In this document: in pieces, positions 1-64,000 of the stretch | How positions within the stretch are numbered: the stretch's first letter is position 1 | Layout: each line of letters starts with the position of its first letter | Assembly: GCA_020832905.1 (NCBI GenBank) | Contig: JAJHRG010000001.1 | Span: 564,940-628,939, forward strand | Reading direction: 5' to 3' | Length of the DNA stretch: 64,000 bases | Source: Thermoproteota archaeon | GTDB lineage: Archaea > Thermoproteota > Methanomethylicia > Methanomethylicales > Methanomethylicaceae | Made by a program: the position numbers and the translations under genes | Notes under the pieces: model-generated | Databases searched by the model: none | What the model saw: the letters and a program-made list of their open reading frames with translations, nothing else | Told to the model about the DNA's origin: nothing

Positions 1-9
1 TTATTTACT

Positions 10-1296
10 TCACATACTCAATGCTTGAAATACAAGTATAATGAATGGTGGTAGGAATGTAGAAATGGCAAAAGGTAGACTAATTTTTGAGAATTCCTTG
101 AAAGAAACAGAATCTCCTTCTTTTCTACAAAGACCAACTGCTACTATATTTGAAGGTGCTGAAATCATTGTAGCAGTGCTTCCTGCATATCCAGCAAACA
201 TAATTACTAAATAAAGAAATACAGGATCAACACCAATTTTAGTCGCAATTCCTTGCATTACGTAAATCATTGTTATTAAATATGGAATGTTTATGATAAA
301 TGCACAAGTTAAAAATGTAATGAGTGATACTAATATTACTATCATTATTATTTTTTCACCAGCTAATGTAACTATACTATTTGCAATTAGTTGAATTACA
401 CCTGAGACATTTAAACCACTAACCATAATGAACATTCCAGTAAGGAATAATATTGTTGGCCAGTCTACAAAAGAGAATATTTCAATTATATCAGACTTAG
501 CTATTCGACTACATATTACCCCAAGAATAGATGCTATGAACAATGCTACTATAGATTCAGGAATTTTTGTCACAGATCTAAAGCCTATGAGTGTACATAA
601 CAATATAAATCCTATGGTAGCTACTTTTGCTAAGTTTTTATTTTCAAATGAAAAATTACGTGTAACTTCTACTTTTGGTTTCTTTATATTCTTTCCAAAG
701 AAATAATAAAGATAAAGTGTTCCACCGATAGCACTTAATATTGAATAGAAAAAGAATGAAGGTGCACCTTTATAGATAAAAAATTCTGGCATAGTTAAAT
801 GTGCAAAACTACCCAAGAATACTACAGGAGGATCAGATATTAAAGTTGCATATCCAGTTATATTTACAGAAATTGCCATTGGAATTAAAACATAAGCTTT
901 TCGAATACCTGCAAGAATAGCTAATTCCAATGTTAAAGTTGATAAAGCCAACATTGTTGTAGTATTGTCAATGAAACATGATAAGAAGGATCCCATGAAA
1001 CACATAATAGTAAGTATCAATCTTACATTTCCTTTTAGAGCTTTTGTAACTTTTTGAGCAATCCATATTGGAACTCCTGATTTACTAAAATAACCAACAG
1101 TCATCATTAAGCCTGTAAGTAATCCCAAAACATTCCAATCAACTTGTGTAACAACTTCTTCTGGTTTTATGACACCAGTAAGAATCATAAGCATACCACC
1201 AATAATGGCGGCAATGCTTTTTTCAATCTTGTTGGAAACAATCAACGCTAAAGTACCAATAAATATTATAGTAGCAAGAATTTGCTCTATCGTCAT
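10..1296 (-). CDS. ArsB/NhaD-superfamily (citrate-transporter-like) ion permease
   Basis: 428-aa polytopic membrane protein. It has a VDWPTILFLTGMF block and a C-terminal GSTATMISAPSNIV block typical of the ArsB/NhaD permease fold. A decayed paralog fragment lies at 41.4-41.8 kb. Confidence 0.6.
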   Translation of the reverse strand: MTIEQILATIIFIGTLALIVSNKIEKSIAAIIGGMLMILTGVIKPEEVVTQVDWNVLGLLTGLMMTVGYFSKSGVPIWIAQKVTKALKGNVRLILTIMCFMGSFLSCFIDNTTTMLALSTLTLELAILAGIRKAYVLIPMAISVNITGYATLISDPPVVFLGSFAHLTMPEFFIYKGAPSFFFYSILSAIGGTLYLYYFFGKNIKKPKVEVTRNFSFENKNLAKVATIGFILLCTLIGFRSVTKIPESIVALFIASILGVICSRIAKSDIIEIFSFVDWPTILFLTGMFIMVSGLNVSGVIQLIANSIVTLAGEKIIMIVILVSLITFLTCAFIINIPYLITMIYVMQGIATKIGVDPVFLYLVIMFAGYAGSTATMISAPSNIVAVGLCRKEGDSVSFKEFSKISLPFAISTFLPPFIILVFQALSM

Positions 1297-1487
1297 AATA
1301 TTTTCTTTAATGCAAAAAGATAAATATACTTTTTCTTTCTAATAATTCCTTTTATCACTTTATTATAATAATTATACTTTTTACAATTATACTTTTGATC
1401 TATGGATACTTTTGATTATAATGATATCTAAAAATATTAGAACTTTTCCTAAAAACTAATAAGTATTTTTCTATTTTAATAAATAAT

Positions 1488-1958
1488 ATGAAATTCAAAT
1501 TATTTGATATATCAATTGAAACTCCAAAAGATTGGAGAATTAGGATAACTGAAAGTTCAAATTATGAATCTGGTAGAATGGCAGTAATATCTCCAAAAAA
1601 ACTATATATTGCAATTAGATGGCAAAATACTGATATTAAAAAAACTTCTCTTAAAGATTATATAGAAGAAGTATTAACTCAAAGAAAAGACAAGAGAATA
1701 AAAGATTTAAAGATATTAGAAAATACAGGATTTGAAAAAGAAGGTCATGAATATAGATTCATAAGAGTAAGTTTTATTTATAAAAAATTTCTAAATCCTC
1801 CAAAACCACAAGAATATATTGGATATTTGATATTATGTAAAAGAACAAATAGATTAATTGGTGCTTTTACAAATTATCCAATTGAAGCTGTAGATGAAAG
1901 TATTGAATATTTAGAAAAACCTTTAAAAAGTATTAATTGTGAATGTAATAAGCAATAA
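1488..1958 (+). CDS. hypothetical protein
   Basis: Clean 156-aa ORF after an AT-rich promoter-like spacer. No motif recognised. Confidence 0.5.
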   Translation: MKFKLFDISIETPKDWRIRITESSNYESGRMAVISPKKLYIAIRWQNTDIKKTSLKDYIEEVLTQRKDKRIKDLKILENTGFEKEGHEYRFIRVSFIYKKFLNPPKPQEYIGYLILCKRTNRLIGAFTNYPIEAVDESIEYLEKPLKSINCECNKQ

Positions 1959-2061
1959 ATAAAATAAAGTGAATTAATAATAATTTTCTTATAAAACTTA
2001 TTTATAGAAATAAGAAACTTTATAAGTTAAAAAAAGAATAAAAATAGACTAGGGAGTTTTT

Positions 2062-3510
2062 ATGGGGCAAGAGCTTAAAATAGGAAGAGGCCCTCCTTTA
2101 GAACTAAGAGTTCTAAATGATCCAGGACCAGTATCTATAAGAAAAATTATAGGTCCAGGGCTTATTCTTGCAGCATTAGGTGTTGGAATGGGAGAAACAT
2201 TCATGTGGCCAAGACTTGTTATTGTCTTTGGTCCTGAAATTCGTTGGATTGCAACAGTTGGTTTAATAATACAAATATTTGTTACTGCAGAAATTGCTAG
2301 ATGGACATATTTTACTGGAGAAAGTATATTTGCAGCTGCAAGAAGAATTCATCCAATTATAATGTGGTACTTTTATATTTTAGCTATTTTTGTTTATATT
2401 TGGCCAGGTCATGTAGTTACAGGTAGTGGTGCATTAGCCTTACTATTAGGAGTGGATTGGATTCCTATTGCAATAGCAAGTATAATAGCAATAGCAGCAA
2501 TATTAATTTTAGCTCCATATCAAGTCTATAAAACTGTAAAAACAATTCTAGTAATTGCTATAGCAATAATGGTTGGAGTATCATTTATTGTAGCAGTATT
2601 AGTTGGTAGACCAGAACATTGGGCAGGAGCATTATATGGTACTGTTGCATTTGGATATTGGACAGATTTAATGAGCTCAAAAACATGGCTTCCATTAATA
2701 GTTGGTGCTATGGCATTTATTGGTCCTTCAGGTATGCAACAAATGTGGTATACATTATGGGCTAGAGAAGAAAATGCAGGAATGGGTGCTTATATGCCTA
2801 AAATAACTGGATTAATATTTGGAAAGGAAGAAACATGGAGAGAAGCTGGATTTTACTTTGATGTTAATTCAGATGAGGAAATTGCAAAATGGAAGCGTTG
2901 GAGAAGATTAAATATTTATGATGCTGTAATAACCTTTGGTCTTCTCACCTACTTTACAACATTATTCTTTACAGTATTAAGCATGAAGGCTGCTGAATTA
3001 AGTCCTGAAGCTCTTTCAGCAATAAAAGCAGGTAAGACATTAGTAGCAATAAAAGCAATTGCTTCTGCATTTACTTACATTTCTCCAGTATTATATCCAT
3101 TATGGTTTATAGTAATGTTCTTAGTAGGATGGAAGATGAGCTTTGGAATATTTGATGCTTTTGCAAGAGGACAAGCAGATATGACTTTCTATTTATTCAA
3201 AAAAGCACAAAAACTTGGAATGAGAAAATGGTATTATATATGGGTTGCAATAGTTACAATTTTTGGTATAATAACTACATTAGCAGGTGCTGCAAGAGGA
3301 CCTGTATTTCTACTTGATGTATTAGCATTTATGTCACCACTAATTATGGGAAGCTACTGCTTATTACTATTATATGTAAATAATAAAATGGTTCCAAAGA
3401 GAATAAGAATGTCTTGGATTTCAACAATAGTTTTAGCAGGAGGAGCCGCATTTTACTTAGTCTCATTATTCTACTGTACATTTGTTGTAGGTGCAGTACC
3501 AACAGGATAA
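2062..3510 (+). CDS. polytopic membrane transporter, possibly NRAMP/APC-superfamily-like
   Basis: 482 aa with about 11-12 hydrophobic helices. The N-terminal GPGLILAALGVGMGE block resembles the NRAMP-type first-helix motif. The family assignment is tentative. Confidence 0.4.
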   Translation: MGQELKIGRGPPLELRVLNDPGPVSIRKIIGPGLILAALGVGMGETFMWPRLVIVFGPEIRWIATVGLIIQIFVTAEIARWTYFTGESIFAAARRIHPIIMWYFYILAIFVYIWPGHVVTGSGALALLLGVDWIPIAIASIIAIAAILILAPYQVYKTVKTILVIAIAIMVGVSFIVAVLVGRPEHWAGALYGTVAFGYWTDLMSSKTWLPLIVGAMAFIGPSGMQQMWYTLWAREENAGMGAYMPKITGLIFGKEETWREAGFYFDVNSDEEIAKWKRWRRLNIYDAVITFGLLTYFTTLFFTVLSMKAAELSPEALSAIKAGKTLVAIKAIASAFTYISPVLYPLWFIVMFLVGWKMSFGIFDAFARGQADMTFYLFKKAQKLGMRKWYYIWVAIVTIFGIITTLAGAARGPVFLLDVLAFMSPLIMGSYCLLLLYVNNKMVPKRIRMSWISTIVLAGGAAFYLVSLFYCTFVVGAVPTG

Positions 3511-3534
3511 AATAATTCTTTTTTTTTATTTTAG

Positions 3535-3708
3535 GTGTTAATCTTGGAAAGATATGGAGAATGTGAATTTACATATGAAAAATGTAAGAAATGTGGAAGA
3601 AACTTTTATACTAGAGTAGATTCTCCAAAAGAATATTGTCCAGATTGTGAAAAAATAATAGAACTTGAAATTTTAGAAAAAAGAAAAAAATCAAAGACTT
3701 CTCCTTAA
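3535..3708 (+). CDS. small zinc-ribbon protein (CxxC...CxxC), not in ORF track
   Basis: GTG/TTG-initiated 57-codon frame encoding ...CEFTYEKCKKCGRNFYTRVDSPKEYCPDCEK.... It has two CxxC knuckles and a Lys-rich tail. Its 3' end overlaps the stop of the convergent epimerase gene. Confidence 0.4.
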   Translation: MLILERYGECEFTYEKCKKCGRNFYTRVDSPKEYCPDCEKIIELEILEKRKKSKTSP

Positions 3709-4614
3709 CTCTATAGTAGCTTTTAAAGCTTTTTTAAAAGCTTCTTTTGCTTTTTCATTAGGAATAAAACTCAATTCTTTTCTTATTTTTTCATCATTTA
3801 ATATCCAATTACCAGTTAAGAAGCCAGGTCCTTTCCATTCTGAAGGATCTACTTCTATAATATTAGATTTTGATCCTGAAAGTTCAATAATCATTTCTAA
3901 AATTTCCTTCCAAGTAGTATTAAAACTTAAGATATTATATATCTTTCCAAAGGCATTTTTATTTAATAAAGCTAATTCAAATGCTTTTATTAAATCATTT
4001 ATATAAAGAATACTTCCTGCAGAACCTTTAGGTACATATAATACTTCATTTTTTAAAGCACTATCTATTATTTTTCTTAATGTCCCCCCTGGTATTCTTT
4101 CATCACTAAAAGCCCACCAAAATCTAAATATTGTAAATGGAAAACCTCTTTCTTTATAATATATTTCCATGGCTTTTTCTACTGCAAGTTTTGTAAGAGC
4201 ATGAGTTGGAGCTCTTGATTTTTCTACTAATAAAGGATGATCTTCTTTTATTGGAACAATAACAGGCTCTCCATAAATTACTGAGCTACTTGGAAATATT
4301 ATTTGCTTAACACCATACTGACAACATGCCTCAATAACATTTAAAAATCCAATAACATCAATTTTAAATCCATCTAGCATTTTTTCTGAAAATGACCATG
4401 CTGAATAGAATACAACATCACAACCATTTACTACATTTCTAACAGTATTTTCATCTTCTACTCCTCCAATTATGAATTTCATATTTGGATGTTCAAAGCC
4501 TTCTAATTCTCCTTTTGTTTTATCTAATACTATAACTTCATGATTTTTTTGAAGAAGTGCTTTTACTAGTCTACTTCCAACAAATCCTCCTCCACCAGTT
4601 ACTAAAATTCTCAT
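3691..4614 (-). CDS. NAD-dependent epimerase/dehydratase (extended SDR)
   Basis: N-terminal Rossmann motif MRILVTGGGGFVGSRL. 307 aa, typical of UDP-sugar epimerase/dehydratase family members. Confidence 0.85.
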   Translation of the reverse strand: MRILVTGGGGFVGSRLVKALLQKNHEVIVLDKTKGELEGFEHPNMKFIIGGVEDENTVRNVVNGCDVVFYSAWSFSEKMLDGFKIDVIGFLNVIEACCQYGVKQIIFPSSSVIYGEPVIVPIKEDHPLLVEKSRAPTHALTKLAVEKAMEIYYKERGFPFTIFRFWWAFSDERIPGGTLRKIIDSALKNEVLYVPKGSAGSILYINDLIKAFELALLNKNAFGKIYNILSFNTTWKEILEMIIELSGSKSNIIEVDPSEWKGPGFLTGNWILNDEKIRKELSFIPNEKAKEAFKKALKATIELRRSL

Positions 4615-4663
4615 AAATATAAATTTAAATTCTTAACTATTAAAATTTTAATAGGGAAATAAA

Positions 4664-6022
4664 TTGAAAATTTGGCAAGGAGTTGAAGTAGAATACTGTG
4701 TTCCATATATTAATAGAAAAAACTATGTTAATGAATTATTAGAATCACTAAGAAATTATAAAATGCCATTAAAAAATACATCTCCTTTTCTAATGAAAAA
4801 AGATGGAAAATATACACAATTTCTTATTAATGGTGGAAGAGCATATGGAGATATAAGCTTTACACCAGGTGTATATGATATTTTAGAAATAACAACTCCA
4901 GAATGTCCAAATCCATTTTATACTCTTGCATATGAAAAAGCAACAGAAGTTTATGCAAGAATAGCATCAGATGAATTTGAAAGAACATCAGGAATGAGAG
5001 TACATTGTTATAAAATAAGTGTAGTAAAATCTGAATATGAGTATACCACTAGAGGACTTCATGAAAGTTATTTAGTAGAAAGAAAAGCTTTTGAAAATAA
5101 AATTATGGAATTAATTCCTTATTTAGTTATAAGACAAATATTTACAGGAACTGGTGGATATTATTTTGGAAGATTTTTAATATCACCAAGACAAATGTTT
5201 ATAAAATCAGTAGTTGCTGAGAAAATATTTGGAAATTGGCCATTAATTGCAGAAAGAGATGAACCACATGCAGATCCTAAATACAAAAGATTGCAAATTA
5301 CAAATGGAGAAGGAGCAAGAACTGAATGGACAATATTTATGAGACAAGCAATAACATCATATATAATTAAAGCTATTGAACTTGGATTAATAAAAGAATT
5401 ACCAAGAATTAAAGATCCTATTGAAGCTGCAAAATTAATTGCTATATCTCCAGAAGGAGATTGGAGTTTAGAATTAGAAAATGGAAAAGAAATTAAAGCA
5501 TTAGAAATTCTTTCATATTATTTAGAAGGTATAGAAAAATTATTTATGAATGAAGAAATAGATGATTATGATAAATATGCATTAAAAGAATTTAAATTTG
5601 TATTAAATAAATTAGAAGAAGGAGATTTTGAATCATTAAAAAATAGAATAGAATGGATTGTAAAACTTGAAATTTTAGAAAATAATTTTAATAAATATTT
5701 TGAAGGAAATGGAAGCGAAGAAGAAAAAATTATTGCAAATAATCAATTTTGTGCAATAACAGATGGAACTTTTGAAAGAATACAAGAAGAAATGAACTTA
5801 ATTACATTATTAAAAGATGAAGATTTATCAAAAGCAGTTCTATTTCCACCAGAAAATTCTAGAGCATATGCAAGAATAAAAATTGCTCAAATTTTAAAAG
5901 ATAAATTAGATGATATTGGATGGTCTTATATTATTGTAAATAGTAATAGATATCATATGCTAGAATTAGATGGATGGAATGATGAAAAAATTTCAAAATT
6001 TTTAAATGAAATTATTTCTTAA
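4664..6022 (+). CDS. Pup-ligase/deamidase family protein (PafA-like paralog 1)
   Basis: 452 aa with a TTG start. Family blocks present: GVEVEY (GxExE[YF]), RAYGD, GLHESYLV (cf. PafA GCHENYLV), LIPYLVIRQIFTGTGG, ERDEPHADPKYKRLQITNGEG, KDPIEAAK and IEWIVK. Confidence 0.8.
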   Translation: MKIWQGVEVEYCVPYINRKNYVNELLESLRNYKMPLKNTSPFLMKKDGKYTQFLINGGRAYGDISFTPGVYDILEITTPECPNPFYTLAYEKATEVYARIASDEFERTSGMRVHCYKISVVKSEYEYTTRGLHESYLVERKAFENKIMELIPYLVIRQIFTGTGGYYFGRFLISPRQMFIKSVVAEKIFGNWPLIAERDEPHADPKYKRLQITNGEGARTEWTIFMRQAITSYIIKAIELGLIKELPRIKDPIEAAKLIAISPEGDWSLELENGKEIKALEILSYYLEGIEKLFMNEEIDDYDKYALKEFKFVLNKLEEGDFESLKNRIEWIVKLEILENNFNKYFEGNGSEEEKIIANNQFCAITDGTFERIQEEMNLITLLKDEDLSKAVLFPPENSRAYARIKIAQILKDKLDDIGWSYIIVNSNRYHMLELDGWNDEKISKFLNEIIS

Positions 6023-6093
6023 TTTATAACTCTATTTATAAGAAGTTTAAACATTTAAAAAAATTTTTATAATTTTAAGAATAATTTAATATT

Positions 6094-7665
6094 ATGAAAA
6101 TATTAAAAGAAATGGCAAGAGGTTGTGAATACGAATTTAGTGTAAATAGATATCCACCAATTCTTCCTGGTATTCAACTTTCAGATATTATAGGAAGAAC
6201 AATACTTGCATTAAAAAATTTAGGATTTATATCTAAAGTAATGTGGAGTGTAGAAGATGAAATTGGAAATTTAACTTATGAACGTGGTTTATTTGATTCT
6301 TGGTTATTTGCAGAAGGACCTTATGAAATTGCTTTTAATGGAATGAGAATATATGATGATGCTCAACATTTAGAATTTTCTACTCCAGTATTTAGAAGTC
6401 CAATTGATGCAGTAGTTTATGATAAAGTTGCTGAAAGATTAGCTTTTTTAGGAATAGAACAAATAAGAAAAACTCATGGAGAATTATATTGTTATAAAAC
6501 TAATAATAGTCTATTAAAAGGATCTTATGGTTATGAAGCAGTAGCATGGGGGACTCATGGATGTTATTGTGTTAGTAGAAGAATTTTTAATTTTGAAAAT
6601 TGGAAAAATGTAGAAAAAATTCTTATTCCCTTCATTATAAGTAGAATTCCATTAATTGGTAGTGGAGGAGTATTACCTATAAGAAATGAATTTTCATTTG
6701 AACCTCCAACAAGTTCAAGATTATGTGGTGATAAAATAATATATGTAATTTCACCAAGAGCAATTTATATAAAACAATTATCATCTATTGATACTACAGT
6801 AGATCGTGGATTTTTAAATCTAAGAGATGAACCACATGCTAATCCTAATAAGTATTGGAGATTACATGATATAAATTTTGAAGCAATAAGAAGTGATTTT
6901 CAAATATTTATTAGAGATGCATTAGAAGTTTTTACATTAAGAGCAATTGAAGAAGGATTATTACAAAATCCACCAATAATTAAAGATCCAATAGAAGCTA
7001 TAAGAAAAGTTTCAATGAATATAAATGAAATTGATCAATTTATTGAATTAGAAGGAAGTAATAAAGCAAGATTACTATCAGATATACTTTCATATTATAT
7101 TTCTGCAATTGAAAAACTAATAGAATTAAGAGGAGATAATGAAGACCATAAAGTTTTTAAGGTTATAGAAAGTGTAATTCAGAAACTAAAAGAAGGATTA
7201 TTTGAATATTTAAATGGAGCTATTGATTGGATTGCAAAAATGATGCTAATAGAAGAATATAATGCTAAAGATATGGATATGGCTATTATATGTAATCAAT
7301 ATGGATTATTAGATGAAAATACAGGTTTTTATGAAGGAAGAATAGAAAAAGGTGATACTTTATTTGATCCTGAATCTTCCTTAGCTTTTCTTGAAGAAGT
7401 ATTTCCTTTTGTAAAATCAATAAAAGAGAAAATAAAGTATGGTATGAATAATCCTCCTACAGATACTAGAGAATATTTAAGAACAAATATTTTAAAAGAA
7501 CATGAATCAGAAATAATAAAAATGAATTGGTGGAAAATTTACTTTAAAGGAGGTTTAATTACTTTAGATGAGCCATTAAGATATGGAAAAGAAGAAAGTG
7601 AAGAAATTTTAAAGATAAAAGACTTAAAAAAATTATCTGAAGTTATAAGAGGTGAAGCTAAATGA
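6094..7665 (+). CDS. Pup-ligase/deamidase family protein (longer, Dop-like paralog 2)
   Basis: 523 aa. Family blocks present: GCEYEF, RIYDDAQHLEFSTP, LIPFIISRIPLIGSGG, LRDEPHANPNKYWRLH, KDPIEAIRK and IDWIAKM. The H-E-N block is diverged (GTHGCYCV). It carries extra insertions and a longer C-terminus than paralog 1. Confidence 0.75.
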   Translation: MKILKEMARGCEYEFSVNRYPPILPGIQLSDIIGRTILALKNLGFISKVMWSVEDEIGNLTYERGLFDSWLFAEGPYEIAFNGMRIYDDAQHLEFSTPVFRSPIDAVVYDKVAERLAFLGIEQIRKTHGELYCYKTNNSLLKGSYGYEAVAWGTHGCYCVSRRIFNFENWKNVEKILIPFIISRIPLIGSGGVLPIRNEFSFEPPTSSRLCGDKIIYVISPRAIYIKQLSSIDTTVDRGFLNLRDEPHANPNKYWRLHDINFEAIRSDFQIFIRDALEVFTLRAIEEGLLQNPPIIKDPIEAIRKVSMNINEIDQFIELEGSNKARLLSDILSYYISAIEKLIELRGDNEDHKVFKVIESVIQKLKEGLFEYLNGAIDWIAKMMLIEEYNAKDMDMAIICNQYGLLDENTGFYEGRIEKGDTLFDPESSLAFLEEVFPFVKSIKEKIKYGMNNPPTDTREYLRTNILKEHESEIIKMNWWKIYFKGGLITLDEPLRYGKEESEEILKIKDLKKLSEVIRGEAK

Positions 7666-7757
7666 GTGATATTTTACCATCTTTTAAGAAAAAAGAAAAA
7701 GTAGATAAAAAGTTAAAAAAAGAACATGCTGAACTTATTGCTCCACCTGGTGAATAA
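7662..7757 (+). CDS. 31-aa Lys-rich peptide ending Gly-Glu; candidate Pup/UBact-like modifier
   Basis: Sequence MSDILPSFKKKEKVDKKLKKEHAELIAPPGE. The ATG overlaps the TGA of the upstream gene (ATGA). A GAGGTGA SD ends 6 nt upstream, the same motif and spacing as before other genes in the window. It is too short for the ORF track. Confidence 0.55.
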   Translation: MSDILPSFKKKEKVDKKLKKEHAELIAPPGE

Positions 7758-7762
7758 TAAAC

Positions 7763-7796
7763 TTTTTTAATTATTTTTTATAATTAAAAAATTTTT
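7763..7796 (+). terminator. oligo-T tracts flanking an AT hairpin downstream of the small ORF
   Basis: T6 run, then inverted repeat TTAATTAT-ttttt-ATAATTAA (7767-7787), then a T5 run. Archaeal termination typically uses oligo-T. Confidence 0.35.
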
Positions 7797-7893
7797 AATG
7801 AAATTATTTAATTAAGTCAATAATCATTATAAACATGTTTATAACTGATTAATTTTTATAGAAATATTTTTATAGCTTTTTAAAAAATTTAAA

Positions 7894-8193
7894 TTGGGGG
7901 TTCTGGTGCCAGAAATAATACTTCGTATAAAAACATCTGATATTAAAGGCAATATAGGTCTTCTAAATCCACAAGATTTATCAAAACTTGGTGCAAAGGA
8001 AGGAGATGAAATAGAATTGTATTCAACTTCAAGAGCATGGACTATAAAGACAAAATCTGATTCTTCAGTACCTATAGGAGAAGTAAGAGTAAGCACAGAC
8101 GTTCTGAGAAGACTTGATGTAGAAGATGGAAGTGAAGTAAGAGCTTATTGGGCTCCTCCAGTAGTAGAAGAAAAATATGAACCCCCACCATGA
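7894..8193 (+). CDS. stand-alone double-psi-beta-barrel-like protein (Cdc48/VAT N-domain or FwdD-like)
   Basis: 99 aa. The pattern ILRIK..D.....GLLNPQDLSKLGAKEGDEIEL....R.W......D..VP.GEVRVS.DVLRRLDVEDGSEVRA matches the Cdc48_N/VAT-N repeat signature. It has a Pro-rich tail. Its stop lies 9 nt before the OFOR gamma-delta gene. The start may be GTG at 7906. Confidence 0.5.
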   Translation: MGVLVPEIILRIKTSDIKGNIGLLNPQDLSKLGAKEGDEIELYSTSRAWTIKTKSDSSVPIGEVRVSTDVLRRLDVEDGSEVRAYWAPPVVEEKYEPPP

Positions 8194-8202
8194 GGTGAGA
8201 TT

Positions 8203-9264
8203 TTGGCTATATTTGCAGTTGAATTTGATGGAAGAGGTGTAACACAAACTGCATTAATGAGAGCTGCTAGTGAAATCATTTGTACTGCTGCAGATAAGGA
8301 TGGATTTCCATCAATTGGATATGAAAGATACGATGATGCTCCTGATAGAGTTGGTGTACCAATTAAAGGATTTTCAGTAATATCAAGAACAGCTCCCGCT
8401 TCATATGAAAAAGATTTAGAAGATGTTGCAGTTGATGTTGAAAAACTTAGTCCTCCAACACCAGATTACTCATATTATCAAGTATGCTATGATGAATTAG
8501 CACCTGAAGCAATGCTATATGAGCCAAGAGCTGTAGATGCTGTACTAGTACTAGATGATACTTTAGTAAAAGGAGAAGAACCATGGGCTTATATAGGAGT
8601 ACAACCAATACATGAGAAATTAAAAGATGGAGGAGCAATAATAGTAAATAGTAAAAGAGATCCAGAATATCTTTTAGAATTTATTCATCCAACAACTAAA
8701 AGATATAAATTAGCAGTTATTGATGCAGATTCTATGGATAAAATAATTATATTACCATTAATAGGTGCTATGCTAAAAGTAGCTCCTGGTATTGTTTCAT
8801 ATAGATCAGTTATTGCTACTGTAAAGGAAAGATATAAAGCTGAAGGAATAAAGAAAGCACAAGTAATAAAAGATGCTTATAATAAAGTAAGATGGATAGA
8901 AGTTCCACCTGCTAAAGAACCAATACAAATAAAGAGAAAGAGAAAATTCCTTGAAGAATTTCCAAAATGGCATGAAATGCCTATAGGTCTTGTAGTTCCT
9001 GCACCTCCAGTAAATGGTCCAAATCCACACTTCAAAACTGATACATTTAGGACATATAGACCTGTAACAGATACAAGTAAGTGTAATAAAGATGGATTAT
9101 GTTGGTTATATTGTCCTGATTCTGCTAGAAGTCCAGATCCAGAGACATTTTTTGCTGTAAATCTTGAATATTGTAAAGGTTGTGGTATTTGTGCTGAAGT
9201 TTGTCCTGTTAAAGCAATTAAAATGGTTAATGAATTAGATTTTAGAGGTGAGAAATTATGGTAA
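8203..9264 (+). CDS. 2-oxoacid:ferredoxin oxidoreductase, fused gamma-delta subunit
   Basis: 353 aa with a TTG start after a GAGGTGA SD. The C-terminal part has two 4Fe-4S motifs (CNKDGLCWLYCP, CKGCGICAEVCP) typical of the delta subunit. The N-terminal ~250 aa is gamma-sized. Confidence 0.75.
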   Translation: MAIFAVEFDGRGVTQTALMRAASEIICTAADKDGFPSIGYERYDDAPDRVGVPIKGFSVISRTAPASYEKDLEDVAVDVEKLSPPTPDYSYYQVCYDELAPEAMLYEPRAVDAVLVLDDTLVKGEEPWAYIGVQPIHEKLKDGGAIIVNSKRDPEYLLEFIHPTTKRYKLAVIDADSMDKIIILPLIGAMLKVAPGIVSYRSVIATVKERYKAEGIKKAQVIKDAYNKVRWIEVPPAKEPIQIKRKRKFLEEFPKWHEMPIGLVVPAPPVNGPNPHFKTDTFRTYRPVTDTSKCNKDGLCWLYCPDSARSPDPETFFAVNLEYCKGCGICAEVCPVKAIKMVNELDFRGEKLW

Positions 9265-10448
9265 GAGTTATAACAACTGGAACTGTTGCAATTGCAACTG
9301 CTGTTAAACATGCAGATGTTGATGTAATATCTGCATATCCAATTAGACCATATACAGGAGTAATGAATGAATTAGCAAGAATGATTGCTGATGGAGAATT
9401 AGATGCAGAGTTCATTGTATGTGATTCAGAACATACACAATTTGAAATTGCAAAACATGCTGCAGCATGTGGTGCAAGAGTATTTACTGGTAGTGCAGGT
9501 ATTGGATGGGCATATGCTCATGAAGCTATTGTTGTTACACCAACAGATAGAGTTCCAGTAGTTGCAATGGTTGGAAATAGAGCATTAGATGATCCAGGAA
9601 ACTTTGGTGTAGAACATACAGATGTTTTAGTTGCAAGAGATTTAGGATGGATGATGTGCTGGCCTGAAAATCCACAAGAAGCTTATGATTTAACATTAAT
9701 GGGTTATAAGATTGCTGAAAATCCTAATGTGCTATTACCATATATAGTAAATTGTGATGGAAACTTTATTACTCATGTAAGATTTCCAGTAGATCTTCCT
9801 GATGAAGAACTTGCAAGAGAATTCTTACCACCAACTCCACCACCAAGACCAAATATACTACATCCAGATAAACCAATATCTATAGCTCCACATGTAGACT
9901 ATTACTGGGGAACTGAAATAAGAAGACAAATGGATCAAGCAATGAAGAATGCTATTGAAGTAACAAAAAGAGTTCATGAAGAATTTAATAAGATATTTGG
10001 TAGAGGAGGACCTCCATTTATTGAAGAAATTAATACAAAAGATGCTGATGTTGCTATGATAGGAGTAGGCGGAATGACAATGGTAGCAAGAGCAGCAGTA
10101 AGAGAATTAAGACAAAAGGGAATAAATATAGGTTTTGTAAAGCTTAGAAGATTTAGACCATTTGCTACTGAAGAAATAAGAGAAGCTTTAAGGAAATTTA
10201 AAGTAGTTGCTGTATTAGATAATGACTTCTCATTTGGATCTGCACATTGTGGAGGAATATTATTCCAGGAAATTCGATCTGCTTTATATGATCTATCTGA
10301 AAGACCAATTGTTGTTAATTACTTAATTGGACTTGGTGGAAGAGAAATTACTGTTGATGCAATGAAGAGAATTGGTAAGGAGATATATGAAATATCAAAG
10401 ACAAAAGAAGTTAAACATATAGTTAAATGGGTTGATGTTAGGGAGTGA
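9258..10448 (+). CDS. 2-oxoacid:ferredoxin oxidoreductase alpha subunit
   Basis: 396 aa. The opening ...AVKHADVDVISAYPIRPYTG... is typical of POR/VOR/KOR alpha. It overlaps the upstream gene and has a GAGGTGA SD. Confidence 0.88.
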   Translation: MVRVITTGTVAIATAVKHADVDVISAYPIRPYTGVMNELARMIADGELDAEFIVCDSEHTQFEIAKHAAACGARVFTGSAGIGWAYAHEAIVVTPTDRVPVVAMVGNRALDDPGNFGVEHTDVLVARDLGWMMCWPENPQEAYDLTLMGYKIAENPNVLLPYIVNCDGNFITHVRFPVDLPDEELAREFLPPTPPPRPNILHPDKPISIAPHVDYYWGTEIRRQMDQAMKNAIEVTKRVHEEFNKIFGRGGPPFIEEINTKDADVAMIGVGGMTMVARAAVRELRQKGINIGFVKLRRFRPFATEEIREALRKFKVVAVLDNDFSFGSAHCGGILFQEIRSALYDLSERPIVVNYLIGLGGREITVDAMKRIGKEIYEISKTKEVKHIVKWVDVRE

Positions 10449-11382
10449 TAATATGAGTTGGGAGAAGATAGAAATAAGAACACTTAAAGATGTTCCTAAA
10501 GAGGAATATTATGTAGCAGGACATAGAACATGTCAAGGATGTGGTCCTGCTCTTGCATGTAGATTAATAGCAAAAGCTGCAGGTCCAAGAACTGTATGTA
10601 TTGTTGCTACTGGATGTATGTATGTAGCAAATAGTAGTTATAATACAACTCCATGGGCAATACCATGGATGCATGCACAATTAGGAGGAATAGGCTCAGC
10701 AGTAGCTGGTGCAGCAGCTGCATTTAAAGCTATGATGAGAAAAGGAAAAATAAAGAAAGAAGAAATTCATGTTTTAGGAATTGCAGGAGATGGTGGTGCT
10801 GCAGATATAGGTCTTTCAGCTATATCTGGTGCTATGCTATCAGGTGGTGATCACTTAATAATTACATATGATAATGAATCTTATGCAAATACTGGAATTC
10901 AAGCTTCAAGTTTAACTCCATGGGGTGCTTGGACAACATTTACTCCTCCAGGAAAAATGTTAAGACTTGGAAATGTAAGAGTTAAAAAAGATTTACCAAG
11001 AATGATTGCTGCAGGACATCCTAATGTACGCTATGTAGCAACTGCAAGTATATCATTTCCATTTGATTTAATGACAAAAGTAAGAAAAGGATTAGCTGTA
11101 AAAGGTCCAGCTTTTATACAAATTCATACACCATGTCCTAAGGGATGGAAATTCCCACCAGAATTAACCATAAGAATAGGTAGATTAGCTGTAGAAACAG
11201 GAATGTGGACATTATATGAAGTTGAAGATGGACAATTTAGATTAACTTTCAAGCCTCCAAAGAGAAAACCAGTATCAGAATACTTAAAACTTCAAGGAAG
11301 ATTTGCTCACTTAAGAGAACCAGATATTAGATATATACAAGAACAAGTAGATGCTGCTTGTAAGCAATTAGGTATTGACTAA
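10432..11382 (+). CDS. 2-oxoacid:ferredoxin oxidoreductase beta subunit (TPP-binding)
   Basis: Carries CQGCG, the GDGGAADIG TPP motif and YDNESYANTG. The real start is more likely the ATG at 10453 (MSWEK...), which is preceded by AGGGAG. Confidence 0.88.
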   Translation: MMLGSDNMSWEKIEIRTLKDVPKEEYYVAGHRTCQGCGPALACRLIAKAAGPRTVCIVATGCMYVANSSYNTTPWAIPWMHAQLGGIGSAVAGAAAAFKAMMRKGKIKKEEIHVLGIAGDGGAADIGLSAISGAMLSGGDHLIITYDNESYANTGIQASSLTPWGAWTTFTPPGKMLRLGNVRVKKDLPRMIAAGHPNVRYVATASISFPFDLMTKVRKGLAVKGPAFIQIHTPCPKGWKFPPELTIRIGRLAVETGMWTLYEVEDGQFRLTFKPPKRKPVSEYLKLQGRFAHLREPDIRYIQEQVDAACKQLGID

Positions 11383-11805
11383 ATTTTTTTCTTTTTTTAT
11401 TTTTTCTAAAGCTTTAATAACAGTAGGAGATATTTGAATATTTTTTAATTCACTTATATCAAACCATTTAGCATCTAAAACATCATCTCCTGGTTTTAAT
11501 TCACCACCTATTAATTTTCCTATGTAATCTATTATTATATAATGATATTTTATTCTACCATCATTATCTTTAATAATTATATTAAAAACTCCTAATAGTT
11601 TTTCAATAATAGCATTAAGTCCTGTTTCTTCTTTTAATTCTCTAATTGCAGCTTCTTCAGGAAATTCTCCAAGTTTAATCAATCCTCCAGGTATAGACCA
11701 TAATCCCTTATTTGGTTCATTTCCTCTTTTTACAAGTAGTATTTTTCCATTTTCTATGATTAATACTCCTACACCAACTAAAGGATGATCATGATATTCA
11801 CGCAT
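11368..11805 (-). CDS. NUDIX hydrolase
   Basis: Nudix box GGLIKLGEFPEEAAIRELKEETGL. Confidence 0.9.
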   Translation of the reverse strand: MREYHDHPLVGVGVLIIENGKILLVKRGNEPNKGLWSIPGGLIKLGEFPEEAAIRELKEETGLNAIIEKLLGVFNIIIKDNDGRIKYHYIIIDYIGKLIGGELKPGDDVLDAKWFDISELKNIQISPTVIKALEKIKKEKNLVNT

Positions 11806-11874
11806 AATATTAATTTTCTTTCTCTAATATTTAAATAATAATATTTTTAAAGAAAATATAATAAAATATCTAAG

Positions 11875-12501
11875 GTGAGTATTCTGTTATCAATTATTAC
11901 ATACTATGAGTACTTTGGAATTTTCTTAATATCAATACTTGGAAATCTCTTACCTTTTATACCAATACCATATTTAATTCCTATATTTATATCAAGTTAT
12001 TTTTTAAATCCCTTAATTATTAGTCTATGTGTAGGATTTGGAGCGACTATTGGAAAATGTTTTTCTTATTTTATAGGAAGAGGAGGAAGAATATTACTTA
12101 ATGAAAAGAAAAGAAAAGATTTTGAAGTTTTTGGTAGATTATTAGGAAAATATGGAATAATAGCTGTATACATATTTGCTGCTTTTCCCTTACCAGATGA
12201 TATAATTATTATACCACTTGGTATGTGTAAGTATAATTTTAAAAAGTTCTTTTTATCATTACTATTAGGAAAAATTACTTTAGGAGCAATAGTTGCATTT
12301 ACTGGAAAATATTATTTTGAACTATTAAGGATATTTATTGGAGGAGAATCTACTATTCCTATTATTTTAATATCAATAATATTCATGATATTAGTTGTAT
12401 GGATAATATATAAAATAAATTGGATTGAAGCTATAGAATATATAGAAAAACATGGATTAATTGCTTATCTTAAGTACTTACTAAAGATTAATAAGAGATA
12501 A
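11875..12501 (+). CDS. DedA/VTT-domain membrane protein
   Basis: 208 aa with multiple TM helices. LPFIPIPYL and GATIGKCFSYFIGRGG blocks are typical of the DedA/SNARE-associated family. Confidence 0.6.
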   Translation: MSILLSIITYYEYFGIFLISILGNLLPFIPIPYLIPIFISSYFLNPLIISLCVGFGATIGKCFSYFIGRGGRILLNEKKRKDFEVFGRLLGKYGIIAVYIFAAFPLPDDIIIIPLGMCKYNFKKFFLSLLLGKITLGAIVAFTGKYYFELLRIFIGGESTIPIILISIIFMILVVWIIYKINWIEAIEYIEKHGLIAYLKYLLKINKR

Positions 12502-12526
12502 AGAACAGTAGTTTTATGGGATAAAA

Positions 12527-13207
12527 ATGAAAGTCACATTATTAACTTATACACCTAATCCTGAAAAAGTTATAGCAATAGCTGCAAGACAATGTCATTC
12601 TAAATTAAGTGCTACTGAAATAGCAGAAAATATTAAAGATGAAGATATTGAGAGAATAATAAGAATGGTAATAGAAAGAGGACATCTTTCTGTACTTGAA
12701 CATGCATATTTTACTTTTGCTATAGAAGGAGTATCAAGAGCATGTACTCATCAATTAGTAAGACATAGAATTGCATCATATTCTCAGCAAAGTCAAAGAC
12801 ATGTAAGAATTGAAGAAGATTTCATAATACCAGATACTATTAAGAAAAATGAAAAAGCAAAAAAGATATTTAATGATACTTTAGAATTATGTAAAAAATC
12901 CTATAAAGAGTTAATAGAAATGGGAATACCATTAGAAGATGCAAGATATATTTTACCACAAGCATCTCCTACAAAGATTATAGTAACAATGAATGCAAGA
13001 GCACTTTTAAATTTCTTTGAATTAAGATGTTGCTTAATGGCACAATGGGAAATAAGAAGAGTTGCTGAAGAAATGTTATCTTTAGTTAAAAAAGTAGCTC
13101 CTCATGTATTTGAAAAAGCAGGACCATTTTGTGTTACAAAAAACATATGTCCAGAAAAAAAATATGATTGTCCAAAATGGATTGAAATTCATAAATTAAG
13201 TAAATAA
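12527..13207 (+). CDS. thyX: FAD-dependent thymidylate synthase
   Basis: ThyX signature RHRIASYSQQSQR (RHRxxSxxxxSxR), plus the LEHAYFTF block. Confidence 0.92.
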   Translation: MKVTLLTYTPNPEKVIAIAARQCHSKLSATEIAENIKDEDIERIIRMVIERGHLSVLEHAYFTFAIEGVSRACTHQLVRHRIASYSQQSQRHVRIEEDFIIPDTIKKNEKAKKIFNDTLELCKKSYKELIEMGIPLEDARYILPQASPTKIIVTMNARALLNFFELRCCLMAQWEIRRVAEEMLSLVKKVAPHVFEKAGPFCVTKNICPEKKYDCPKWIEIHKLSK

Positions 13208-13849
13208 TGATTTTACAGCATCTATACAACCCTCTCGAACAATCATGTCTAGTACATAATCAGGCTGAATAATAACTGATGGTGAAAATGGAATATATCT
13301 TCCATCTTTATCTCTTATTCTAATTATCATCCAAGATTCTTTAAGAGGAAGATCTTCTATTTTTTTACCAATTACTGGAGCATCTTTTCCTACTTTTATT
13401 TGTATTCTTCTTACACCAACATAAGGAATACGCTCTTCTATCTTTCCAGAATAGCCTCTTATAAGTTTAGAAATTTTTTCTGCTACTGCCTCTTCTGGAC
13501 ATATTATCTCAGAAATACCAAGCTTATGGGCAATTCTTGATAATCTTGGATCACTTACTCTTGCTATTACTTTTTTTACACCCATTTCTTTTGCTAAAAG
13601 ACATCCTAGTATATTCTTTTCATCATCTCCAGTTACACAAATAAAAACATCATATTCCTTAGGATTTATATTTTCAAGATCATCTATACTAGTAACATCA
13701 CCTTTAAAAACAAGAACATCATATTCATTCGAGATTTCTTTACATATATCTTCATCAAGATCCATTACTGCAATATCATGATTGTCTTCTTTTAATTCTC
13801 TAATAAGTGTCTTTCCTACTCTTCCTGCACCAACAATAATTATCCTCAT
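13196..13849 (-). CDS. trkA: Trk-type K+ uptake NAD-binding subunit
   Basis: MRIIIVGAGRVGKTL Rossmann motif, RCK N- and C-domains, 217 aa, divergent from trkH. Confidence 0.85.
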   Translation of the reverse strand: MRIIIVGAGRVGKTLIRELKEDNHDIAVMDLDEDICKEISNEYDVLVFKGDVTSIDDLENINPKEYDVFICVTGDDEKNILGCLLAKEMGVKKVIARVSDPRLSRIAHKLGISEIICPEEAVAEKISKLIRGYSGKIEERIPYVGVRRIQIKVGKDAPVIGKKIEDLPLKESWMIIRIRDKDGRYIPFSPSVIIQPDYVLDMIVREGCIDAVKSLFT

Positions 13850-13895
13850 ACTTAATTTAAGTAAAAAATTAAAAAATTAATATTTTTTACTAATA

Positions 13896-15353
13896 GTGAT
13901 AATAATGATAAAAGAAGAATATAATGAAATTATCTCTGGAATTGTAGGAATATTGATAATTTCAGGTATTATAATGTTAATTCCAATTATTCCCTTAGTG
14001 GTATATAGTGAGTATGCTCAATTGCCTTTCTTTTTATTTTCCTCCATCATCTTATTAATAATAGGAGGATATTTCTATAGAAAATACCCCCTTCCTGAAG
14101 ATATTACAATGAAATCTGCAATTGTTATTGCTAGTATTGCTTGGCTTTTAATATCACTAATTGGAACAATACCATACTTAAGTATAGGTATGAATATTAT
14201 TGATGGATTTTTTGAATCAATGAGTGGATTTACTACAACTGGTATGACATTAATTAGTGTTTTGGAAATATGTCCAAGATCTATATTATTTTGGAGGAGC
14301 TTAAGTGAATGGATTGGAGGAATTGGAATAATCTTTCTTTTTACAATATTATTAAAAGGAAGTATAGGTACATGGAAATTATATAGAATTGAAGGAAGAG
14401 AAAAATTTACAATAAGTGTAAAAGAAAGTATAAGAAATATAATGATTATATATACAACTTTAACTATAGTTTGTACAATTTTATTATATTTAAGTGGATT
14501 AGATGTTTTTGATTCAATAAATCATGCAATGACAACCATTTCTACAGGAGGATTTTCTACAAAAACAGATAGTATAACTAACTTCAGTATCTTGACAAAA
14601 ATAATAATAATTATGTTTATGATAATTGGTGCAATTGATTTTGCATTAATTAATGAAATTATAAAACTTAAGATAAAAAAAGTAATAAGCGATCCTGAAT
14701 TCAAAGCCTTTATATTTATAATCATAATTAGTATTTTATTAGTTTACATATTGAATTCAAAGGAAATGAGCTTTAGCATAAATGAATTATTTAATACAAT
14801 ATCAATAGTAACTACAACTGGCTATACAAGTGGTGATATACTTTTATGGCCTAATTCCACTAAGGTTTTACTATTAATACTTATGACAATAGGTGGATGT
14901 GCAAATTCAACTGCAGGAGGAATAAAAGTATGGAAATTATTAATACTATTCAAACTTTTAAGAAGAGAATTAAAAAGACTATTGTTACCTCCTTCTATAA
15001 TAATGCCTATAAAGATAGGAGATAAAACATTTGATGATGAATATTTAATTAAAATATGTACTTTCTTCTTTAGCTATATAGTACTAATATTCATAATCTT
15101 CTTATTACTAAGTATTAATATTCCTGATACATTTGGAGCGTTATCATTAGCCATTTCTTCTATTAATAATATAGGACCTGCTTACTATCCTATTGATAAG
15201 CTTGATTTATTTTCAAAAATAATATTAATAATTAGTATGTGGATGGGTAGACTTGAATTATTTCCAGTAATGGCTTTTATTTTTGAATTCATTCCAGAAA
15301 CTTTTAAAAATATATTATCAAGAAGATTTAGAAAGGAGTACGAGTATACTTAA
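13896..15353 (+). CDS. trkH: Trk/Ktr-type K+ transporter membrane subunit
   Basis: 485 aa and polytopic. Repeated selectivity-filter-like MSGFTTTGM, STGGFST, TTTGYT and NIGP blocks. Confidence 0.82.
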   Translation: MIIMIKEEYNEIISGIVGILIISGIIMLIPIIPLVVYSEYAQLPFFLFSSIILLIIGGYFYRKYPLPEDITMKSAIVIASIAWLLISLIGTIPYLSIGMNIIDGFFESMSGFTTTGMTLISVLEICPRSILFWRSLSEWIGGIGIIFLFTILLKGSIGTWKLYRIEGREKFTISVKESIRNIMIIYTTLTIVCTILLYLSGLDVFDSINHAMTTISTGGFSTKTDSITNFSILTKIIIIMFMIIGAIDFALINEIIKLKIKKVISDPEFKAFIFIIIISILLVYILNSKEMSFSINELFNTISIVTTTGYTSGDILLWPNSTKVLLLILMTIGGCANSTAGGIKVWKLLILFKLLRRELKRLLLPPSIIMPIKIGDKTFDDEYLIKICTFFFSYIVLIFIIFLLLSINIPDTFGALSLAISSINNIGPAYYPIDKLDLFSKIILIISMWMGRLELFPVMAFIFEFIPETFKNILSRRFRKEYEYT

Positions 15354-16590
15354 AAATTTCACAATATTTTTCATTTAATTTTAAATTTCCTACTTGTATG
15401 AGAGAAATATCATCACTTACTGGTGTTATTATTTTCATTTTTCTTTCTTCATAATTTATTTCTGATATTATTCCAAGTCCTAAGAATTTTCCATTATCTT
15501 TATAAAGACCAACAATTATTCCTTTTTCAGAACCTTTCTTTATAGCAATTAATTCATCACAAATTTTTTCTTTATTTGTTATATTTGGTTCATCTTCAGT
15601 TACTAAAAATAAGAATTTTCCATTAGTTTCTCCATAAAGTATTTTTAAGCATAATTCTTTACTTAGTTTTTCTAATAATTCTTTTGATAATGGATTACCA
15701 TAAGTATAATAAGAACATATAATTTTTGTTGATTTTAAATCTATAATTCTTTCCTTACTATTAGCAAAATATTTACTATATGCATTTTCACGTTTTTCTT
15801 TTCTTTCTTCTCTACTTCTTATTCTTGATGCTGATGAAGATGTTATTCTTATTACATTTTCAAAATTTCTTATTATATGTTCTAATTCATTTCCTTTTTG
15901 AATTGCAATAATAAAATCAGGAGAAATTATTTGAATTAATGAGCATTTATATTCTCTTGCATATATACCATTAACCCATCCACATGTATTTATAATGATT
16001 ATATCAGCATTATTATTTAAAGCATTATCAACAAGCTTTTTAGCACTTACTATCATTTTCATTGGAGCATCAGATGGTGTAGTTGTTCCAATAAATATTG
16101 CATCAGTTAATGGAATTTTATCCATAGAAATAATTGTATTATTTAAAAAGCCATAACCAATAGTTGTTGGTAATGATATTTCAGCTTGTCCTGGATCTAA
16201 ATCAATAACAGCAACTTTCATTCCATACTGAAATGCTATATTTGCTAAATATACTGAAAAAGTTGTTTTACCACTATCTGTATCTCCTATTACCATAACC
16301 TTTATTGGAGGTTTACTTTTAATTATTTTTTCAACAGCATCTTTCCAGCATAAAGGTATAGGATTAGGGATTTCTTTTATACATGCATTACTTCCAAGAT
16401 TAATTTCAATAAGTGAATCTTCTAGTACTTCTACTGGTATAGATTTTCCTTTTGGTATTATTATTTCCTCTCCTAATGTAACAGATTTTCCTAAAGCTAA
16501 AATTTTTCCATTACGTAAGCATAAATATGCAGGACCATATACTACAAAAGAGGACATTTTTGTTAAGTTCATTTGCAACAAATAATACAC
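15328..16590 (-). CDS. Clp1/Grc3-like polynucleotide 5'-hydroxyl kinase (archaeal type)
   Basis: P-loop VMVIGDTDSGKTTF preceded by a beta-rich N-domain, with a Walker B-like IDLDPGQ. The start may be the internal MSSFVVYGP at 16557. Confidence 0.6.
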   Translation of the reverse strand: MYYLLQMNLTKMSSFVVYGPAYLCLRNGKILALGKSVTLGEEIIIPKGKSIPVEVLEDSLIEINLGSNACIKEIPNPIPLCWKDAVEKIIKSKPPIKVMVIGDTDSGKTTFSVYLANIAFQYGMKVAVIDLDPGQAEISLPTTIGYGFLNNTIISMDKIPLTDAIFIGTTTPSDAPMKMIVSAKKLVDNALNNNADIIIINTCGWVNGIYAREYKCSLIQIISPDFIIAIQKGNELEHIIRNFENVIRITSSSASRIRSREERKEKRENAYSKYFANSKERIIDLKSTKIICSYYTYGNPLSKELLEKLSKELCLKILYGETNGKFLFLVTEDEPNITNKEKICDELIAIKKGSEKGIIVGLYKDNGKFLGLGIISEINYEERKMKIITPVSDDISLIQVGNLKLNEKYCEIFKYTRTPF

Positions 16591-16633
16591 CCAAATAATA
16601 GATTAAATATTCTATTTGCTTAAAAAATAAACG

Positions 16634-17065
16634 GTGATTTTTTTGAAAATTGAAGAAATTGAAAATGCTATTTTATCTTTTGTTAAAGAAAGAGGAAAAG
16701 TAAGTTATGAAGAAATTGAAAAATGGGCAGAAAAAAATAATATTGGATCATATACCTTAAGAATTATATTAAATGATTTAATAAAAAGAAAGTCTTTAGA
16801 AGCACCTGATGGTTTTTATGATGAGGAATCTTATATAGAACCACCTAGACCAAAATCAATTGTATTAGCATCATCAGATTATGAAAAATTAAAAGAATAT
16901 TTAAAAGAATATAAAAGTATAGGAATATTGAGATTTTTTGATGATTTAATAAAAATGGGAATAAAAGATGTAAATGAATTATTGAGAAGAGCAATAAAAG
17001 AAGGTTATGCTGAACTTACTCCATCTGGTGTTGTAAATGCTACTGAAAAGCTTTTTAAGAGCTAA
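16634..17065 (+). CDS. hypothetical protein (winged-helix-like N-terminus)
   Basis: 143-aa ORF divergent from the Clp1-like gene. No strong motif. Confidence 0.45.
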   Translation: MIFLKIEEIENAILSFVKERGKVSYEEIEKWAEKNNIGSYTLRIILNDLIKRKSLEAPDGFYDEESYIEPPRPKSIVLASSDYEKLKEYLKEYKSIGILRFFDDLIKMGIKDVNELLRRAIKEGYAELTPSGVVNATEKLFKS

Positions 17066-17109
17066 AAGAATAAGAAATTAAAGATAAGAATAGTGCTATT
17101 GGTGGGAAA

Positions 17110-17445
17110 ATGTCAGAAAGTAAAATAGTTGGAGGAGTATTTAGTGGAACTGCAAAAATTGGAGAAATACTTGATACATTTATGCAATTAACATTAACTC
17201 CTCAAGATATTACTAGTCCAATTGCATTACAAATGGCATTAAGTAGAATTTATGAGACAATGACAAAAGCTTTAACAAAAGGTCCAAAAAAGAAGTATAT
17301 AGCTGAAGTAAGATTTACTGATGCTTTAGGAAATCCTGTAGTTATTGGTTTAGATTTAGGAGAAAAATTACCACCATTTACAAGTAATGAAGTAAAAGCA
17401 AGAATAATAATAGAACTTTTTGAAGAACAACATCAAAATCCTTAA
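17110..17445 (+). CDS. hypothetical protein
   Basis: 111-aa ORF preceded by GGTGGG. No motif recognised. Confidence 0.45.
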   Translation: MSESKIVGGVFSGTAKIGEILDTFMQLTLTPQDITSPIALQMALSRIYETMTKALTKGPKKKYIAEVRFTDALGNPVVIGLDLGEKLPPFTSNEVKARIIIELFEEQHQNP

Positions 17446-17474
17446 TATCTTCCAGTTAAACTGAGAGATATTTT

Positions 17475-18101
17475 TTATAGTTTACTAAGCAATTCCTTAA
17501 GATTACTTATAGTATTACAAGAGCATAATTTTCCACTTCTATCTAAGTGAAATGCAATTACTCCTGCTTTTCTTGCATTAATATAATCAAGTTCATAACT
17601 ATCTCCAATATGAATCATTTCTGAAGGTATTAATGAAAGATAATTACAAATTTTCAAATAAACCCAACTTTCTTTAATACTATGAAAATCAGAAATTGTA
17701 GAAAAAATATAGGAAAAGTATTTCCTTATAGGTTCTGTTGTTATTTCTAAAAATAATCTTGCTGAATTAGATATAATAATTAGCTTATATTTTTTTACTA
17801 ATTCCTCAAGTACTTCAATTACCTCAGGATATAAAGTTACTAAATGTTTATATTTACTTAAAAGTTCTTTTGCATTTATATTAAGTCCATATTTATTTAT
17901 CCAATAATCAATATCATACCATTCTAATCTTTTTGGTCCAATTTCATTATAATCATTATATAGTTTTTCTTTAGCCTCCTTGATAGATATATTATGATGT
18001 TTTGCTACTAATTCAGGTAAAACTTCAAGCCATATAGTATCAGCAAATAAAGGTGTAACTAATGTACCATCTACATCAAATGATATTACTTTAATTTTCA
18101 T
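17475..18101 (-). CDS. HAD-superfamily hydrolase
   Basis: Motif I ISFDVDGTL, motif II IISNS, motif IV GDSYELD. Confidence 0.85.
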   Translation of the reverse strand: MKIKVISFDVDGTLVTPLFADTIWLEVLPELVAKHHNISIKEAKEKLYNDYNEIGPKRLEWYDIDYWINKYGLNINAKELLSKYKHLVTLYPEVIEVLEELVKKYKLIIISNSARLFLEITTEPIRKYFSYIFSTISDFHSIKESWVYLKICNYLSLIPSEMIHIGDSYELDYINARKAGVIAFHLDRSGKLCSCNTISNLKELLSKL

Positions 18102-18125
18102 AAATTCAACAAAAATAAGGAAAAA

Positions 18126-19985
18126 TTAAAGCTTTTCTAATTCCTTAGCAACATCTTCTAATCCTATTTTTATTAATTTTTCTTTTGTTGGAATTCCTGT
18201 TCTTTTATCCCATCCTTTTAAAGTATAGAAATCATCTAGCATTTTATTTAATGTTTGTTCATCTGTATACATACCTTTAGATGGTCCTTCAGGTATAGGC
18301 TCTTCTAAAAATCTTCTTGGTAAAGTATCATCTTTTCTTCTTATTCCTGTTCTTACATTAAATGCTCTTTCTAGATCTAAAATTCTTTCTGCTACTTCTA
18401 CAAGTTCTTCAAATTTATAATTAAAACCTGTAACAATATTTATCATTTCTACATATTTTGGATTTAATGTAAATCCAAGTAGTCTTTCTAAGAAGTGACA
18501 TATAATCATAGAATCACCTATTGTAGTAAATTGCATTGTTCCTATTACCCATGCTGCTTTTCCTTCTACAGCTTTTCTATCTGAAGCTCCTGCATATTCA
18601 CCTGTTGGTCTTGGATCATGATGACTTCCACCTCTAGATGCAACTGCATATCCTAATGCCATTCCTCTTAATGCTCTAGCAGAATGACCAGGTATTTCTA
18701 AGCCTTTAACTTGTATAGCAAATCTTTCAGATCCTTTTCCTATAATTCTAGCTGCTCTTAATGATCCTTCAGCAATTAAATCTCCTATTCCTATTCTTTT
18801 TGCAGTTTTTTCAATTAGATCTATTACTGCATCATCATTACCAAATTTTAATTCAATACCTCCTGTAAAGTTCTTATCTATAAGTCCTTTTTCATAACAT
18901 TCCATTAGGAAAGAAATAGTAACACCACAGGATACTGTATCCATACCATATTCATCACATAAACTATCTGCTTTAATAATAGCTCCTCCATCACTTATAC
19001 CACACATAGAACCAAAAGAATAAAGTGTTTCATAATCTGGTCCTTCTGAAATTGCTCCTTTCCACTTACCTTCTTTTACACTAAATATCTTACTACAAGC
19101 AATTGGACATGCTGGACATGCCATATCCTTATCCCAATATTTCTTTTTTAATGTTTCACCACATATTCCTTCCCATCCTTCAAAATATTCAGTTTGATGA
19201 TTTCTTGTTCCCATAGCTCCAAATATATTATTTATAGAAGAAACTAGTGAAGGTGTTCCATAAGTTGGTAATATTGATGAAATTCCAGGAACTTTCTTTG
19301 ATTCTTCATTATACCATTTTAACCAGTTTTCTAATCCTTCAGGATCTGCTACTTCATTTGTACCTGAACCTCTTACAGCTATTGCTTTAAGTCTTTTAGA
19401 ACCCATTACTGCTCCTAATCCGCCTCTTCCAGCAGCTCTATATTCAGTAATAATACATGCATATCTTACAAGATTTTCTCCAGCAGGACCAATAGCAGAA
19501 ACACTTATTGTTGGATCACCTATTTCTTCTTTAATCATTTCTTGTGTTTCACTTGTTAGTCTACCCCATAATCTTTCTGCACTTCTAAATTCAATTTTAT
19601 CATCATCAATGAAAATGTAAATAGGCTTTTCAGCTCTACCAGTTATTAATATTCCATCATAACCAGCATATTTTATTTGAGCTCCCATATGACCTCCACT
19701 AATACTATCAAAGAAGCCATTTGTAAGAGGAGATTTAGAAGCTACATGATATTTTCCTGATGTTGGTATGTATATTCCTTGAAATGGACCTGTCATTATT
19801 GATATTACATTTGTAGGATCAAAAGCATCAATTCTTGGATCTATCATATCAAATAATAGTCTTGCTGAAAAACCATTTCCTCCTAAGTATTTTCTTGCAA
19901 ATTCATCAGTTATTTCTAAAATAGAAGTTTTCTTTGTTGTTAAATTTATCATTAATATTTTTCCTTTATAACCAAAATATTTCAT
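18126..19985 (-). CDS. aor: tungsten-type aldehyde:ferredoxin oxidoreductase family enzyme
   Basis: 619 aa. AOR N-domain (ILMINLTTKK...YLGGNGF), Cys cluster ACPACPIACSK, and pterin-binding blocks (GLEIPGHSARA, GGSHH). Confidence 0.9.
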   Translation of the reverse strand: MKYFGYKGKILMINLTTKKTSILEITDEFARKYLGGNGFSARLLFDMIDPRIDAFDPTNVISIMTGPFQGIYIPTSGKYHVASKSPLTNGFFDSISGGHMGAQIKYAGYDGILITGRAEKPIYIFIDDDKIEFRSAERLWGRLTSETQEMIKEEIGDPTISVSAIGPAGENLVRYACIITEYRAAGRGGLGAVMGSKRLKAIAVRGSGTNEVADPEGLENWLKWYNEESKKVPGISSILPTYGTPSLVSSINNIFGAMGTRNHQTEYFEGWEGICGETLKKKYWDKDMACPACPIACSKIFSVKEGKWKGAISEGPDYETLYSFGSMCGISDGGAIIKADSLCDEYGMDTVSCGVTISFLMECYEKGLIDKNFTGGIELKFGNDDAVIDLIEKTAKRIGIGDLIAEGSLRAARIIGKGSERFAIQVKGLEIPGHSARALRGMALGYAVASRGGSHHDPRPTGEYAGASDRKAVEGKAAWVIGTMQFTTIGDSMIICHFLERLLGFTLNPKYVEMINIVTGFNYKFEELVEVAERILDLERAFNVRTGIRRKDDTLPRRFLEEPIPEGPSKGMYTDEQTLNKMLDDFYTLKGWDKRTGIPTKEKLIKIGLEDVAKELEKL

Positions 19986-19991
19986 ATTTTA

Positions 19992-20423
19992 TCACCCTGA
20001 TAACCAAACTAATGTTAGTGCATTTTTTGGACAAGATTTAATACATTGAAATTCTCCATTACATGTATCACAAATTATTGGTTTTTTTGTTTCAGGATGA
20101 AGCTTTATTCCATGAAATGGACATGCTTCAATACATTTACCACAAGAATTACAAAGCTTTTCATCTACAACTATATTTCCATTAATATAAGATAATGCTT
20201 TTGTTGGACATGCTTTTATACAAAACTTCTTTTCACATCTTGTACATATGAAGTACTTAAGAGTTTTTATTCCTCTACGAACAATAGTAATTCTTGATAT
20301 AGAGGCACCATACTTACCATAATGGTATTTTGCACATACAAATTCACAAATTTTACAAAAACAGCATTTTTGAGGATCAAATCTTATAAATGGTTTTTTC
20401 TGTTGTGCAATTACTATGCTCAT
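19992..20423 (-). CDS. polyferredoxin (four Cys-cluster motifs)
   Basis: 143 aa with four CxxCxxC(x)nCP-like motifs. It lies immediately upstream of, and is co-oriented with, the AOR gene. Confidence 0.8.
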   Translation of the reverse strand: MSIVIAQQKKPFIRFDPQKCCFCKICEFVCAKYHYGKYGASISRITIVRRGIKTLKYFICTRCEKKFCIKACPTKALSYINGNIVVDEKLCNSCGKCIEACPFHGIKLHPETKKPIICDTCNGEFQCIKSCPKNALTLVWLSG

Positions 20424-20532
20424 TGCTTACACCTTATTTATAAAAAGTAAGAGGTGGTTTTATTTAATTTTTTTGAAAAAAGAAAATATTTATATAATAA
20501 TTCATACTGTCATTAAGTATTGTGGTGATATA

Positions 20533-21768
20533 ATGAGTGAGCCATGGAAGAGCAATATGTGGTTTGTAAGTCCATTTAATTATGATGAAGATCTTAGAAA
20601 AAAATTTTCTTTACCAAAAAGAGTAATATTTCATGATACAACCTTAAGAGATGGAGAACAACAAGCTGGTATTATATTTAGTAAATATGATAAAATAACA
20701 ATAGCAAAAGCTTTGAATAGAATTGGAGTTGATAGAATAGAAGTTGGTATACCTGGAATATCTAATGATGATAGAGAGGTAATTAGAGCATTAGTAGCAG
20801 CATCTTTAGAAGCTAAAATATATTCATGGTGTAGAAATATTAAGTTAGATATATCTATAGCAAAAGAATGTGAAAGCCAAGGTGTTATAATAGAAGTTCC
20901 TGCAAGTAAGCCAATGATAGAAAAAGTATATTCTACAAGTATAGAAGAATTAGAAAGAATATTACCAGAGAATTTACAGTATGCTAAATCAGAAGGAATG
21001 GAAACTTCAGTACTTCTTGTAGATGCTACAAGATCTGATATTGAAACAATTAAGAAAATAATTAGTATTGCTGAGAAGTATTGTGATGGAATTGCTATAT
21101 CTGATACTTTTGGATCAATTACTCCATTTGCTATGTTTTATCTTATAAGTAAAATAAGAGAATTTACAAAGAAACCAATAGAAGTTCATTGTCATAATGA
21201 TTTTGGACTTGCTACTGCTAATACAATTGCAGCAGTAGCAGCTGGAGCTTGTTGTGTTCATACTACTGTTATTGGAATTGGAGAGAGAGCTGGTAATGCA
21301 CCACTTGGAGAAGTTGCATTAGCTTTAAAATTATTAATGGGAGTAGAATCAAATATTAAATTAAAAGAATTATATAGAATATCTGATATAGTAGCTAAAT
21401 ATTCTGGTATATCAATTCCTTCAAATAAGCCAATAGTAGGAGAAAATATATTTAGAATAGAATCTGAACAAGCAGCAATGTGGTTAATTAAAGGAGAACC
21501 TCTATTAGCTTATCCATTTACAAAAGAATTAGTTGGTAATCCTAAATTTGAAATAACATTAAGTAAAAAAAGTGGTATAAACACATTAAAATTAAAGCTT
21601 AATGAACTTAAAATTAATGTTCCAGAAGAAAAATATACAGAAATTCTCAATAGAATATATCAGCATTCATTAGAAAAGAAAAATGCATTAACAGATGAAG
21701 AAATTTTAGAAATTTTAGAAAGTCTTGGAGTTTATAAATATAAAATAGAAGATTATATGAGAGCTTAA
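20533..21768 (+). CDS. HMGL-family synthase (homocitrate / isopropylmalate / citramalate synthase-like, short form)
   Basis: HDTTLRDGEQ and HCHNDFGLATANT motifs. The ATG at 20533 follows GGTGA. The track's 20416 extension overlaps the divergent ferredoxin gene and looks spurious. There is no LeuA-type regulatory domain. Confidence 0.78.
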   Translation: MSEPWKSNMWFVSPFNYDEDLRKKFSLPKRVIFHDTTLRDGEQQAGIIFSKYDKITIAKALNRIGVDRIEVGIPGISNDDREVIRALVAASLEAKIYSWCRNIKLDISIAKECESQGVIIEVPASKPMIEKVYSTSIEELERILPENLQYAKSEGMETSVLLVDATRSDIETIKKIISIAEKYCDGIAISDTFGSITPFAMFYLISKIREFTKKPIEVHCHNDFGLATANTIAAVAAGACCVHTTVIGIGERAGNAPLGEVALALKLLMGVESNIKLKELYRISDIVAKYSGISIPSNKPIVGENIFRIESEQAAMWLIKGEPLLAYPFTKELVGNPKFEITLSKKSGINTLKLKLNELKINVPEEKYTEILNRIYQHSLEKKNALTDEEILEILESLGVYKYKIEDYMRA

Positions 21769-21783
21769 ATCTTTTTTATTTTT

Positions 21784-22527
21784 ATGAGAATATTTAAAAA
21801 TATTTATATTCCACTACCATATCCTGCTTTATTTATTAAAAATCATAATATGTTGGTAATATCTGATATTCATATAGGTTATGAAACATACTTAAGAGAT
21901 AAGGGAATATATATTCCTCATAGAACTTTTTCTCAATTAAAATCTACTATTGATAATATTATAAATAAAATAAATCCAAAATCCTTAGTAATTTTAGGTG
22001 ATGTAAAACATGAATTTGGAAAACCAAATCCACAAGAATGGATTGAAGTAAAGGAGTTACTTTCATATTTATTAAGTAAGGGAATAGAAGTAAGTGTTGT
22101 AAGAGGAAATCATGATAATTATATAATTTCCATATTGAATAAGCTTGGTATTAAACTTTATGATCCTTTTATGATTATTGATAATATTATTATGTTTCAT
22201 GGACATAAGGAAATAGAAATTCCTAAGGAAATAAGAATAATAATAATGGGACATGAACATCCTGCAATAGCATCTAAGGATTTATCTGGCTCAAGATATA
22301 AGTTTAAATGTTTTCTAATTGGTAATATAAGTAAAAATAAAAAAATAATTGTTTTACCAGCATTTTCTCCATTATTTTCTGGTATGGGAATTAATGAAAT
22401 TCCAAAAGAAGAACTTTTATCACCTTTACTTAAATCTATTGATATAGATAAATTAACTCCATTAGTTATTGAAGAAGGTATAGGAGTTTTTAGATTTCCT
22501 CAAATTGGAATTATGAGATCATTTTAA
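21784..22527 (+). CDS. calcineurin-like metallophosphoesterase
   Basis: Motifs ISDIHIG, GDVKHEF, GNHD and GHEHP. Confidence 0.8.
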   Translation: MRIFKNIYIPLPYPALFIKNHNMLVISDIHIGYETYLRDKGIYIPHRTFSQLKSTIDNIINKINPKSLVILGDVKHEFGKPNPQEWIEVKELLSYLLSKGIEVSVVRGNHDNYIISILNKLGIKLYDPFMIIDNIIMFHGHKEIEIPKEIRIIIMGHEHPAIASKDLSGSRYKFKCFLIGNISKNKKIIVLPAFSPLFSGMGINEIPKEELLSPLLKSIDIDKLTPLVIEEGIGVFRFPQIGIMRSF

Positions 22528-22613
22528 AACTAATAAAAAAGTATTTATTAATGAATACAAAATTTAAAGAATAATGTGTGTTTATTTAGAATTAGTAGTA
22601 TTGAGGGCTCATT

Positions 22614-24299
22614 ATGAGAATCTTAGGTGCTAAAGCAATTGTAGAAGCCTTAAAAAGAGAAAAAGTTGAAGTAATCTTTGGAATCCCTGGTGGTGCAACT
22701 ATTCCTTTTTATGATGCTCTTTATGATAGTGATATAAGACATATATTAGCAAGACATGAACAATGTGCTGCTCATATGGCAGATGGATATGCAAGAGTAA
22801 AAGGAGTACCAGGAGTTTGTACTGCTACTAGTGGACCTGGTGCTACAAATCTTGTTACAGGAATAGCTACAGCATATATGGATAGTTCACCTGTTATTGC
22901 TATTACTGGACAAGTTCCAAGATCTATGATAGGAAAAGATGCATTTCAAGAAGCAGATATTGTTGGAATAGTAACTCCAATTACAAAATATGCTTTTCAA
23001 ATTACTTCAGCATCACAAATACCAGATGCAATAAGAACTGCATTTATAATTGCAAATACTAATAGAAAAGGACCTGTTCTAATAGACATACCAAAAGATG
23101 TACAACTTGAAGAAGTAGATTTTGATTATTCTGAAAGAATTATAATAAAAGGATATGTAGTAAGAAGTGGAGAACCACATCCATATTCTATAAAAAGAGC
23201 ACTTGGACTAATAATGAATGCTGAAAGACCTTTAATTATTGCAGGAGGAGGAGTTATTGCATCCAATGCAAGTGAAGAATTAATAAAATTTTCTGAATTA
23301 ATATTAGCACCTGTAGTTACAACATTAATGGGAAAAGGAGCAATTCCTGAAAATCATCCTCTTTGTTTAGGAATGATAGGAATGCATGGAAGAGTAGAAG
23401 CTAATAAGGCTGTAGAAGAAGCTGATGTTATAATAGCTATTGGAACAAGATTTGGTGATAGAACTACAGGAAAACTTGAAGAATTTGCAAAAAATGCAAG
23501 AATTATTCATATTGATATAGATCCTGCAGAAATAGGAAAAAATGTAAAAGTTGATGTACCTATTGTAGCAGATGCAAAAAAAGCTTTATCAGTATTATAC
23601 TCTAAGCTAATTGAAGTTGGATATTCTAAAAAAGAAAGTGAATGGATAAAAAGAGTAAATTATTTGAAGGAATATTATGCTCCAAATTATGAAGAAAAAG
23701 GAGAAGGATTAAAACCATCTAAATTAATGAAAATTTTAAGAAATATAATACCAGGAAAATCTATTATTACTACAGGTGTTGGACAAAATCAAATGTGGGC
23801 TGCATTACATTTTAAAGTTTTAGAACCTAGAACCTTCATAACATCAGGAGGATTAGGAGCAATGGGTTTTGGATTACCAGCAGCAATAGGTGCAAAAGTA
23901 GCAGCACCTGATAGACCTGTATTTGATATTGATGGAGATGGAAGTTTCTTAATGACAGAACAAGATTTAGCTACTGCAGTATCAGAAGCTATACCAATTA
24001 CTGTAATAATTTTAAGAAATAAAGCTTTGGGAATGGTAAGACAGTGGCAATGTCTATTTTGTAATAAGAGATATGCTTATACTGATCTTGGTAATACTCC
24101 AGATTTTGTAAAACTTGCAGAAGCTTATGGAGCTGAAGGAATAAGAGTAGAAAGTTATGAAGAATTTGAAACTGTAATAAGAAGAAGTCTAAATGCAGAA
24201 ATGCCTGTAGTAATTGATATACCAATATCTCCTGATGAAAAAGTATTACCAATGATTCCACCTGGAGGTAGCTATAAGGAGGTAATTTGGTATGGTTAA
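22614..24299 (+). CDS. ilvB: acetolactate synthase large subunit
   Basis: 561-aa TPP enzyme. Blocks GIPGGA, GPGATNLVTG and the TPP motif GDGSFLMT...N. Confidence 0.92.
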   Translation: MRILGAKAIVEALKREKVEVIFGIPGGATIPFYDALYDSDIRHILARHEQCAAHMADGYARVKGVPGVCTATSGPGATNLVTGIATAYMDSSPVIAITGQVPRSMIGKDAFQEADIVGIVTPITKYAFQITSASQIPDAIRTAFIIANTNRKGPVLIDIPKDVQLEEVDFDYSERIIIKGYVVRSGEPHPYSIKRALGLIMNAERPLIIAGGGVIASNASEELIKFSELILAPVVTTLMGKGAIPENHPLCLGMIGMHGRVEANKAVEEADVIIAIGTRFGDRTTGKLEEFAKNARIIHIDIDPAEIGKNVKVDVPIVADAKKALSVLYSKLIEVGYSKKESEWIKRVNYLKEYYAPNYEEKGEGLKPSKLMKILRNIIPGKSIITTGVGQNQMWAALHFKVLEPRTFITSGGLGAMGFGLPAAIGAKVAAPDRPVFDIDGDGSFLMTEQDLATAVSEAIPITVIILRNKALGMVRQWQCLFCNKRYAYTDLGNTPDFVKLAEAYGAEGIRVESYEEFETVIRRSLNAEMPVVIDIPISPDEKVLPMIPPGGSYKEVIWYG

Positions 24300-24789
24300 T
24301 GATTTTCATATAATATCTGCACTTGTTGAAGATAAACCAGGAGTTTTATTCAGAGTAACATCATTAATAAGAAGAAGAAACTTCAATATAAATACTATAA
24401 CTGTAGGTGCAACTGAAAAAGAAGGAATTTCAAGAATTACATTAACAATGAGAGGAGATGAAAAAACTGTTGAGCAACTTATAAAACAATTAAGTAAAAT
24501 TCCTGATGTTATAAAAATAAGTGAAGTTAAGCCAGAGGAATCTGTATATAGAGAATTAGCTATTATTAGAGTTTCAGCAGAAGATCCTTTAAAGAGATCA
24601 GATATAATAAATTATGTTAATGTTTTTAGAGGAAGAATAGTAGATGTATCAAAGGATTCTCTTACTATAGAAATAATAGGAAGACCAACAAAAATTAATG
24701 CTTTTATAGAAATAATAAAAGGATTTGGAATAATAGAAATGGCAAGAACAGGTATTGTAGCATTACCAAGAAAATTAAAGACAGAATAA
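24292..24789 (+). CDS. ilvN: acetolactate synthase small (regulatory, ACT) subunit
   Basis: [31 protein letters not shown] domain. Its start overlaps the ilvB stop. Confidence 0.9.
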
Positions 24790-24820
24790 TTTTTTAAGTA
24801 AGTATGATTTTTATAAAATT

Positions 24821-25804
24821 ATGGTAGAAATATACAGAGATGGAGATTTATCTGTTTTAAAGAATAAAACCATAGGCATTTTAGGCTATGGAAGCCAAGG
24901 AAGACATCAAGCACTTAATATGAGAGATAGTGGACTAAATGTAATAATAGGATTAAGAAAAGGAAGTAAGTCATGGCAAAAAGCAAAAGAAGATGGTTTT
25001 GAAGTATATGAAGTAGCAGAAGTCTCAAAAATATCTGATTTTATAATATTTCTAATACCAGATGTAGAACAACCAGCTGTATATAATAAAGAAGTTGCAC
25101 CATATATGAAAGATGGAAAAATTCTTGGTTTCTCTCATGGATTTAATATACATTTTGGATTAATAAAACCACCAAAAACTGTAGATGTAATTATGGTTGC
25201 TCCAAAAAGTCCAGGAGTTAGAGTACGTGAAGAATTTCTTAAAGGCTCAGGAGTTCCAGCTTTAGTAGCAGTTTATCAAGATGCAACTGGAAAAGCTTGG
25301 GATGAAGTACTTGCATGGGCAAAAGCAATAGGTTCTACAAGAATTGGAGTAATAAAAACAACATTTAAAGAAGAAACAGAAACAGATTTATTTGGAGAAC
25401 AATGTGTACTAGTTGGAGGTTTAATGGAACTTATAAAGAAAGCATTTGAAGTTCTTATTGAAAATGGATATCAACCAGAAATAGCATATTTTGAAGTATT
25501 GAATGAAGCTAAACTCATTATGGATTTAATATATCAAGGAGGATTAGAGAATATGCTAAAAGGTGTAAGTGATACTGCAAAATATGGAGGATTAGTTTAT
25601 GGTCCAAAAGTAATAGATGATCATGTAAAATCAAATATGTATAAAATACTTGAAAATATAACAAGTGGAAGATTTACAAAAGAGTGGATGGGAAATCCTG
25701 AAGAAAGCTATAAGAAATTAAATGAATTAATGAATAAAATTAAAGAACATCCAATAGAAAAAACAGGAAAAGAATTAAGAAAATTAATAGGAATTGAAAA
25801 ATAA
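24821..25804 (+). CDS. ilvC: ketol-acid reductoisomerase
   Basis: [17 protein letters not shown], class I length (327 aa), and the [11 protein letters not shown] block. Confidence 0.93.
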
Positions 25805-25827
25805 GAAAAAAGAGGGAGAGCAAATGG

Positions 25828-27417
25828 GTGGTTATCAAATCCAAAGTAGTTGAAATATATGATACTACATTACGTGATGGTGCTCAATCAAAAGATGTAA
25901 TTTTTTCACTTCAAGATAAATTAAGAATTACATCAAAACTTGATGAATTTGGAGTACATTACATAGAAGGAGGATGGCCTGGTTCAAATCCAAAGGATGA
26001 AGAATATTTTAAAAAAGTAAAAGAGCTTTCATTAGAAAATTCTGAAATTGTTGCTTTTGGAAGTACTAGAAGACCTAATCTAAAAGTTCATGAGGATTCA
26101 AATATTAATGCATTAATAAAAAGTGATGTAAGAACTGTTACAATATTTGGAAAGAGTTGGGATTTACATGTAAAAAGTGTATTAAATACAACATTAGAAG
26201 AAAATCTTAATATGATTTTTGAATCTATTTCTTATCTTAAAGAACATGGATTAAGAGTATTTTTTGATGCTGAACATTTTTATGATGGCTTTAAGAATAA
26301 TAGGAATTATGCTATAGATGTTTTAAAAACAGCAGTTGAAGCTAAAGCTGATGTAATAATATTATGTGATACAAATGGAGGTACATTACCTCATGAATTT
26401 TTTGAAATAACAAAGGAAGTAAAATCTCTTATAAATATACCAATAGGTGTACATTGTCATAATGATTCTGGTGTAGCAGTAGCAAATTCCTTACTTGGTG
26501 TAATTGCTGGAGCAATACAAATACAAGGAACAATAAATGGAATTGGTGAAAGATGTGGTAATGCTGATATATGTCAAATAATACCTGCTTTAGAATTAAA
26601 AATGGGTATTCGTGCATTAAAAACACCAAAAGAAAAATTAAGATATTTAAAGCAACTTTCTCTATATCTATATGAAGTTCTTCATATGAAACCTAATCCA
26701 TATCAACCTTATGTTGGTGAAAATGCTTTTGCACATAAAGGAGGAGTACATGTAGATGCTGTATTAAAGAATAGAATTGCTTATGAACATATTCCACCTG
26801 AAGAAGTAGGAAATATAAGATTATTTTCTGTATCTGAATTATCAGGAAGAGCAAATATTATTGCAAAAGCAAAAGAATTTGGATTTGATATTAAAAAAGA
26901 TGATCCTGTTGTTACTCGTATTTTAAATAAAATAAAAGAATTAGAATATAAAGGCTATCATTTAGAAGGAGCTAATGGAACTTTATACTTAATAATAGCA
27001 AAAGAACTTGGACTATATAAAAAATTATTTCATGTAATAAAATGGCGTACAATAAGTGAATCATATAATGGTAATACATTTGCAGAAAGTTCTATTAAAA
27101 TAAAAGTTGGTGATAAGGAAATATTTGTTATAGCAGAAGGAAATGGACCAGTAAATGCACAAGATAGAGCTATAAGAAAGGCAATGATAGAATTCTTTCC
27201 TGAAATTGAAAAAGTTCAATTAATAAATTACAAAGTATCAATTGCAGATACTGCTCAAGGTACAGCTTCATCTGTTAGAACATTTATAGAATTTACAGAT
27301 GGAAAAACTAATTGGATTACTGTAGGTGTTTCTACAAATATATTAGAAGCAAGTAAAGATGCTCTTATTGATGGATATGATTACTATTTGCAAAGATTAA
27401 GAAGTAATAGTAAATAG
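25828..27417 (+). CDS. cimA: citramalate synthase / 2-isopropylmalate synthase family (long form with C-terminal LeuA-dimer-type domain)
   Basis: GTG start. YDTTLRDGAQ, HCHNDSGVAVANS, 529 aa, with a C-terminal regulatory domain resembling the citramalate-synthase clade. Confidence 0.72.
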   Translation: MVIKSKVVEIYDTTLRDGAQSKDVIFSLQDKLRITSKLDEFGVHYIEGGWPGSNPKDEEYFKKVKELSLENSEIVAFGSTRRPNLKVHEDSNINALIKSDVRTVTIFGKSWDLHVKSVLNTTLEENLNMIFESISYLKEHGLRVFFDAEHFYDGFKNNRNYAIDVLKTAVEAKADVIILCDTNGGTLPHEFFEITKEVKSLINIPIGVHCHNDSGVAVANSLLGVIAGAIQIQGTINGIGERCGNADICQIIPALELKMGIRALKTPKEKLRYLKQLSLYLYEVLHMKPNPYQPYVGENAFAHKGGVHVDAVLKNRIAYEHIPPEEVGNIRLFSVSELSGRANIIAKAKEFGFDIKKDDPVVTRILNKIKELEYKGYHLEGANGTLYLIIAKELGLYKKLFHVIKWRTISESYNGNTFAESSIKIKVGDKEIFVIAEGNGPVNAQDRAIRKAMIEFFPEIEKVQLINYKVSIADTAQGTASSVRTFIEFTDGKTNWITVGVSTNILEASKDALIDGYDYYLQRLRSNSK

Positions 27418-27463
27418 TAACTTTTATAGTTTTTATTTAATCAAATTATTTTGTGAATTAAAG

Positions 27464-27709
27464 ATGAGTGATTTAAAACAATACATAGAAGAGACAATAT
27501 ATAAAATACTAATAGAAAATCTTAAGAAAGGAAATTTTTCTGCAAATCTTAAAATAGAAATAGATATGCCAATAGAAATAAAAGGAGTAAAAGGAAGAAT
27601 AGTAGGTGAAATTACAATTGGAGATACTTTAAAAGAAGTAAAAATAAATAAAACTGAAGAGGTTAATTTAAATGAAATTGAAAATATATTAAAATCTCTT
27701 GGAGTATAA
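27464..27709 (+). CDS. hypothetical protein
   Basis: 81-aa ORF. No motif. Confidence 0.4.
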   Translation: MSDLKQYIEETIYKILIENLKKGNFSANLKIEIDMPIEIKGVKGRIVGEITIGDTLKEVKINKTEEVNLNEIENILKSLGV

Positions 27710-27768
27710 TAAGAGACAAATTTTTAAGATTTACTTCCCTTTATATTATTTGGAGAAAATAATTTGCA

Positions 27769-28578
27769 ATGAAAATCATTAACTTATTATTACTAAGTCT
27801 ATTATTTTCACTTATACTAGCTTATCCTATATTAGCTCAATCTAATAATATGTACATAAAACTTCAAAAATTTACAATTTATGATATTAATCGTGATTTT
27901 ATATACATAGAATATTTAGGAGAAGAAGATATTATAGTTTTAATTGTAAAATCAGATTCTAATTTAGATATAGTAAAACAAAGTATCGGTATTGGTTATG
28001 GTAGTATTACAATACATATTAAAAATACTTCATATAAATTAGGATCATGTATAATTGCTTTATTCTCTACAAAATCCTTTTTACTAAATATATCTATGAG
28101 AATGGGAGAAATACCACTACAAACTCAAACAATTTCTGTACCTGCTAATATTACATTACAAATGGAAATACCAATAGAATATGGTGGTTATCAACAGCCA
28201 ATATATACTATTACTAATGTTTCATATACTCCATATTTTCCAATATGGACTCTTTTAACATATGCTATAATATTACCAATGTTTATTATAACAGGATATT
28301 TAGATAAAAACTCATTGAAAATTATGAGAAAACGTTGGACACAATTAGATACATTTGCCATTATAATAAGATATGCTTTTTATGCTTTTTTAGTAATATT
28401 CATTATAGTAACTATTGAAATTGTAGTAGAATACATATTATCTAGACTTAATATTTATGCAATAAGTTTACATATAGGAGATTGGTTTATCTCATGTATT
28501 TTATTTTCTATATTTACTATAATATATGGAATAGGAAAATGGAGGGGAATATTTGAAAATGTTGATGGAGAAGAGTGA
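27769..28578 (+). CDS. signal-peptide plus C-terminal multi-TM membrane protein
   Basis: N-terminal signal-like MKIINLLLLSLLFSLILAYPILA, an extracytoplasmic ~130-aa domain, then 3-4 TM helices. Its 3' end overlaps the AAA-Lon gene by 26 nt. Confidence 0.6.
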   Translation: MKIINLLLLSLLFSLILAYPILAQSNNMYIKLQKFTIYDINRDFIYIEYLGEEDIIVLIVKSDSNLDIVKQSIGIGYGSITIHIKNTSYKLGSCIIALFSTKSFLLNISMRMGEIPLQTQTISVPANITLQMEIPIEYGGYQQPIYTITNVSYTPYFPIWTLLTYAIILPMFIITGYLDKNSLKIMRKRWTQLDTFAIIIRYAFYAFLVIFIIVTIEIVVEYILSRLNIYAISLHIGDWFISCILFSIFTIIYGIGKWRGIFENVDGEE

Positions 28579-31267
28579 AGATTATTGGTGGTGGATTAAA
28601 AGACCTATTTTAAGAAAATTATTATGTTTACCATTATATTTAGCTAATAGAGAATATAGAAGATGGAGAAATGCAAGATTAAATCCAAGAATTATTAAGA
28701 AAAAATTAGCAGAAATAGATAAAAAATTTCCAAAAAAGAAAGAAGATCTTATTGGAAGAGATAAAGAATATCAATTGATAATGAGTGCAATTGGTTATCA
28801 TGTTATAAGAGATCCTTCACTATTAAATATATTTAAGGGAGCACCTCCACCAAAATTCTTTATACTTAAGGGTACAACAGGTACTGGAAAAACATTACTT
28901 GCAGAAGTTTGTATAAGAGATGCTATAGAATATGGAATAAGTAAGGGAGTAAATGTACAACCAATAGTTGTTATGGGAAGTGATATATTTAATCCATTAT
29001 ATGGACAATCAGTTATTAATTTATCATATATATTTAGAAAAGCAAAGGATACTCCAAGTATAATATTCTTTGATGAATTTCAAAGCATAGGTATACGTGT
29101 AGAAAGACCAATGTATGGTGCAGATAGAGAAGATATGAGAGTACAAGATGCATTTATAGAGCATATTAATAAAATACTAAATACACCTCAAAGAACTATT
29201 GTTATTGCTGCTACAAATAAATTTGAAAGTATTAGAGAAGATATTAGAAGAAGAGCATATGTAATTGATTTAGATCAGAATATTACAAGAGAAATGCTTC
29301 TTGCAGTTCTTAAAGCTGAGTTAGAAAAATATGGATGGACACATTTATCACCTAATGAAGTTTTAACAGTATTAGAAAAAGCTGTAAGTACATATAGACA
29401 AACACAACTTACACCTTTTGATATAATTGATGCATGTAATAGAGTTAGAAGTAAAAAAATAGAACCTTTAAGAGAAAAGTTTTTCAAAAAGATGATATTT
29501 AGTAAAAAAACTACTTCTGATGATTTGAAGTTATTAGTAACAATAGATGATTTTAAGTTAGTTGCAAGAGAGTTAAGAGGATATACAGAACAAGAAAAAA
29601 GCGATGAAGTTATGGCTTCAGTATTAAGAATAAAACCAGCTGTTAGCTATAAAGATATTGGAGGACTTTTTGGAATAAAGGAAAAACTATTTAAAATAAT
29701 ATCTCTAAGTCTTTCTCCTGAATTAGCAAGTAAGTTAAACTGGGTTCCACCAAAAGGCTTTTTACTATGGGGAGAACCTGGTTGTGGAAAAACATATCTT
29801 TCAAAAGCAATTGCAAAAGAAAATAATGCAACATTCTTTTATGTTCCTGCAGCTCAACTTTTAATTAATGCAAAATGGGTTGGAGAACCTGAGAAAAATG
29901 TAAGAGATTTATTTGCACTTGCAAGAAGACATGCACCAAGTATAATATTTTTTGATGAATTTGATGTTATTGCTGGAAAAAGAAGAGGAGATCCTGTAAG
30001 TGATAGATTAACTGCACAAATATTAACAGAACTAGATGGTTTACAGCCATTAGAGAATGTAATAGTAATAGCAGCAACAAATAGATTAGATGCAATTGAT
30101 GAAGCAATAATTAATAGATTTGAACCATATGTAATAGAAATTCCCTTACCAAGAAATGATGCAGAACGTTTAGATATTATAAAGGTTCATTTAAGACATT
30201 ATATTGCTCATCTTCATCCTGAAGTTACTCCTGAGAAAGTATTAAATATACTAAAAAAACATAAAGTAGTTTCTCCAAGAGTAGTTAGTGAAATTATAAG
30301 AGAAGCAAATAGATTAAGATCACAAGAAGTTAATGCAGCAATAGAAATTACTAGAAATAAAGATAGATTAGCAGAAATTTACAATCTTTATAGAGAAGAA
30401 ATTGAAAGATTAAAAGAAGTTTTAGGTGCTTTAGATTATGAAGTACTAAAAGAAGTTAAACCAGAAACCTATAAAATAAGACTTTATCATTTTGAAAAAG
30501 CTGCTGAAGAACTTGAAAGTGAAATTGAAAAAGAAATAATGGATGCTCAGGAAAGTATGATTTATGAGAAACTTAATCCTGGTGTAGCATTAGGTCTTGC
30601 TACAGATCCTCAAGGTAGAAAAGGAGTAATACTAATAGTTGAATGTGCATCAAAACCAAATGGTAGTGGTAAAATTACAGTAACAGGAGCAGCAAAAACT
30701 GCAGTTATAGGTCCTGGTACAACAGTTGAAGATGTAAGTGTTATTGAAAGTGCTACTAATGTCATAGAGTTTATTAAGAGATATATCTATGAAAAACTAG
30801 GAATAGATATTTCAAATTATGATTTTACATTTCAAGTTATAAGTCCACTTGAGGGAGCACCAGGAATGGGAGTAAGTGGTCCAAGTCTTGGTCTTGCTTT
30901 TAGTGTAGCTGCTATATCTGAACTTGCAGGAATAGAAGGAAGAAAAGATGTAGTTATGAGTGGAAAAGGTGATATAAAGGGAAATGTTGGTCCTGTAGGA
31001 GGAATGAGTTGGCGTGGATCAGGAAAAATTTTAGCTGCAATTCAAACAAAAAGAATAAAGATTAAAAAATTTATAATTCCAAAGTGGAATTATGAGCATT
31101 CTCCTGATGAAATAAATATACTTAAAGAAGAAGGTATTGAAGTTATACCTGTTGAAAAGCAAGTAGAAGCATGGCTTAATGTATTCTCAATAACTGAAGA
31201 AGAATTACTAAATAGAATTGCTAAAAATATTGAATTAAAGTCTAATATTAAAGCAATATTAAGGTAA
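28553..31267 (+). CDS. tandem AAA+ ATPase fused to a C-terminal Lon (S16) protease domain
   Basis: TTG start after GGAGGGG. AAA-1 has GTTGTGKT / IIFFDEF. AAA-2 has GEPGCGKT / IIFFDEFD with classical-clade sensor blocks. Lon_C has GVALGLA, ITVTGAA, GVSGPSLGLA (catalytic Ser) and GSGKILAA (catalytic Lys). Confidence 0.8.
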   Translation: MKMLMEKSEDYWWWIKRPILRKLLCLPLYLANREYRRWRNARLNPRIIKKKLAEIDKKFPKKKEDLIGRDKEYQLIMSAIGYHVIRDPSLLNIFKGAPPPKFFILKGTTGTGKTLLAEVCIRDAIEYGISKGVNVQPIVVMGSDIFNPLYGQSVINLSYIFRKAKDTPSIIFFDEFQSIGIRVERPMYGADREDMRVQDAFIEHINKILNTPQRTIVIAATNKFESIREDIRRRAYVIDLDQNITREMLLAVLKAELEKYGWTHLSPNEVLTVLEKAVSTYRQTQLTPFDIIDACNRVRSKKIEPLREKFFKKMIFSKKTTSDDLKLLVTIDDFKLVARELRGYTEQEKSDEVMASVLRIKPAVSYKDIGGLFGIKEKLFKIISLSLSPELASKLNWVPPKGFLLWGEPGCGKTYLSKAIAKENNATFFYVPAAQLLINAKWVGEPEKNVRDLFALARRHAPSIIFFDEFDVIAGKRRGDPVSDRLTAQILTELDGLQPLENVIVIAATNRLDAIDEAIINRFEPYVIEIPLPRNDAERLDIIKVHLRHYIAHLHPEVTPEKVLNILKKHKVVSPRVVSEIIREANRLRSQEVNAAIEITRNKDRLAEIYNLYREEIERLKEVLGALDYEVLKEVKPETYKIRLYHFEKAAEELESEIEKEIMDAQESMIYEKLNPGVALGLATDPQGRKGVILIVECASKPNGSGKITVTGAAKTAVIGPGTTVEDVSVIESATNVIEFIKRYIYEKLGIDISNYDFTFQVISPLEGAPGMGVSGPSLGLAFSVAAISELAGIEGRKDVVMSGKGDIKGNVGPVGGMSWRGSGKILAAIQTKRIKIKKFIIPKWNYEHSPDEINILKEEGIEVIPVEKQVEAWLNVFSITEEELLNRIAKNIELKSNIKAILR

Positions 31268-31317
31268 TTTCTATCATAAAATAATTTTATTAGTTACTTA
31301 ATTACACAAAGAAGTTT

Positions 31318-32988
31318 ATGGAAGAAATTTTAGCACTAGTATTTATACTTCTGATATCTACTATATGTGCTTTAATATTTGGAAAATTGAAAATTCCATC
31401 AATAGCCTCTTATATAATAGCAGGATTATTAGTAGGACCAATATTAAGAATTGTAGAACCATCTTCTGTACAATTTTTAGCTGATTTAGGTATTGCATTA
31501 ATGACATTTCAAATAGGATTAAACTTTAGATTTGAAGTATTACAAAAAAGAAGAATAGAATTTTTCTTATTATTCATATTTGAACTCATATTCATTTCCT
31601 TTTTATGTATAGTTCTCTCTACTTTACTAGGATTTCCACTTTATGTATCATTTGTACTGATACTTATTGCAATTAATTCTAGCACAATAATTTTCTTTAA
31701 ATTAATAGAAAATAAAATAGATAAAAGAAGTGAATTATTTGAAATTATAGTAGGTTTGGGTATTGCTGAAGATATTTTTGTTATGAGTGGAATTTCAATT
31801 CTTCCATCATTAGTTAGTTTAGAAAAATTTAGAATAATGGAAGCATTTGCTTTAATTGGAAATAGTATTTTAATAGCTATGGGGATTTTGGCTTTTAGTC
31901 TTAATATTGTACCTTATATCATAAATTACTTAATAAAAGAAAAAAATGAAGAAATTTTAATATTACTTATATTAAGTATTGCAATAGGCTATGGTATTAT
32001 AGCTAATTGGTTTGGTCTTTCTTTTGCTTTTGGATCTTTTATTGGTGGTATTTTAATATCTAGATTAAATATACCAGAAGAAACACTTGAAAAAATAAAA
32101 TCATTAAGAGACTTATTTGCTATTATTTTCTTTGTATCTATTGGTCTTTCTACCCCCTATCTTAAAAATATTGAAATGCTACCATTAGCAATTATTATTG
32201 CATTTATGTTAATTATGATAAGATTTATTTCAATTATTTTATCAAGTTGGATAATTTTAGGATATGAAAATGCATTTAAAATGGGAATTGATTTAATGAT
32301 ATTAAGTGAATTTGCTTTAATTGTATCAAGAGAATCTTATAGATTTAATTTAATAAATGAAATAATATTCATTGCTTCAGTATTTTCTGTATTATTTTCA
32401 TCAATTATTGGTTCTATTTTTATTGAAAGAGAAGAATACTTAATAAGAAAAATTGATACTATATTACCATTAAGAATAAAGAATTTTATGAATAAATTTT
32501 CATATATTTTTACATTAACATTAAAGAAAGTAAATATTTCATCTGAAGGTTATAAATTACTACTAAGTTTAATTGAAAAAATGATAATATTAATCAGCAT
32601 ATTGATAGTAGGTTCTATATTATTACAAAATATCATAAGTATATATGGAATACAAAGTTTTTCAATTATTATTTCTACAGTAGTTATAATATTACTATTT
32701 ACTTCATCATTTATAATATTATTAAGAATGCGAAAGGATATAGATCTCTTATTGAATTGGTATATAAATACACTAGAAAGGAAAAATACATTTAAAAAAT
32801 CAATTTACAAACTTATCTTTTTCATAATTAATATAACAATAATCCTGAATATATTTATAATAATAACAAGAATTTTAAGTAGTTATTTTGAAATAACAAA
32901 TATTTTTTCATCTTTAATTTTCTTAGTTTTTGCAATAATTGTAATACTTATACTCTATAGGGAGATAAAAATACTCTTAAGAATTTAA
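31318..32988 (+). CDS. cation:proton antiporter (CPA2/Kef-like) with extra C-terminal TM region
   Basis: The N-terminal KIPSIASYIIAGLLVGP...LADLGIALMTFQIGL block is typical of the Na+/H+-exchanger family. 556 aa. Confidence 0.7.
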   Translation: MEEILALVFILLISTICALIFGKLKIPSIASYIIAGLLVGPILRIVEPSSVQFLADLGIALMTFQIGLNFRFEVLQKRRIEFFLLFIFELIFISFLCIVLSTLLGFPLYVSFVLILIAINSSTIIFFKLIENKIDKRSELFEIIVGLGIAEDIFVMSGISILPSLVSLEKFRIMEAFALIGNSILIAMGILAFSLNIVPYIINYLIKEKNEEILILLILSIAIGYGIIANWFGLSFAFGSFIGGILISRLNIPEETLEKIKSLRDLFAIIFFVSIGLSTPYLKNIEMLPLAIIIAFMLIMIRFISIILSSWIILGYENAFKMGIDLMILSEFALIVSRESYRFNLINEIIFIASVFSVLFSSIIGSIFIEREEYLIRKIDTILPLRIKNFMNKFSYIFTLTLKKVNISSEGYKLLLSLIEKMIILISILIVGSILLQNIISIYGIQSFSIIISTVVIILLFTSSFIILLRMRKDIDLLLNWYINTLERKNTFKKSIYKLIFFIINITIILNIFIIITRILSSYFEITNIFSSLIFLVFAIIVILILYREIKILLRI

Positions 32989-33032
32989 TAAATTTTTTAT
33001 ATTAGTCATTTCTAATCATTAATGTGGTTTAA

Positions 33033-34202
33033 ATGGAATATGATGTAGTTGTAGTTGGAGCAGGACCAGCAGGTCTTATGGCTGCAAGAAAAATAGCAGA
33101 AAAAGGATTTTCAGTTTTAATATTAGAAAAAGAAAAAGATTTAGGAGTAAGAGCTTGTGCAGAAGCTGTTTCTGCAAATGCTTTTGATACTGCAGAAATT
33201 TCTCCTTCTCCTTCTCTTATATCAAATAAAATAGATGGAGCTTATGTTTTTCCTCCTGATGAAAGTAAAGTAGTAAAAATTTCAGGAGAAAATTATAAAG
33301 GATATATATTAAATAAATCATTGTTTTTATATGCATTAGCAAGTAAAGCAGTAGCTGCTGGTTGTGATATAAAAATGCAAAGTGAAGTTATTAATGTAGA
33401 ACTTTCAAATAATAAGGCTACTTCTGTAATCTATAAAGAAAAAGGTGAAATTAAAAAAGTAAATCTTAAATATTTAGTAGGTGCTGATGGTACAAATTCC
33501 ATAGTTGCACGTTCATGTGGTTTTGATTTAAGTAACTATGAAATAATTCCAACAATTCAATATGTAATGGTAAATTGTAATATTCCTGAAAAAAATATGA
33601 TAAGAATTTATCTTGGAAATGAAGTTGCTCCTCTTGGATATGCATGGATTTTTGCAAAAAATGAATATATTGCTAATGTTGGAATTGGTGTAAGAGGAAA
33701 AACTGCAAAAGTATATCTTGATAAATTCATAGAAAATCATAAAGAATTTTTCAAAAATGCAAAAATCATAAAGGAAGGTGGTGGTGGCGTACCTATTGGA
33801 GGACAATTAAAAGAAATTGTAAAAGAAAATATTGTATTATGTGGAGATGCAGCTGGACAAGTAATTCCTTTAACAGGAGGAGGAATTAGAAGTAGTATGG
33901 AAGCAGGAAAAATTGCAGGTGAAGTAATTGCAAAAGCATTAGAAGAAAAAGATATAACAATATTAAAAGAATATCCAAAAAGATATGAAGATCCTTGGGG
34001 TATGAGAATTTCAAAAAGCTTAAAGGTATTAAGAATTTTTGAAAAACTTTCAGATGATGATATGAATATGCTTGCAGAAGTTATTAGTGGAGATGATATT
34101 GTTGATCTTGCAAATGGACTTGATATAAAAAGAGTAGCAAAAAAGCTTATGTCACATCCAATTTTTGCTATTAAAATAGCTTCTAAGATTTTATCATCAT
34201 AA
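33033..34202 (+). CDS. geranylgeranyl reductase family flavoprotein
   Basis: YDVVVVGAGPAGL FAD motif, GADG, GDAAGQVIPLTGGGI, 389 aa. Confidence 0.85.
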   Translation: MEYDVVVVGAGPAGLMAARKIAEKGFSVLILEKEKDLGVRACAEAVSANAFDTAEISPSPSLISNKIDGAYVFPPDESKVVKISGENYKGYILNKSLFLYALASKAVAAGCDIKMQSEVINVELSNNKATSVIYKEKGEIKKVNLKYLVGADGTNSIVARSCGFDLSNYEIIPTIQYVMVNCNIPEKNMIRIYLGNEVAPLGYAWIFAKNEYIANVGIGVRGKTAKVYLDKFIENHKEFFKNAKIIKEGGGGVPIGGQLKEIVKENIVLCGDAAGQVIPLTGGGIRSSMEAGKIAGEVIAKALEEKDITILKEYPKRYEDPWGMRISKSLKVLRIFEKLSDDDMNMLAEVISGDDIVDLANGLDIKRVAKKLMSHPIFAIKIASKILSS

Positions 34203-34234
34203 ATTTTTTAATATTTTTTTAATTACTATAATTT

Positions 34235-34774
34235 ATGAAAAAAGCTCTTTTGATAATAGATATGCTAAATGATTTTATATATGGATCATTAGCAAGTCCA
34301 ACAAATAAAGAAATAATTCCTAATGTTAAGAAATTACTTTTATGGGCAAGAAAAATAAAAATTCCAGTTATTTACATATGTGATTCTCATTATCCTGAAA
34401 TAGATTGGGAATTAAAAATTTGGGGGCCTCATGCAATTATTGGAACTAAAGGTGCTGAAATAATAGATGAACTTAAGCCAGAACCTAATGAATATATTGT
34501 TAGAAAAAGAAGATATAGTGGATTTTTCCAAACTGATTTAGGAATTTTATTAAGAGAACTTTCAGTTGATACATTAATACTTACAGGATTGGATACTTCT
34601 ATTTGCATAAGACATACTGCTGCAGATGCATTTTTTAGAGGATATAAATTAATAATTCCAAGAGATGCTGTAATAACATTTAATCCAAAGGATAATGAAG
34701 AAGCATTAGAATATTTAAAAAAAGTATATGGAGCAGAAATTAAAACTACAGATGAAATAATAAGAGAGGAATAA
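34235..34774 (+). CDS. isochorismatase-family cysteine hydrolase (nicotinamidase-like)
   Basis: ALLIIDMLNDF (Asp), K in RKRRYSGF, GLDTSICIRHTA (catalytic Cys). Confidence 0.8.
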   Translation: MKKALLIIDMLNDFIYGSLASPTNKEIIPNVKKLLLWARKIKIPVIYICDSHYPEIDWELKIWGPHAIIGTKGAEIIDELKPEPNEYIVRKRRYSGFFQTDLGILLRELSVDTLILTGLDTSICIRHTAADAFFRGYKLIIPRDAVITFNPKDNEEALEYLKKVYGAEIKTTDEIIREE

Positions 34775-34776
34775 TT

Positions 34777-35313
34777 ATGAAAAAAGATGTTGAGAATTTT
34801 TATTATTTATTACATCCAAGACCTGTAGTTCTTATATGTTCAGGTAATGAAAAAATAAATATAATGGCATGTTCATGGATAACTCCAGTAAGTGAAGAAC
34901 CGCCAATGATTGCTATATCATTATGGAAAGAAGGATATACATGTAAGCTAATAGAATCATGTAAGGAATTTACAGTTAATATTCCATCTATTGATTTAAT
35001 AAAAGCAGTATGGATTGCAGGAACAAAAAGTGGAAAAAATGTAGATAAAATAGCATTAACTGGATTAAAGCTTAGTCCATCAAAAAAGATTAAAGTTCCA
35101 ATAATTGAGGATTGTATAGGTCATTTAGAATGTAAATTATCTAAATCAATAGAAGTTGGAGAATGTAATTTATATATAGGAGAAGTTCTAGCTGCATATG
35201 CAAAAGAAGAATTATTAGAAAAAGGAGTATGGAGTGAAAATGCAAAAGTATTATTACATTCAGGTGGAAAAATATTTACAATACCAGGTAAATTAACTAC
35301 AGTGAGAATATGA
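34777..35313 (+). CDS. flavin reductase-like (FMN-binding split-barrel) protein
   Basis: LHPRPVVLI...MACSWITPVS block, 178 aa. Confidence 0.72.
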   Translation: MKKDVENFYYLLHPRPVVLICSGNEKINIMACSWITPVSEEPPMIAISLWKEGYTCKLIESCKEFTVNIPSIDLIKAVWIAGTKSGKNVDKIALTGLKLSPSKKIKVPIIEDCIGHLECKLSKSIEVGECNLYIGEVLAAYAKEELLEKGVWSENAKVLLHSGGKIFTIPGKLTTVRI

Positions 35314-35690
35314 GAATTGTAATTTTATTTGAATCTGGAATTTCTATAGAGTGTGAATTAAATGAAAAAGAAAATCCAAAAACAATTAAGGCTCTTTTAA
35401 ATTCATTACCTTTTGAATCAAGAGTAAATCTCTGGGGAAAAGAAATTTATTTTGCAGTACCTTTTTCTGCTGAAATTGAAAATCCAAAAGAAATTGTTGA
35501 GATTGGTGATATAGCATACTGGCCTGAAGAACCATCATTATGTTTATTTTTTGGACCAACACCAATAAGTCCATCTCCAGATATAATAAAACCATATAGT
35601 CCAGTAAATGTAATTGGAAAAATTATTAGTGATTTAAAAATCTTAGAGAAAATTAAAGAAGGAGAAAGAGTGAGAGTAATGCTTAAATAA
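35310..35690 (+). CDS. cyclophilin-like superfamily protein (TM1367-like)
   Basis: 126 aa. NPKTIKALLNSLPFESRVNLWGKEIYF and GDIAYWPEEPSLCLFFGPTP are typical of this small family. Confidence 0.65.
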   Translation: MRIVILFESGISIECELNEKENPKTIKALLNSLPFESRVNLWGKEIYFAVPFSAEIENPKEIVEIGDIAYWPEEPSLCLFFGPTPISPSPDIIKPYSPVNVIGKIISDLKILEKIKEGERVRVMLK

Positions 35691-35712
35691 AATACTTATT
35701 TTTGCAATTTTT

Positions 35713-36576
35713 ATGAAATTTGCTACATGTGAATATAAAGGAAGAACATATGCTTGTGTAATTATTGGAAATAATGTAATAAGACTTTCATTATTAGAAT
35801 GTACAAAAGGAATTCCAGATAGAGATCTTTTACCATTTATTGAAATTGCAGATGAAAAATTATTAAATTCTTTAAAAGAAGAAATTGAAAGTAAAAATTA
35901 CAATGATTTAAAATTAGAAGAAGTAAGATTAAGAGCTCCTATATTAAGACCACCTGCAGTATATTGTCTTGGATTTAATTATAAAGCTCATTCAGTAGAA
36001 TTAAAAAGAAAAATACCAGAAGAACCAATTGTATTTTTAAAACCATCAAAAGCTGTTATTGGACCTGATGATTATATAATACTTCCAAAAGTATCAAAAA
36101 GAGTAGATTATGAAGTTGAATTGGCCATAGTTATTGGAAAAGGAGGAAGATATATTAAGAAGAATGAAGTTTATGATAGGATTTTTGGTTATACTATATT
36201 AAATGATATAACAGCAAGAGATATTCAAGAAAAAGATTTTATGGAATCAAAACCATGGTTAAGATCTAAGGGATTTGATACTTTTGCACCAATAGGTCCA
36301 GTAATTGTTACAAAGGATGAAATTGGAATTTATCCAGAACTTGATTTAGAACTTAGAGTAAATGGAGAAATTAGACAAAAATCAAATACTAGAGAAATGA
36401 TTTTTGATATTCCAACAATAGTAGAATACATTTCATCATTTACCACACTAGAACCTGGAACTATAATAGCTACAGGAACACCAGAAAAAGTAGGTCAATT
36501 AAAAGATGGAGATATTGTTGAAGCATATATTGAAAAGATAGGTATATTAAGAAATAAAGCAATTCAAGAATTATGA
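35713..36576 (+). CDS. fumarylacetoacetate hydrolase (FAH) family protein
   Basis: GFNYKAH, DYEVELAIVIG and TGTPEKVG blocks. Confidence 0.88.
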   Translation: MKFATCEYKGRTYACVIIGNNVIRLSLLECTKGIPDRDLLPFIEIADEKLLNSLKEEIESKNYNDLKLEEVRLRAPILRPPAVYCLGFNYKAHSVELKRKIPEEPIVFLKPSKAVIGPDDYIILPKVSKRVDYEVELAIVIGKGGRYIKKNEVYDRIFGYTILNDITARDIQEKDFMESKPWLRSKGFDTFAPIGPVIVTKDEIGIYPELDLELRVNGEIRQKSNTREMIFDIPTIVEYISSFTTLEPGTIIATGTPEKVGQLKDGDIVEAYIEKIGILRNKAIQEL

Positions 36577-37241
36577 ATATAAGAAAATTAACAGTAATTG
36601 TAATATTTTCAGCTATTTATGCAGTAATTAGCTTACTTCCTGGATTTCAAGTAATTGGAATGCCAGGTGTTGATATAAAAATTACTAGAAGCTTAGATAT
36701 AATCTATGGAATAATATTAGGACCATTATTTGGCTCTTTAGCTTCTTTTATAGGAGCAATTATAGGAAGAATAATTACAGGTGGAGGAATTGGTTTATTA
36801 TTTACACCACTTGCAATAGTTTCCTCATTTATCTCTGGAATTACCTATGTAAAAGAAAAAGGATGGATAATATCTTCAATAATTTTCTCTATTATAATAA
36901 CATCTTGGTATATTGGGCTTGGAAAAGAAATTCCATTTTATGCTATTCCACATATTATTGGATTACTAATTTTAATTATTTTAGGATATAGAATAAGGAG
37001 TTTAATTAATTCAAAAAATAATAAAAATACATTATTAGGATTAATCTTAATAAGCTATTCATCAACAATGGCAGGACATATGGTTGGAAATATGATTTTC
37101 CTAGTATTAATTAATCCCCCTCCAATTTTCTTTATGACAATACTTCCATTAACAATTTTTGAAAGAATTACAATAACATTAATAAGTGCTTTAATAGGAT
37201 TACCATTAATAAGAATAATAAATAAACTCATTAAGTTATAA
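36573..37241 (+). CDS. polytopic membrane protein (ECF S-component-like)
   Basis: 222 aa with 6 predicted TM helices. ATGA overlap with the FAH gene. Family uncertain. Confidence 0.4.
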   Translation: MNIRKLTVIVIFSAIYAVISLLPGFQVIGMPGVDIKITRSLDIIYGIILGPLFGSLASFIGAIIGRIITGGGIGLLFTPLAIVSSFISGITYVKEKGWIISSIIFSIIITSWYIGLGKEIPFYAIPHIIGLLILIILGYRIRSLINSKNNKNTLLGLILISYSSTMAGHMVGNMIFLVLINPPPIFFMTILPLTIFERITITLISALIGLPLIRIINKLIKL

Positions 37242-37664
37242 TTTATGTTTTTGCTTTTTATTTTCATCAAAAATATGAATTACTTCATATCCTTTTTTAA
37301 CAAGAATATTAGCAATAAATCTTCTATGACATTTAAACCATAATTTTTCACTACACATTATTGCTAATATTTTTGATTTTGAAAGTTCTTCTATTTTATT
37401 AATACCTTCTTTAAATTTCTCACTTTTAATATAATTTTCATATCCTTCTTTTCTATAACCTCCAAGTTCTTCACCAAGCCATACATAATTTATATTTTCC
37501 TTCATTAATCTTTCAGGTAATTTATTTATTGAAAACCATGGAAATTTTTTACTAGTAGGAAATCTCCTAACATCTACTACTAATTCTATATCATAATATT
37601 TTAATATCTTAATGAATTCTTCTATATTTCTATTTCCATGTCCAATAGTATATATAATCATCAA
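37236..37664 (-). CDS. DUF488-family protein
   Basis: IYTIGHGNRNIEEFIKIL...VVDVRRFP...CSEKLWFKCHRRFIA pattern, characteristic of DUF488. Confidence 0.78.
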   Translation of the reverse strand: MMIIYTIGHGNRNIEEFIKILKYYDIELVVDVRRFPTSKKFPWFSINKLPERLMKENINYVWLGEELGGYRKEGYENYIKSEKFKEGINKIEELSKSKILAIMCSEKLWFKCHRRFIANILVKKGYEVIHIFDENKKQKHKL

Positions 37665-37761
37665 AATTCTAAAAGAAAATAAGTTTTATAAAATTAGAGA
37701 AACATTTTAGAAGAAGTCAATTCCATTAGTTTTTTATTAATCCTCTTTTTTATCATTAATT

Positions 37762-38349
37762 ATGAAAAAGACAATACTAATATCATTTATAATTGCAATA
37801 TTAATAACATTATTTTCTAGTGTATATGCTAAGGATTTATCAAAATCTGAAATAGTACACTTCTGGATAGCTGTACCAGCAGGTAATATAACAGAACCTA
37901 TTACTATTATAAAAGCAGGTTTACCTCCAATAAAAATGGCTCCATTAGTAATTGATTTAGATCAAAGAGGCATACTTAAGAAAATATTAAATCCAAATAC
38001 TGAAGCTATATCTACTCATTGGATTTATAATATTGGTAAAAAACCAATAAGAATTAAACTTGAATTAATTGAAGCTAATTATCCAATTAGATGGGAAGTA
38101 AAAGCAGCATGGCCTTATGATCCTGAAACACATACATTTACAAAACCTTTACCTCCAGGTATGGGAATACCTAAGCTAAGTATTGATTGGATTTTTGAAA
38201 TACCAAATTACTATATGGATGAAAAAGTAATTTATGATGGTGGATTATTAGTAATAGATGCAGATACTAATGAACTTCTTACTTTTATACCAATAAAACT
38301 CATTAGAGGAGGAATTTCTCAAGGAGGAGGAGCAAGTTGTTGTGGTTAA
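37762..38349 (+). CDS. secreted protein with C-terminal GGGASCCG tail
   Basis: Signal peptide MKKTILISFIIAILITLFSSVYA, a 170-aa beta-rich domain, and a terminal Gly-rich Cys-Cys-Gly. It overlaps the next gene. Confidence 0.6.
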   Translation: MKKTILISFIIAILITLFSSVYAKDLSKSEIVHFWIAVPAGNITEPITIIKAGLPPIKMAPLVIDLDQRGILKKILNPNTEAISTHWIYNIGKKPIRIKLELIEANYPIRWEVKAAWPYDPETHTFTKPLPPGMGIPKLSIDWIFEIPNYYMDEKVIYDGGLLVIDADTNELLTFIPIKLIRGGISQGGGASCCG

Positions 38350-39218
38350 AAAGTTTAATGAGAAATAAGTATAGATATATTTCTTGGATAATTGGCTTCA
38401 TATTATTTGTAGGACCATTTGCAATTATAATGCATATTTACTATTACTTAGCAGGAATATTAAGAGAACCAGATTTACATATGACATGTTTTAGAATGCC
38501 AATTGATTGGATATTTTCAGGAAGAATTTACTATATATTTAGCTATCCTGAAATGTTTTTATTTATATTTGTAGTACTAATAACTTCATTAATATTAGGA
38601 CCAGTATTTTGTGGTTGGTTATGTCCAGTTGGTGCTTTTAGTGAAGCTATTAGTAGAATAATTCCCTTACCAAATAAGTATAGAATTCAAATAAAAGATC
38701 CAAAGATAACAAGAGCAATAAGATATGGATTTCTTACTGGATTTATTATGATTTCTATATTGATTCTCTTAGGATTTTCAGAAAGATTTGCAGCAATATG
38801 TTGTTGGTATTGTGCATCATCAGTATTACAGCAAATAATTAATGGAATTATCAATCCAATAGAATTAGAATATTGGTTTAGTGGCTCTATAATTGTTTTA
38901 ATATTTTGGTTAATAATTGGTGGAATATTTACTGTAGGAGGAAGAGGATGGTGTTTATTCTTCTGTCCACTAGGTGCACTATCAGGTATATTTCATAAAA
39001 TTGGTTCTAAACTTGGATTTTATAGAACTATAAGAATAGAAGGTAAATGTATTAACTGTGGTAAATGCATATCAGTATGTCCAATGCAAGCAATTGATTC
39101 TAATTTCTCAATTGAAAGAACACTTTGTATAAATTGTAAGGAATGCATATCAAGATGTCCAAATAAACTTTATAAAATGATTTGGAGGAGTAAAAATGCT
39201 TCTTCAAAAATTAATTAA
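38337..39218 (+). CDS. NapH/MauN-like membrane polyferredoxin
   Basis: TM helices carrying CGWLCPVGA and CLFFCPLGA (CxxCP) motifs, plus two cytoplasmic ferredoxin motifs CINCGKCISVCP and CINCKECISRCP. The start may be the ATG at 38358. Confidence 0.75.
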   Translation: MLWLKSLMRNKYRYISWIIGFILFVGPFAIIMHIYYYLAGILREPDLHMTCFRMPIDWIFSGRIYYIFSYPEMFLFIFVVLITSLILGPVFCGWLCPVGAFSEAISRIIPLPNKYRIQIKDPKITRAIRYGFLTGFIMISILILLGFSERFAAICCWYCASSVLQQIINGIINPIELEYWFSGSIIVLIFWLIIGGIFTVGGRGWCLFFCPLGALSGIFHKIGSKLGFYRTIRIEGKCINCGKCISVCPMQAIDSNFSIERTLCINCKECISRCPNKLYKMIWRSKNASSKIN

Positions 39219-39411
39219 AAGATTTAAACTATTGTGGATTTATATTATAACAGCCTCATCATTACCTTTTTCTTATATTTTATCTCTTAATTGTAATTTT
39301 TTATGTTTTTCATGTCCACTTAGTGGATTATGTATTATTTTTTATCCAATAATTATTTTGGCTATTATTTTTGTAAAATTAATAAGAAAAATTAAAAATT
39401 TTAAAATATAG
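39196..39411 (+). CDS. small Cys-rich two-TM membrane protein
   Basis: 71 aa with CNFLCFSCPLSGLC between hydrophobic helices. It overlaps the upstream gene by 23 nt. Confidence 0.45.
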   Translation: MLLQKLIKRFKLLWIYIITASSLPFSYILSLNCNFLCFSCPLSGLCIIFYPIIILAIIFVKLIRKIKNFKI

Positions 39412-39459
39412 AAAAAAGTTAAATTTAAGTAAAATGTTTATCAATAAGAGGTTGAAAAA

Positions 39460-39993
39460 ATGAATTTCTTACATGATATAGAAACTGGTAATAAAGCACC
39501 AGATATTGTAAATGTTGTTATAGAGAATGTAAAAGGATCTTTGAATAAAATAGAATATAATGAAAAAGAAGGAATTTTTAAATTAGATAGAGTTCTTTAT
39601 TCTGATATTACTTGGCCATTTGATTATGGTTTTATACCAAGAACTTGGCATGAAGATGAAGATCCAGTAGATGTTGTAGTTCTAGTAACTCAATCTACTT
39701 TTCCAGGCTGTATAGTAGAAGTAAGACCAGTAGCTTTATTAATTATGGAGGATGAAAAGGGAAAAGATGATAAAGTAGTTGCAGTTCCTGCAAAAGATCC
39801 AAGATTTTTTGGTATAAAAGATTTAAATGATATTCCAAAAGAAAAAATAAAGGAAATAGAGTACTTCTTTGAAAACTATAAAAAATTAGAACCTGGAAAA
39901 TTTGTTAAAATTAAAGGATGGAAAAATGCAGATGAAGCTAAAAAAGTTATAATAGAAGCAATGAAATCATATGAGAAAAAATTCAAAAAATAA
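39460..39993 (+). CDS. ppa: family I inorganic pyrophosphatase
   Basis: YGFIPRT, EDEDPVDVVVL and DDKVVAVP blocks, 177 aa. Confidence 0.92.
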   Translation: MNFLHDIETGNKAPDIVNVVIENVKGSLNKIEYNEKEGIFKLDRVLYSDITWPFDYGFIPRTWHEDEDPVDVVVLVTQSTFPGCIVEVRPVALLIMEDEKGKDDKVVAVPAKDPRFFGIKDLNDIPKEKIKEIEYFFENYKKLEPGKFVKIKGWKNADEAKKVIIEAMKSYEKKFKK

Positions 39994-39997
39994 TTTT

Positions 39998-40723
39998 TTA
40001 ATATGCAGTTTTATAACCAGTAGGTTTTACAATAATTAATCCTGCTTTCATTGCTTCATGATATACATTAGGCTTATATTCAATTACTAAATAAAAAGCT
40101 ATAATCCATAGTAAAAATAAAACTAATGAATAAAAAATCATAATAGAAAATCCCAATAATATTAACAACTTAATAATTCTTATTCTTCTTATCTTTTCCT
40201 TTAATAGATTAATATCAATATCTTTAGAACTTTCTTCAAAGAAATTTCTTAATATATCTATACTCATGTAATATGCTGAACAAATAATTTCCTTGGGATT
40301 ACTAGAGGATTTTTTAATAATTTTTTCTTTGCATAATTCTAAAATCATATCTGATAATTTTTCTAATTCATTTTCAATTTCTTCATGAGCATCTATTATT
40401 AACATTTTTCTTCTTTTAATAATACTATCATGAATATAATGAAGACATCTTCCTAACATTAAACCTGAGAAATACCACTTATTTCTTCTTACATAATATA
40501 ATGATAGCTCATAATAGTATCTTATGAGATTATTATGAATATCATGATGAGTAATTTCTTTTTCATATTTTCTTTTTTTAGAAATAATAATTTTCTTATC
40601 TTGTTTTATATCAGGATCAATAATTCCATTAAATAATCCATCTAAAAAATCTTTTCTTAAATTTAAATTAAAATTACTTAAAGCTTTTTCAAGAATAATT
40701 CTATGAGTTCTCCATTTTGGCAT
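39998..40723 (-). CDS. hypothetical His-rich protein with C-terminal TM anchor
   Basis: 241 aa. Conserved-looking His/Asp positions (WRTHR, IDPD, HHD, HYIHD) suggest a metal-dependent hydrolase. This is a weak assignment. Confidence 0.35.
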   Translation of the reverse strand: MPKWRTHRIILEKALSNFNLNLRKDFLDGLFNGIIDPDIKQDKKIIISKKRKYEKEITHHDIHNNLIRYYYELSLYYVRRNKWYFSGLMLGRCLHYIHDSIIKRRKMLIIDAHEEIENELEKLSDMILELCKEKIIKKSSSNPKEIICSAYYMSIDILRNFFEESSKDIDINLLKEKIRRIRIIKLLILLGFSIMIFYSLVLFLLWIIAFYLVIEYKPNVYHEAMKAGLIIVKPTGYKTAY

Positions 40724-40791
40724 ACAATATTTTATATGTTTATCATTTATTTAAATAAAGTATTTTTATGAATTTTTCTAAATTTCTTCTT

Positions 40792-41380
40792 ATGAGTGAA
40801 AAATATAAAGCTCTTGGTGTAGATGTTCATAAAACTAGAATTTCACATTTTTAAAAAAAAATTATAAAAAGAAATTTTTCCTGGCTCTTTTTGTACAGTA
40901 ATTAAACATCCTCTAGATTCTTCAAAAGGTATTATACTACATGAGGATGGTGCTAGTAGTAAGCCTATTATTTCATATTTATATTATAAGGAAAATAATG
41001 ATCCAAAATATTTTCAAAGCTTAGTAAAAGATGTTATTGCAATGAATATTGATGATGTAATATGTATTGGAGCAAATCCTTTAGCACTATCTGATTATAT
41101 AGCATTAAATCCTTTAGTAATAGATAAAGAAGTTCTTTTAAGTAATATTGCTAAAGGTTTTTCAAAAGTACTACAAGAAGTTAATTTATGTTTTTGTGGA
41201 GAAGAAACTGCTGAATTACCAGATATAATTAGAACATTTGATATTTCTTGTACAGTTTATTCAGAAATTTCACTTGATTCTGTAATTACTGGCTATCAAA
41301 TCTCTCCTGGTGATATTATTATTGGATTAAGAAGTGGAGGTAAAGCATTAAATGAAGATTTGGTACTTCTATTGGACTAA
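40792..41380 (+). pseudogene. PurM/AIR-synthase-like gene remnant (frameshifted and C-terminally truncated)
   Basis: MSEKYKALGVDVHK... stops after 20 codons at an A-run. Homology continues in another frame (HEDGASSKP, IAMNIDDVICIGANPL, CGEETAELP, GDIIIGLRSGG). The C-terminal domain is absent. Confidence 0.65.
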
Positions 41381-41382
41381 TT

Positions 41383-41810
41383 TGGAAGAGAGAAGAAGCA
41401 CGCTCTATAGTAGAAAAAGGAGTAGATTGGTGGATATTAATTTTCTTTATGTTTCTATTTGCTAAAGCAGGAGCACTTAAGTATACTGGACTAATAAATG
41501 TGCTTGCTTCTGGAATAGCATCTATTGCATCATCTCAGCATCAAATTCAATCTTTTATGCTTTGATTAGTGGATTTGCATCTTTAATTCCTGTAGTCCAA
41601 AGTATTGGTAACTTAGGATTTTCCATGGCCCCTCTTTGGTGGGCACTTCTCTTTGGAGGGACTTATGGAGGTAACATTACTATGATAGGTAGTACAGCCA
41701 ATATTGTTGTATTAGGTATGTTAGAAAAAGAATGTAATTATTATATGAAATTCTTTAAGTGGCTTCCTATTGAGTTGCTTGGTGGAGTTTTACCAATGCT
41801 TGTAGCATAA
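41383..41810 (+). pseudogene. C-terminal fragment of an ArsB/NhaD-family permease (internal stop/frameshift)
   Basis: ...GVDWWILIFFMFLFAKAGALKYTG... ends at a stop, then continues as ...GGNITMIGSTANIVVLG.... This resembles the C-terminal third of the ORF at 10-1296. No N-terminal two thirds are present. Confidence 0.65.
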
Positions 41811-41913
41811 ATATGGCTAATAATGATATTTCATTAGTTTTTTATTGAATATTATCTATTATGCAACATCAATTAGCACTTTTTGTATTTCAAAAATAAT
41901 TTTAAAAATAAAT

Positions 41914-42939
41914 TCAAGTCTGTATTATTTGTTCTATGCTTAGGTTTAAAACTATCTCAGCTATATCACTTGAATAATCGATAATCCTTCTCAGATTTTC
42001 TAAAATAAGTGCTAATTCTGCTGATTGTTTTTTATTTCTTTTGATTATATCTCTAACTATTTTCATTCCTTTTGTTATTGTTTCTCTAATTTTTTGTATA
42101 TTTTCTTCTGCTAATTGATAATCTCTCTTAAAGAAGGCTTCTACTGAAGTTTCAAAAACTGATTTTGAAAAAGAACTTATTTTCATTATTTCATCTAATA
42201 TTGATTTATCAAGTTTAGAATTTAAAGTAGTTGTAATTTCAGCTATTCTAACAGAATGATCAGCTATTCTTTCTACGAATTTTACCAACACTCTATAAGC
42301 TAAACATTCTCTTGGATTAGAAAGTCCAATTTCTTGCATTATCTTACTATTTTGAATAGCAACCTTTAATTGACGAATTATATAAAAGCTTAAACGATCA
42401 ACTTCATCATCTAATTCTATTACATTATTAGCAAGATCTTTATCTAAATTTATTAATGCTTTTATAGCATTTTCATGAAGTGAAGAAGTTATTAAACACA
42501 TACGCCTTAAAGTACTACTAATTGAAAGTTCAGTAGAGTCTACTAAGACCTTTAAAATCATTTCATTGGGCATATCAGATATTATTTCCACTCCTATAAG
42601 CTTTCTTTTAGTTAATCCCCTTATGGTATTTTTATGTGAAGGAGTAATTTGTCCATCAATAGCCATAATCCTAATAGAATCATAACCATTAAGGTATACT
42701 GAAATTATTGCTCTTATTATCTTTTCCAAAGGATAGTCCTTTGATATTTTAATAATTGCCTCTCTAAGATTTACCTTTGGCTTAATTAAATCCTTAGGAG
42801 TTATAATAAGTGATGAGCCTTCTTGTGTTATTACAAGTTGATCACCAACTTTAAGACCCATATCTTTAATCCATTTTTTTGGTAGAGAAATTATAAATGA
42901 TGATCTACCAGTAAGTTGGATTTTTCTAATTTCTTCCAT
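41914..42939 (-). CDS. phosphate-uptake regulator, AbrB/SpoVT domain fused to PhoU repeats
   Basis: N-terminal LTGRSSFIISLPKKWIKDMGLKVGDQL (AbrB-type) and two PhoU-like repeats (ERIADH). It is divergent from pstS. Confidence 0.85.
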   Translation of the reverse strand: MEEIRKIQLTGRSSFIISLPKKWIKDMGLKVGDQLVITQEGSSLIITPKDLIKPKVNLREAIIKISKDYPLEKIIRAIISVYLNGYDSIRIMAIDGQITPSHKNTIRGLTKRKLIGVEIISDMPNEMILKVLVDSTELSISSTLRRMCLITSSLHENAIKALINLDKDLANNVIELDDEVDRLSFYIIRQLKVAIQNSKIMQEIGLSNPRECLAYRVLVKFVERIADHSVRIAEITTTLNSKLDKSILDEIMKISSFSKSVFETSVEAFFKRDYQLAEENIQKIRETITKGMKIVRDIIKRNKKQSAELALILENLRRIIDYSSDIAEIVLNLSIEQIIQT

Positions 42940-42952
42940 AATTTTTCACAAA

Positions 42953-43005
42953 TCTATATATCTATATATAGAGCTATATATTTTATTTCGACAAACTATA
43001 TAGAT
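42953..43005. promoter_or_regulatory. divergent promoter/operator region with four CTATATA repeats
   Basis: TCTATATA at 42953 and 42961, CTATATA at 42974, CTATATAGA at 42997. They are partly palindromic (CTATATATAG) and lie between the AbrB-PhoU gene and pstS. Confidence 0.4.
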
Positions 43006-43036
43006 AACCATTTCTCAAAAAATCTTGGGGATTTAA

Positions 43037-44161
43037 TTGAAGGGAAGAAGTATTGCCATTATTGCCATAATTATAATAGCAGTAATAAGCATAGCAACTT
43101 GGTATTCTCTTAATCCAGCAGGTACAACTCAAGAAACACCTCAAAAAGAGATATCTTTGAATGGTGCTGGTGCAACTTTTCCCTTTCCTTTAATTGATAA
43201 GTGGATATCAGAATACAATAAAATTTATCCTAATATTAAAATAAACTATCAACCTATTGGTAGTGGGGGCGGTCAGAGAGCACATATTGAAAAAACTGTT
43301 CATTTTGCAGCAAGTGATGCTCCATTAAGTGATGAGCAACTTAAGAATGCTACCAATACTCTTCATATACCAATAACTATAGGTGCTGTGGTTCCAGTAT
43401 ATAATATTCCTAATATACCAAAAGGACTTAATTTTACTGGAGAGGTCTTAGCAAAAATATTTCTTGGAGAAATTAAGAAATGGAATGATCCAGCTATATT
43501 AGCATTAAATCCTGGCATTTCATTACCAGATGCTGATATAACAGTAGTTCATAGAGCTGATAGTAGTGGAACTACATATGTATGGACTAACTATTTATCA
43601 GCTATTAGTAGAGAATGGAAAGAAAGAGTAGGAATGGGTGTTGCAGTTAATTGGCCTGTTGGTCTTGGAGCTAAAGGTAATGATGGTGTAGCTGCTTTAG
43701 TTCAACAGACACCATACTCTATAGGTTATGTAGAATTCACATATGCAATGAAAACAGGATTATGTTATGGAAAAGTAAAAAATGCTGCAGGAGAATTCAT
43801 AGAACCAAGTATTGATTCTATTATGAAAGCAGTTGAATATGCTGCCATTACTTTACCTAAGGGTTATGAGAGTTGGTCTAAAGTTTCAATAGTTAATAGT
43901 ATTGTAAATAATACACAAGCTAAAGGAGCTTATCCAATAACTAGCTTTTCCTATATAATAGTTTATAGAGAACTAAATGTCCTGCCTGGCATGGATAGAG
44001 TAACTGCTAAGGCTTTAGTAGATTTCTTATGGTGGTGTATACATGAAGGACAAAATTATTCAGCTGGACTTTATTATGTTCCTTTACCTTCTAATGTAGT
44101 TAAACTAAATGAAGAGACAATTAAAATGATTACATTCAATGGACAAATAATTAAAACCTAA
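43037..44161 (+). CDS. pstS: phosphate ABC transporter substrate-binding protein
   Basis: TTG start, N-terminal TM/signal anchor, GAGATFPFPL, SGGG and ADSSGTT blocks. Confidence 0.9.
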   Translation: MKGRSIAIIAIIIIAVISIATWYSLNPAGTTQETPQKEISLNGAGATFPFPLIDKWISEYNKIYPNIKINYQPIGSGGGQRAHIEKTVHFAASDAPLSDEQLKNATNTLHIPITIGAVVPVYNIPNIPKGLNFTGEVLAKIFLGEIKKWNDPAILALNPGISLPDADITVVHRADSSGTTYVWTNYLSAISREWKERVGMGVAVNWPVGLGAKGNDGVAALVQQTPYSIGYVEFTYAMKTGLCYGKVKNAAGEFIEPSIDSIMKAVEYAAITLPKGYESWSKVSIVNSIVNNTQAKGAYPITSFSYIIVYRELNVLPGMDRVTAKALVDFLWWCIHEGQNYSAGLYYVPLPSNVVKLNEETIKMITFNGQIIKT

Positions 44162-44313
44162 AACTGAGATGAGAATCATGAATACTCATAAAAAATCTTT
44201 TTTTTTCTAAGTTTGAAAATAAGAGAAAAATTAAAACTATCTTAATAGGTGATAATATATTTAAGATAATAACAGCTACTATAGCATCAAGTATAATTTT
44301 AATAATTGGTTTA

Positions 44314-45159
44314 ATGTTTTATGAGCTTTATCTTGGCTCATGGCTTTCTATCAATAAATTTGGCTTAGGGTTTATAATTGGATCAGTATGGGATCCAGTT
44401 AAAGGAATTTTTGGAGCTCTTCCATTGATTTTAGGTACTTTATTTACATCAGCTATTGCTATTTTAATATCCTTTCCTATAAGTCTTGGTATAGCACTAG
44501 CACTTTCAGAATATATGCCTAAACAACTTAGTAATCTCTTCTTTTTCTTTGTTGAATTATTAGCAGCAATTCCTAGTGTTATCTATGGACTTTGGGGAAT
44601 TTATGTCTTAATACCTTTTTTACGTGAGGTAATATATCCATTCATTCAATCAAATTTTGGTTTTATTCCATTATTTTCTGGTCCAATATATGGAGGAGGT
44701 TTTCTAACTACTAGTATATTACTTGCTATAATGCTTATTCCAATTATGTCTACGATTATGAGGGAAATTTTTATTTTAGTACCTTCAGCATTAAAGGAAG
44801 CAGCAATATCATTAGGAGCTACAAAATGGGAGGTTATTAGTGTTATGATAAGTTATGCTCGTCTTGGTATTATAGGTGCTATTATGCTGGGTTTGGGAAG
44901 AGCTATTGGTGAAGCCATGGCTGTAAGTATGGTTATAGGAAATAAGTTTCAACTTTTTCCTTCTTCATTATTTGATGCATGGTATACTATGGCAGCCATA
45001 TTAGCTAATGAATTTATAGAAGCAATTAATCCTCTTCATATAAGTGCTCTTATAAATGTTGGTTTATTACTTTTGGTAATCAATTTAATTGTATCAATAA
45101 TTGCTAAAATTATTGTTCGATATCATTTAAGAATAATTGGAGGGATAATGAGAGAATGA
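44314..45159 (+). CDS. pstC: phosphate ABC transporter permease PstC (5' part displaced by a frameshift in a T9 run; intact gene would start at 44178)
   Basis: PstC-like TM core and the EAAISLGATKWE motif. The in-frame upstream sequence (44200-44313) still encodes the first TM helix but has no start codon. The ATG at 44178 is in the -1 frame. Confidence 0.85.
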   Translation: MFYELYLGSWLSINKFGLGFIIGSVWDPVKGIFGALPLILGTLFTSAIAILISFPISLGIALALSEYMPKQLSNLFFFFVELLAAIPSVIYGLWGIYVLIPFLREVIYPFIQSNFGFIPLFSGPIYGGGFLTTSILLAIMLIPIMSTIMREIFILVPSALKEAAISLGATKWEVISVMISYARLGIIGAIMLGLGRAIGEAMAVSMVIGNKFQLFPSSLFDAWYTMAAILANEFIEAINPLHISALINVGLLLLVINLIVSIIAKIIVRYHLRIIGGIMRE

Positions 45160-45992
45160 ATGAATTATATAGTAAATTCAGATCACTTAAGGATAAGATA
45201 ATGCATATTCTTGTATATTTAGCTCTCATAATTGCATTAATTCCTTTATTTAGTATTCTCTTCGAAGTATTCATAAGAGGTATAAGTGCTATAAATCTTG
45301 ACTTTTTTATTAAGCCAACACCAGCTGTTGGAGAAATTGGCGGTGGTGTTGCAAATGCCATACAAGGAACTCTTATAACCATTGGATTAGCTTCTATTAT
45401 AGGAGTACCAATAGGTATTATTACAGGAATTTTTTTAAGTGAATATAGTGAAAATAAACTATATACAATTATAAGATTATTAAATGAGCTATTAAATGGA
45501 ATGCCCTCAATAGTGATAGGACTTTTTGCATATGTTTTAATAGCTACTGTGGTAGGCTTTTCTGTAATGGCAGCATCTTTTGCTTTAGCTTTAATAATGA
45601 TACCAATAGTGAGTATAACAACTGAAGAAGCTCTTAAACTTGTACCAGCAAGTATAAGAGAAGCAGCAATTGCTTTGGGGACGTCAAGATGGAAGACTGT
45701 AATATTTGTTGCTTTGAGAATCACAAAAAAGGCAATTATAACTGGTATTCTTCAAGCAATAGCTAGAATAGCTGGAGAGTCAGCTCCTATTCTTGTAACT
45801 ATGGGATATTGGAAGTGGTGGTTTGCTGGACTTGATCGACCAGTAGCTAATTTAGCTCTGGATATATTTTTATTTGCAAAATCACCATTTGAGAATTGGA
45901 TAGTATTAGCTTGGGGTTCTGCATTAATTCTTATTATTATTATATTAAGTATAAATATAGTTGCTAGAATAATTATGAAGGAGAGATATTGA
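45156..45992 (+). CDS. pstA: phosphate ABC transporter permease PstA
   Basis: [16 protein letters not shown]-loop, 278 aa, start overlaps the pstC stop. Confidence 0.9.
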
Positions 45993-46756
45993 TTATGTCT
46001 GCCTACAAAATTGAAGTTGAAAATTTAAATGCATGGTATGACTATAAACATGTCTTAATAGATATAAATATGAAGATTAAAGAAAGAACAGTAACAGCTA
46101 TAATGGGCCCATCTGGTTGTGGTAAAACTACTCTTATTCGTTGTTTAAATAGAATGCATGAGCTAGTACCAAAGGCTAAAGTTTCTGGAAAAGTTATCTT
46201 CAATAATTTAAATATATATGATAATAATGTAGATCCAACATGGATTAGAAGAAAAATAGGTATGGTATTTCAGAAACCAAACCCATTTCCTATGATGTCA
46301 ATTTATGATAATGTTGCTTTTGGTCCAAAAATACATGGTATTAAAAAGAGAAGCATTCTTGATAAAATTGTCAAACAAAGTCTTGAAATGGCTGGACTTT
46401 GGGAGGAAGTAAAAGATGATCTTCAAAAGCCTGCATCGGCTCTTTCAGGAGGACAACAACAAAGACTTTGTATTGCTCGTGCACTAGCTCTTGAACCTGA
46501 AGTAATATTAATGGATGAACCAACATCTCACTTAGATCCTATATCTGCAACTAAAATAGAGATGTTAATTAGAAAACTTGCTGAAAATTATACAGTAGTT
46601 ATTGTAACCCATAATATGCAACAAGCAGCTAGAATATCAGATTATGTTGCTTTTCTTTATATGGGTAGATTAGTAGAGTATGGTCCTACTAAGGAAGTTT
46701 TTGAAAGACCAAAGAATGAATTAACTGAAAGATATATAACTGGAAAAATTAGTTGA
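45989..46756 (+). CDS. pstB: phosphate ABC transporter ATP-binding protein
   Basis: Walker [10 protein letters not shown], signature LSGGQQQRL, Walker B ILMDEP. Confidence 0.94.
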
Positions 46757-46767
46757 GGTGATAAATT

Positions 46768-47406
46768 ATGGAAAGAATTATTGATTCAAAATTAAAAGAT
46801 TTAGAAACTACTATTAACAAAATGTGCATATTAGCAAATAGAGTTATCTCAATAGCTATTTATGAATCATTAAATTATGGAGATTCATATAATGAAATAA
46901 AGGAAATCTCTGATTTATTAATGATGTTAGCTGATCAAGTAGAAGATAATGCAGTTGAAATAATATTAAAATTTCAACCTGTAGCCTCAGACTTACGTAC
47001 AGTAAAGACATTCATGAGAATTTCATACGATCTAGCACGATTAGGTAGGTATGCTTTAGATATAGCTTATGTTAATAAGCACTTTGATGGAATTAGAAAT
47101 TGTAAAGAATGGATTCGTAATTATATTGAAAATATGAGCACAAAAGTTCTAAAAATGATAGAATTAACTATAAACTCTATAGAAAATAAAACTTTAAAGG
47201 ACATTAAAGAAATTTCAGAATTAGAGAAAAATATAGATAAACTTTATTTAGAATTCTTAGAAAAAATTACTGAGAATAATGATAATAAAACTATTGTTTC
47301 AAGTGTATTAATTGTAAGATATTTAGAAAGAATAGCAGATCATATGGTATATGCTTTTGAAGCTCTAATATACATGATTACAGGAAGAAGAGAGCTTATA
47401 GAATAA
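46768..47406 (+). CDS. phoU: phosphate transport system regulator PhoU
   Basis: 212 aa, two PhoU repeats, ERIADH. GAGGTGA SD upstream. Confidence 0.85.
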   Translation: MERIIDSKLKDLETTINKMCILANRVISIAIYESLNYGDSYNEIKEISDLLMMLADQVEDNAVEIILKFQPVASDLRTVKTFMRISYDLARLGRYALDIAYVNKHFDGIRNCKEWIRNYIENMSTKVLKMIELTINSIENKTLKDIKEISELEKNIDKLYLEFLEKITENNDNKTIVSSVLIVRYLERIADHMVYAFEALIYMITGRRELIE

Positions 47407-47513
47407 ATACTAAATAGAGTAAATACCATAAAATTCAACACAATTTCAATATTTTTTCCATACTCAGAGATAAAATAAGTCTTTTCTTTCATTTGATCTT
47501 AAAAATAATACCT

Positions 47514-48620
47514 TCAGATGTTTATTTTGTAGATTTTTGCTGGTAAATCTCCATGCTTTACATCTCTAACTTCAATATAATTAATATCTAATTTTTCAAG
47601 GACTTTATATGCAGCTGTTATTAATACAATAGTAGCACCACTTAAAGAATTTTTTAATGCATTAAAAAATTCTCTATAGAGCTTTTCAATTATTTTAATT
47701 CTACTTTGTCTAATTCCATATGGTGGATTTAATACAATATACTTTGCATCAATTCCTTTATAGCTTTCTTTTCTTGTAGCATCTCTTATTGAGAAATTAA
47801 TAGTATCATATACATTAGCTGATTTTGAATTTAATATTGCTCCTTCTATATGCTTTTTTGAAATATCAAAAGCATAAATACTAAAAAAATTACTATTTGA
47901 TTCTTTTAATGCTTTTTCTAATTCATTTTTATATAAATTTTCATCAAAAAATGATAATCTCTTAAATGCAAAATCTTTTCTGAATATGCCAGGAGGAATA
48001 TTTCTTGCCATAAGTGCAGCTTCAATAGGTATTGTTCCACCACCACACATTGGATCTAAAAATACTTCTTTAAAATTCCAATTAGAAATTTTTATCATAC
48101 CACATGCAATTGTTGTTCTTAAAGCAGCTGGATGATCATATACTCTATAATTTCTTTTATGCATTGAATCCCCTGTAGTATTAATACCAATATTTACTTC
48201 ATCATCTTTTACATATGAAAATATTTCAATATCTGGATTTTCCAAATCAACTTTTGGTTTCTCTATACTAAAGCTATCTAGTATTGCTTGACCTATAGTA
48301 GCAGAAATTTGACAGCTATTATAATTATGTGAACCTACTCTTGTTGTTCTTACTGCAAATTTTTTATTTTTTAAAAAATTATAATCAACTGATTTTGCAA
48401 GATTATAAATTTCCTTTAGACTTGTTGCTTTTCCTTCTATTAGTAATAATATTAATTTATGTAGACATCTACATCTTAAATTTAATTTATAAATTAATTC
48501 AATATTTCCTTCAAAAAATACTCTTTCACTTCCTAATCTTATAAAACATCCTCCTAATTCTTCAATTTCCTTTCCAGCAATATCTTCTAAACCTTTAACA
48601 GTAGTTGCCATGAACTTCAT
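47514..48620 (-). CDS. THUMP-domain RNA (tRNA guanine-N2-type) methyltransferase
   Basis: N-terminal ferredoxin-like/THUMP region, SAM motif I DPMCGGGTIPIEAA, motif IV NPPYG. Confidence 0.8.
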   Translation of the reverse strand: MKFMATTVKGLEDIAGKEIEELGGCFIRLGSERVFFEGNIELIYKLNLRCRCLHKLILLLIEGKATSLKEIYNLAKSVDYNFLKNKKFAVRTTRVGSHNYNSCQISATIGQAILDSFSIEKPKVDLENPDIEIFSYVKDDEVNIGINTTGDSMHKRNYRVYDHPAALRTTIACGMIKISNWNFKEVFLDPMCGGGTIPIEAALMARNIPPGIFRKDFAFKRLSFFDENLYKNELEKALKESNSNFFSIYAFDISKKHIEGAILNSKSANVYDTINFSIRDATRKESYKGIDAKYIVLNPPYGIRQSRIKIIEKLYREFFNALKNSLSGATIVLITAAYKVLEKLDINYIEVRDVKHGDLPAKIYKINI

Positions 48621-48675
48621 TTTTACTTCACTAATTTTAAGTATTCACAATTCAATATAGAGATAATAATAAGTT

Positions 48676-48728
48676 ATTGATGAATCTTAGCTACAATTAC
48701 CTCAGCTACCCCAGGTAACATCATCAAT
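48676..48728. other. GC-enriched inverted-repeat element, possible small structured RNA
   Basis: ATTGATGA (48676-48683) and TCATCAAT (48721-48728) flank a 37-nt core containing nested repeats TAGCT/AGCTA and ACCT/AGGT. UGAUGA and CUGA box-like words occur on the minus strand. Confidence 0.25.
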
Positions 48729-48777
48729 CTGTATGCATGACTCTCTTCATTGGCAATAAAAATTTATGAATTTTTAT

Positions 48778-49101
48778 TTATAAAATTTTTTTAAAATATT
48801 TTGAAGCATTCATTAAAATAGCTGATGTTTTAATTTTTTCATTAAATTCTTTTTTAGTTAAAGGAATAACTTCAATATGTGGTCTAATTTTCATTTCCCA
48901 TTGAATTTTTTCCATTATATCTAATCTTTTTATATATGGAATTTCATTAAAATCCTCAGAAATAATTATTAAATCAATATCACTATTTTTTAACCAATCT
49001 CCTCTTACTCTACTTCCAAAAATATAAACTTCATCAATTTTTATTTTCTTAGATAATTCACTTAAAAATAATTTTATTTTTTCTCCAATATCTTCTTGCA
49101 C
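48778..49101 (-). CDS. minimal nucleotidyltransferase (MNT-type antitoxin)
   Basis: GSRVRGDWLKNSDIDLIII (GSxxRG...DxD). Confidence 0.85.
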   Translation of the reverse strand: MQEDIGEKIKLFLSELSKKIKIDEVYIFGSRVRGDWLKNSDIDLIIISEDFNEIPYIKRLDIMEKIQWEMKIRPHIEVIPLTKKEFNEKIKTSAILMNASKYFKKIL

Positions 49102-49469
49102 TCTTCTATCACCATTTCTGCAATTTTAATAGCTCTTTGAGCTTCTTCCATATCTACTGATTGACTTGGTAATCCATTTGCAGCATCTGGATATCTTGTT
49201 ACTGTATAATATTTATTTAAAATATACAAGCTTTCTTCATTTTCAATTTTAAAACCACTTTCCTTTAGTAATAAATATAATTCAGTAACTGAATGAATTT
49301 TTGGAGGTTCTTCTCTTCTTAAAATAAAAAATAATGATTTTAATGCTTTTTCAACACATTGTTGTGAGAAAAAAGCAGCTCTAAACCATCTTCTTCTATT
49401 AAAAGCATCTTTTGCATCTTCTAAATCTTCATATGCTGCTTGAAACCATAGTAATACTTCTCTTCTCAT
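49074..49469 (-). CDS. HEPN-domain protein (toxin partner of MNT)
   Basis: Rx4-6H motif (RREEPPKIH) and the YYTVTRYPD block. It overlaps the MNT gene by 28 nt. Confidence 0.8.
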   Translation of the reverse strand: MRREVLLWFQAAYEDLEDAKDAFNRRRWFRAAFFSQQCVEKALKSLFFILRREEPPKIHSVTELYLLLKESGFKIENEESLYILNKYYTVTRYPDAANGLPSQSVDMEEAQRAIKIAEMVIEECKKILEKK

Positions 49470-49520
49470 TTAATATTAATTATGAAAATACTAATATTTT
49501 AGAGATTCTGTTTAAACTAT

Positions 49521-50372
49521 ATGGAAGATGAACATATAATAGAAGCTTTAGGAAAAACAAGAATTATCATAAGAAATGGAAAAATAGTAGAAATTGGAGA
49601 ACCAATGATAAGATCATGTCCATTAGCAAAAAGATTTTTAAAACCAGTAATAAATTTTACAAAAGATGAAATTAGAGATAATATAGAATTTCGTATTAAA
49701 GAATTTGGAATGTGTACTAAGAATAGAAAAGTAATTCTTAAGGAAGATTTTGTTCCATTTGGTTCTTCTGAATTAATAAGCTTTGGAATTAGAAATTCAT
49801 TAATTGATAGTGCTGTAATAGTATGTGATGGAGCTGGTACAGTTATTACAAATAATCCATGGCTTGTACAGGGAATAGGTGGAAGAATGTCAGGATTAAT
49901 AAAAACAAGTCCAATAAAAGAAGTTATTGAAAGAATAGAAAGAGAAGATGGTATTGTATTAGATAAGGAAAAAGCAATAATTAATCAAATTGCTGGTGTA
50001 GAGTTAGCATATAAAATGGGATTTAAAAATGTAGCAGTTACTGTTATAAATGCAGATGATGCTGAAATTATAAGATCAAAATTTAAAAACACATGGATAT
50101 TTGCAACACATCTTACAGGAATTTCAAAAGAAGAAGCTGAAAGATTAACAAATGTTTGTGATTTTATAACTGCATGTGCATCAAAATGGATTCGTGAAAT
50201 TTCAAGTAAAAAAGCAATAATGCAAGCAGGAATTTCTATACCAGTATTTATAATGAGTAAAAGAGGAAGAGATTTATTATTAGATAAATTAAAAGAATTA
50301 AATCAACAATTTATTGTAAAAATAGGTAATCTTCCATATATTAAAGAAAATCAACCTTATCCTCTTGTATGA
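49521..50372 (+). CDS. conserved archaeal protein, possibly DUF2099 (methanogenesis-marker-8-like) family
   Basis: 283 aa. The CPLAKRF, VCDGAGTVI and VQGIGGRMSGL blocks match my recollection of DUF2099. This is not verified. Confidence 0.4.
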   Translation: MEDEHIIEALGKTRIIIRNGKIVEIGEPMIRSCPLAKRFLKPVINFTKDEIRDNIEFRIKEFGMCTKNRKVILKEDFVPFGSSELISFGIRNSLIDSAVIVCDGAGTVITNNPWLVQGIGGRMSGLIKTSPIKEVIERIEREDGIVLDKEKAIINQIAGVELAYKMGFKNVAVTVINADDAEIIRSKFKNTWIFATHLTGISKEEAERLTNVCDFITACASKWIREISSKKAIMQAGISIPVFIMSKRGRDLLLDKLKELNQQFIVKIGNLPYIKENQPYPLV

Positions 50373-51130
50373 TTAATTAATATCCATTCATTTTTTATTT
50401 TTTTAATTTTACCTTCTTTTTTTAATTCTCTTAAAATAGGAATTATAATACTTTTATCTACTTTTATTATATTTGCAATTTCTGAAGAAGTTAATGATTT
50501 ATTTTCTAATATACTTAAAATAATATTTTTTAAATATTTTGATCTTGATGTTTTGGATATATTTTCTCTTAATGAATATATCTTATTTGGAATTCCAAAA
50601 ACTAACTTACCATTATTAAGTCTATAAAGCTTAATTATTTCTCCTTTTAATAATAATTTTCTAATTTGTGATTTTATAGTCTTCTCATTAAATCTTAATT
50701 TTAATTTATCAATAATTTCATTAGTAGTAAGAGCCTCATCTTTAATTATTTCTAGTATTGAATTTCTACATTCTTTTGCTATTATTTTACTCTTTACATT
50801 CTTTTTAGTATTATTATTTATTTCATATATATCTTCACCATTAATTACTTTAATTACTCCATCATCATCTTTTACTATATAAATTGAAAAACTAGTTGCT
50901 AAATCAATAAGTTCTAAATCAATAGGTTTTTTTAAGAATAATATTGTTTTTGCATATAATGTTTTTTGTAAATCTAATAATTTAACAATTTTTTCATAAA
51001 ATTCTTTTTTCTTATTTAATAATTCTATAACAATAGGTGGAGGACCTTCATAATAATAATCTATAATCCACTTTTTTGCTCCTATTATTTCTATTTTTTC
51101 TTTCCATGGAAGAATTTTCAACCATTCCAT
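50357..51130 (-). CDS. hypothetical protein with two C-terminal winged-helix-like modules
   Basis: LTTNEIIDKL...IRKLLLKGEI and LTSSEIANII...ILRELKKEGKI repeats. Confidence 0.45.
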   Translation of the reverse strand: MEWLKILPWKEKIEIIGAKKWIIDYYYEGPPPIVIELLNKKKEFYEKIVKLLDLQKTLYAKTILFLKKPIDLELIDLATSFSIYIVKDDDGVIKVINGEDIYEINNNTKKNVKSKIIAKECRNSILEIIKDEALTTNEIIDKLKLRFNEKTIKSQIRKLLLKGEIIKLYRLNNGKLVFGIPNKIYSLRENISKTSRSKYLKNIILSILENKSLTSSEIANIIKVDKSIIIPILRELKKEGKIKKIKNEWILINHTRG

Positions 51131-51193
51131 AGAATATTATAAGATCTTAAAATAAAAAAGTTTATTAATTGGATGGATAATCTATCCGTATAG

Positions 51194-51763
51194 ATGACAT
51201 ATTTAGAAAGATTATTACCAACATCAAGAAGAATTGCATACATAGGAATACTTACTTCTCTAGCTATTCTTCTAAGAGTAATAAAACATATGATAATAGG
51301 ACCAATACAATTTATAAATTTTCCAGCAGCTTTTACAATTATAGGTAGTTGTTTACTTGGTCCTATAACTGGTCTTATTATTGGATTTTCATCTTATTTT
51401 ATTTCAGATATAATGATAGGATTACCTGGATTATGGACATTTACAAATGGTTTTCTCATGGGATTTTTTGGTATAATCAATGGATTAATATGGGGAAGAA
51501 ATAAAAATTATAATAAAATTGGAATTGCAATTAGTAGTTACATAATTTTATTTTCATTTGATATCTTAAGCTCATGGATATTATATATTTTAATGGGATT
51601 TGATTGGATTTATGCATTAATAATAAGTATTATTGGATTATTTTTACCAGTTGCTGGTGGATTTTTATATGCAATTGGTCCAATAACAGAATTCATTACT
51701 ATTTTATTAATTATTTCAATAATTCATATAATTAGAAAAAATAATATTTTTAGAATTTTGTAA
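51194..51763 (+). CDS. ECF-transporter S-component-like membrane protein
   Basis: 189 aa with 5-6 TM helices. The convergent partner is a DUF4430-like protein. Confidence 0.45.
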   Translation: MTYLERLLPTSRRIAYIGILTSLAILLRVIKHMIIGPIQFINFPAAFTIIGSCLLGPITGLIIGFSSYFISDIMIGLPGLWTFTNGFLMGFFGIINGLIWGRNKNYNKIGIAISSYIILFSFDILSSWILYILMGFDWIYALIISIIGLFLPVAGGFLYAIGPITEFITILLIISIIHIIRKNNIFRIL

Positions 51764-52199
51764 GCTCCCATTTTATTATTTCATTATTTTTCAAAATGTA
51801 TTGATCTGAACCAATAGGACCAAATTCCCAAGTATTATTAGCATATCTATACCAAATCCAATACTTTCCTTCTTTAGGATTTTCAGATACTCCATTTATT
51901 GATGTTATGTATATACCAAATGGATATACTTTATATTCAATTTTACATAATTTTACTGTTGCATTAAATAAAGACCATCCATTAGGAATATATGTATTAT
52001 TATACCAAATAATTGTTCCATTGCCATAGCTTATAGCAATATTAACTTTAATAGCAACATCAGAAATAATTGATTGAAGATTTTCTATTGTAGTTTGTTG
52101 TTTTTGTGATATTTGATAGTAATTAACAAAACCTGTTGTTGCTATAATTGCCCATATTAAAAATATAATAGATGTAATAGCCCATAGATTTATCTTCAT
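51750..52199 (-). CDS. DUF4430-like (transcobalamin beta-domain-like) membrane-anchored protein
   Basis: N-terminal TM anchor, then GIYITSINGVSENPKEGKYWIWYRYANN...NNEIIKWEL, matching the DUF4430 pattern. Confidence 0.6.
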   Translation of the reverse strand: MKINLWAITSIIFLIWAIIATTGFVNYYQISQKQQTTIENLQSIISDVAIKVNIAISYGNGTIIWYNNTYIPNGWSLFNATVKLCKIEYKVYPFGIYITSINGVSENPKEGKYWIWYRYANNTWEFGPIGSDQYILKNNEIIKWELTKF

Positions 52200-52271
52200 A
52201 ATATCCCCATTTGGATAGTTAATCCATCCTAATATTTAAATTTTTTATATATGTTATTTTTATTTTAAACT

Positions 52272-53447
52272 ATGAATAAAATAATAGTCATACCATTAGC
52301 TTCAAAAATTCATAGTAATTATGAAAATATTTTTAAGATATTTAAAGAAAAACTTGAAAATTATAATATTTTAGATATTATTGATTCTGAAGATAAATTA
52401 AATGATAAAATTGAAATAATAAAAAATTCTTTTCCAATATTTTTAATTCTTACAGGAGGAACAAGTCCATTAGCTTCTATAATAATAAATAAATGTAATA
52501 TTAAAAAAGGATTAATATTAGCACATTCAAAAAATAATAGCTTAGCATCAGCAATTTCAATAAGAAATAAAATTAATTCAAGAATTTATCTTCTTGATAA
52601 TGAAATTAATAAAGCAATTAAAATTATTAAAGCATTAAGTAAATTAATTAATATTAAAATAGGAATAATAAGTGAAAATTTACCTAACGATGTAAATAAA
52701 ATTAAGGAATTATTAGATTGTAATATTGAATTAATTAATTATAATGAAATTAAAATTGAAGAAAAACTTGATTATAATTTAATAAAAAATATTGATATAG
52801 AAAATACTAATGAAGATTTACTTAAAAAAGCTATTGGTATATATAATTCAATTAAAAAAATAGTAGAAGAAAGAAAAATTAATGCTTTAGCAATTGATTG
52901 TTTTCCATTTTTAATTAAATATAAAATAACTCCATGTTTAGCAGTATCTTTACTTAATGATGAGGGTATTATTACTGCATGTGAAGCAGATTTAAGATCT
53001 TTATTCTTAATGCTTATTATAAATTCATTATATAATATTCCTTCATGGATTGCAAATATTGCATTAGTAAAAGAAAATAAAGTTATATTTTCACATTGTA
53101 CTATTGCTACAAAATTGGTAGAAAAATGTAAATTAGTTAATCACTATGAATCTAATTATCCATATTCACTTTCATGTAAATTAAAAAGTGGATTTTATTC
53201 AATATTATCAATAGATAGAAATTTTGAAAAAATTGCAATAATAAAAGCAAATCTTTTAGAAAGTGGAATGATTAGAAATGATATGTGTAGAACTCAAGCA
53301 CTTTTTGAAATAAATTTAAAAGATTTTCATAATATTGCTTTAAGTAATCATCATGTATTAGTTCCTTTTGATATTGAAGATGATTTAAAGGAATTAGCAA
53401 GTATACTTGGAATTAAGCTATTAAATTATGAAAGATTAGTACATTAG
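52272..53447 (+). CDS. hypothetical protein, possibly L-fucose/arabinose isomerase-like
   Basis: 391 aa. The ITACEADLRSL block is reminiscent of the sugar isomerase family. Weak assignment. Confidence 0.3.
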   Translation: MNKIIVIPLASKIHSNYENIFKIFKEKLENYNILDIIDSEDKLNDKIEIIKNSFPIFLILTGGTSPLASIIINKCNIKKGLILAHSKNNSLASAISIRNKINSRIYLLDNEINKAIKIIKALSKLINIKIGIISENLPNDVNKIKELLDCNIELINYNEIKIEEKLDYNLIKNIDIENTNEDLLKKAIGIYNSIKKIVEERKINALAIDCFPFLIKYKITPCLAVSLLNDEGIITACEADLRSLFLMLIINSLYNIPSWIANIALVKENKVIFSHCTIATKLVEKCKLVNHYESNYPYSLSCKLKSGFYSILSIDRNFEKIAIIKANLLESGMIRNDMCRTQALFEINLKDFHNIALSNHHVLVPFDIEDDLKELASILGIKLLNYERLVH

Positions 53448-53710
53448 CTCACTTTTTCTCTTCTGATGGAATATATTCAATTTTTCCAGTTATTCCTATA
53501 CTACCTATTTCTGTACCACCAATTACTATTTTTAAATTTGTTTCAATATTCCATATTCTTTTTTTAGATAGTAAAATCTCAATAAGATCAATAAGAGTCT
53601 TTTGCATCATAATTAAATATTCTATAGCATAGAATTTAAGAATTTTTATAGAATAAAATAAATGTTCATTGTCCATTTTGTCTACTGTAATTAACAAAAT
53701 TTAAATATTT

Positions 53711-55225
53711 TTGTCTGTTAAAATTAACAATATGGTTGAAATTTTAAAAATTATAGAGCAAAATCCATGGTGGAAGGGAAAAGAATTTCCATTTTGGAAA
53801 TATGATGAACAATTAAATAATTATGAAAATGCTAAATTTAAAATTAAAAGAAATTTTATTTCTTCTCAATGTAATAATATATATTCTATTTCAGGTCCTA
53901 GACAATCTGGTAAAACCACATGGATGAAATTAATGATTCTTAATATTTTAAAATCAAAAGAAGTTAATCCTTCTAGTATTTGTTATTTTTCATGTGATAC
54001 TCTTCTTTCAAGATCAAGAAAAGAATTGAGAAAAGTAATAGATTATTTCTTAGAAAAATTAGAAAAATTTAATGAAGGTTATATATTTTTAGATGAAATA
54101 AGTTATGTTCATGATTGGGCTTTTGAAATAAAAAATCTTGTAGATATGGGAAAAATTAGTAAAATTCATTTCTTTATTTCAGGATCACCTTTAGGTATAA
54201 GAGAAATAGAATTTCTTCCAGGTAGACATATAGAAGGCAATAGATATTTCTTAAAACCACTTAGCTTTAGAGAATTTATTTTAAATTTAGATGAAAACTC
54301 TATTCCTTTATTAACTAAAAATGAAAAAATTAAAGGAGGAATGATGATTTTAAAGAAAAAATTAAGAGAGAATTATTTAACATTAGAAGAATCTTTTGAG
54401 TTAATAAAAGAAAAACTTGAATTAATTCTACCATTTAAAGATGTATTAGATTTTTTATTAGGCTTCTATTTAAGAACTGGAGGATTTCCAAATTCAATAG
54501 AAAATTATCTTAGAGAGGGAGTAATAGATAAGAGAAATTATGAAACAATAGTTAATATTATTTTAAGTGATATTTCTAAGCGTAATAAATCAGAAGATAT
54601 AGCAAAGCAAATTTTTTATGCAATAATAAAAAGAATGGGATCATCTTATGATTTTAGAGCATTAACAAAAGATACTGAAGAAGGAATTAATGTTAATACA
54701 ATTATAGATTATTTAAAGATATTTGAAGATTCTTTTTTAATAAAAATTCTTTATTCTTATGATTTTGAGAAAAAACAAAAAAGACCAAAAGGAAATAAAA
54801 AAATTTACTTTACAGATCCATTTTTATTTTATTCAATATTAAGTTGGATAGAAGGAAAAAATGGTTTTGAAGTTACAGAAAATATATTATCTCAAGAAGA
54901 AAAAATCTCTATAATTTTAGAGTCTATTGTATTTTCTTCATTAGAAAGAATAAAAGAAATTCCTTTAATAAGAGATAGCTCAACTTTTCTTTGGTTTTAC
55001 TATGATAAGAGAAGAGAAATTGATTTTATCTTTAAGAGAGAAGATGGAAATTATTTAGGAATTGAAGTAAAATATAAGCCTGAAGTTTCTAAAAGAATAG
55101 AAATTAATAAAGTAAAAAATTATATTATTCTCAGTAAGGATACTTTTGAATTAGAAGATAGAATTGTAATTGTTCCTATTAGTATATTTCTTGCTCTTAT
55201 AAAGAGTTCTGATTTTCATTTATAA
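53711..55225 (+). CDS. AAA-superfamily ATPase with C-terminal DUF4143-type (endonuclease-like) domain
   Basis: NPWW, Walker A GPRQSGKTT, Walker B IFLDEI, C-terminal EIDFI...GIEVK. The start is likelier the ATG at 53741. Confidence 0.82.
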   Translation: MSVKINNMVEILKIIEQNPWWKGKEFPFWKYDEQLNNYENAKFKIKRNFISSQCNNIYSISGPRQSGKTTWMKLMILNILKSKEVNPSSICYFSCDTLLSRSRKELRKVIDYFLEKLEKFNEGYIFLDEISYVHDWAFEIKNLVDMGKISKIHFFISGSPLGIREIEFLPGRHIEGNRYFLKPLSFREFILNLDENSIPLLTKNEKIKGGMMILKKKLRENYLTLEESFELIKEKLELILPFKDVLDFLLGFYLRTGGFPNSIENYLREGVIDKRNYETIVNIILSDISKRNKSEDIAKQIFYAIIKRMGSSYDFRALTKDTEEGINVNTIIDYLKIFEDSFLIKILYSYDFEKKQKRPKGNKKIYFTDPFLFYSILSWIEGKNGFEVTENILSQEEKISIILESIVFSSLERIKEIPLIRDSSTFLWFYYDKRREIDFIFKREDGNYLGIEVKYKPEVSKRIEINKVKNYIILSKDTFELEDRIVIVPISIFLALIKSSDFHL

Positions 55226-55230
55226 AATAA

Positions 55231-56178
55231 TTATTGAAATTTACTTACAACCTGGCTTATTGTACCATTTACAAATAAAGTATAACTACCATCAGTCACA
55301 TTTATTTTATATAGTGCCATATTAGTAATTGCTCCTGCAGTATCTGACCAATAATTTGAATATGCTTGTAACTCTGAAAGAGCTTCTTTTGATGTTATCA
55401 TATCTTCAGATTTTGTTAGATAATGTCCAGCAGGATCTATTATGCAGAGCTTTCCGCCTTGAACTGGTAAAATTACTGAAAGGTGCTCATCACCTTTTGA
55501 AAATTTAATAAGTGCTATGTATAAGTCATGTTCTGTACCATTAATATACCTCATATAATACTTTATCATAGCATAAGCAAGAATTGCTTGATCATCACAA
55601 TCACCTTGTTTTATCTTTAGTGTTAACTCTGAAGTTTGAACATATTGTTCTATAGTTTTTACTTCATCATAGAATTTTGTTACATATTCTTTTCCATCAT
55701 AAGTAACACTCCAATATGTGGAAATGTATGGCATTTCAATATCATAAGCATATTTAATATTTGTAGTAATATAGTCATAGATTTTCTGTATGGATACCCA
55801 TAGATTCGATGGTACAACTCCTGCATTTATTACTGCATTTGAAGTTTTCTTAATAGCATCTTCATTAAGTACGCGAGGAAATGCTTCTGGAATACCAATA
55901 TATGAATAAATAAGATTTTTAAATTTTAATACATCATTACTTAAATTTCCATAATATTCCTTCATTTGTAGAAGTGTAGAATATTCAGATTTTAATGAAG
56001 TATAGTTCATCATCAGATCGTTATACTTTGTACTTAATTCATTATAATTATTATATAGTGTTTTATAATTATCATAAACGACTTGGTAATTGTTATATAG
56101 AGTTATGTTAAAACTTATTGAGAAAACTATTATAATGAGAAATATTATTGCTATGCTTTTGTATTTACTATATAACAT
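55231..56178 (-). CDS. membrane-anchored transglutaminase-like cysteine protease-fold protein
   Basis: N-terminal TM, a Tyr/Asn-rich coiled region (YNNY repeats), then QGDCDDQAILAYAM (Cys), EHLSVILPV (His) and IIDPAG (Asp). Confidence 0.5.
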   Translation of the reverse strand: MLYSKYKSIAIIFLIIIVFSISFNITLYNNYQVVYDNYKTLYNNYNELSTKYNDLMMNYTSLKSEYSTLLQMKEYYGNLSNDVLKFKNLIYSYIGIPEAFPRVLNEDAIKKTSNAVINAGVVPSNLWVSIQKIYDYITTNIKYAYDIEMPYISTYWSVTYDGKEYVTKFYDEVKTIEQYVQTSELTLKIKQGDCDDQAILAYAMIKYYMRYINGTEHDLYIALIKFSKGDEHLSVILPVQGGKLCIIDPAGHYLTKSEDMITSKEALSELQAYSNYWSDTAGAITNMALYKINVTDGSYTLFVNGTISQVVSKFQ

Positions 56179-56562
56179 TTATATCACCTCGATATTCATT
56201 AAGCATTTATTTTTTAGTATTTTTTACTGAACAATAAATATAATTGAAATAATAGAGCTATGAAAATCATTATAGGTAATAAATTTAACATAAAAAACAT
56301 TAAGCAAATTTGAAATGCCATAATGACTTTAATACTTTTTGGAAAATTCTTCAATTTAGTATTTTTCGAATAGAATTTGCTGTTTAGCTGTTAAATCAAT
56401 CATTCTTTTTGGCATTTATTATACCTCTATTTATCTTATTTTTTATTATGTAGATTTTTTATTATTAGATTAACACATAGCTTATTTTACATTTATTTGT
56501 ATTTCTAAATAATTTTTATAAAAACATATAACTAAAAAAAAAAAAAAAACAAATAGATTATT

Positions 56563-58632
56563 ATGCAAGATCATAAAATAAAAATTCCCGGCATGATCTA
56601 TATATTCATTTCCTTTATTCCATGGATTATGTATTGGATATTATGTGGGTTTGAAAATATCCTAGGTATTGTTATTCCTTTTTTATTTTCCTTATTCCTA
56701 ATAATCCTTCAAATCTATGAAAGAGAATTCAATTTAATGGATATTATTTCTATGATTTATTTTAGTATTTCTTTAGTAATTACTTTTATTTTTAAGTTAA
56801 ATATATTCATAGAAAAGAGTGGTCTTTTGGGATATTTTGCTTTATTTTTCATGTCATTATTCTCTCTAATTATTAAAAGACCTTATACCCTACAAGTTTC
56901 TAAAAGAGATTATCCAGAAATATATTGGAAAGATGAAAGATTTTTAAAAATCAATAACATAATAACAGAAGTTTGGACTATTATTTTCCTAATAAATGCC
57001 CTTATATTTTTTATTATGAGTAATTATGTTACAATAATTATTTCAAATACTTTAATAGTCTTTGGTATAATCTTTTCAATATTATTTCCTACAAAGGCAC
57101 CTGCATATTTTGTTTCAAAAGAATTTAAAAAATATGACTGGAATGTTAAAATTGATTCTAAAAAAGATTCTAAAAAAGAAAATGAATATGATGTTATAAT
57201 AATTGGATCTGGAATTGGAGGATTAACATGTGGTGCTTTGCTTTCAAAAAGAGGATATAAAGTATTAGTTTTAGAGCAACACTATCAAGTTGGTGGTTAT
57301 TGTTCTTCTTTTAAGAGAAAGGAATTTGTTTTCAATACTGGAGTGGAAGATGTAAGTGGATTATGGGAGAAAGGACCTATTACATATCTTTTGAAAGAAT
57401 TTGGATTAAAAAAAGATGATTTATTTGTTAGAAATACTATGAGATATATTTTTAAAGGTGAGAAAATTGATATTCCTCATGATTTAAATGAATTTATAAA
57501 ATTACTTTCAGAGAGATTTCCAGAGGAAAAAGAAAACATAATTGCTTTTTTCAATGAGGCTAAAAAAGCTTATGAAGAATGTTATAAAGATAGTGAAATT
57601 TATGGCGTTCCTTTACCTGCTGAGCTTATTGTAAAGGTTTTTGGAGCAAAGAAATTATTGAATTATCCTAAAGAACATCCTCATTTTTATGATTGGATGA
57701 ATAAGACCTTTAAGCAAAAACTTGATGAATTTTTTAAAAATGAAGATTTAAAAAGAATTCTTAGTGCTTTATTAGCCTATACTGGAACAGCACCAGATAA
57801 AACCCTTGCAAGTAGTGCGCTTACAGCAAATATTTCTTATTATATTTATGGAGGTTATTCTATAAAAGGAGGAGCACAAAATTTTGCTAATATATTAAAG
57901 AATATTATTGAAAATAATAATGGAAAAGTTTTATTAAATCATAAAGTAGATGAAATATTAGTTGAAAATGGAAAGGTTAAAGGAGTAAAAGTTAAAGATA
58001 AAATTTTCAAGAGCTCTATTATTGTTGCTAATGTAAATGCTAAGACTACATTTTTAGAGCTTATTAAAGAGAAAAATTTGGATAAGAATTTTATTAACTA
58101 TATAAAAAGCTTGAAAATGTCTCCTTCTTGCTTTATGGTATTTTTAGGAGTTGACATGGATTTATCTGAATATCCCATACTCATTAAAAATTTAGATGAT
58201 GGTTATGGAATTATTATTAATTCTAATGCGGATTCAAATCTAGCACCAAGAGGTAAATCAAGTATTACAATAATTACTTTTGCTAATTATTATGATTTTC
58301 CAGAGAGAGAAACAAAAGAATATTTGAAAAAGAAAAAAGAATATGCTGAGGAATTAATTAAAAAAGCTGAGAATATCATTCCTAATTTAAGTAAGCATAT
58401 AATTATTCAAGATGCTGCAACACCAAAAACTTTTGAGAGGTATACATCAATGCCAGAGGGTGCAATTTATGCTTTTGATCAATCAATTGAAACCAAAAGA
58501 CCTTACTTTAAAACACCAATAAAAGGTCTATATTTAGCAAGTGCCTCAACTTTTCCAGGTGGAGGAATAGAAGCAGTTGTAATATCGGGAATTATTTGTG
58601 CAAATGATATTTGTAATTGGAAATTGAAATAA
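56563..58632 (+). CDS. N-terminal multi-TM domain fused to a phytoene-desaturase (CrtI)-like FAD oxidoreductase
   Basis: About 190 aa of TM helices, then YDVIIIGSGIGGLTCGALLSKRGYKVLVLEQHYQVGG and a C-terminal GLYLASASTFPGGG block. Confidence 0.78.
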   Translation: MQDHKIKIPGMIYIFISFIPWIMYWILCGFENILGIVIPFLFSLFLIILQIYEREFNLMDIISMIYFSISLVITFIFKLNIFIEKSGLLGYFALFFMSLFSLIIKRPYTLQVSKRDYPEIYWKDERFLKINNIITEVWTIIFLINALIFFIMSNYVTIIISNTLIVFGIIFSILFPTKAPAYFVSKEFKKYDWNVKIDSKKDSKKENEYDVIIIGSGIGGLTCGALLSKRGYKVLVLEQHYQVGGYCSSFKRKEFVFNTGVEDVSGLWEKGPITYLLKEFGLKKDDLFVRNTMRYIFKGEKIDIPHDLNEFIKLLSERFPEEKENIIAFFNEAKKAYEECYKDSEIYGVPLPAELIVKVFGAKKLLNYPKEHPHFYDWMNKTFKQKLDEFFKNEDLKRILSALLAYTGTAPDKTLASSALTANISYYIYGGYSIKGGAQNFANILKNIIENNNGKVLLNHKVDEILVENGKVKGVKVKDKIFKSSIIVANVNAKTTFLELIKEKNLDKNFINYIKSLKMSPSCFMVFLGVDMDLSEYPILIKNLDDGYGIIINSNADSNLAPRGKSSITIITFANYYDFPERETKEYLKKKKEYAEELIKKAENIIPNLSKHIIIQDAATPKTFERYTSMPEGAIYAFDQSIETKRPYFKTPIKGLYLASASTFPGGGIEAVVISGIICANDICNWKLK

Positions 58633-58703
58633 TTAAAATATTCATTTACTGGGATAGTTATGTTATAAGTGAATGTTGAATGATTTTAAAATTATCTTAA
58701 TTG

Positions 58704-59366
58704 CTACGTGAAGAATACCAAGGAGAAACCTATAGCATCAATAAGCCAGTGAGCCATCATTAAAGGTATTAACTTTCTAGTTTTAACATATATAAAACCT
58801 GTTATGAGTCCAAAGATTAATGTGTATATTATGCCAGGTCCATGATAAAGGCCAAACAGTATTGCTTGAATAATAACTGCTATTACTGAATTATTTGCAA
58901 GTCTTTCAAATCTTGTTAGTAAATATCCCCTCCAGATGAACTCCTCACAAATACCAGCGATTATGGAGCCAATAGTAGCTAAATAGAGTGATGTATGTAG
59001 TGGTAATTTCTTAAGAATATTATTACCATCAAACATTAGTGATGTTACGTAACTTAAGAAGAAGGATATTATTACTAATCCAATAATTATAGATATTGTG
59101 AGTAGTAGTTTATCTTGCACACTACCAACTAATGCTTTAATATTCTCATTCTCATGCTTAAGGAATACATATGTTAAGTAAGTAAATAAAACATCGTAAA
59201 TACTCCATAGATACGGCCCATAAAGGAATACATAGTATGTTGGATTAGTAATGAACTCTTTAAAACCAACTAAAATTATTACAATGGCTGGAGTTAAGAT
59301 AGTATTAAATATTATAGGTAATACACTAAGGATTAAGACATGTGAGCAAATTGATTTCAAATTCAA
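58704..59366 (-). CDS. CPBP-family (CAAX-type) intramembrane metalloprotease
   Basis: EEFIWRGYL, FGLYH and AHWLID motifs. Confidence 0.85.
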   Translation of the reverse strand: MNLKSICSHVLILSVLPIIFNTILTPAIVIILVGFKEFITNPTYYVFLYGPYLWSIYDVLFTYLTYVFLKHENENIKALVGSVQDKLLLTISIIIGLVIISFFLSYVTSLMFDGNNILKKLPLHTSLYLATIGSIIAGICEEFIWRGYLLTRFERLANNSVIAVIIQAILFGLYHGPGIIYTLIFGLITGFIYVKTRKLIPLMMAHWLIDAIGFSLVFFT

Positions 59367-59493
59367 CCAAACCTCTAATGATGAGATTTATATAATATAT
59401 AAATTTTATAATTGTGATTAATTTATTTTTCTTATTAATGAAAAAATATTATAAAATAACTATATTATATTAATTATAATTAGGTGAAAAATA

Positions 59494-60126
59494 TTGAGTT
59501 GGAAAGCATTTGATACCTATGCAAAAGAATATGATGTATGGTATAAAGAAAATAAAGAAATTTTAGAATCAGAATGTAAGCTTATTAAATCATTAGATCT
59601 AAAAGGATTTGGTATAGATATTGGTGTAGGAACTGGTATATTTGCACCTTTTTCAAATGTATCAATTGGTATTGATCCTGCAATTAATATGCTTAAAATA
59701 GCAAAAAGTAAGGGAATAGAAGTTATTAGAGCAAGTGGAGAATTTATACCATTTAGAGAAAAAGTATTTGATTTTGCAATAATGATTGCTACTCTTTGCT
59801 TCCTTGAAAGACCAAGAGAAGTTTTAAAAGAAATTCATAGAATTTTAAAAGATAATGGTATTTTTGTAGCATGTATATTACCAAGAAATTCAAAATGGGG
59901 AAAACTTTATGAGAAAAAGAAGTTAGAAGGTCATAGATTATATAAGTTTGCTCATTTCTATACTGTTGAAGAAGCATGCTCTCTTATAAATGAGATGGGA
60001 TTCAAGGTTGTAATGATAAGATCTACTTTACGTCAACCTCCAGGAGCCTTTCTTCATGTAGAAGAACCAGAAGATGGTTTTAAAGATCATGGATTTTCAT
60101 GTATAAAAGCTATTAAATCTAAATGA
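59494..60126 (+). CDS. class I SAM-dependent methyltransferase
   Basis: Motif I GIDIGVGTGIF, motif post-II FDFAIM, 210 aa. Confidence 0.8.
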   Translation: MSWKAFDTYAKEYDVWYKENKEILESECKLIKSLDLKGFGIDIGVGTGIFAPFSNVSIGIDPAINMLKIAKSKGIEVIRASGEFIPFREKVFDFAIMIATLCFLERPREVLKEIHRILKDNGIFVACILPRNSKWGKLYEKKKLEGHRLYKFAHFYTVEEACSLINEMGFKVVMIRSTLRQPPGAFLHVEEPEDGFKDHGFSCIKAIKSK

Positions 60127-60172
60127 CAAAATTCTTATTTTTATATTAATTATTAGCTTTTTATTTTTTAAG

Positions 60173-60514
60173 TCATTTTACTTCTACTATTTTCTTCATT
60201 TTTCCTTCTTCTTCAGCTATTTTTAAAGATAACTTCATTTCAAATTCAATGAGCATTTTAACCATTGGATTTTCTAAGTTTATTTTATATAATGTAGCTC
60301 TTCCTATCTTCCTAGATGGGATTACTAAGCCTAAATCGATAAGATCTTTAAAATTTTTATAAAAAGTAACCTTGCTCATACCTAATGCTTCAATTATTTC
60401 TTTCTTTGTAAAATCATTTAATTTATAATCTAGTAAAAAATCTAAAATTCTAAGCTTAGGAGATTTTCCAAAGGCCTTAATTAACATTGAATCATATTCA
60501 TTAGTCATATTCAT
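60173..60514 (-). CDS. winged-helix transcriptional regulator
   Basis: PKLRILDFLL...FTKKEIIEALGMSKVTFYKNFKDLIDLGLV. The start is taken at MNMTNEYD, because the track's longer N-terminus runs into TATA-like sequence. Confidence 0.6.
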   Translation of the reverse strand: MNMTNEYDSMLIKAFGKSPKLRILDFLLDYKLNDFTKKEIIEALGMSKVTFYKNFKDLIDLGLVIPSRKIGRATLYKINLENPMVKMLIEFEMKLSLKIAEEEGKMKKIVEVK

Positions 60515-60617
60515 TATCAATCTATCTCGCTCTATATATACATATATACACAAACAAATATATCTACAAAAGGTATATATATATATTTAACCGTCTAGAG
60601 GTATTATAAGTGTACTT

Positions 60618-60893
60618 ATGAAAAAAGAATATGAAGATTTTGAACTTAAAGCTTTAATCCTAGACTGGTTACATAGACGTGGAAGATGGGGATCACATTA
60701 CTTTCCTATTGATAGTCTAGTGAATAGACTTTCACACGTCGTTAAGAATGATGGAAAGAAAATAAAAAAGATTATAAAGGAGCTTATAGGGGATGGCTAT
60801 TTACTAGTGCATAAAAAGGGAGAAGTCATATCACTTAATCCCACAAAATCAAGAGAAATAATAGAGTATATCAAAAATAGTTTTAAAATTTAA
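60618..60893 (+). CDS. hypothetical small protein (wHTH-like)
   Basis: 91-aa ORF divergent from the regulator. Confidence 0.4.
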   Translation: MKKEYEDFELKALILDWLHRRGRWGSHYFPIDSLVNRLSHVVKNDGKKIKKIIKELIGDGYLLVHKKGEVISLNPTKSREIIEYIKNSFKI

Positions 60894-61009
60894 GAATTGG
60901 ATACCTTTAATCAAGGGTAAAATTAACACTTAATAGTATATTAAATAATTAGAAGTTAATGAATATCATAAGAACTATAAGTAATTAAAACAATATTTCT
61001 TATAAGATA

Positions 61010-61729
61010 TTAAATCTTTGAAAGAATTTTTGAATATTTCTCTATTCTCATTGCTTTTCCCTCATATTGGATAAACCATGTCATAAAACAAAGCTCAATT
61101 GGTCTATAGCCGCATGATAATGCTATTTCTTCAGTTTTTCTAATAAACTCTATATCATTATTTATTGGTTTTAATCCTGCTTTAATTAAAATTTCATTTA
61201 TTACTCTTTTGACAATTTTATCTGGCATAATAGTATCAATACCACCCATCATTCTCAAGTACTGAAAAGTTACTAATCCAACACCTTTAATTCTTCCAAT
61301 AGGATCTTCTTCCCAATTTTCAATCTTAGCATTTTTAGCCCATGTTCTTAGTGCTATTTTATCATTTTCATTTATTGATGAAAGATAAGAAGAAATTTCC
61401 TTAGCAATAATCCATGATCTTTTATTTTTCCATACTTTTCTTAATTCATCAATATTAGCATTTGCAAGATCCTTTAAATTTCTTATTTTTCCACTTTCAA
61501 TAAATTTCTTATTAAATTCTTCAACTTTTGGAATAATAACTGTAAAGTAATTTAATCCAATTGATGTAAATGCAGCATCAACAATCATTAAGACAACATT
61601 TCCTCCATATCTTTCAGTTCTAAGACATTTTTCACAATATTCTTTTAATCTAGGAACTTTTTTCATATAATTATCAATAATTTCTTTTAATGATATCACT
61701 TTCATCATTGGAAATATCCTAAGACCCAA
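61010..61729 (-). CDS. hypothetical protein with helix-hairpin-helix-like motif
   Basis: The IKGVGLVTFQYLRMMGG block resembles an HhH-GPD-type hairpin. 239 aa. Family not established. Confidence 0.35.
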   Translation of the reverse strand: MGLRIFPMMKVISLKEIIDNYMKKVPRLKEYCEKCLRTERYGGNVVLMIVDAAFTSIGLNYFTVIIPKVEEFNKKFIESGKIRNLKDLANANIDELRKVWKNKRSWIIAKEISSYLSSINENDKIALRTWAKNAKIENWEEDPIGRIKGVGLVTFQYLRMMGGIDTIMPDKIVKRVINEILIKAGLKPINNDIEFIRKTEEIALSCGYRPIELCFMTWFIQYEGKAMRIEKYSKILSKI

Positions 61730-61841
61730 AGGTCTTCATCACATATCAGACTAATAATAAAATTAGGAAGGTCATTTATAAATCTTAATTTTTACTATTT
61801 TCGAAGAATTTTAATACTTGCTCTACTTTATAATAATTGCA

Positions 61842-61896
61842 ATGATTGAACCGGGGAAAATGTGATTGATGAGCAAAGCGCTTGCCCCCAACTGAG
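61842..61896 (+). ncRNA. candidate C/D-box-like sRNA in a GC-rich intergenic island
   Basis: AUGAUUGA (C-like), a 12-nt spacer ACCGGGGAAAAU, GUGA (D'-like), UGAUGA (C'), GC-rich spacer, then CUGA (D). The second spacer is ~18 nt rather than 12, so the fit is imperfect. Confidence 0.3.
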
Positions 61897-61962
61897 CATT
61901 TTTAAAGCTTTTACTAATCTTTAAATATCCTTAATACATAGAAATCCTATTGGGGATATTCT

Positions 61963-62151
61963 ATGTCTGAAGTAGAAAAAGTAAAAGAAGTTTTAAAACA
62001 AAATCCTCAAGGACTTTCTTCAACTAAAATAGCAGAACTAGCAGGTATAAGCAGAGGAAAAGTAACTAAAGTATTACAGGAATTAGAAAGTAGTGGAGAA
62101 GTAATAGTTGAAACAAAAGGATGTAGAAAAATCTATAAGCCAAAAGCTTAA
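61963..62151 (+). CDS. small winged-helix DNA-binding protein
   Basis: 62 aa. LSSTKIAELAGISRGKVTKVLQELESSGEV is an HTH. Confidence 0.6.
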   Translation: MSEVEKVKEVLKQNPQGLSSTKIAELAGISRGKVTKVLQELESSGEVIVETKGCRKIYKPKA

Positions 62152-62182
62152 CTTTTTATTATTATTTTTTTATTAAGCAATT

Positions 62183-62899
62183 TTATTTTTGATGTTTAAA
62201 AACACATACTTTTATTTCATTTTTAATAGAATATTGTAGTAGAATTAATGTAGTAATTAATAATAGTATTGGAGCAATTAAAAATGCAACATGATAACTA
62301 TTAAATCTTTCAATTATGGCTCCAAATATTATAGGACCACTTAGATTTCCTATATCCATGCCCATTATGTATATACTTAAAAGAAAACCTCTGTTATGAG
62401 CTGGTGCTTTAGCTAAAGCAAGAGTTTGAGATGCAGGAATATATATTCCAACACCTATGCCAAATATTAATGATGCTATATAAAGAAGTTGTGGTACTTC
62501 AAAAATATATATGGCAAAGAAAGATATTGATATAATAAAGAGACCGATAGTTGTTGTTAAATATGGTCTAATATCTGATAATCTTCCAGCGAATACTCTA
62601 ATAATTATGCTTACTATAGCTTGAATTGCAATGAACATTCCTATTTCTAAATCTCCATAATTTTTAATTTTTAAATAAGCTGATAAAAATGTTAATAATC
62701 TCATCCATGCAGTTGAGTATATTATAAGAGTTATTAGAGCTAAGAGAAAATGTTGTTCTTTTAATCCCATTAAATAATTACTAGACTTAGGAGTTTGTTG
62801 ATGTGGGCATTCTTTACATGAGATTATAATTGGTATTATAGAAGGTAATAATAATGATGTAATCATAAATGTATTATTATATCCTAAAACTTCAGCCAT
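62183..62899 (-). CDS. MFS transporter, N-terminally truncated (about 8 TM; possible pseudogene)
   Basis: Contains the MFS C-terminal half, including GRLSDR-like AGRLSDIRP. The in-frame sequence upstream (to 62950) encodes GVGFSLGPSLGG (TM5/6-like) and then hits a stop. TM1-4 are absent. Confidence 0.55.
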   Translation of the reverse strand: MAEVLGYNNTFMITSLLLPSIIPIIISCKECPHQQTPKSSNYLMGLKEQHFLLALITLIIYSTAWMRLLTFLSAYLKIKNYGDLEIGMFIAIQAIVSIIIRVFAGRLSDIRPYLTTTIGLFIISISFFAIYIFEVPQLLYIASLIFGIGVGIYIPASQTLALAKAPAHNRGFLLSIYIMGMDIGNLSGPIIFGAIIERFNSYHVAFLIAPILLLITTLILLQYSIKNEIKVCVFKHQK

Positions 62900-63014
62900 A
62901 AATCCTCCTAGACTAGGTCCTAATGAAAATCCAACTCCTATTGTTAAAAATCATTTTTTCTCATTTGAAAATCTTTTATAAACTATATTTTCTGATTAAA
63001 TAATAGAGATTATT

Positions 63015-63650
63015 ATGAGTAATGAATTAGAAAATAAACTTAAAGCTTTTGGTATAGGAAGATTTCAAGTTATGGCTTTATTACAAGCTGCTAGATATTA
63101 TAAAATTCATAAGGATTTAGAAAAAGCAAAAAGTTTTGGACTTAATAGAGCTATTTTCTATGCATGGGCTAAACATTATGGACCTAGAAAATCAAAAATA
63201 CCAAATAATATATTAAAAGAACTTGAAGAAATAAAAAAATTAGATGAAATTAAACAAAGTGAAAAACTTAAGGATTATAAAGAAGTTCTTGGTGAATATG
63301 TTAAAATTTCTCCAAGTGGATTATTTATATTTGGAGGTATTGAGCAATCTCCAAGTGATTATGATCATCAAGTTACAATGAAAATTGATAAGCTAATTAA
63401 TGCTGAAAAAGCATGGCAAGTAGCATTAAATTATATTTCAAAATTTCCTGAGTGGATTTTAAAAGATGCTAGTAAATTCTATAAATATGTTTATGAGCCA
63501 ATAAGAGATATATTTTTCATGGAGCTTTTAAATAAAGGGACTGTAGAACCAAAAAAGGATATAATTGAGCGAATAAAATCATTAGAGATTATGCTTGAAA
63601 GAGCTAAGAAAACACAGAGGACTTTAATGGATTTTACACAAAATAAATAA
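63015..63650 (+). CDS. hypothetical protein
   Basis: 211-aa ORF. No motif recognised. Confidence 0.45.
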   Translation: MSNELENKLKAFGIGRFQVMALLQAARYYKIHKDLEKAKSFGLNRAIFYAWAKHYGPRKSKIPNNILKELEEIKKLDEIKQSEKLKDYKEVLGEYVKISPSGLFIFGGIEQSPSDYDHQVTMKIDKLINAEKAWQVALNYISKFPEWILKDASKFYKYVYEPIRDIFFMELLNKGTVEPKKDIIERIKSLEIMLERAKKTQRTLMDFTQNK

Positions 63651-63682
63651 TGATTTAAGTTTTGTAACTCTTACTGAAGTGA

Positions 63683-64000
63683 TTAATGTATTATATCATT
63701 AAGGCTTATTACTTGAATTAAATCTCTTGATTTCTTCATAAGTTCTTTATCTTCAGTTACTAGTATTAGCTTGTACTTTATTGCTAAAGCTATATATGAT
63801 GCATCATAGACCGTCATTTTTCTGCTTATTGCTAACTGAATAATATCATGTTCAAGTCCTTTTATATCAAGTATTATCATTTCATGAATTAAATCTAAGA
63901 AACTATTGACTAATGATAATACTTCATCAACTGTTAGTAAATGTAATAAAGTAAATTCCTTCCAAATAGCATTAAGAACTTCGTAGATTGTTAAATACTG
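63683..64000 (-). CDS. PIN-domain (VapC-like) protein, 5' end beyond window
   Basis: VYDASYIALAIKYKLILVTEDKEL is the C-terminal PIN block. The reading frame stays open upstream of the tracked ATG (63880) all the way to position 64000. Confidence 0.7.
   Translation of the reverse strand, partial: QYLTIYEVLNAIWKEFTLLHLLTVDEVLSLVNSFLDLIHEMIILDIKGLEHDIIQLAISRKMTVYDASYIALAIKYKLILVTEDKELMKKSRDLIQVISLNDIIH

Follow-up and report, generated by a model that had tools for sequence, protein, structure and literature searches.

Actinobacterial pupylation involves the modifier Pup, the enzymes PafA and Dop, Mpa/ARC and the 20S proteasome. On the archaeal side, SAMP/Urm1 and ubiquitin-like systems are found, the SAMPs being beta-grasp proteins of about 70-90 aa with a Gly-Gly end, whose alpha-carboxylate is adenylated by an E1. 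The LysW system of Thermus and archaea combines the ATP-grasp enzymes LysX/ArgX with LysW, a zinc-ribbon protein whose gene is part of a biosynthetic operon. Finally, the UBact system of Nitrospirae and other Gram-negative phyla was reportedly described by Lehmann et al. in 2017.

Here, we analyse a three-gene cassette which appears to be a hitherto undescribed counterpart, in an archaeon, of bacterial pupylation, this function being inferred. The original prediction had held Pup-type tagging to be undescribed in archaea. This stands insofar as no paper describing an archaeal counterpart of these enzymes or of pupylation was found, but the enzymes themselves were already labelled automatically as 'PafA2 family' or 'Pup--protein ligase' in archaeal metagenome-assembled genomes (MAGs).

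Layout, setting and distribution of the cassette

Within the window, by which the whole 64-kb stretch of DNA analysed is meant, re-reading of the open reading frames (ORFs) recovered two enzyme genes, p1 and p2, and a short peptide gene at the positions originally predicted, all on the + strand. The features of the locus are the following:

4615..4663, + strand: A/T-rich intergenic stretch upstream, separating the divergent epimerase gene from p1
4664..6022, + strand: p1, 452 aa, TTG start, Pup_ligase-family enzyme
6094..7665, + strand: p2, 523 aa, Pup_ligase-family enzyme
7649..7655, + strand: Shine-Dalgarno-like GAGGTGA inside the end of p2, 6 nt 5' of the peptide ATG
7662..7757, + strand: 31-aa basic peptide MSDILPSFKKKEKVDKKLKKEHAELIAPPGE, whose start overlaps the p2 stop (ATGA)
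7758..7800, + strand: second stop codon and T-runs (TAAACTTTTTTAATTATTTTTT), as read from the sequence

TTTAAA-type boxes lying about 30 nt 5' of the p1 TTG start represent a putative archaeal promoter, inferred from sequence reading only, and the stretch at 7758..7800 is the probable end of the p1-p2-peptide transcription unit, oligo-T tracts being terminators of archaeal transcription. The ATGA overlap, the GAGGTGA and the 31-codon ORF ending in Gly-Glu, which the original prediction had pointed out, are all seen in the DNA.

The host of the cassette is an archaeon. The window contains a Trm14_Arch equivalog (348 bits, cut-off 280) as well as genes for a Clp1 P-loop kinase, a geranylgeranyl reductase, AbrB-PhoU, AOR and OFOR. 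It is syntenic gene for gene with a 161-kb contig of a Methanomethyliaceae MAG, and the G+C content of the cassette (25-27%) equals that of the remaining window. Besides, the members of the 90% cluster of p2, which come from contigs of up to 650 kb, bear only the source labels Verstraetearchaeota or Methanomethylicia. The archaeal surroundings initially recognized in these neighbouring genes are thereby confirmed, and the contig markers (Trm14_Arch, synteny) are not bacterial.

A peptide ORF lies beside the p1-p2 pair in 8/8 related loci that could be read through (L001, L002, L004, L006, L089, L090, L091 and L094), over which p2 identity ranges from about 68% down to about 37%, a short ORF ending in G-[EQ] being thus conserved in the orthologous loci. 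The peptide gene is located 3' of p2 in seven of these eight loci and 5' of p1 in L006, where the C-terminus is kept. MAGs with the labels Bathyarchaeia, Methanosarcinales and ANME-1 contain this cassette as well, and in their loci the pair adjoins archaeal Clp1 or AbrB-PhoU genes; nearly all sequences were drawn from MAGs. In the Methanomethylicia and Bathyarchaeia loci, p1-p2-peptide is the sole conserved unit, the neighbours varying between loci, and no proteasome, PAN or Mpa-like gene was found linked to the cassette, either in these loci or in the window. As for bacterial labels, close relatives of the pair are found in a MAG labelled Candidatus Tectomicrobia (L008), and one cluster member is labelled Spirochaetes bacterium DG_61. 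L006 has bacterial-looking transporters as neighbours.

In the ANME-1 loci and the Methanosarcinales-labelled locus, a gene for an AAA ATPase is present 5' of the pair. This ATPase has an N-terminal coiled coil and a C-terminal GMHY/GMYY, and it aligns over its full length with the Mpa model TIGR03689, at 165-173 bits, which is under the cut-off. In the light of this Mpa-like protein, delivery to an unfoldase or proteasome is suggested in these versions of the cassette. The ANME-1 modifier is a 91-aa protein with an acidic extension, and since it has only the C-terminal module in common with the 31-aa peptide, it fits a two-part design in which a module recognized by the enzymes is attached to a variable 'reader' part.

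The two enzymes

Both p1 and p2 are firmly members of the Pup_ligase family (PF03136), with the folds and catalytic residues of Dop and PafA. The Pfam model is matched by p1 with 203 bits (E=1e-59, profile positions 47-440 of 441) and by p2 with 184 bits (E=6e-54, positions 72-439), which exceeds the cut-off of 25 bits by about 160-180 bits. The AF2 models (pLDDT 92.9 for p1 and 92.4 for p2) display a glutamine-synthetase-like beta-sheet cradle and the C-terminal domain specific to pupylation enzymes. In Foldseek, crystal structures of Dop and PafA are matched along the entire length with TM scores of 0.70-0.84, including Dop 4b0r (0.84) and PafA-Pup 4bjr (0.82) for p1 and Dop 7oxy (0.76) for p2, followed by YbdK/GCS2 structures as the next-best fold matches (0.41-0.48). 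These scores and structural matches bear out the family membership originally claimed, and the motifs then quoted are all present in the translations (GVEVEY/GCEYEF, RAYGD/RIYDD, GLHESYLV, LIPYLVIRQ/LIPFIISRI, ERDEPHADPKYKRLQ/LRDEPHANPNKYWRLH, KDPIEA and IEWIV/IDWIA).

In the Dop of A. cellulolyticus (AcelDop), the Mg ligands are E8, E10, Y92, E99, H155 and H241, and the catalytic Asp is D94 (PMC8599861). Their counterparts in p2, namely E12, E14, Y87, E94, H155, H248 and D89, are invariant in 20/20 sequences of alignment A2, while those of the window p1, taken from the orthologue alignment A3, are E8, E10, Y61, E75, H133, H202 and D63. In A3, the last His or the Asp of the active site is substituted in some distant p1 relatives, and the His of DEPHAD is lost from p1 of the relatives P0106-P0108, one of which is a Bathyarchaeia locus, and of the Methanosarcinales-labelled P0112. 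The Glu of the HEN motif is missing in p2 (A2), p1 having H133-E134.

Both enzymes score nearer Dop than PafA. Against the NCBIfam models of Dop (TIGR03688, cut-off 492 bits) and PafA (TIGR03686, cut-off 551 bits), p1 reaches 157 and 145 bits and p2 176 and 121 bits, all below the cut-offs, and a phmmer search of the PDB with p2 gives 106 bits for Dop versus 48 for PafA. According to PMC7947786, Dop is set apart by its Dop-loop insert, by an S-[AT]-P motif and by the lack of inserted residues behind the catalytic Asp. An STP motif and Dop-like spacing (YDDAQHLEFSTP) are present in p2, in which 73 residues separate E14 from Y87, compared to 51 at the corresponding place in p1 and 82 in AcelDop. 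Where Dop has its loop, p2 carries 22 extra residues, whereas p1 has no insert of Dop-loop size; in sequence, these residues do not resemble the Dop-loop, and some p2 orthologues are without them. The alpha-loop motif TT..R, conserved in PafA and Dop alike (PMC7947786), is lacking in p1. Leaning towards Dop and directly preceding the peptide gene, p2 is the more likely candidate for the deamidase or de-tagging enzyme, and p1 the more likely candidate for the ligase. These assignments are inferred, the functions being untested, and the ligase/hydrolase split between p1 and p2 is unresolved.

The phylogeny relies on distance-based neighbour-joining (NJ) trees with 100 bootstraps, without any maximum-likelihood tree or outgroup. 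The grouping of p1 with p2 is recovered in 100/100 bootstraps, whereas p1 with PafA and p2 with Dop are both recovered in 0/100, p1 and p2 being about 26% identical to PafA and Dop. The UBact-adjacent Pup_ligase enzymes group with Dop (65/100), to which they are 39% identical, as against only 24% to p1/p2. Judged from these comparisons, the pair constitutes a separate clade, distinct also from the UBact-linked enzymes, and since p1 and p2 have their own clade, their duplication looks independent of that of PafA and Dop. Orthology of p1 and p2 to PafA and Dop was ruled out by this separate, deeper clade and by equivalog scores far below the cut-offs. The original prediction that the locus mirrors the actinobacterial architecture is hence right about the two paralogs and the dop-pup-like adjacency, but not as regards PafA plus Dop by orthology. 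In the same trees, the Tectomicrobia sequences are nested among archaeal ones.

The peptide and its proposed role

The peptide (pI 9.2, no Cys) comprises an N-terminal LPSFKK motif, a Lys-rich middle and a C-terminal K-K-E-H-x-E-[LV]-[IV]-A-P-P-G-E module; across homologues, the conserved module consists of a basic run and then x-H-x-x-[VLI]-[VI]-A-P-[PS]-G-E. The archaeal-type peptides are basic (pI 9-11), with 8-14 Lys/Arg each and conserved Lys in LPSFKK and before the C-terminal module, although the number and spacing of Lys differ from lineage to lineage. Being very Lys-rich, the peptide may itself be an acceptor. Ten homologues were called (P0028-P0037), and the terminal residue is Glu or Gln after Gly in 19/19 recovered homologues. 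The cassette peptides follow the pattern [AS]-P-[PS]-G-E, with G-Q in two (L006/P0035 and P0037), and the homologue ends P-P-G-E, P-S-G-E, T-S-G-E and A-P-G-Q have nothing but the final G-[EQ] in common with the Gly-Gly-Glu/Gln of Pup. Glu or Gln after Gly at the terminus is the one feature demanded by Pup chemistry.

From the sequence evidence at hand, the 31-codon ORF is a real gene. Its last 16 codons differ from those of the closest relative L001 by nine synonymous and three non-synonymous changes, and an SD-like GGAGG/GAGGTGA also precedes the peptide ORF in L001, L002 and L004. In the window, G-[EQ] ends are found in only 2/7,919 stop-terminated segments, and the peptide ORF is the only one so ending among 125 ATG ORFs of 25-45 aa, so that its terminus is more than chance. 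The motif [AVI][AP][PSA]G[EQ]-stop has a single occurrence in the six frames of the 64 kb. As a positive control, the same G[EQ]-stop scan picks out canonical Pup 3' of Dop in about 60 loci of Actinobacteria.

Five archaeal-type peptides gave no match at E<=10 to the Pup HMMs (PF05639 and TIGR03687), against which the Pup from L009, used as control, matched at E=1e-19 and 3e-19. Neither did the archaeal peptides match the UBact HMM NF033388 at E<=10, a model that is present and sensitive since a UBact-like control sequence scored 81 bits for a cut-off of 35. By these searches, homology of the peptide to Pup or UBact is not detectable. Likewise, no ThiS, MoaD or ubiquitin Pfam match, nor a match to any family model, was obtained for the peptide.

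The reading that we favour, and hold to be reasonably probable, is that p1, p2 and the peptide gene make up a new type of pupylation-like conjugation module, in which the peptide would be a third C-terminal-Glu tag, ligated by one paralog and removed or deamidated by the other. The peptide as substrate, protein lysines as acceptors, the roles of the paralogs and the fate of tagged proteins are all inferred, as no experiment exists. With its C-terminal module, the peptide would bind to the groove of the Pup_ligase-fold enzymes, so that the terminal Glu side chain comes to lie at the Mg/ATP site. Of the two paralogs, one (p1 being the likelier) would use ATP to phosphorylate the gamma-carboxylate and would then attach the peptide to an amine, most probably on lysine side chains of proteins, while the other, more likely p2, would hydrolyse the same amide and take the tag off. 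Hydrolysis of the p2 type could also deamidate Gln-ending peptides to the ligation-competent Glu form, such an amidase step, as in mycobacteria, being implied by the Gln-ending variants (L006/P0035, P0037). Counting against the module are a basic peptide without Pup/UBact homology and the lack of linked proteasome, PAN or Mpa in the window.

One could also imagine the peptide as a carrier or scaffold for small-molecule chemistry, the Glu gamma-carboxylate being ligated to a small amine such as an amino acid or a polyamine, with release at a later step, in the manner of LysW or of peptide-templated biosynthesis; one paralog would load the peptide and the other unload it. The wider superfamily (glutamine synthetase, GCS2/YbdK) does ligate small amines, YbdK-type enzymes being the next-best fold matches, the peptide is much shorter than Pup, and in the window the cassette has no linked gene for a reader or an unfoldase. 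Nevertheless, this is unlikely: no biosynthetic genes are conserved beside the cassette, whose neighbours vary by locus, the enzymes show the whole Dop/PafA architecture with its C-terminal domain and not the smaller GCS2 fold (TM 0.76-0.84 vs 0.41-0.48), and the Mpa-like unfoldase and acidic modifier extension of ANME-1 point to macromolecular targets. The abundance of Lys/Arg (8-14 per peptide), including the conserved Lys, would also suit a ribosomal natural-product precursor, in which an isopeptide from the C-terminal Glu to a Lys of the same or another copy would yield a macrolactam or oligomer; self-pupylation by PafA, and its pupylation of Pup, are known (PMC4783102). We regard such a precursor as improbable, given that genes for a protease, an exporter or immunity are not conserved near the cassette, that Lys positions vary in number and spacing among lineages and that the ANME-1 homologue, a 91-aa acidic protein encoded beside an AAA unfoldase gene, is unlike a RiPP precursor.

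That the enzymes act on unrelated substrates, for instance gamma-glutamyl small molecules, with the short ORF as a co-transcribed regulator or structural partner, is compatible with the lack of direct evidence tying the peptide to the active sites and with a peptide that matches no family model. It is very improbable, however, as the invariant terminal G-[EQ], so rare in this AT-rich window, is hard to explain without C-terminal Glu/Gln chemistry, the C-terminus is retained even where the peptide gene has shifted to 5' of p1 (L006), and the layout parallels the dop-pup and UBact loci, where a Pup_ligase gene lies directly 5' of the modifier gene. Finally, the Tectomicrobia (L008) and Spirochaetes labels and the transporters flanking L006 might suggest bacterial DNA mis-assembled or mis-binned into archaeal genomes. 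This is scarcely credible in view of the uniform G+C content, of Trm14_Arch, Clp1 and geranylgeranyl reductase in the same 64-kb window, of a flanking gene order matching that of the 161-kb Methanomethyliaceae contig, of the archaeal Clp1 or AbrB-PhoU genes adjoining the pair in Bathyarchaeia, Methanosarcinales and ANME-1, and of the nesting of the Tectomicrobia sequences inside the archaeal ones.

A pupylation-like module could further reflect an ancient, independently evolved pupylation-type tagging in Methanomethylicia, Bathyarchaeia, ANME-1/Methanophagales and Methanosarcinales, with its own enzyme pair and modifiers of 27-91 aa ending in [AS]-x-[PS]-G-[EQ], which in ANME-1 at least would feed an Mpa-like unfoldase and the proteasome. 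We put this broader claim forward only tentatively. If true, it would constitute a third archaeal protein-conjugation system beside the SAMP/Urm1 and ubiquitin-like ones, and Pup-type tagging would be a cross-domain invention rather than an actinobacterial one.

Comparison with described systems

With LysW/LysX, the cassette would share the ATP-dependent ligation of an amine to the gamma-carboxylate of the C-terminal Glu of a small protein, and its later release. It differs in the Pup_ligase fold of its enzymes, in a peptide devoid of Cys and in the absence of linked biosynthetic genes. The SAMP/Urm1 and ubiquitin-like systems resemble it in being archaeal and in that a small gene-encoded modifier would join lysines via its C-terminus. 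Nevertheless, both the proteins and their chemistry are altogether different. The peptide is too short for a beta-grasp and has no ThiS/MoaD match, and the cassette enzymes have the glutamine-synthetase fold rather than an E1 fold, the activating enzyme of those systems being the E1-like UbaA; activation of the Glu side chain is what would be expected of such ligases.

UBact comes closer, with a short Arg/Lys-rich modifier ending in [ST]-G-[EQ], encoded directly after a Pup_ligase-family gene outside Actinobacteria, but the archaeal peptides lack the LLKRMRRVDP..A.RYRQR core of real UBact loci and any NF033388 match. As for actinobacterial pupylation, the cassette departs from it by its archaeal host, its own enzyme clade and the lack of linked Mpa/proteasome genes in the window, and its modifier is a basic peptide of 27-41 aa ending in P-[PS]-G-[EQ], while Pup is acidic and ends in K-G-G-[EQ]. 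The two have in common, however, a pair of paralogs of the same Pfam family, with the same fold, Mg ligands and catalytic Asp, and a modifier that is small and probably disordered, has its gene immediately 3' of the paralog nearer Dop and ends in Gly-Glu, or in some lineages in Gly-Gln, which implies deamidation. In the ANME-1 relatives, the likeness extends to an Mpa-like AAA ATPase with a coiled coil, whose gene belongs to the same operon-like cluster.

The cassette and its archaeal host

The three genes of the cassette, namely the two Pup_ligase-family paralogs p1 and p2 and the short ORF encoding the peptide, were recovered by ORF translation at the positions claimed in the original prediction, and all the motifs quoted for the two enzymes are present in their translations.

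4664-6022, + strand: p1, TTG start, 452 aa
6094-7665, + strand: p2, 523 aa
7662-7757, + strand: peptide ORF, 31 codons, encoding MSDILPSFKKKEKVDKKLKKEHAELIAPPGE

The ATGA stop/start overlap and the GAGGTGA element located 6 nt 5' of the peptide ATG were also confirmed in the DNA sequence, in which the peptide ORF is followed by a double stop and T-runs. A G-[EQ] ending is carried by only 2 of the 7,919 stop-terminated segments of the window and by a single one of its 125 ATG ORFs of 25-45 aa, namely the peptide ORF, and the Gly-Glu end is therefore not a chance feature, even in such an AT-rich window (27% G+C). No RNA genes were found in the window by Rfam and tRNA scans.

The host of the cassette is archaeal, as originally proposed. 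Among the genes of the window are that of an archaeal Trm14 tRNA methyltransferase (348 bits, for an equivalog cut-off of 280) and those of the neighbours initially named, i.e. a geranylgeranyl reductase family protein, a Clp1 P-loop kinase, AbrB-PhoU, AOR and OFOR, and the G+C content of the cassette is that of its surroundings. Besides, the flanking gene order (CitMHS transporter, Nramp-type transporter, Zn-ribbon ORF, divergent epimerase, p1, p2, 95-99-aa ORF, OFOR) is repeated on L001, a 161-kb contig of a Methanomethyliaceae MAG, and the named members of the 90% cluster of p2 are all labelled Verstraetearchaeota or Methanomethylicia, on contigs of up to 650 kb. The G+C content of the window is only 27%, compared to 42% (L001) to 53% (the Bathyarchaeia locus L002) in syntenic relatives, while protein identity to L001 still reaches about 68%; the lineage of the window thus went through a strong AT shift.

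Several genes of the surroundings were considered in relation to the cassette:

7894-8193, + strand: 99-aa ORF, weak double-psi-barrel-type matches (Molydop_binding, CDC48_N) below cut-offs
8203-9264, + strand: 353 aa, OFOR subunits of gamma and delta type that appear to be fused, each with its own gene in L001
15328-16590 and 41914-42939, both - strand: Clp1-type kinase and AbrB-PhoU genes, 8-35 kb from the cassette
28553-31267, + strand: AAA-AAA-Lon ORF, 904 aa, a C-terminal Lon protease domain behind two AAA domains of the classical type (CDC48/PAN-like, about 214 bits)

The 99-aa ORF sits before the OFOR genes and recurs with them in L001 and L002. Although recurrent in several loci, this ORF, the OFOR genes and the divergent epimerase were rejected as cassette members, since they vary in orientation and presence and are missing from L006 and L089-L091. 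Clp1-type kinase or AbrB-PhoU genes adjoin the Pup_ligase pair in L002 (2203-3489), L088 (943-2166) and L092 (2183-3223), these loci being from Bathyarchaeia, Methanosarcinales-labelled and ANME-1 sources; this proximity may be the remnant of an old archaeal synteny or reflect a weak functional association.

The peptide gene in related loci

The conservation of the short ORF was evaluated by a mechanical ORF scan of related loci, and the same C-terminal module was found beside the pair in each scanned locus that could be read through.

Peptides encoded beside the Pup_ligase pair in related loci
L001, Methanomethyliaceae: MSEIVLPSFKRKERTDKRLKKEHSEVIAPPGE
L002, Bathyarchaeia: ...KKRKVKKEHTQVVAPSGE
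L004, no source label: ...KKKKIREIHSEVVAPSGE
L089, no source label: ...RKIHKQVVSPPGE
L090, Bathyarchaeota cluster: ...IKKEHSRVVAPPGE
L091, Methanomethylicota: ...VKEEHKEVVAPPGE
L006, no source label: ...KLKPEHAVVIAAPGQ; ORF at 4480-4572 (GCA_041642995.1), upstream of p1, ends Gly-Gln

Ten more called peptides were obtained by searching with a profile built from a five-sequence alignment headed by a 41-aa Bathyarchaeia peptide, one of the ten ending in G-Q; P0037, a second Gln-ending peptide besides that of L006, lies on a 754-bp contig. When the last 16 codons are compared to those of L001, 12 differ, 9 of them synonymously, and the SD-like sites are kept. The short ORF is a real gene, which most gene callers overlooked and which, where called, bears no functional name. 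In L089, a 134-aa DUF3795 gene (6371-6775) stands between p1 and p2, the peptide gene still following p2.

L006 groups with L008, a locus from a Candidatus Tectomicrobia MAG, and its neighbours are bacterial-looking, for which reason the cassette system may have crossed between domains. In neighbour-joining (NJ) trees, these sequences nest within the archaeal ones.

Two enzyme clades and the possible roles of the paralogs

Membership of p1 and p2 in the Pup_ligase family is clear from their scores against Pfam PF03136 (203 and 184 bits, respectively, for a cut-off of 25), while both stay below the equivalog thresholds of PafA and Dop (121-176 bits versus 492-551). Their AlphaFold models are confident (pLDDT 92.4 and 92.9, pTM 0.93-0.94), and the best full-length structural matches of these predicted models are Dop (TM 0.76-0.84) and PafA-Pup (TM 0.70-0.82), YbdK/GCS2 coming far behind. 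The Mg ligands and catalytic Asp listed for A. cellulolyticus Dop (PMC8599861) align to E12, E14, Y87, D89, E94, H155 and H248 of p2, which are invariant in 20 sequences, and to E8, E10, Y61, D63, E75, H133 and H202 of p1. When 1.84 billion cluster representatives were scanned in full with HMMER, 2,289 family members came out at E<=1e-3 and only 41 at E<=1e-30 for p1, so that the p1/p2 clade is small. Among the matches listed in a profile scan of genome contigs with the p2 alignment, Actinomycetota Dop genes dominate and L008 is the sole relevant locus, without any archaeal representative.

Twelve bacterial loci among the matches listed in that scan, which was also a source of Pup controls, supplied Dop and PafA pairs for NJ trees, which are distance-based and unrooted (411-430 trimmed columns). 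While the pair had rightly been assigned to the Pup_ligase family as two paralogs, these are not PafA plus Dop by orthology in the trees: p1 and p2 are each monophyletic and group together against Dop plus PafA (100/100 bootstraps in the three cases), whereas p1 with PafA and p2 with Dop are both recovered in 0/100. One cannot exclude that this grouping comes from long-branch attraction. Both clades take in ANME-1, Methanosarcinales-labelled, Bathyarchaeia and Tectomicrobia sequences, and the p1/p2 duplication is therefore older than their spread. A UBact-like query brought up six genuine UBact loci, in each of which a Pup_ligase gene stands just upstream of UBact; these adjacent enzymes group with Dop (65/100) and are 39% identical to it but only 24% to p1 and p2.

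Concerning the respective roles, p2 scores higher on Dop than on PafA, both with NCBIfam models (176 versus 121 bits) and in a phmmer search of the PDB (106 versus 48 bits). Its catalytic Asp is not followed by an insertion, it carries an S-T-P motif and keeps the TT..R motif of the alpha-loop, and an additional segment lies where Dop has its Dop-loop; moreover, p2 directly precedes the modifier gene, just as actinobacterial dop directly precedes pup. Scores, motifs, Dop-loop segment and gene position would thus make p2 Dop-like, an assignment that remains unresolved. The shorter p1 has, like PafA, only 51 residues at the Dop-loop position; its NCBIfam scores on PafA and Dop are almost equal, and its relative closeness to PafA exceeds that of p2 (70 versus 48 bits). 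On Dop-loop length and scores, p1 may be the better ligase candidate, although this is equally unresolved: p1 lacks the TT..R motif, and some of its relatives have lost the His of DEPHAD, namely P0112, labelled Methanosarcinales, and P0106-P0108, of which one is from a Bathyarchaeia locus.

That Gln-ending peptides occur in systems built on the same pair of enzymes argues for one of the paralogs being an amidase. In this context, the reading of the peptide as a C-terminal-Glu modifier handled by the p1 and p2 enzymes is held here with moderate confidence, the main rivals being that the peptide would serve as a carrier of small molecules, or that it would be the substrate of self-ligation. As far as sequence data can tell, the initial interpretation of a Pup-type modifier with its two enzymes is supported, and the observation itself is real.

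A possible unfoldase link and comparison with known tagging systems

An extended form of the cassette occurs in ANME-1, and part of it in a Methanosarcinales-labelled locus:

L092, 3337-8638: ANME-1, extended cassette
L094, 1703-7083: ANME-1, extended cassette
L095, 2084-7464: ANME-1, extended cassette
L088, 2305-5916: Methanosarcinales-labelled, ATPase (538 aa, ends GMYY), p1 and start of p2, where the contig ends

In ANME-1, the order is an Mpa-like AAA ATPase (542 aa, ends GMHY), a 585-aa p1, a 523-aa p2 and a 91-aa acidic protein. The ATPase of these loci and of L088 has an N-terminal coiled coil and can be aligned over its whole length to the Mpa/ARC model TIGR03689, albeit below the cut-off (165-173 bits), and its GMHY/GMYY end is reminiscent of the motifs by which Mpa (GQYL) and PAN (HbYX) dock to the proteasome through their C-termini. 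The 91-aa protein is strongly acidic over its N-terminal 60 residues, while its last 18 residues, KKVNKKIMPYEIYATSGE, carry the same module of a basic run followed by A-x-S-G-E, ending in ...KKIMPYEIYATSGE. This sharing of the C-terminal module with a different, acidic N-terminal part suggests that the modifier could be modular: the C-terminal module would be recognised by p1/p2-type enzymes, and the N-terminal part would be lineage-specific, with LPSFKK in the TACK groups and, for ANME-1, an acidic helix, and would perhaps be read by downstream machinery. The extended ANME-1 cassette is the strongest hint of an unfoldase/proteasome link.

No Mpa-like ATPase was found near the cassette in the window. 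Its AAA-AAA-Lon ORF, the architecture of which is unlike that of the usual archaeal LonB, was rejected as a linked proteasome-type partner: this ORF, about 21 kb away from the cassette, holds all that the window has in common with the ANME-1 ATPase, and this amounts to a generic match between AAA domains (29% identity); no evidence of a link between ORF and cassette was found.

Archaea are not known to tag proteins by anything other than beta-grasp modifiers. Proteasomes are archaeal in type, and PafA/Pup is already in use as a proximity-labelling tool. If true, the tagging proposed here would be a new post-translational modification for archaeal biology, concerning the methane-cycling ANME-1 and Methanomethylicia as well as Bathyarchaeia; it would reopen the origin of Pup-type tagging and how its coupling to proteasomes came about, and would provide a minimal 31-residue tag with a compact ligase, possibly a proximity-labelling tool. 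The hypothesis lends itself to direct testing, as PafA together with PupE is known to generate a 'pupylome' when present in E. coli (PMC7947786).

Only bacterial phyla are given for pupylation by Iyer et al. 2008 (PMC2588565), Barandun et al. 2012 (PMC3511204) and Hecht et al. 2020 (PMC7947786), and a 2025 review (PMC12288473) mentions archaea only for proteasomes, without naming any archaeal homologue of the pupylation genes; the last three, all of which name bacterial phyla only, consider pupylation as a bacterial, essentially actinobacterial, invention. In line with the view that archaeal Pup-type tagging is undescribed, no paper on it was found by literature search, most subscription journals being outside its reach, and such absence is no proof. 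The enzymes nevertheless already bear pipeline labels such as 'proteasome accessory factor PafA2 family protein [Candidatus Methanomethylicia archaeon]' and 'Pup--protein ligase [ANME-1 cluster archaeon GoMg2]'.

A match of the peptide to known modifiers was not borne out. The archaeal peptides have no matches at E<=10 to the Pup models PF05639 and TIGR03687, both matched by a control Pup (E=1e-19 for PF05639), and neither they nor the ANME-1 protein match NF033388, a model whose presence was ascertained by a UBact-like sequence (81 bits); the UBact properties used here rest on general background, on this control and on the six real loci. In several Actinomycetota MAG loci (L019, L020, L022, L027, L035, L039 and L061, about 3800-5650), first-Met trimming presents Pup as a 29-aa C-terminal fragment (MD[DE]ILDEID...GG[EQ]), which is probably an artefact of alternative (GTG/TTG) starts rather than a truly short Pup.

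Finally, the archaeal peptides, with 27-41 aa and a pI of 9.2-11.2, differ from Pup, with about 60-70 aa and a pI near 4, and the sole feature that they have in common with Pup and UBact is the chemically essential terminal G-[EQ]. On these comparisons, the system is classified as being of Pup type in its architecture and inferred chemistry, but its enzymes form clades of their own, its modifier belongs to a separate family and its host is an archaeon.

Follow-up and report, generated by a model that had tools for sequence, protein, structure and literature searches.

The closest described counterpart of the locus reported here is the Pup-PafA-Dop system of Actinobacteria (PF05639, TIGR03686, TIGR03688), which relies on two paralogs of the Pup_ligase fold, one with the Dop-loop (Dop) and one without it (PafA). 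The tag itself, Pup, is encoded directly 3' of dop and ends in G-[E/Q], a terminus that Iyer et al. regarded as marking competence for conjugation (PMC2588565). According to the available text of one review, binding to PafA and Dop is limited to the last 27-28 residues of Pup, which comprise two helices and a tail (PMC8599861). In the portions of three reviews available to us, pupylation is reported from Actinobacteria and other bacteria alone (PMC3511204, PMC8599861, PMC12288473), and in the literature searched we found no description of an archaeal PafA/Dop/Pup-type system.

The archaeal tags that we did find in the literature are ubiquitin-fold modifiers, namely SAMP2 (PMC3701171) and a ubiquitin-related modifier of Sulfolobus (PMC4569737), in both cases as far as the available text goes. 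The accessible part of the latter paper presents SAMPs and Urm1-type proteins as small archaeal tags placed on lysines, some of them tied to proteasomal turnover (PMC4569737). These are beta-grasp proteins of ~70-90 aa with a Gly-Gly end that are adenylated by the E1-like UbaA, whereas the peptide considered below is a 31-aa predicted helix with a Gly-Glu end, encoded beside enzymes of the GS fold.

Another Pup-like modifier, UBact, was reportedly described by Lehmann and colleagues in 2017 from some Gram-negative phyla. It has ~50-60 aa, ends in R-[TS]-G-[E/Q] and is encoded in Gram-negative Dop/PafA/proteasome operons. A C-terminal Glu is likewise used by LysW-type carriers; LysW is a small protein to which attachment occurs at the gamma-carboxylate of this residue. 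It has an acidic globular domain and a Zn-ribbon (CxxC pairs), works with the ATP-grasp enzyme LysX and is encoded in lysine/arginine clusters; the archaeal peptide has none of these features. Here we describe this peptide, which we consider a partner of an archaeal enzyme pair of the PafA/Dop type and most likely a minimal Pup-like tag.

Organization and distribution of the locus

The window, i.e., the whole 64,000-nucleotide stretch of a Thermoproteota archaeon genome that was analyzed, contains two genes of the Pup_ligase family followed by a short gene for a Lys-rich peptide (Table 1).

Table 1. Features of the peptide locus, with positions counted from the first nucleotide of the window.
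Feature	Position	Strand	Remarks
Paralog A, 452-aa Pup_ligase-family protein	4664..6022	+	Candidate ligase; PF03136; without Dop-loop
Paralog B, 523-aa Dop-like protein	6094..7665	+	Candidate deamidase/de-conjugase; PF03136
SD-like motif AGAGGTGA	7648..7655	+	Within the 3' end of gene B; 6 nt 5' of the peptide ATG
Peptide gene (candidate Pup-like tag)	7662..7757 (stop codon included)	+	Lys-rich product MSDILPSFKKKEKVDKKLKKEHAELIAPPGE, then TAA
Codons for C-terminal A-P-P-G-E	7740..7754	+	Consensus across the family: A-[PA]-[PS]-G-[EQ] before the stop codon
Two T6 tracts	7763-7768 and 7774-7779	+	3' of the stop codon; read from the sequence

The peptide ORF has 31 sense codons. A preliminary description of the locus had proposed that it overlaps the upstream gene, and the ATG (7662-7664) does share bases with the TGA of gene B (7663-7665), giving ATGA. 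The same description placed a Shine-Dalgarno (SD) sequence upstream, with sequence and spacing as before the OFOR alpha gene, phoU and others. The comparison with OFOR alpha holds, since the exact 8-mer AGAGGTGA occurs only twice in the window and its second copy (9244-9251) precedes the OFOR alpha ATG at 9258 by the same 6 nt, but the exact 8-mer is absent before phoU and the others. Among the related loci, a motif of the GAGGTG or GGAGG type lies ~2-11 nt from the peptide start codon in all 21 cases.

Downstream, oligo-T tracts and a hairpin had been noted. The tracts are there, and oligo-T tracts also follow the peptide ORF in loci L001-L008; the two tracts in the window are a putative archaeal-type oligo-T termination signal. 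The hairpin fared less well: a terminator scan detected no G+C-rich hairpin terminator downstream of the ORF, and any hairpin at this position is A/T-only. Rfam and tRNA scans of the 64 kb returned no matches.

An orthologous ORF is found beside the enzyme genes in 21 of 21 evaluable distinct archaeal-type loci. These derive from Methanomethylicota, Bathyarchaeia and other Thermoproteota (MAGs or metagenomes throughout), span 25% to 62% G+C and encode Dop-/PafA-like enzymes that share 30-92% identity. The peptides are 27-47 aa long, with a single outlier of 91 aa (L017). Nineteen distinct loci, window included, have a 27-47-aa ORF with an A-[PA]-[PS]-G-[EQ] end directly 3' of the Dop-like gene; in L013 the ORF is placed 5' of the enzyme pair, and in L017 the two enzyme genes flank the 91-aa ORF, which ends in HVSGE. 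With the latter counted, the peptide gene directly follows the Dop-like paralog in 20 of the 21 loci (L013 being the exception), an order that mirrors the bacterial arrangement of dop then pup. A profile search with the 41-aa L009 peptide as lead sequence recovered 13 unnamed relatives among 5.8e9 proteins, and a separate search of 1.84e9 representatives gave five clusters. The label given to the peptide by JGI is "hypothetical protein"; the gene goes unnamed or is missed in annotation pipelines.

Two divergent paralogs of the Pup_ligase family

Paralog B matches the Pup_ligase family of Pfam with 184 bits (E 5.7e-54, cut-off 25). It scores higher against the Dop model TIGR03688 (176 bits, cut-off 492) than against the PafA model (121 bits), in both cases below equivalog level, and its matches in the PDB are likewise better for Dop (1e-29) than for PafA (6e-12). 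With an AlphaFold2 (AF2) model of B (pLDDT 93.6) as query, Foldseek returned Dop-Pup complexes as the best matches (e.g., 7oxy, TM 0.75/0.83, E 4e-29), followed by PafA (4bjr, TM 0.67/0.71), whereas small-molecule ligases of the GCS2/YbdK type reached a TM of only ~0.4. The MAFFT family alignment places the insert between b1 and b2 of B (W-S-V-E-D-E...E-R-G-L) on the bacterial Dop-loop (R-W-D-Y-E-x-E...A-R-G-F), matching a conserved Trp (W51) and an acidic stretch. When the N-terminal 118 aa of B were searched against the PDB with phmmer, residues 79-116 alone aligned and the loop region did not. We therefore regard the Dop-loop similarity as suggestive and not as proven, because it is visible in the family alignment but not by phmmer. 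By its sequence scores, its fold and this Dop-loop-like insert, B is Dop-like in architecture, in agreement with the label that the gene had been given from its sequence alone.

Six catalytic residues of Dop (R90, Y92, D94, R205, R227, and H241, in the numbering of Acel Dop used throughout) are invariant in the B family. The active-site residues kept in B also include H97, E99, T217, N225, and H231. D228, like R90 and D94, is present in all or nearly all members, while E104 and E156 are missing from the family.

Paralog A is also a clear member of PF03136 (203 bits, E 1.1e-59, cut-off 25) and falls far below the equivalog cut-offs of both PafA (TIGR03686, 145 bits against 551) and Dop; its PDB matches are Dop at 7e-30 and PafA at 1.5e-18. 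The family alignment shows no Dop-loop in A, as in PafA. A retains GxExE, N87, Y92, E99, E104, H155, E156, R180, R205, E229, and R239, which includes the core cradle that it has in common with B (GxExE, N87, Y92, E99, H155, R180, R205, E229, and R239). R90, D94, and D228 are present in 11-12 of the 13 members. The family has, however, lost H97, T217, R221, and N225, all of them invariant in bacterial PafA and Dop. R227 is found in 7 of 13 members, the window copy among them, H241 is replaced by Q in 8 of 13, again including the window copy, and in two of the 13 the catalytic Asp has become His. A is PafA-like in architecture only, with a divergent active site. Given the lost invariant residues, the frequent absence of the phosphate-contacting R227 and H241, and the change from Asp to His in two members, A might not be a conventional ligase.

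The archaeal pair resembles the actinobacterial one in comprising one paralog with a Dop-loop-like insert and one without. It differs in that the archaeal enzymes are only ~25% identical to bacterial PafA and Dop, lie far under the equivalog cut-offs and, in the A paralog, lack several residues invariant in the bacterial enzymes. A neighbor-joining tree resolved three deep clades, with the archaeal enzymes separate from bacterial PafA and Dop.

A conserved Gly-Glu/Gly-Gln terminus without homology to known tags

Conservation of the peptide is highest in its last five residues; a further conserved motif, L-F-P-S-F-K-K, is found near the N-terminus. Among 19 non-redundant peptides the penultimate Gly is invariant, and the final residue is Glu in 14 and Gln in five. 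Glu and Gln are exchanged even between near-identical peptides (P0036/P0037, P0039/P0040, and L021/L026). The codons for the motif differ synonymously across loci (e.g., CCACCTGGTGAA, CCCCCTGGGGAA, and CCGCCAGGAGAA), and, with one unrelated in-frame match in L009/L010 set aside, each locus contains the motif plus stop codon a single time. A bacterial control set consisted of 54 distinct Pups encoded 3' of dop in 55 of 72 loci, of which 23 end in GGE and 31 in GGQ, so that Glu and Gln alternate here as well. The strict GG[EQ] form is not found in the archaeal peptides, which end in PG[EQ] or SG[EQ]. A terminus restricted to Glu or Gln after an invariant Gly is what would be expected if this residue is itself a substrate, first of deamidation and then of activation. 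For a linkage through the C-terminal Glu, the computed tryptic remnant is EHAELIAPPGE, which adds +1143.556 Da to Lys.

The peptide had been described as half the length of Pup and basic rather than acidic, and both statements stand: Pups of the control set are 60-86 aa long with a net charge of -11 and a pI of 4.3, compared with a net charge of +2 to +11 and a pI of ~9.8 for the archaeal peptides. In the AF2 model of the peptide (pLDDT ~70), residues 8-26 form a helix and residues 27-31 an unstructured tail, a predicted shape reminiscent of the helical part and flexible C-terminal tail of Pup. The archaeal peptide lacks a counterpart of the Mpa-binding half of Pup and has about the length of the PafA/Dop-binding part. 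Its shortness would be explained if, as the available text of the review states, the last 27-28 residues of Pup alone bind PafA and Dop (PMC8599861). An argument from charge complementarity was dropped: the acidic archaeal A and the near-neutral bacterial PafA fit such a scheme, but bacterial Dop is acidic and binds acidic Pup.

No Pfam match was obtained for the window peptide at E<=0.01, nor for any of the 19 family members at E<=10. Comparing the archaeal peptide alignment with 13 bacterial Pups, hhalign returned a probability of 0.2%, and an hmmsearch of the 54 Pups with the peptide HMM gave E>1 even in a database of 56 sequences. The single UBact-type sequence compared, which we take to be an example of UBact (L096 5448..5618, 56 aa, ending in ...RRYRQRTGQ), gave an E-value of 4.7. 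These comparisons thus detected no homology between the peptide and either Pup or UBact. The peptide shares with the UBact example a position after a Dop-type gene, a G-[E/Q] end, a basic C-terminal region and the failure to align with Pup. UBact is bacterial and longer, however, and has R-[TS]-G-[EQ] after RRYRQ where the archaeal peptides have the extended motif KKEHxEV[VI]APPG[EQ]. The missing homology to known tags, the charge opposite to that of Pup and the lack of an Mpa-engaging half all count against reading the peptide as a tag.

These properties bear on a first alternative, in which the peptide is never ligated and instead serves as a regulatory subunit, inhibitor or activator of the Dop-like enzyme or of both paralogs, the enzymes themselves acting on some other carboxylate/amine pair. 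Such a non-covalent partner would suit the tight coupling to B in translation (ATGA) and gene order, the degraded set of phosphate-contacting residues in A and the peptide's dissimilarity to known tags. Binding alone, however, leaves unexplained why the end is only ever Glu or Gln after an invariant Gly, why the two are switched, and why conservation peaks in the last five residues, and we consider this alternative unlikely.

Genomic neighborhood

In most loci paralog A immediately precedes B; L003 and L021 lack it at this position. The contig L017 encodes, in order, a double-AAA+ ATPase, the Dop-like protein, the 91-aa G-E peptide and the PafA-like protein, which matches the actinobacterial order mpa-dop-pup...pafA, the ATPase standing where mpa does in bacteria. 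Apart from this AAA+ gene, no proteasome or unfoldase genes such as prcBA or mpa were linked to the trio among the loci compared, and this, together with the archaeal hosts, sets the locus apart from pupylation. Also to be counted against the tag reading are the divergence of A, the lack of E104 and E156 in B, the inconstant adjacency of A and the weak link to degradation.

The window, L002-L012 and L019 are the only loci in which the OFOR operon adjoins the trio; the other lineages lack it there. We therefore rejected it as a part of the system and take its adjacency for synteny particular to some lineages, which might at best point to targets. The neighborhoods of the compared loci revealed no other gene conserved with the trio across all lineages, which argues against a biosynthetic cluster.

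This last result weighs on a second alternative, a carrier or scaffold for small-molecule metabolism, either LysW-like or of the kind in which biosynthesis proceeds on the C-terminus of a peptide, with other enzymes modifying the peptide and B releasing the product. A terminal Glu beside enzymes of the carboxylate-amine ligase fold is reminiscent of the C-terminal Glu of LysW-type carriers, and several lineages have metabolic neighbors (the 2-oxoacid:ferredoxin oxidoreductase operon, an epimerase). Yet no tailoring enzyme accompanies the trio consistently, and loci without the OFOR operon have unrelated neighbors. The peptide is basic and lacks the Cys residues and Zn-ribbon of LysW, and the enzymes, in which the C-terminal domain is complete and a Dop-loop-like insert is present, resemble PafA and Dop specifically and not GCS2/YbdK. 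A carrier is, in our estimation, slightly more doubtful again than a non-covalent partner.

A RiPP-type precursor, matured by the two enzymes into a secreted natural product, would equally be a short peptide gene beside ATP-dependent ligase-fold enzymes. The archaeal peptide, however, is conserved over its whole length, above all at the C-terminus, across archaeal classes; it shows no division into conserved leader and variable core, has no Cys and no Cys/Ser/Thr-rich core, and is not accompanied by a conserved protease, transporter or further tailoring gene. We judge this origin very improbable.

Selection on the peptide gene

Peptide codons show pS of 0.12-1.0 and pN of 0.01-0.12, with synonymous sites saturated, and dN/dS is 0.03-0.28 where it could be computed. 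The gene is under strong purifying selection. The preliminary description had called the ORF a real gene and suggested that conservation of length, of the terminal G-E/Q and of the pattern of synonymous and nonsynonymous change be examined in relatives; we found no relative that keeps the ligase-like genes in which the ORF is disrupted or unconserved, and the invariant terminus and low pN bear out the claim. Conservation in every related locus takes the gene beyond chance and establishes it as real; no other small feature of the locus is as well conserved.

A frameshift or read-through extension of B was rejected because the relation between the two frames varies by locus (a -1 overlap in the window, in-frame past a stop in L003-L008, a 5-nt gap in L015) and because every copy of the peptide gene comes with an SD motif and a start codon of its own. 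A chance ORF, or a non-coding element such as a terminator or 3'-UTR, would be compatible with the bare length of the ORF, which is no more than chance expectation (31 sense codons have a probability of ~0.054 at the 25% G+C of the window, where 267 mechanical ORFs of 25-60 aa occur), but is effectively refuted by the pattern of codon change, by the retention of frame, start codon, SD and terminal motif in 21 loci of such different base composition, and by the finding that this ORF is the sole one of the 267 to end in G-[E/Q].

Proposed function of the peptide

The peptide is conserved beside a pair of enzymes resembling a Pup ligase and a depupylase and invariably ends in Gly-Glu or Gly-Gln, and for these reasons it probably serves as the tag in an archaeal system of the Pup type. 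Among the roles that had been considered for it (modifier, ligase substrate, small regulator), we favor a modifier or ligase substrate that would use the C-terminal Glu or Gln. That it is specifically a minimal tag of the Pup kind, with the C-terminal Glu as its point of ligation, seems to us somewhat better than an even chance.

We propose that the free peptide is largely unstructured and that its last ~27 residues, as a helix and an extended A-P-P-G-E tail, would occupy the groove in which the enzymes bind peptides, so that the C-terminal Glu would reach the active site, which resembles that of glutamine synthetase. The loop-less paralog A would then phosphorylate the gamma-carboxylate of this Glu with ATP and transfer the peptide to an amine; in target proteins this would, by analogy, be the lysine epsilon-amino group. 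The Dop-like paralog B would deamidate versions of the peptide that end in Gln and would later remove the tag. We infer the ligation chemistry, the choice of A as the ligating paralog and the protein nature of the acceptors by analogy. The single locus L017 suggests, also by analogy, that the tag would lead to the proteasome by way of an AAA+ unfoldase.

We see roughly equal chances for and against the wider reading that the trio constitutes the first archaeal Pup-type (gamma-glutamyl-lysine) tagging system and its peptide a third, sequence-unrelated class of G-[E/Q] tag, Lys-rich, ~30-40 aa long and essentially a ligase-docking module. Within this reading, the enzymes would branch from bacterial PafA and Dop as deeply as PafA does from Dop.

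Implications

The locus also holds a lesson for annotation, as a key component can stay hidden when gene callers miss a peptide ORF or call it "hypothetical". Pup-based proximity labeling has already been built on the PafA/Pup pair. For this reason the archaeal peptide, which if confirmed would define a minimal tag as a ~30-residue peptide, could serve engineering as well.

To our knowledge, the selection of substrates by the archaeal proteasome is largely an open question. If confirmed, the trio would add a second, chemically different route of tagging in Archaea and would bear on the origin of Pup-type tagging relative to the interdomain transfer of the proteasome. Pup-type tagging would then be more than an invention of those bacteria that have a proteasome. 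It may represent an old modular system that the domains have in common or have exchanged, and in some lineages, as L017 suggests, a Cdc48/PAN-like unfoldase would link it to the archaeal proteasome.

A conserved peptide gene next to the Dop-like gene

The window is very A+T-rich (G+C of 21-35% in 2-kb bins), and an ORF of 31 codons is by itself unremarkable in it (P ~ 0.054; 267 ORFs of 25-60 aa). The peptide ORF is the only one of these 267 that ends in G-[E/Q]. As the preliminary description had stated, its ATG overlaps the stop codon TGA of the ORF before it, which encodes the Dop-like paralog B. An SD-like 8-mer lies 6 nt ahead of the start codon. This element was said to recur at the same spacing before the gene for the alpha subunit of 2-oxoacid:ferredoxin oxidoreductase (OFOR), phoU and others; it occurs only twice in the 64 kb, the second time ahead of OFOR alpha with equal spacing, so the claim, for the exact 8-mer, holds for that gene and not for the others. 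Similarly, of the oligo-T tracts and hairpin described after the ORF, two T6 tracts are present 3' of the stop codon and a terminator scan found no G+C hairpin.

Coordinates of features in the window and in related loci
Feature	Sequence	Position	Strand	Description
Conserved gene order	Window	2062..11805		
57-aa ORF	Window	3535..3708	+	Two CxxC pairs; weak zinc-ribbon matches
Paralog A	Window	4664..6022	+	452 aa; Pfam Pup_ligase 1e-59
Paralog B	Window	6094..7665	+	523 aa; Pfam Pup_ligase 6e-54
SD-like 8-mer	Window	7648-7655	+	AGAGGTGA
Peptide ORF	Window	7662..7757	+	ATG...TAA; product MSDILPSFKKKEKVDKKLKKEHAELIAPPGE
Barrel protein	Window	7894..8193	+	99 aa; weak CDC48_N / Molydop_binding matches
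OFOR operon	Window	8203..11382		First gene, the barrel protein
OFOR alpha gene	Window	9258		Second copy of the 8-mer ahead
AAA-AAA-Lon gene	Window	28553..31267	+	904 aa; two classic AAA (PF00004) modules, then Lon_C protease domain
TnpB gene	L003	4454..5557	-	IS605-type; OrfB_IS605 + Cas12f1-like TNB domain
AAA+, Dop-like, 91-aa ORF, PafA-like	L017	3..5670		ENA ERZ27245612 k141_37068; 91-aa ORF ends ...KPIHVSGE
UBact-type ORF	L096	5448..5618		56 aa (MPDQAQ...DQARRYRQRTGQ), end ...RRYRQRTGQ

Related loci were collected from a genome scan, a protein database, fetched contigs and a metagenome scan. Querying species-representative genomes with B gave eight loci (B 65-92% identical), all in Ca. Methanomethylicota, Methanomethylicales or Thermoproteota MAGs. 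The protein database held more distant relatives (30-43% identity), labelled Methanomethylicota or Bathyarchaeia by their sources, and the contigs encoding them were also retrieved; the metagenome scan with the B alignment added 8 archaeal-type loci, along with 72 bacterial loci of the Dop/PafA kind. Of the archaeal-type loci, 21 distinct ones extend beyond the 3' end of B, and every one of them has a small G-[E/Q]-terminated ORF adjoining the enzyme genes. It is a 27-47-aa ORF immediately 3' of B in 19 of the 21; in L013/L014 it is upstream of the enzyme pair, and in the metagenomic contig L017 a 91-aa ORF ending in HVSGE sits between the B-type and A-type genes. The archaeal-type loci range from 25% to 62% G+C, and the peptide start codons are ATG, GTG or TTG, each with a GAGGTG/GGAGG-type motif ahead.

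When the nine copies from Methanomethylicales are aligned by codon, synonymous change has reached saturation (pS up to ~1.0), pN stays at 0.01-0.12 (dN/dS 0.03-0.28 where computable) and the A-P-P-G-E codons vary synonymously between loci. The conservation in relatives that the preliminary description proposed to check, of the ORF, its terminal G-E/Q and its amino acids over its synonymous sites, is borne out. The peptide could also have been an extension of B by frameshift or read-through; this is ruled out because the frame relation to B varies among loci. Taken together, the conserved ORF, the saturated pS against low pN and the varying frame relation show that the peptide ORF is a gene that codes for a protein and is under strong purifying selection.

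Nineteen non-redundant sequences yield the consensus M-x(2-17)-[LF]-[FP]-P-S-F-K-K-[RK]-x(5-9)-[IL]-K-K-E-H-x-E-V-[VI]-A-P-P-G-[EQ], with Met-1, His-22 and Gly-30 invariant. At the last position 14 have Glu and 5 have Gln, and this residue is the sole difference between near-identical peptides (the database relatives P0036/P0037 and P0039/P0040, and those of loci L021/L026). Peptides of this family are basic, with net charges of +2 to +11 and a mean pI of 9.8. Given the family alignment, AF2 models residues 8-26 as a helix and 27-31 as an unstructured tail (pLDDT ~70). Members of the family are few and lack annotation: 13, all unnamed, came from a profile search among 5.8e9 proteins, exhaustive HMMER searching of 1.84e9 cluster representatives gave 5 clusters, and the entry for the window peptide reads only "hypothetical protein". 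No homology was detectable to Pup (hhalign probability 0.2%), to Pfam families or to the UBact-type peptide of the bacterial control locus L096. The latter ORF, on a metagenome contig, directly follows a divergent bacterial Dop gene.

The same ORF scan recovered canonical Pup just after dop in 55 of the 72 bacterial loci (...FVKSYVQKGG[E/Q], 60-86 aa; 54 distinct, 23 ending in Glu and 31 in Gln). Like bacterial pup, the archaeal peptide gene follows a Dop-type gene, and its product shares with Pup the G-[E/Q] terminus and the Glu/Gln alternation, whereas its charge is opposite. The short length is explicable from how Pup docks on PafA and Dop: its final 27-28 residues alone bind, as two helices plus a tail, and the N-terminal part is not involved (PMC8599861). 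The archaeal peptide may thus correspond roughly to the docking module alone.

Two divergent Pup_ligase-family paralogs

Neither paralog comes near the equivalog cut-offs that NCBIfam sets for PafA and Dop. The earlier labelling of B as Dop-like is supported by scores (Dop model 176 bits vs. PafA model 121 bits; against structures, Dop 1e-29 and PafA 6e-12) and by its AF2 model (pLDDT 93.6), which superposes best on Dop-Pup complexes (7oxy, TM 0.75/0.83), ahead of PafA-Pup (4bjr, TM 0.67/0.71); small-molecule ligases such as YbdK and GCS give TM ~0.4. A MAFFT alignment combined A and B with bacterial sequences of the control loci (14 Dop, 12 PafA). In it, an insert of B between strands b1 and b2, a region left unaligned by phmmer alone, aligns with the Dop-loop, which is found in all Dop orthologs and in no PafA homologs (PMC8599861). 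The insert has a Trp equivalent to Acidothermus Dop W47 followed by an acidic stretch (W-S-V-E-D-E...E-R-G-L, aligned to R-W-D-Y-E-x-E...A-R-G-F of the bacterial loop); in B of loci L016/L018 the loop is shortened and lacks the Trp. Paralog A, like PafA, has no such insert.

Among 68 columns that are invariant, or almost so, across the bacterial enzymes (Acidothermus Dop numbering), B retains 35 and A 29, with 19 common to both. Both keep GxExE, N87, Y92, E99, K142, H155, R180, R205, E229, R239, W363, P429, R433 and R437; R90, D94 and D228 are slightly under the 90% threshold in A (11-12/13). B additionally retains H97, T217, R221, N225, R227, H231 and H241 and has lost E104 and E156. These two are retained in A, which has lost H97, T217, R221 and N225, has R at position R227 in 7/13 members and Q at position H241 in 8/13, the window copy included. 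The catalytic Asp is replaced by His in two A members, the L016/L018 subclade, where R90 is Val and the peptide is intact. By this column comparison, the cradle is kept in both families, but A is no conventional PafA.

A neighbor-joining tree has three deep clades: B with the L017 B-type enzyme, bacterial Dop with PafA, and A with the L017 A-type enzyme. Identity between archaeal and bacterial enzymes is ~25%, vs. 39% between bacterial Dop and PafA. The archaeal enzymes are not a recent transfer from Actinobacteria; orthology is beyond what the tree can decide.

Genomic neighbourhood

B and the peptide gene are linked in every one of the 21 archaeal-type loci. A is usually directly upstream of B; it is missing there in L021 and in L003, where a TnpB gene takes its place. 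In L006, 1.3 kb without long ORFs separates A and B. An epimerase gene and the five-gene OFOR operon adjoin the locus in Methanomethylicales, one Bathyarchaeia contig and one further lineage, and are absent beside it in the remaining archaeal lineages compared. In the comparison of the window with L002-L010, the order conserved across the Methanomethylicales loci is membrane protein, epimerase (-), A, B, peptide, barrel protein, OFOR gamma-delta/alpha/beta and NUDIX (-); the OFOR block is inverted and still adjacent in the Bathyarchaeia contig, L009. The barrel protein, encoded directly after the peptide, is kept with the operon in L002-L010 (44-76% identity). We take the epimerase gene and the OFOR operon to be syntenic neighbours outside the system; the conserved OFOR neighbourhood could be plain synteny or hint at OFOR as a target. 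A 57-aa ORF between the membrane-protein and epimerase genes is a further small gene that may be overlooked in annotation.

Apart from L017, none of the archaeal-type loci has a proteasome or unfoldase gene beside it; L017 encodes a double-AAA+ ATPase whose N-terminal region resembles a coiled coil. Its gene order recalls the mpa-dop-pup...pafA of actinobacterial pupylation, and its 91-aa protein is not alignable with the short peptides. Because L017 is a single 5.7-kb metagenomic contig, this link to an unfoldase is a hint only. Within the window, a gene of unusual AAA-AAA-Lon architecture is 21 kb away from the Pup-like locus. The whole 64 kb contains no tRNA genes and no Rfam families at the gathering threshold.

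A candidate archaeal Pup-like system

The most economical reading, which we consider fairly probable, is that the locus encodes a Pup-like system in which a minimal tag is ligated by A and removed by B. The terminal Glu of the peptide would be activated and then joined to an amine, by analogy that of protein lysines. The loop-less A would be the likely ligase, and the Dop-like B would both deamidate Gln-ending precursors and reverse the modification. The peptide's charge and its lack of homology to known tags weigh against this reading, as does the degraded set of phosphate-contacting residues in A.

Other explanations account for the evidence less well. Were the peptide a non-covalent regulatory subunit, the restriction of its last residue to Glu or Gln would be left unexplained, and we regard this as unlikely. 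A role as carrier or scaffold for small-molecule chemistry also seems improbable, given that no tailoring genes are conserved with the A-B-peptide trio. The peptide's conservation pattern is wrong for a RiPP precursor, which makes that origin very doubtful, and a chance ORF is excluded by the codon-level evidence.

The existence of the archaeal enzymes is not new, since databases already label them "PafA2 family". In full-text literature searches no paper turned up on archaeal homologues of PafA, Dop or Pup, and reviews describe pupylation from Actinobacteria and other bacteria only (PMC3511204, PMC8599861, PMC12288473). What appears to be new is the peptide, together with the reading of the locus as a system. 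Both are surprising, and would bear on how Pup-type tagging originated and on proteasome targeting in Archaea.

Follow-up and report, generated by a model that had tools for sequence, protein, structure and literature searches.

The window, by which we mean the whole 64,000-nucleotide stretch of archaeal DNA analysed here, contains two adjacent paralogous genes and, at their 3' end, a very short ORF:

4664 to 6022, plus strand: ORF of paralog 1 (P1), 452 aa with a TTG start, a loop-less Pup-ligase-family protein and candidate ligase
6094 to 7665, plus strand: ORF of paralog 2 (P2), 523 aa, a Dop-like Pup-ligase-family enzyme and candidate deconjugase/deamidase
7650 to 7655, plus strand: Shine-Dalgarno-like AGGTGA, within the end of P2 and 6 nt 5' of the modifier start codon
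7662 to 7757, plus strand: candidate modifier ("mini-Pup") of 31 aa, MSDILPSFKKKEKVDKKLKKEHAELIAPPGE, which ends in Gly-Glu and whose start overlaps the P2 stop (ATGA)

P1 and P2 are 32% identical across 354 aa, and both match the Pfam Pup_ligase profile (PF03136; 203 bits for P1 and 184.2 bits for P2, with a cut-off of 25). Both are members of the Pup-ligase/deamidase family, which belongs to the glutamine-synthetase-like carboxylate-amine ligase superfamily. An initial annotation of this DNA had the coordinates of P2 and the lengths of the two ORFs exactly right (452 versus 523 aa), and the motifs that it quoted were located at aa 131-138 (GLHESYLV) and aa 208-217 (KRLQITNGEG) of P1 and at aa 153-160 (GTHGCYCV) and aa 255-264 (WRLHDINFEA) of P2. 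The 31-aa ORF is, as read from the sequence, translationally coupled to P2, and TAATAA followed by a T-rich tract lies on its 3' side. A tRNA scan and an Rfam scan of the 64-kb window gave no match, and a sigma-70 promoter scan, which uses a bacterial model that is not applicable to an archaeon, stayed below shuffle expectation.

Relationship of P2 to Dop and PafA

The extra length of P2 was mapped in an alignment of four families (P1, P2, Dop and PafA). Conservation was compared across 23 P2-family sequences (P2 and 22 relatives), 21 P1-family, 26 Dop and 23 PafA sequences, with sites numbered as in A. cellulolyticus Dop (AcelDop); the Dop, PafA and Pup references came mainly from actinobacterial dop loci among the matches listed in a profile search of contigs. 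The following features were distinguished along P2:

6121 to 6135, plus strand: GhExE nucleotide/Mg motif, G10-C-E12-Y-E14; E12 and E14, equivalent to Dop E8 and E10, are invariant (23/23)
6238 to 6327, plus strand: Dop-loop-like insert, VMWSVEDEIGNLTYERGLF..., aa 49-78, about 30 aa before strand beta2, absent from P1 and PafA
6337 to 6387, plus strand: catalytic strand, NGMRIYDDAQHLEFSTP, with R85, Y87, D89 (the catalytic Asp), H92, E94 and a Dop-type S96-T97-P98
6550 to 6573, plus strand: GTHGCYCV block; the Mg ligand H155 is kept (23/23), E156 and N157 of Dop/PafA are replaced by Gly and Cys
6682 to 6735, plus strand: P2-specific insert, RNEFSFEPPTSSRLCGDK, aa 197-214, absent from P1 and exceeding the corresponding Dop/PafA loop
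6751 to 6846, plus strand: SPR...DTT...R...RDEPHA segment with R222, alpha-loop D233-T234-T235, R238, R244 and H248
6856 to 6885, plus strand: WRLHDINFEA block; R256 and H258 are kept, equivalent to R239 and H241 (H241 being a Mg/Pi ligand)
7570 to 7662, plus strand: C-terminal tail, EPLRYGKEESEEIL..., which gives P2 its greater length relative to P1 and aligns with the Dop tail MEPLRGTRELTEEIL...

Both insertions that had been named in P2, NNSLLKGSYGYEAVAWG (aa 137-153) and RNEFSFEPPTSSRLCGDK, are present, the latter as a beta-hairpin in the AF2 model, and the four-family alignment places a third, ENTGFYEGRIEKGD, at aa 408-421. The longer C-terminus was borne out as well, its tail aligning with the C-terminal tail of Dop. 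The insert at aa 49-78 is homologous to the Dop-loop: MAFFT and hhalign both matched it to the conserved motif of Dop, rWD..eEsP.lRDARGf (also written WD..EDP..DARGF), the W..E columns receiving the highest confidence. The motif reads W..E.E...RG[FL] in the P2 insert and is truncated in Bathyarchaeota-type P2 members. The alpha-loop of P2 reads YIKQLSSIDTTVD, an acidic residue followed by TT as in Dop, and a Ser-Thr-Pro of the Dop type follows the E99 position. Experimental work has demonstrated that the Dop-loop and the alpha-loop bias the enzyme towards hydrolase rather than ligase activity (PMC7947786). Among the residues in Table 1 of Hecht et al. 2020, P2 is Dop-like at V31 (I), S101, P103, F208 (Y), E216 (D), L215 (I) and L219 (V), PafA-like at G214 (S) only, and of neither type at S27, L80, A81, V93, H95, A96, E210, V211, E212 and K220.

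P2 scored 176.4 bits against the NCBIfam Dop model (TIGR03688), below its equivalog cut-off of 492.3 bits, and 120.7 bits against the PafA model (TIGR03686), whose equivalog cut-off of 551.3 bits was reached by neither P2 nor P1 (145.2 bits). A phmmer search of the PDB gave P2 106.5 bits to Dop versus 48.1 to PafA, and hhalign scored P2-Dop at 467 versus 333 for P2-PafA. The AF2 model of P2 (pLDDT 92.1, pTM 0.94) is a glutamine-synthetase-like beta-sheet cradle with a helical C-terminal domain, for which Foldseek returned Dop at E=1e-27 (rmsd 4.1 A, TM 0.82) and PafA at E=1e-21 or weaker (rmsd about 5.5-10 A); Dop and PafA made up the whole of the top 11 PDB matches, with YbdK, GCL and GS next. 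The model of P1 (pLDDT 92.7) matched the two nearly equally (Dop, 4e-28; PafA-Pup, 3e-26). With its homologous Dop-loop and its better profile, fold and alignment scores to Dop than to PafA, P2 is the one of the two paralogs that is Dop-like, as had been suggested.

Clustering of P2 with PafA was also looked for, in trees that were all built by distance methods, and P2 lay apart from PafA. In neighbour-joining trees with actinobacterial Dop and PafA, the split (P1,P2)|(Dop,PafA) had 100% bootstrap support (200 replicates) with three distance corrections, and in a 161-sequence NJ tree the grouping of P1 with P2 had 83-86% support. Signature sites agreed between P1 and P2 in 5-9 cases versus 1-3 for P2 and Dop. 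Since P1 and P2 group together and separately from the actinobacterial Dop and PafA sequences, P2 would be a functional analogue of Dop, and we rejected its identification as a Dop ortholog. The parallel in size with PafA and Dop is therefore real but does not reflect orthology, and the Dop-like characters of P2 may have been retained from an ancestor and may not mark a hydrolase.

Active-site conservation in the two paralogs

Roles as Mg ligands or catalytic residues in Dop were taken from PMC8599861. The Mg ligands E8, E10, Y92, E99, H155 and H241 are invariant in all 23 P2-family sequences, as are the catalytic D94 and R90, R205, T217 and R227; these positions are universal also in the 26 Dop and 23 PafA sequences. 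The last residue of Pup is hydrogen-bonded by T217 in Dop, where R227 keeps the catalytic phosphate in place (PMC8599861). Three further positions without a documented role that are universal in Dop and PafA, H97, R221 and R239, are likewise invariant in P2 (23/23); the text of PMC8599861 gave no role for these three or for E156. On the catalytic strand of P2, R85, Y87, D89, H92, E94 and S96-P98 correspond to Dop R90, Y92, D94, H97, E99 and S101-P103, all invariant in the P2 family, and further along R222 corresponds to R205, D233-T234-T235 to E216-T217-T218, R238 to R221 and R244 to R227.

The initial annotation had read the GTHGCYCV and WRLHDINFEA blocks of P2 as a diverged catalytic region. 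The positions that are altered there, E156, N157, V242, G245 and D246, are invariant in the 26 Dop and 23 PafA sequences, but none is a documented catalytic or metal-binding residue, and His155 and Arg239/His241 are retained within the two blocks. Position 156 varies across the P2 family (Gly in 10 sequences, Tyr in 4, Ser in 4, and others) and is thus unconstrained there; V242 to D, G245 to F and D246 to E are signatures of the P2 clade, in which D259, N261 and E263 are invariant. By simple strand alternation, positions 156 and 242 would be expected at the rear of the sheet, and the aromatic residue that replaces Gly245 would be expected to face the active site.

The same annotation had also proposed that P2 might be an inactive partner. 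A dead regulatory subunit that heterodimerises with P1 would match the heterodimer envisaged by Iyer et al. 2008 and would suit two adjacent paralogs in a superfamily where some carboxylate-amine ligases are dimeric (PMC2588565), as well as the five changes at positions invariant in Dop and PafA. We consider such a role very improbable. The documented catalytic and metal residues, including every Dop Mg ligand and D94, have stayed invariant while the overall identity of P2 relatives falls to 32-43%, which argues for strong purifying selection on the active site, and the five altered positions are not documented ligands, two of them (E156 and V242) being expected to point away from it. P2 is probably an intact, catalytically competent relative of Dop, and the case suggests that divergence in two conspicuous motifs need not signal loss of activity.

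Substitutions at canonical sites fall instead in P1, reversing the premise that P1 keeps these sites and P2 has diverged; scored against the Dop/PafA alignment for ATP/Mg ligands and the catalytic Asp, P2 is complete and P1 varied. T217, R221 and H97 are replaced throughout the P1 family, and the canonical positions D94 (14/21), R90 (17/21), R227 (13/21) and H241 (13/21; Q211 in P1 itself) vary within it. The other Mg-ligand positions (E8, E10, Y61, E75 and H133 of P1) and the R205 and R239 positions are kept in 20-21 of the 21 sequences, indicating that P1 has not decayed as a gene. A 7-aa insert follows the catalytic Asp position in P1, where PafA has one of 1 aa. Its alpha-loop reads FIKSVVAEKIFGN; the PafA signature H.WEG.SSA..RS is absent even though the Dop-loop is absent too, and the region is not helical in the AF2 model, unlike that of PafA. 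In our alignment R221 falls on PafA R201, which makes a salt bridge to the residue at Pup's C-terminus (PMC8599861). The loss from P1 of T217, R221 and H97 together with the loop fits the loose binding of the last residue of the tag that has been described for the ligase.

The small protein and its loci

A profile search led by a 47-aa member defined a modifier family of 47 clusters (30-63 aa, mostly 30-48), all ending in [AS]P[PS]G[EQ] and with the lysine-rich consensus LFPSFKKRELKRGK..I+KEH+.VVAPPG[EQ]. The last residue is Glu in 42 of the 47 clusters and Gln in 5. Four family members compared with Pfam gave no match at E<=10, to Pup (PF05639) or any other profile. A modifier adjoins a Pup_ligase-family gene in the window and on 11 other contigs. 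Eight related loci contain a clear modifier-family member, directly after P2 in seven and upstream of P1 in one (L005); in a further locus, L091, P2 is followed by a 91-aa ORF that ends in SGE and has little else in common with the family. With the latter included, a modifier ORF lies directly after P2 in the window and eight other loci. The P1-P2 pair itself is retained in the window and nine further loci with both flanks visible. In mycobacteria the gene order is mpa-dop-pup...pafA, and the order in L091 (AAA ATPase, P2, tag, P1) is colinear with it; dop followed by pup was the order in 52 of 64 actinobacterial loci among the matches listed.

Judged by the source names of the homologs, the hosts are Methanomethylicia, Bathyarchaeota and some Methanosarcinales among the archaea, and a few bacteria, for example a Tectomicrobia MAG. 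The profile search of contigs found mainly actinobacterial dop loci and one Tectomicrobia locus among the matches listed. A 99-aa ORF at 7894-8193 was considered as a further member of the system and rejected, as it stays with the oxidoreductase operon when this operon is inverted.

It had been argued that a modifier already ending in Glu makes a deamidase unnecessary. This does not hold for the family, since Gln ends 5 of the 47 clusters, some of them encoded directly behind a P2-family gene, and a deamidase would be needed in some lineages. Pup, too, ends in Glu in 33 of the 64 actinobacterial loci with recognised dop and pup ORFs, among the matches listed. In locus L092 the gene whose stop is overlapped by a Gln-ending tag belongs to the P2 family (656 bits to the P2 profile versus 177 to the P1 profile) and has no adjoining P1, and on a second contig a 548-aa Pup_ligase gene occupies the same position before a Gln-ending tag.

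The neighbourhoods also bear on whether proteins are tagged at all. The small protein might be a LysW-like carrier or precursor peptide whose Glu is ligated by P1/P2 to a small-molecule amine in metabolism or natural-product synthesis, as the wider superfamily does ligate small amines (PMC2588565). Its length of 27-48 aa, its lack of a Pfam Pup match and its lysine-rich rather than acidic composition would agree with this, as would the absence of a visible proteasome or unfoldase gene from most loci and the presence, in several, of a neighbouring NAD-dependent epimerase/dehydratase and 2-oxoacid:ferredoxin oxidoreductase operon. These metabolic neighbours are not conserved beyond related lineages (L005, L086, L087, L089, L092), however, and AAA+ ATPases flank the P1-P2 pair in two divergent loci. 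Both enzymes match Dop/PafA over their full length, including the C-terminal domain, which in Dop and PafA helps form the Pup-binding groove, and LysW systems differ in ligase fold, using ATP-grasp ligases. We therefore regard a small-molecule pathway as improbable.

Proposed functions and comparison with known systems

We favour, at a probability of roughly 0.55, a three-gene cassette with P2 as deconjugase/deamidase and P1 as ligase. If P2 works as Dop does, its beta-sheet cradle would bind the ...APPG-E/Q tail of the neighbouring mini-protein, and the enzyme would use ATP-derived ADP, phosphate and Mg2+, held by E12, E14, Y87, E94, H155, H258 and R244. Asp89 would take part in cleaving the gamma-amide of the last residue of the tag, and this cleavage would free the tag from the lysines of modified proteins; where the tag ends in Gln, P2 would also deamidate it and so enable conjugation. 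P1, which lacks the residues that clamp the last residue of the tag, would link the terminal Glu's gamma-carboxylate to lysines in an ATP-dependent reaction. We infer the direction of catalysis of each paralog and the protein lysines as targets by this reasoning, as well as any link to degradation by the proteasome or AAA unfoldases.

A strictly conserved site in P2 and a varied one in P1 would be equally expected if P2 were an indispensable ligase, and the changes in P2 at sites that neither Dop nor PafA varies, such as the aromatic residue for Gly245, also count against the assignment of P2 as the hydrolase and P1 as the ligase, as do the non-helical alpha-loop region in the P1 model and the shortened Dop-loop motif of Bathyarchaeota-type P2 members. 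The roles may be reversed or merged, with P2 as the main ligase, or as a bifunctional deamidase-ligase able to use the tag Gln directly, and P1 as a derived accessory enzyme, serving in deconjugation, specialised ligation or regulation. The L092 gene, with its Gln-ending tag and without P1, would fit such an arrangement, as would the Bathyarchaeota-type loci, where P2 lacks the Dop-loop motif while its P1 partner lacks the catalytic Asp. A Dop mutant that retained the loop pupylated directly from PupQ and ATP, and planctomycete single-copy homologs keep part of the loop (PMC7947786); if these homologs act as ligases, as we assume, the loop alone is no proof of a hydrolase. However, all wild-type enzymes tested that combine the loop with the T217 clamp and Ser-Thr-Pro are hydrolases (PMC7947786, PMC8599861), P1 with its conserved ligand positions shows no decay, and the pair is retained across loci. 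We consider reversed or merged roles unlikely, although they deserve serious weight beside a hydrolytic P2 and a ligating P1.

Protein tagging in archaea is ascribed to beta-grasp SAMPs or ubiquitin-like proteins. In the published work consulted, pupylation figures as a bacterial system, mainly an actinobacterial one (PMC2588565, PMC7947786), and a description of this cassette was not found in work on archaeal Pup/PafA/Dop, PafA2 and UBact, a search in which subscription journals were mostly outside coverage. Together, P1, P2 and the tag of about 31 residues resemble bacterial pupylation in an archaeal form that has yet to be described. More broadly, and with less confidence than we have in the assignment of the two enzymes, it is possible that Methanomethylicia, Bathyarchaeota, some Methanosarcinales and a few bacteria run a pupylation-like tagging system, in which the P1/P2 duplication is separate from that of PafA and Dop and a lysine-rich tag of about 30-40 residues, unrelated to Pup, may feed AAA+ unfoldases or the archaeal proteasome. 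If so, protein tagging through gamma-glutamyl-lysine would extend to archaea, and a separate duplication would again have given one loop-bearing and one loop-less enzyme. Such a second, apparently independent hydrolase/ligase split within the fold would offer a direct comparison for experiments that convert Dop to PafA, and the very short natural tag and its enzyme would be a pair for proximity labelling of the PUP-IT type.

Of the known systems, P2 most resembles Dop (TIGR03688; PDB 4B0R, 7OXY, 9CKU), with TM scores of 0.82-0.85 by Dop chain length and 0.63-0.75 by query. The likeness extends to the GhExE motif, catalytic Asp, Mg ligands, R205, T217 and R227, to the Dop-loop motif, the Ser-Thr-Pro after E99 and the C-terminal tail, and to a gene position immediately upstream of a short ORF with a G[EQ] terminus. 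P2 differs from Dop in being only about 23-31% identical to it and grouping with its neighbour P1, in its three extra inserts and the changes at E156, N157, V242, G245 and D246, and in having an archaeal host and a partner tag that is unrelated to Pup in sequence and half its length. With PafA (TIGR03686; PDB 4B0T, 4BJR) P2 has in common the family, the fold and the metal and nucleotide residues, whereas it is P1 that resembles PafA in lacking the Dop-loop and having an insertion immediately behind the catalytic Asp; neither paralog has the PafA signature residues L63, G66, S67, A72, H188, W190, R199 and S200. The mini-protein is like Pup and, by description only, UBact in being small, in having its gene beside a Pup-ligase-family gene and in its C-terminal Gly-Glu or Gly-Gln. 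Archaeal tags of about 27-48 aa (31 aa in the window) are nevertheless shorter than Pup, at 50-90 aa (Iyer 2008, PMC2588565), and are lysine-rich, without the acidic helical ...LDEID.VLE.NAE.FV..YVQKGG[QE] region. In Planctomycetes and other bacteria outside the actinobacteria, the Pup-ligase homologs that occur as a single copy (Iyer 2008, Hecht 2020) branch deeply outside the Dop and PafA clades, and some, P0048 and similar sequences, have the RLHDI motif in common with P2. These are single genes, some with transmembrane inserts, whereas the archaeal cassette is a conserved pair of one loop-bearing and one loop-less enzyme.

The cassette, its surroundings and the tag family

Three tightly packed genes occupy positions 4664-7757 of the forward strand in this AT-rich window (GC approximately 27%), the third of which encodes a candidate modifier, here called the tag.

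Genes of the cassette
4664-6022, + strand: paralog 1 (P1), 452 aa, Pfam PF03136 Pup_ligase, 203 bits (threshold 25)
6094-7665, + strand: paralog 2 (P2), 523 aa, Pfam PF03136 Pup_ligase, 184 bits (threshold 25)
7662-7757, + strand: tag ORF, 31 codons, ATG overlapping the P2 stop codon (ATGA)

P1 and P2 are certain members of PF03136, as automatic annotation already shows. The two proteins are 32% identical, and the strings that the initial annotation quoted from them were all found in place. Their homologs, named "proteasome accessory factor PafA2 family protein" by NCBI/JGI, are hosted by Candidatus Methanomethylicia (Verstraetearchaeota), Bathyarchaeota and one Methanosarcinales MAG. Among the matches listed, a bacterial MAG of Candidatus Tectomicrobia (L006) also has the P1-P2 pair, and its occurrence on this and another bacterial-looking contig (L005 6480-9617, GCA_041642995.1, GC-rich) suggests transfer between domains, in either direction.

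The 31-aa ORF is a real gene. It is preceded by AGGTGA 6 nt 5' of its ATG and followed by TAATAA and a T-rich tract, and a homologous ORF lies directly after P2 in seven related loci. In L005 the tag gene lies 5' of P1, and its product has a Gly-Gln C-terminus. A ninth locus, L091, is more distant; there P2 is followed by a 91-aa ORF ending in SGE that has little else in common with the tag family. A profile search recovered 47 independently called clusters (30-63 aa) with the consensus LFPSFKKRELKRGK..I+KEH+.VVAPPG[EQ], ending in Glu in 42/47 and in Gln in 5/47. The window tag contains 8 K/R and 6 D/E in 31 aa and gave no Pup match in the Pfam search. It had been argued that a modifier ending in Glu needs no deamidase; given the Gln-ending tags and the retention of Dop, the bacterial depupylase/deamidase, next to Glu-ending Pup, this argument is untenable for the family as a whole.

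Divergent to P1 is a gene for an NAD-dependent epimerase/dehydratase (3691-4614, - strand), which recurs in the related loci L001 and L002, is absent from more distant ones and is probably a matter of lineage synteny. A 99-aa ORF at 7894-8193 (+), with weak Molydop_binding and CDC48_N barrel matches and the C-terminus ...EEKYEPPP, is conserved upstream of a 2-oxoacid:ferredoxin oxidoreductase operon (8203-11382). In L002 this operon is inverted relative to the Pup ligase pair, with a 98-aa gene next to it in the matching place, which suggests that the ORF may be part of the oxidoreductase operon and not of the tag system. A 226-aa ORF (12527-13207, ThyX-like by eye only) and the genes within 15328-16590, 18126-19985 and 20416-27417, encoding a Clp1-type P-loop protein, aldehyde:ferredoxin oxidoreductase and a branched-chain amino acid cluster (HMGL-like/LeuA, acetolactate synthase and KARI), are ordinary archaeal housekeeping context. 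At 28553-31267 (+), 21 kb from the cassette, a 904-aa protein combines AAA domains with a proteolytic Lon_C domain and is an archaeal Lon-like protease.

Active sites of P2 and P1

P2 and 22 relatives (identity down to 32%), P1 and 20 relatives, and, among the matches listed, 26 actinobacterial Dop and 23 PafA (Pup ligase) sequences extracted from fetched loci were aligned, and the residues named in Dop structural work (PMC8599861) and the positions by which Hecht et al. (PMC7947786) tell Dop from PafA were mapped in A. cellulolyticus Dop numbering. Invariant in 23/23 P2 sequences are the Mg ligands E8, E10, Y92, E99, H155 and H241, the catalytic D94, the nucleotide/phosphate arginines R90 and R227, and R205, T217, H97, R221 and R239; in Dop, T217 hydrogen-bonds the last residue of Pup (PMC8599861). 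In the P1 family, H97, T217 and R221 are replaced throughout, and the catalytic Asp is kept in 14 of 21 sequences (a Bathyarchaeota-type subclade has YVHS at that site), R90 in 17/21, R227 in 13/21 (replaced by Ile or Val in the window organism's close relatives) and H241 in 13/21 (Gln211 in the window P1).

Judged by sequence, the P2 active site is not degraded. The suggestion that P2 is an inactive partner is contradicted by this pattern, in which every documented catalytic and metal residue is invariant, and is most improbable. Where functional residues are concerned, the picture of a P1 that keeps the site and a P2 that has diverged is in fact reversed: P2 is invariant there, and P1 is the paralog that varies. 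Five positions in the two flagged blocks, invariant in both the Dop and PafA sequences listed, do differ in P2 (E156 is variable, N157 is N, S or C, V242 is D, G245 is aromatic and D246 is E), but no ligand role is documented for any of them, and both blocks retain their His and Arg residues. The Glu following the Mg-ligand His, invariant in Dop, PafA and P1, is lost in P2, and the Val following H241 is an invariant Asp; these changes (window 6559-6564, P2 G156-C157, and 6868-6870, P2 D259) may compensate each other, and simple strand alternation would put both sites on the sheet's back face.

Resemblance to Dop and phylogeny

Several independent lines agree that P2 is Dop-like, one of the roles that the initial annotation had considered. 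Most of its extra length is found in aa 49-78, inserted ahead of strand beta2, where W-S-V-E-D-E-I-G-N-L-T-Y-E-R-G-L-F aligns with the Dop-loop W-D-Y-x-x-E-D-P-L-x-D-A-R-G-F by both MAFFT and hhalign; P1 and PafA are without it. Further Dop-type characters of P2 are Ser-Thr-Pro following E99 and, in the alpha-loop, TT preceded by an acidic residue; its C-terminal tail can be aligned with that of Dop. All scores favour Dop over PafA (NCBIfam 176 vs 121 bits, PDB phmmer 106 vs 48 bits, hhalign 467 vs 333), as does a confident AF2 model (pLDDT 92, pTM 0.94), whose matches to Dop structures (E=1e-27, rmsd 4.1 A) are better than those to PafA (1e-21 or weaker, rmsd 5.5-9.8 A). For P1 the distances to Dop and to PafA are almost equal (NCBIfam 157 vs 145 bits, hhalign 407 vs 415, Foldseek 4e-28 vs 3e-26).

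Orthology of P2 with Dop was rejected by profile scores, bootstraps and signature columns. In profile comparisons by hhalign, Dop and PafA match one another (867) far better than they match P1 or P2, which are mutual best matches (509). The grouping (P1,P2)|(Dop,PafA), which long-branch attraction could produce in the distance and parsimony-like methods used, had 100% of 200 neighbour-joining bootstraps under three distance corrections and 83-86% support in a 161-sequence tree with diverse bacterial homologs. Consensus columns number 5-9 for P1=P2 | Dop=PafA, 1-3 for P1=PafA | P2=Dop and 0 for the third arrangement, and membership in the Dop and PafA equivalogs failed on score and on phylogeny. 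The simplest reading of these comparisons would be a separate duplication, after which the Dop-like characters of the ancestor persisted in P2, and the loop disappeared from P1 just as it did, in parallel, from PafA.

Proposed roles and comparison with Pup systems

P2 is very probably an active enzyme working on the terminal Glu or Gln of the tag. By analogy with the bacterial system, we favour P2 as deconjugase/deamidase and P1 as ligase, with a probability of roughly 55%. As a Dop analogue, P2 would bind the ...APPG-E/Q tail and, using Mg2+, Asp89 and ADP plus Pi made from ATP, split the gamma-amide of the tag's last residue. The outcome would be deconjugation from lysines and, for Gln-ending tags, deamidation as well. 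P1 would be the ligase because it lacks the loop as well as T217 and R221, which hold the tag's C-terminal residue tightly. Deletion of the Dop-loop together with replacement of the alpha-loop is experimentally enough to make Dop a ligase (PMC7947786).

It is less likely, but the main alternative, that P2 is itself a ligase or bifunctional enzyme and P1 an accessory, since the strictly conserved canonical site belongs to P2 and a Dop mutant with the loop ligates PupQ directly (PMC7947786). In L092, moreover, a P2-family gene (656 bits with the P2 profile vs 177 with that of P1) shares its stop codon region with an overlapping Gln-ending tag copy, and no P1 gene was found adjacent to it. On a second contig a 548-aa Pup_ligase gene and a tag are arranged likewise. 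Bathyarchaeota-type loci, having lost the loop motif in P2 and the catalytic Asp in P1, also fit this alternative. In two such loci (L086 1122-4320 and L087 8001-11493) the partners co-vary, P1 missing the catalytic Asp and R90 (NGGVCYVHS) and P2 having a truncated Dop-loop with no W..E.E motif; a DUF3795 gene lies between them in L087.

A LysW-like role for the tag, as a small-molecule carrier, is improbable, being a poor fit with full-length Dop/PafA architecture and with the AAA+ ATPases that flank the pair in L088 and L091. The order in L088 (2305-5916, the Methanosarcinales MAG) is AAA ATPase, P1-like, P2-like, and the ATPase N-terminus is charged and heptad-like, with the look of a coiled coil by eye.

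A full-text literature search of incomplete coverage found no description of archaeal Pup ligase pairs or of the mini-tag. The interest of the cassette under the favoured assignment lies in its archaeal setting, an apparently independent split of ligase and hydrolase, and a minimal tag. The tag is lysine-rich and about half the length of Pup, whose last residue is E in 33/64 and Q in 31/64 of the actinobacterial loci listed. The order of P2 then tag copies that of dop then pup, the latter directly adjacent in 52/64 of the same loci. Mycobacteria have the gene order mpa-dop-pup...pafA, with which L091 (3-5670) is colinear: a two-AAA-domain ATPase, a P2-like protein, the 91-aa protein ending in SGE and a P1-like protein.

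Follow-up and report, generated by a model that had tools for sequence, protein, structure and literature searches.

Anaerobic carbon metabolism depends centrally on enzymes of the 2-oxoacid:ferredoxin oxidoreductase family, and to our knowledge few extra subunits have been described for this family. Among its members, the oxalate oxidoreductase of Moorella thermoacetica (MtOOR) has a solved structure and is described as a three-subunit enzyme; its YPIRP motif (Arg31 of the alpha subunit), which replaces YPITP, has been described as unique to MtOOR (PMC5020499). The Aquificaceae provide a precedent for an operon of this family that encodes an additional, non-catalytic subunit: their five-subunit pyruvate/2-oxoglutarate:ferredoxin oxidoreductases contain a fifth subunit of 21-28 kDa related to CODH/ACS epsilon (PMC10052474). 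As for PafA-like systems, only bacterial lineages were listed by Iyer et al. 2008, and our literature search found no description of PafA-like or Pup-like systems in the archaeal lineages treated here. Nor did a literature search find any paper that links a double-psi barrel with these oxidoreductases.

Here we analyse a small gene within a 64,000-nt stretch of DNA from a Methanomethylicaceae archaeon (the window). An initial annotation, made from the letters alone, read its product as a stand-alone double-psi-barrel protein located between a Pup-like cassette and an oxidoreductase operon. The gene encodes a natural minimal stand-alone barrel, of the type used to model early protein evolution, and in Methanomethylicota, Bathyarchaeia and their relatives its operon has a genomic link to genes of the PafA/Dop type and to a Pup-like peptide.

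The barrel gene and its place in the operon

The gene and its immediate signals are as follows.

7853..7893, + strand: conserved A/T-rich block with two TTTTTATAG (TATA-like) elements, a putative promoter
7896..7900, + strand: Shine-Dalgarno-like GGGGG of the barrel gene, invariant in the alignment
7906..8193, + strand: coding sequence of the barrel protein, 95 aa, start GTG 7906, stop TGA 8191-8193
8192..8205, + strand: junction with the next gene, a GAGGTGA Shine-Dalgarno overlapping the stop and then the TTG of the gamma-delta gene, with putative translational coupling

The open reading frame at 7894..8193 (+) exists as originally annotated, but its reading as 99 aa from a TTG does not hold. 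Aligned against four related loci, the window almost certainly has its true start at GTG 7906, because the orthologs in L003 and L004 carry ATG at that column, a 2-nt insertion in L001 and L002 shifts TTG 7894 out of frame, and barrel orthologs in the database are 95 aa throughout. TTG 7894 was discarded as a start on the strength of this ortholog alignment. The GGGGG element sits 6-10 nt 5' of GTG 7906 and accounts for the 'TTGGGGG' at the former start.

Further upstream, the two TTTTTATAG elements lie 30-52 nt 5' of the start codon, and the A/T-rich block (TTTTATAGAAAT[AG]TTTTTATA...) is kept in 5/5 aligned loci. Since it is kept even in L003, where the sequence farther upstream is unrelated to the window, the barrel gene appears to head its own transcription unit. 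At the other end of the gene, the GAGGTGA at 8192-8198 overlaps the stop codon and the TTG of the gamma-delta gene follows at 8203, which confirms the 9-nt gap first reported for this junction. The sequence CCACCATGAGGTGA is invariant at the barrel/gamma junction across Methanomethylicota loci, while in other lineages a strong Shine-Dalgarno is found 5-25 nt past the barrel stop. No Rfam family was matched in 7500..8400.

To place the gene more widely, loci were gathered from homolog look-ups, from searches of genome and metagenome collections with a degenerate DNA pattern for the tail of the protein, and from look-ups of PafA/Dop homologs; they were mapped by BLAST and a profile scan of all ORFs. 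The tail pattern, EE-x-YEPPP-stop, misses variants such as YVPPP, YIPPP and EEPVP. Among its matches, 4 of 14 from genomes and 15 of 24 from metagenomes had no similarity to any reference protein and were rejected as chance hits.

The barrel gene occurs in 27 full-length loci, the window included, and in one truncated locus, with 19 distinct proteins. In all 28 it lies on the same strand as, and directly 5' of, the gene for the oxidoreductase gamma subunit, and this adjacency is kept down to 33% identity and through three neighbourhood arrangements. Co-occurrence with oxidoreductase operons, put forward earlier as a check on the gene, is therefore complete among the loci that have the barrel gene. 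Given the tight same-strand spacing in 28/28 loci and the conserved promoter block, the barrel gene appears to be co-transcribed with the oxidoreductase, as had been supposed.

The gene is also constrained as a coding sequence. Nine ortholog pairs gave dN/dS values of 0.10-0.44, indicating purifying selection, and a tenth pair was saturated at synonymous sites. When the family profile was run on the ORFs of the window, the barrel protein scored 139 bits and was the sole match in the window.

The oxidoreductase and the Pup-like cassette

The genes on either side of the barrel gene are as follows.

4664..7757, + strand: Pup-like cassette of two PafA/Dop-family (PF03136) genes with a 31-aa ORF, forming a transcription unit of its own; conserved neighbour
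8203..9264, + strand: fused gamma-delta subunit, domain III plus a 2x[4Fe-4S] ferredoxin domain, best PDB match 5c4i_B
9258..10448, + strand: alpha subunit with YPIRP motif (Arg30), matching OOR alpha 5c4i_A
10432..11382, + strand: beta subunit (TPP and proximal cluster), 449.8 bits to the OOR beta model
11368..11805, - strand: Nudix hydrolase, convergent with the operon and adjoining it in all three arrangements

The label of 2-oxoacid:ferredoxin oxidoreductase given to the downstream genes stands, and can be made more specific: the enzyme is oxalate-oxidoreductase-like. The alpha subunit matches OOR alpha 5c4i_A at E 4e-108, versus 3.5e-65 for PFOR alpha, and the best PDB match of gamma-delta is the delta chain of Moorella OOR, 5c4i_B, at E 1.9e-28. 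The NCBIfam OOR models are likewise the best matches, all of them below their equivalog cut-offs (alpha 413.5/500, beta 449.8/590, delta 152.3/230). The window (alpha residues 27-31) and all related loci that cover this region of alpha have a [YF]PIRP motif. The same is true of a conserved R-x-LDDPG-x-FG-x-EH loop at alpha residues 108-120. Motif and loop, read from sequence, suggest a candidate archaeal clade of oxalate (or similar small dicarboxylate) oxidoreductases. Gamma and delta are fused in a single gene in the window and the loci closest to it, but many other lineages (L003, L005, L006, L008, L010, L013 and others) have a gene for each.

On the upstream side, the cassette consists of PafA/Dop-family genes at 4664..6022 and 6094..7665 and a 31-aa ORF at 7662..7757 that encodes the Pup-like peptide MSDILPSFKKKEKVDKKLKKEHAELIAPPGE, ending in APPGE. 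Comparison with PDB structures places both cassette enzymes closer to Dop than to PafA. The lysine-rich middle and the AP[PS]GE end of the peptide are conserved in 17 loci; peptide ORFs elsewhere lie at 471..593 (-) in L006, 11626..11709 in L048, 8480..8572 in L049, 4019..4162 in L050 and 5899..6012 in L054. The L054 peptide ends in APPGE, and that of L049 ends in AAPGQ, reminiscent of the GGQ/GGE of Pup.

Cassette, operon and Nudix gene are found in three arrangements. In Methanomethylicota (arrangement A) the cassette is followed by the operon and then by the convergent Nudix gene. In L005, L006 and L029 (arrangement B) a divergent cassette is followed by the Nudix gene and then by the operon. 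In the Bathyarchaeia locus L008 and in L050 (arrangement C; L048 is cut before gamma) the order is Nudix gene, operon and convergent cassette. Of the 28 loci, 20 include the cassette within the fetched sequence, seven are cut off at a contig end or where the fetched sequence stops, and in L003 the barrel-oxidoreductase operon is preceded by 10 kb of unrelated genes. The more distant cassettes of L049 and L054, in turn, have neither oxidoreductase nor barrel gene nearby. The cassette often accompanies the barrel-oxidoreductase operon, yet the two are separable. The link to it that was first proposed thus holds in part: the genes are neighbours in three arrangements, which goes beyond an accident of one genome, but the primary partner of the barrel gene is the enzyme, because the barrel gene is always with the oxidoreductase, the L049 and L054 cassettes are without either, and the upstream region of L003 is unrelated.

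Several other genes of the window deserve mention. Upstream of the cassette, genes for a CitMHS transporter (10..1296), an Nramp-family metal transporter (2062..3510) and an NAD-dependent epimerase (3691..4614) are syntenic in Methanomethylicota, the stretches concerned being 10..4614 in the window, 2766..4421 in L005 and 5351..10439 in L042; an Nramp gene is near the cassette also in the distant locus L005. A tungsten-type aldehyde:ferredoxin oxidoreductase (AOR) is encoded 10 kb downstream (18126..19985, -), and L003 likewise has a homolog close to its operon. Farther along, an AAA-Lon protein of 904 aa (28553..31267, +) combines two AAA modules fused to a Lon protease domain with a hydrophobic stretch near its N-terminus; it is without an N-domain, since the CDC48 model matches it only from profile position 169.

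Fold, tail and family of the barrel protein

The protein divides into two parts in the AF2 model.

7912..8148, + strand: double-psi beta barrel, residues 3-81
8149..8190, + strand: low-confidence, probably flexible C-terminal tail, residues 82-95, with pLDDT ~61-66 in the last two blocks

The model comes from an alignment of 39 sequences and reached pLDDT 88.5 and pTM 0.74; AF2 on four close sequences gave pLDDT 53. Residues 3-81 are modelled with the topology b1-b2-a1-b3 / b4-b5-a2-b6 (b1 3-10, b2 17-20, a1 22-28, b3 35-39, b4 44-51, b5 59-62, a2 64-70, b6 77-81), and Foldseek returned TM values of 0.78-0.85 to barrel domains of archaeal VCP-like ATPases. The stand-alone double-psi beta barrel proposed from the sequence is borne out by this model and by the Foldseek search that had been suggested with it. 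Structure comparison scores were 14.9 for the CDC48A N-domain, 14.5 (1.2 A) for designed symmetric barrels, 13.7 (1.4 A) for the VAT barrel, 13.1 for the AMP phosphorylase N-domain, 12.4 for FwdD, and 9.0 for both Ufd1 and aspartate decarboxylase. The predicted structure supports the N-domain barrels of Cdc48, VAT and p97 as the nearest solved relatives. BLASTP of the two barrel halves against each other found no similarity, and the internal symmetry of the barrel is structural only.

Assignment to a sequence family is less direct. The Cdc48_N/VAT-N pattern that was noticed at the outset is there at the level of the fold, in AF2 and Foldseek, but is weakly detected in sequence: CDC48_N (PF02359) matches the window protein at E 0.0056 and 17.3 bits, below the Pfam cut-off of 35.1, and it matches 10 of 17 family members at E<0.1, the best at 8.8e-7. 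The protein stops 14 residues past the barrel and the next gene is an oxidoreductase subunit, so it has neither beta-clam subdomain nor AAA+ D1/D2 module; with these absent and the score below the cut-off, it does not belong to Cdc48_N proper. Its best Pfam match is Molydop_binding (PF01568), at E 7.5e-5 and 23.2 bits with a cut-off of 26.8, which matches 16 of 17 members, the best at 6.8e-8. The NCBIfam FwdD model (NF042908) gives E 0.008 and 16.2 bits against a cut-off of 175, and a model of the AMP phosphorylase N-terminus gives E 0.003 and 16 bits against a cut-off of 535. Pfam and NCBIfam scans detected no POR_N/PFOR_II, TPP_enzyme_C, POR or Fer4 domain in the protein.

Past the barrel, the final residues of the window protein are EEKYEPPP (8167-8190), the signature of the family. 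All 17 aligned members share E89, P93 and P95, and 90% or more of them have Y91 and P94 as well. The motif EE-x-Y-[EVI]-P-P-P is common to the oxidoreductase-linked members and absent from paralogs in Methanoregula. The proline codons of the tail differ between lineages, which argues that selection acts on the tail as protein and not as RNA; within Methanomethylicota, the DNA shows no variation in the final two proline codons or the stop.

The family is small. A word-indexed search found three close relatives, all in Verstraetearchaeota/Methanomethylicota MAGs, and an exhaustive profile search of 1.84 billion representatives gave 11 matches, of which two were spurious, leaving about nine true members. 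The two set aside are repeat proteins: P0006 (2018 aa) and P0013 (834 aa) have Flg_new and beta-propeller repeats. True members are 91-106 aa long, and the exhaustive profile search contained no fusion of the barrel to any oxidoreductase subunit. Methanoregula has abundant barrel paralogs of 169 aa with a lysine-rich tail resembling apolipophorin; they head operons of four or five small ORFs that end in a Prok-RING_2 protein (6001..8119 in L051/L052, 7001..9125 in L009), and because this operon is unrelated they are uninformative on the link to the oxidoreductase. A separate case is the Bathyarchaeia locus L008 (7001..7852), where two tandem barrel genes precede the oxidoreductase, the first without the PPP tail and the second ending in EEEYVPPP.

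Role of the barrel protein and comparison with known systems

The protein has a double-psi fold, a conserved tail and an invariant position in its operon. We favour, as on balance probable, the reading that it is a dedicated accessory partner, a fifth component, of the oxalate-oxidoreductase-like enzyme. Its gene is the first of a four- or five-gene operon for a TPP- and iron-sulfur-dependent 2-oxoacid:ferredoxin oxidoreductase, and its barrel would dock on that enzyme. The conserved acidic tail, with its tyrosine and three terminal prolines, may insert into a partner subunit, at a groove or basic patch, and the protein could act as an assembly aid, stabilise or shield the enzyme, or gate its activity. 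As for an accessory subunit, the gene is co-directional with and adjacent to the catalytic genes in 28/28 loci, across lineages. Consistent with a link to the enzyme, the PafA/Dop cassettes that are without the oxidoreductase (L049, L054) are also without the barrel gene. If the barrel binds the enzyme, its tail offers a handle on the assembly, protection or switching of an oxygen-sensitive iron-sulfur enzyme.

The association with the cassette allows a different role, in which the barrel protein belongs to a Pup-like pathway either as an adaptor or receptor that binds the APPGE peptide or the PafA/Dop-like enzymes and recruits the oxidoreductase to them, or as a lysine-carrying acceptor of the tag, through which the oxidoreductase would be regulated or degraded. 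We regard this as possible, though not likely. Three arrangements, spread over Methanomethylicota, Bathyarchaeia and further lineages, keep cassette, Nudix gene and barrel operon together, the cassette being in the same fetched locus in 20/28; such a role would also fit what these barrels do in Cdc48 and Ufd1, and 90% or more of the aligned members have K9. However, K9 is also present in the Methanoregula paralogs, whose context is different, the cassette and the barrel operon have separate promoters, and the barrel gene tracks the oxidoreductase rather than the cassette, as the L049 and L054 cassettes and the unrelated genes upstream of the L003 operon both illustrate. A combined form, which we consider somewhat more doubtful still, would make the barrel the specificity adaptor of an archaeal pupylation-like system: sitting on the enzyme, it would bind the APPGE peptide or the PafA/Dop-like enzymes, or carry the acceptor lysine, such that a tag is written on or removed from one dedicated enzyme. 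Were this true, archaea would have their first described Pup-type conjugation pathway, one that comes with its own target and receptor. The barrel-oxidoreductase operon is the obvious first candidate target of the Pup-like system. With a Pup-like cassette that is near-constant, a role in the pathway and a role at the enzyme are inseparable by genomics alone.

The remaining explanations concern the tail or the fold taken separately. Protein ends of the P-P-stop type terminate slowly through polyproline stalling, so that Y-E-P-P-P-stop might act in translation, with slow termination tuning the coupled initiation of gamma and the barrel itself having another or a minor role. The barrel stop does overlap, or lie 5-25 nt from, the next Shine-Dalgarno or start in nearly all loci, and the DNA invariance of the last two proline codons and stop in Methanomethylicota points the same way. 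A leader peptide, however, needs no well-folded 80-residue domain under purifying selection; in L050 gamma begins ~80 nt past the variant tail EEPVP, a hairpin at the junction is no better than in shuffled sequence (z 0.09), and the conserved EE and Y ahead of the prolines fit a binding motif as well. We judge this explanation unlikely. As to the fold, the closest solved structures are the barrels of unfoldase N-domains and the AAA-Lon of the window is without one, which would agree with a free N-domain, as first hinted at, working in trans for an AAA+ unfoldase in docking substrates or adaptors. This proposal finds no contextual support and is very unlikely: the AAA-Lon gene is 20 kb away with no conserved linkage shown, the barrel gene is without exception linked to the oxidoreductase, and the protein does not have the beta-clam half of Cdc48 N-domains. 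A molybdopterin-dinucleotide-binding protein similar to FwdD, capping the pterin of a Mo/W enzyme, had been named as the alternative, and Molydop_binding, as the best Pfam match of the window protein and a match of nearly all family members, speaks for it, as do the JGI automatic names of the relatives. Yet no Mo/W bis-PGD catalytic subunit flanks the barrel gene in any of the 28 loci, the FwdD and Pfam scores of the window protein fall below their cut-offs, and structural similarity is higher to the Cdc48/VAT barrels. The only pterin enzyme nearby, the AOR, is 10 kb off and no partner for such a protein because it belongs to a family other than bis-PGD. The FwdD-like alternative does not stand up to the gene context and is the most improbable of these explanations.

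We return to the barrel as an accessory partner of the enzyme and compare it with the systems it most resembles. Like the Nn subdomain of Cdc48, p97 and VAT, it has b-b-a-b twice and similar sequence motifs in the psi loops. Unlike them, it stands alone without a beta-clam (Nc) subdomain or AAA modules, has an additional conserved EE-x-Y-E-P-P-P tail, and is encoded in a metabolic operon. With FwdD/FmdD it shares a small stand-alone barrel of the same superfold, and FwdD too is a subunit of a redox enzyme complex; in contrast, the gene here has no neighbouring pterin-binding subunit and its partner is a TPP and iron-sulfur enzyme. Archaeal AMP phosphorylase carries its N-terminal barrel as part of the enzyme chain, unlike the separate protein seen here. 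Nor is it a Pup, being folded and ending in PPP, whereas Pup is small and disordered and ends in G-G-[QE]. The fifth subunit of the Aquificaceae enzymes is not a double-psi barrel; it differs from the barrel protein in fold and in the clade of its enzyme.

The enzyme itself is nearest to that of Moorella, which it resembles in its alpha subunit, the fusion of gamma and delta, the YPIRP motif and the R-x-LDDPG-x-FG loop. It departs from the bacterial enzyme in that all three archaeal subunits score below the NCBIfam equivalog cut-offs and the gene order is gamma-delta, alpha, beta. The window gamma-delta subunit has 353 aa versus 315 aa in the Moorella chain, and the two align in two separated stretches with residues ~82-104 unmatched. 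The archaeal operon moreover has the extra barrel gene, whereas the Moorella enzyme is described with three subunits; because of this, the barrel would not be needed for the chemistry as such. We conclude that a known fold has here taken on a new role, under tight conservation, next to an enzyme of known type.
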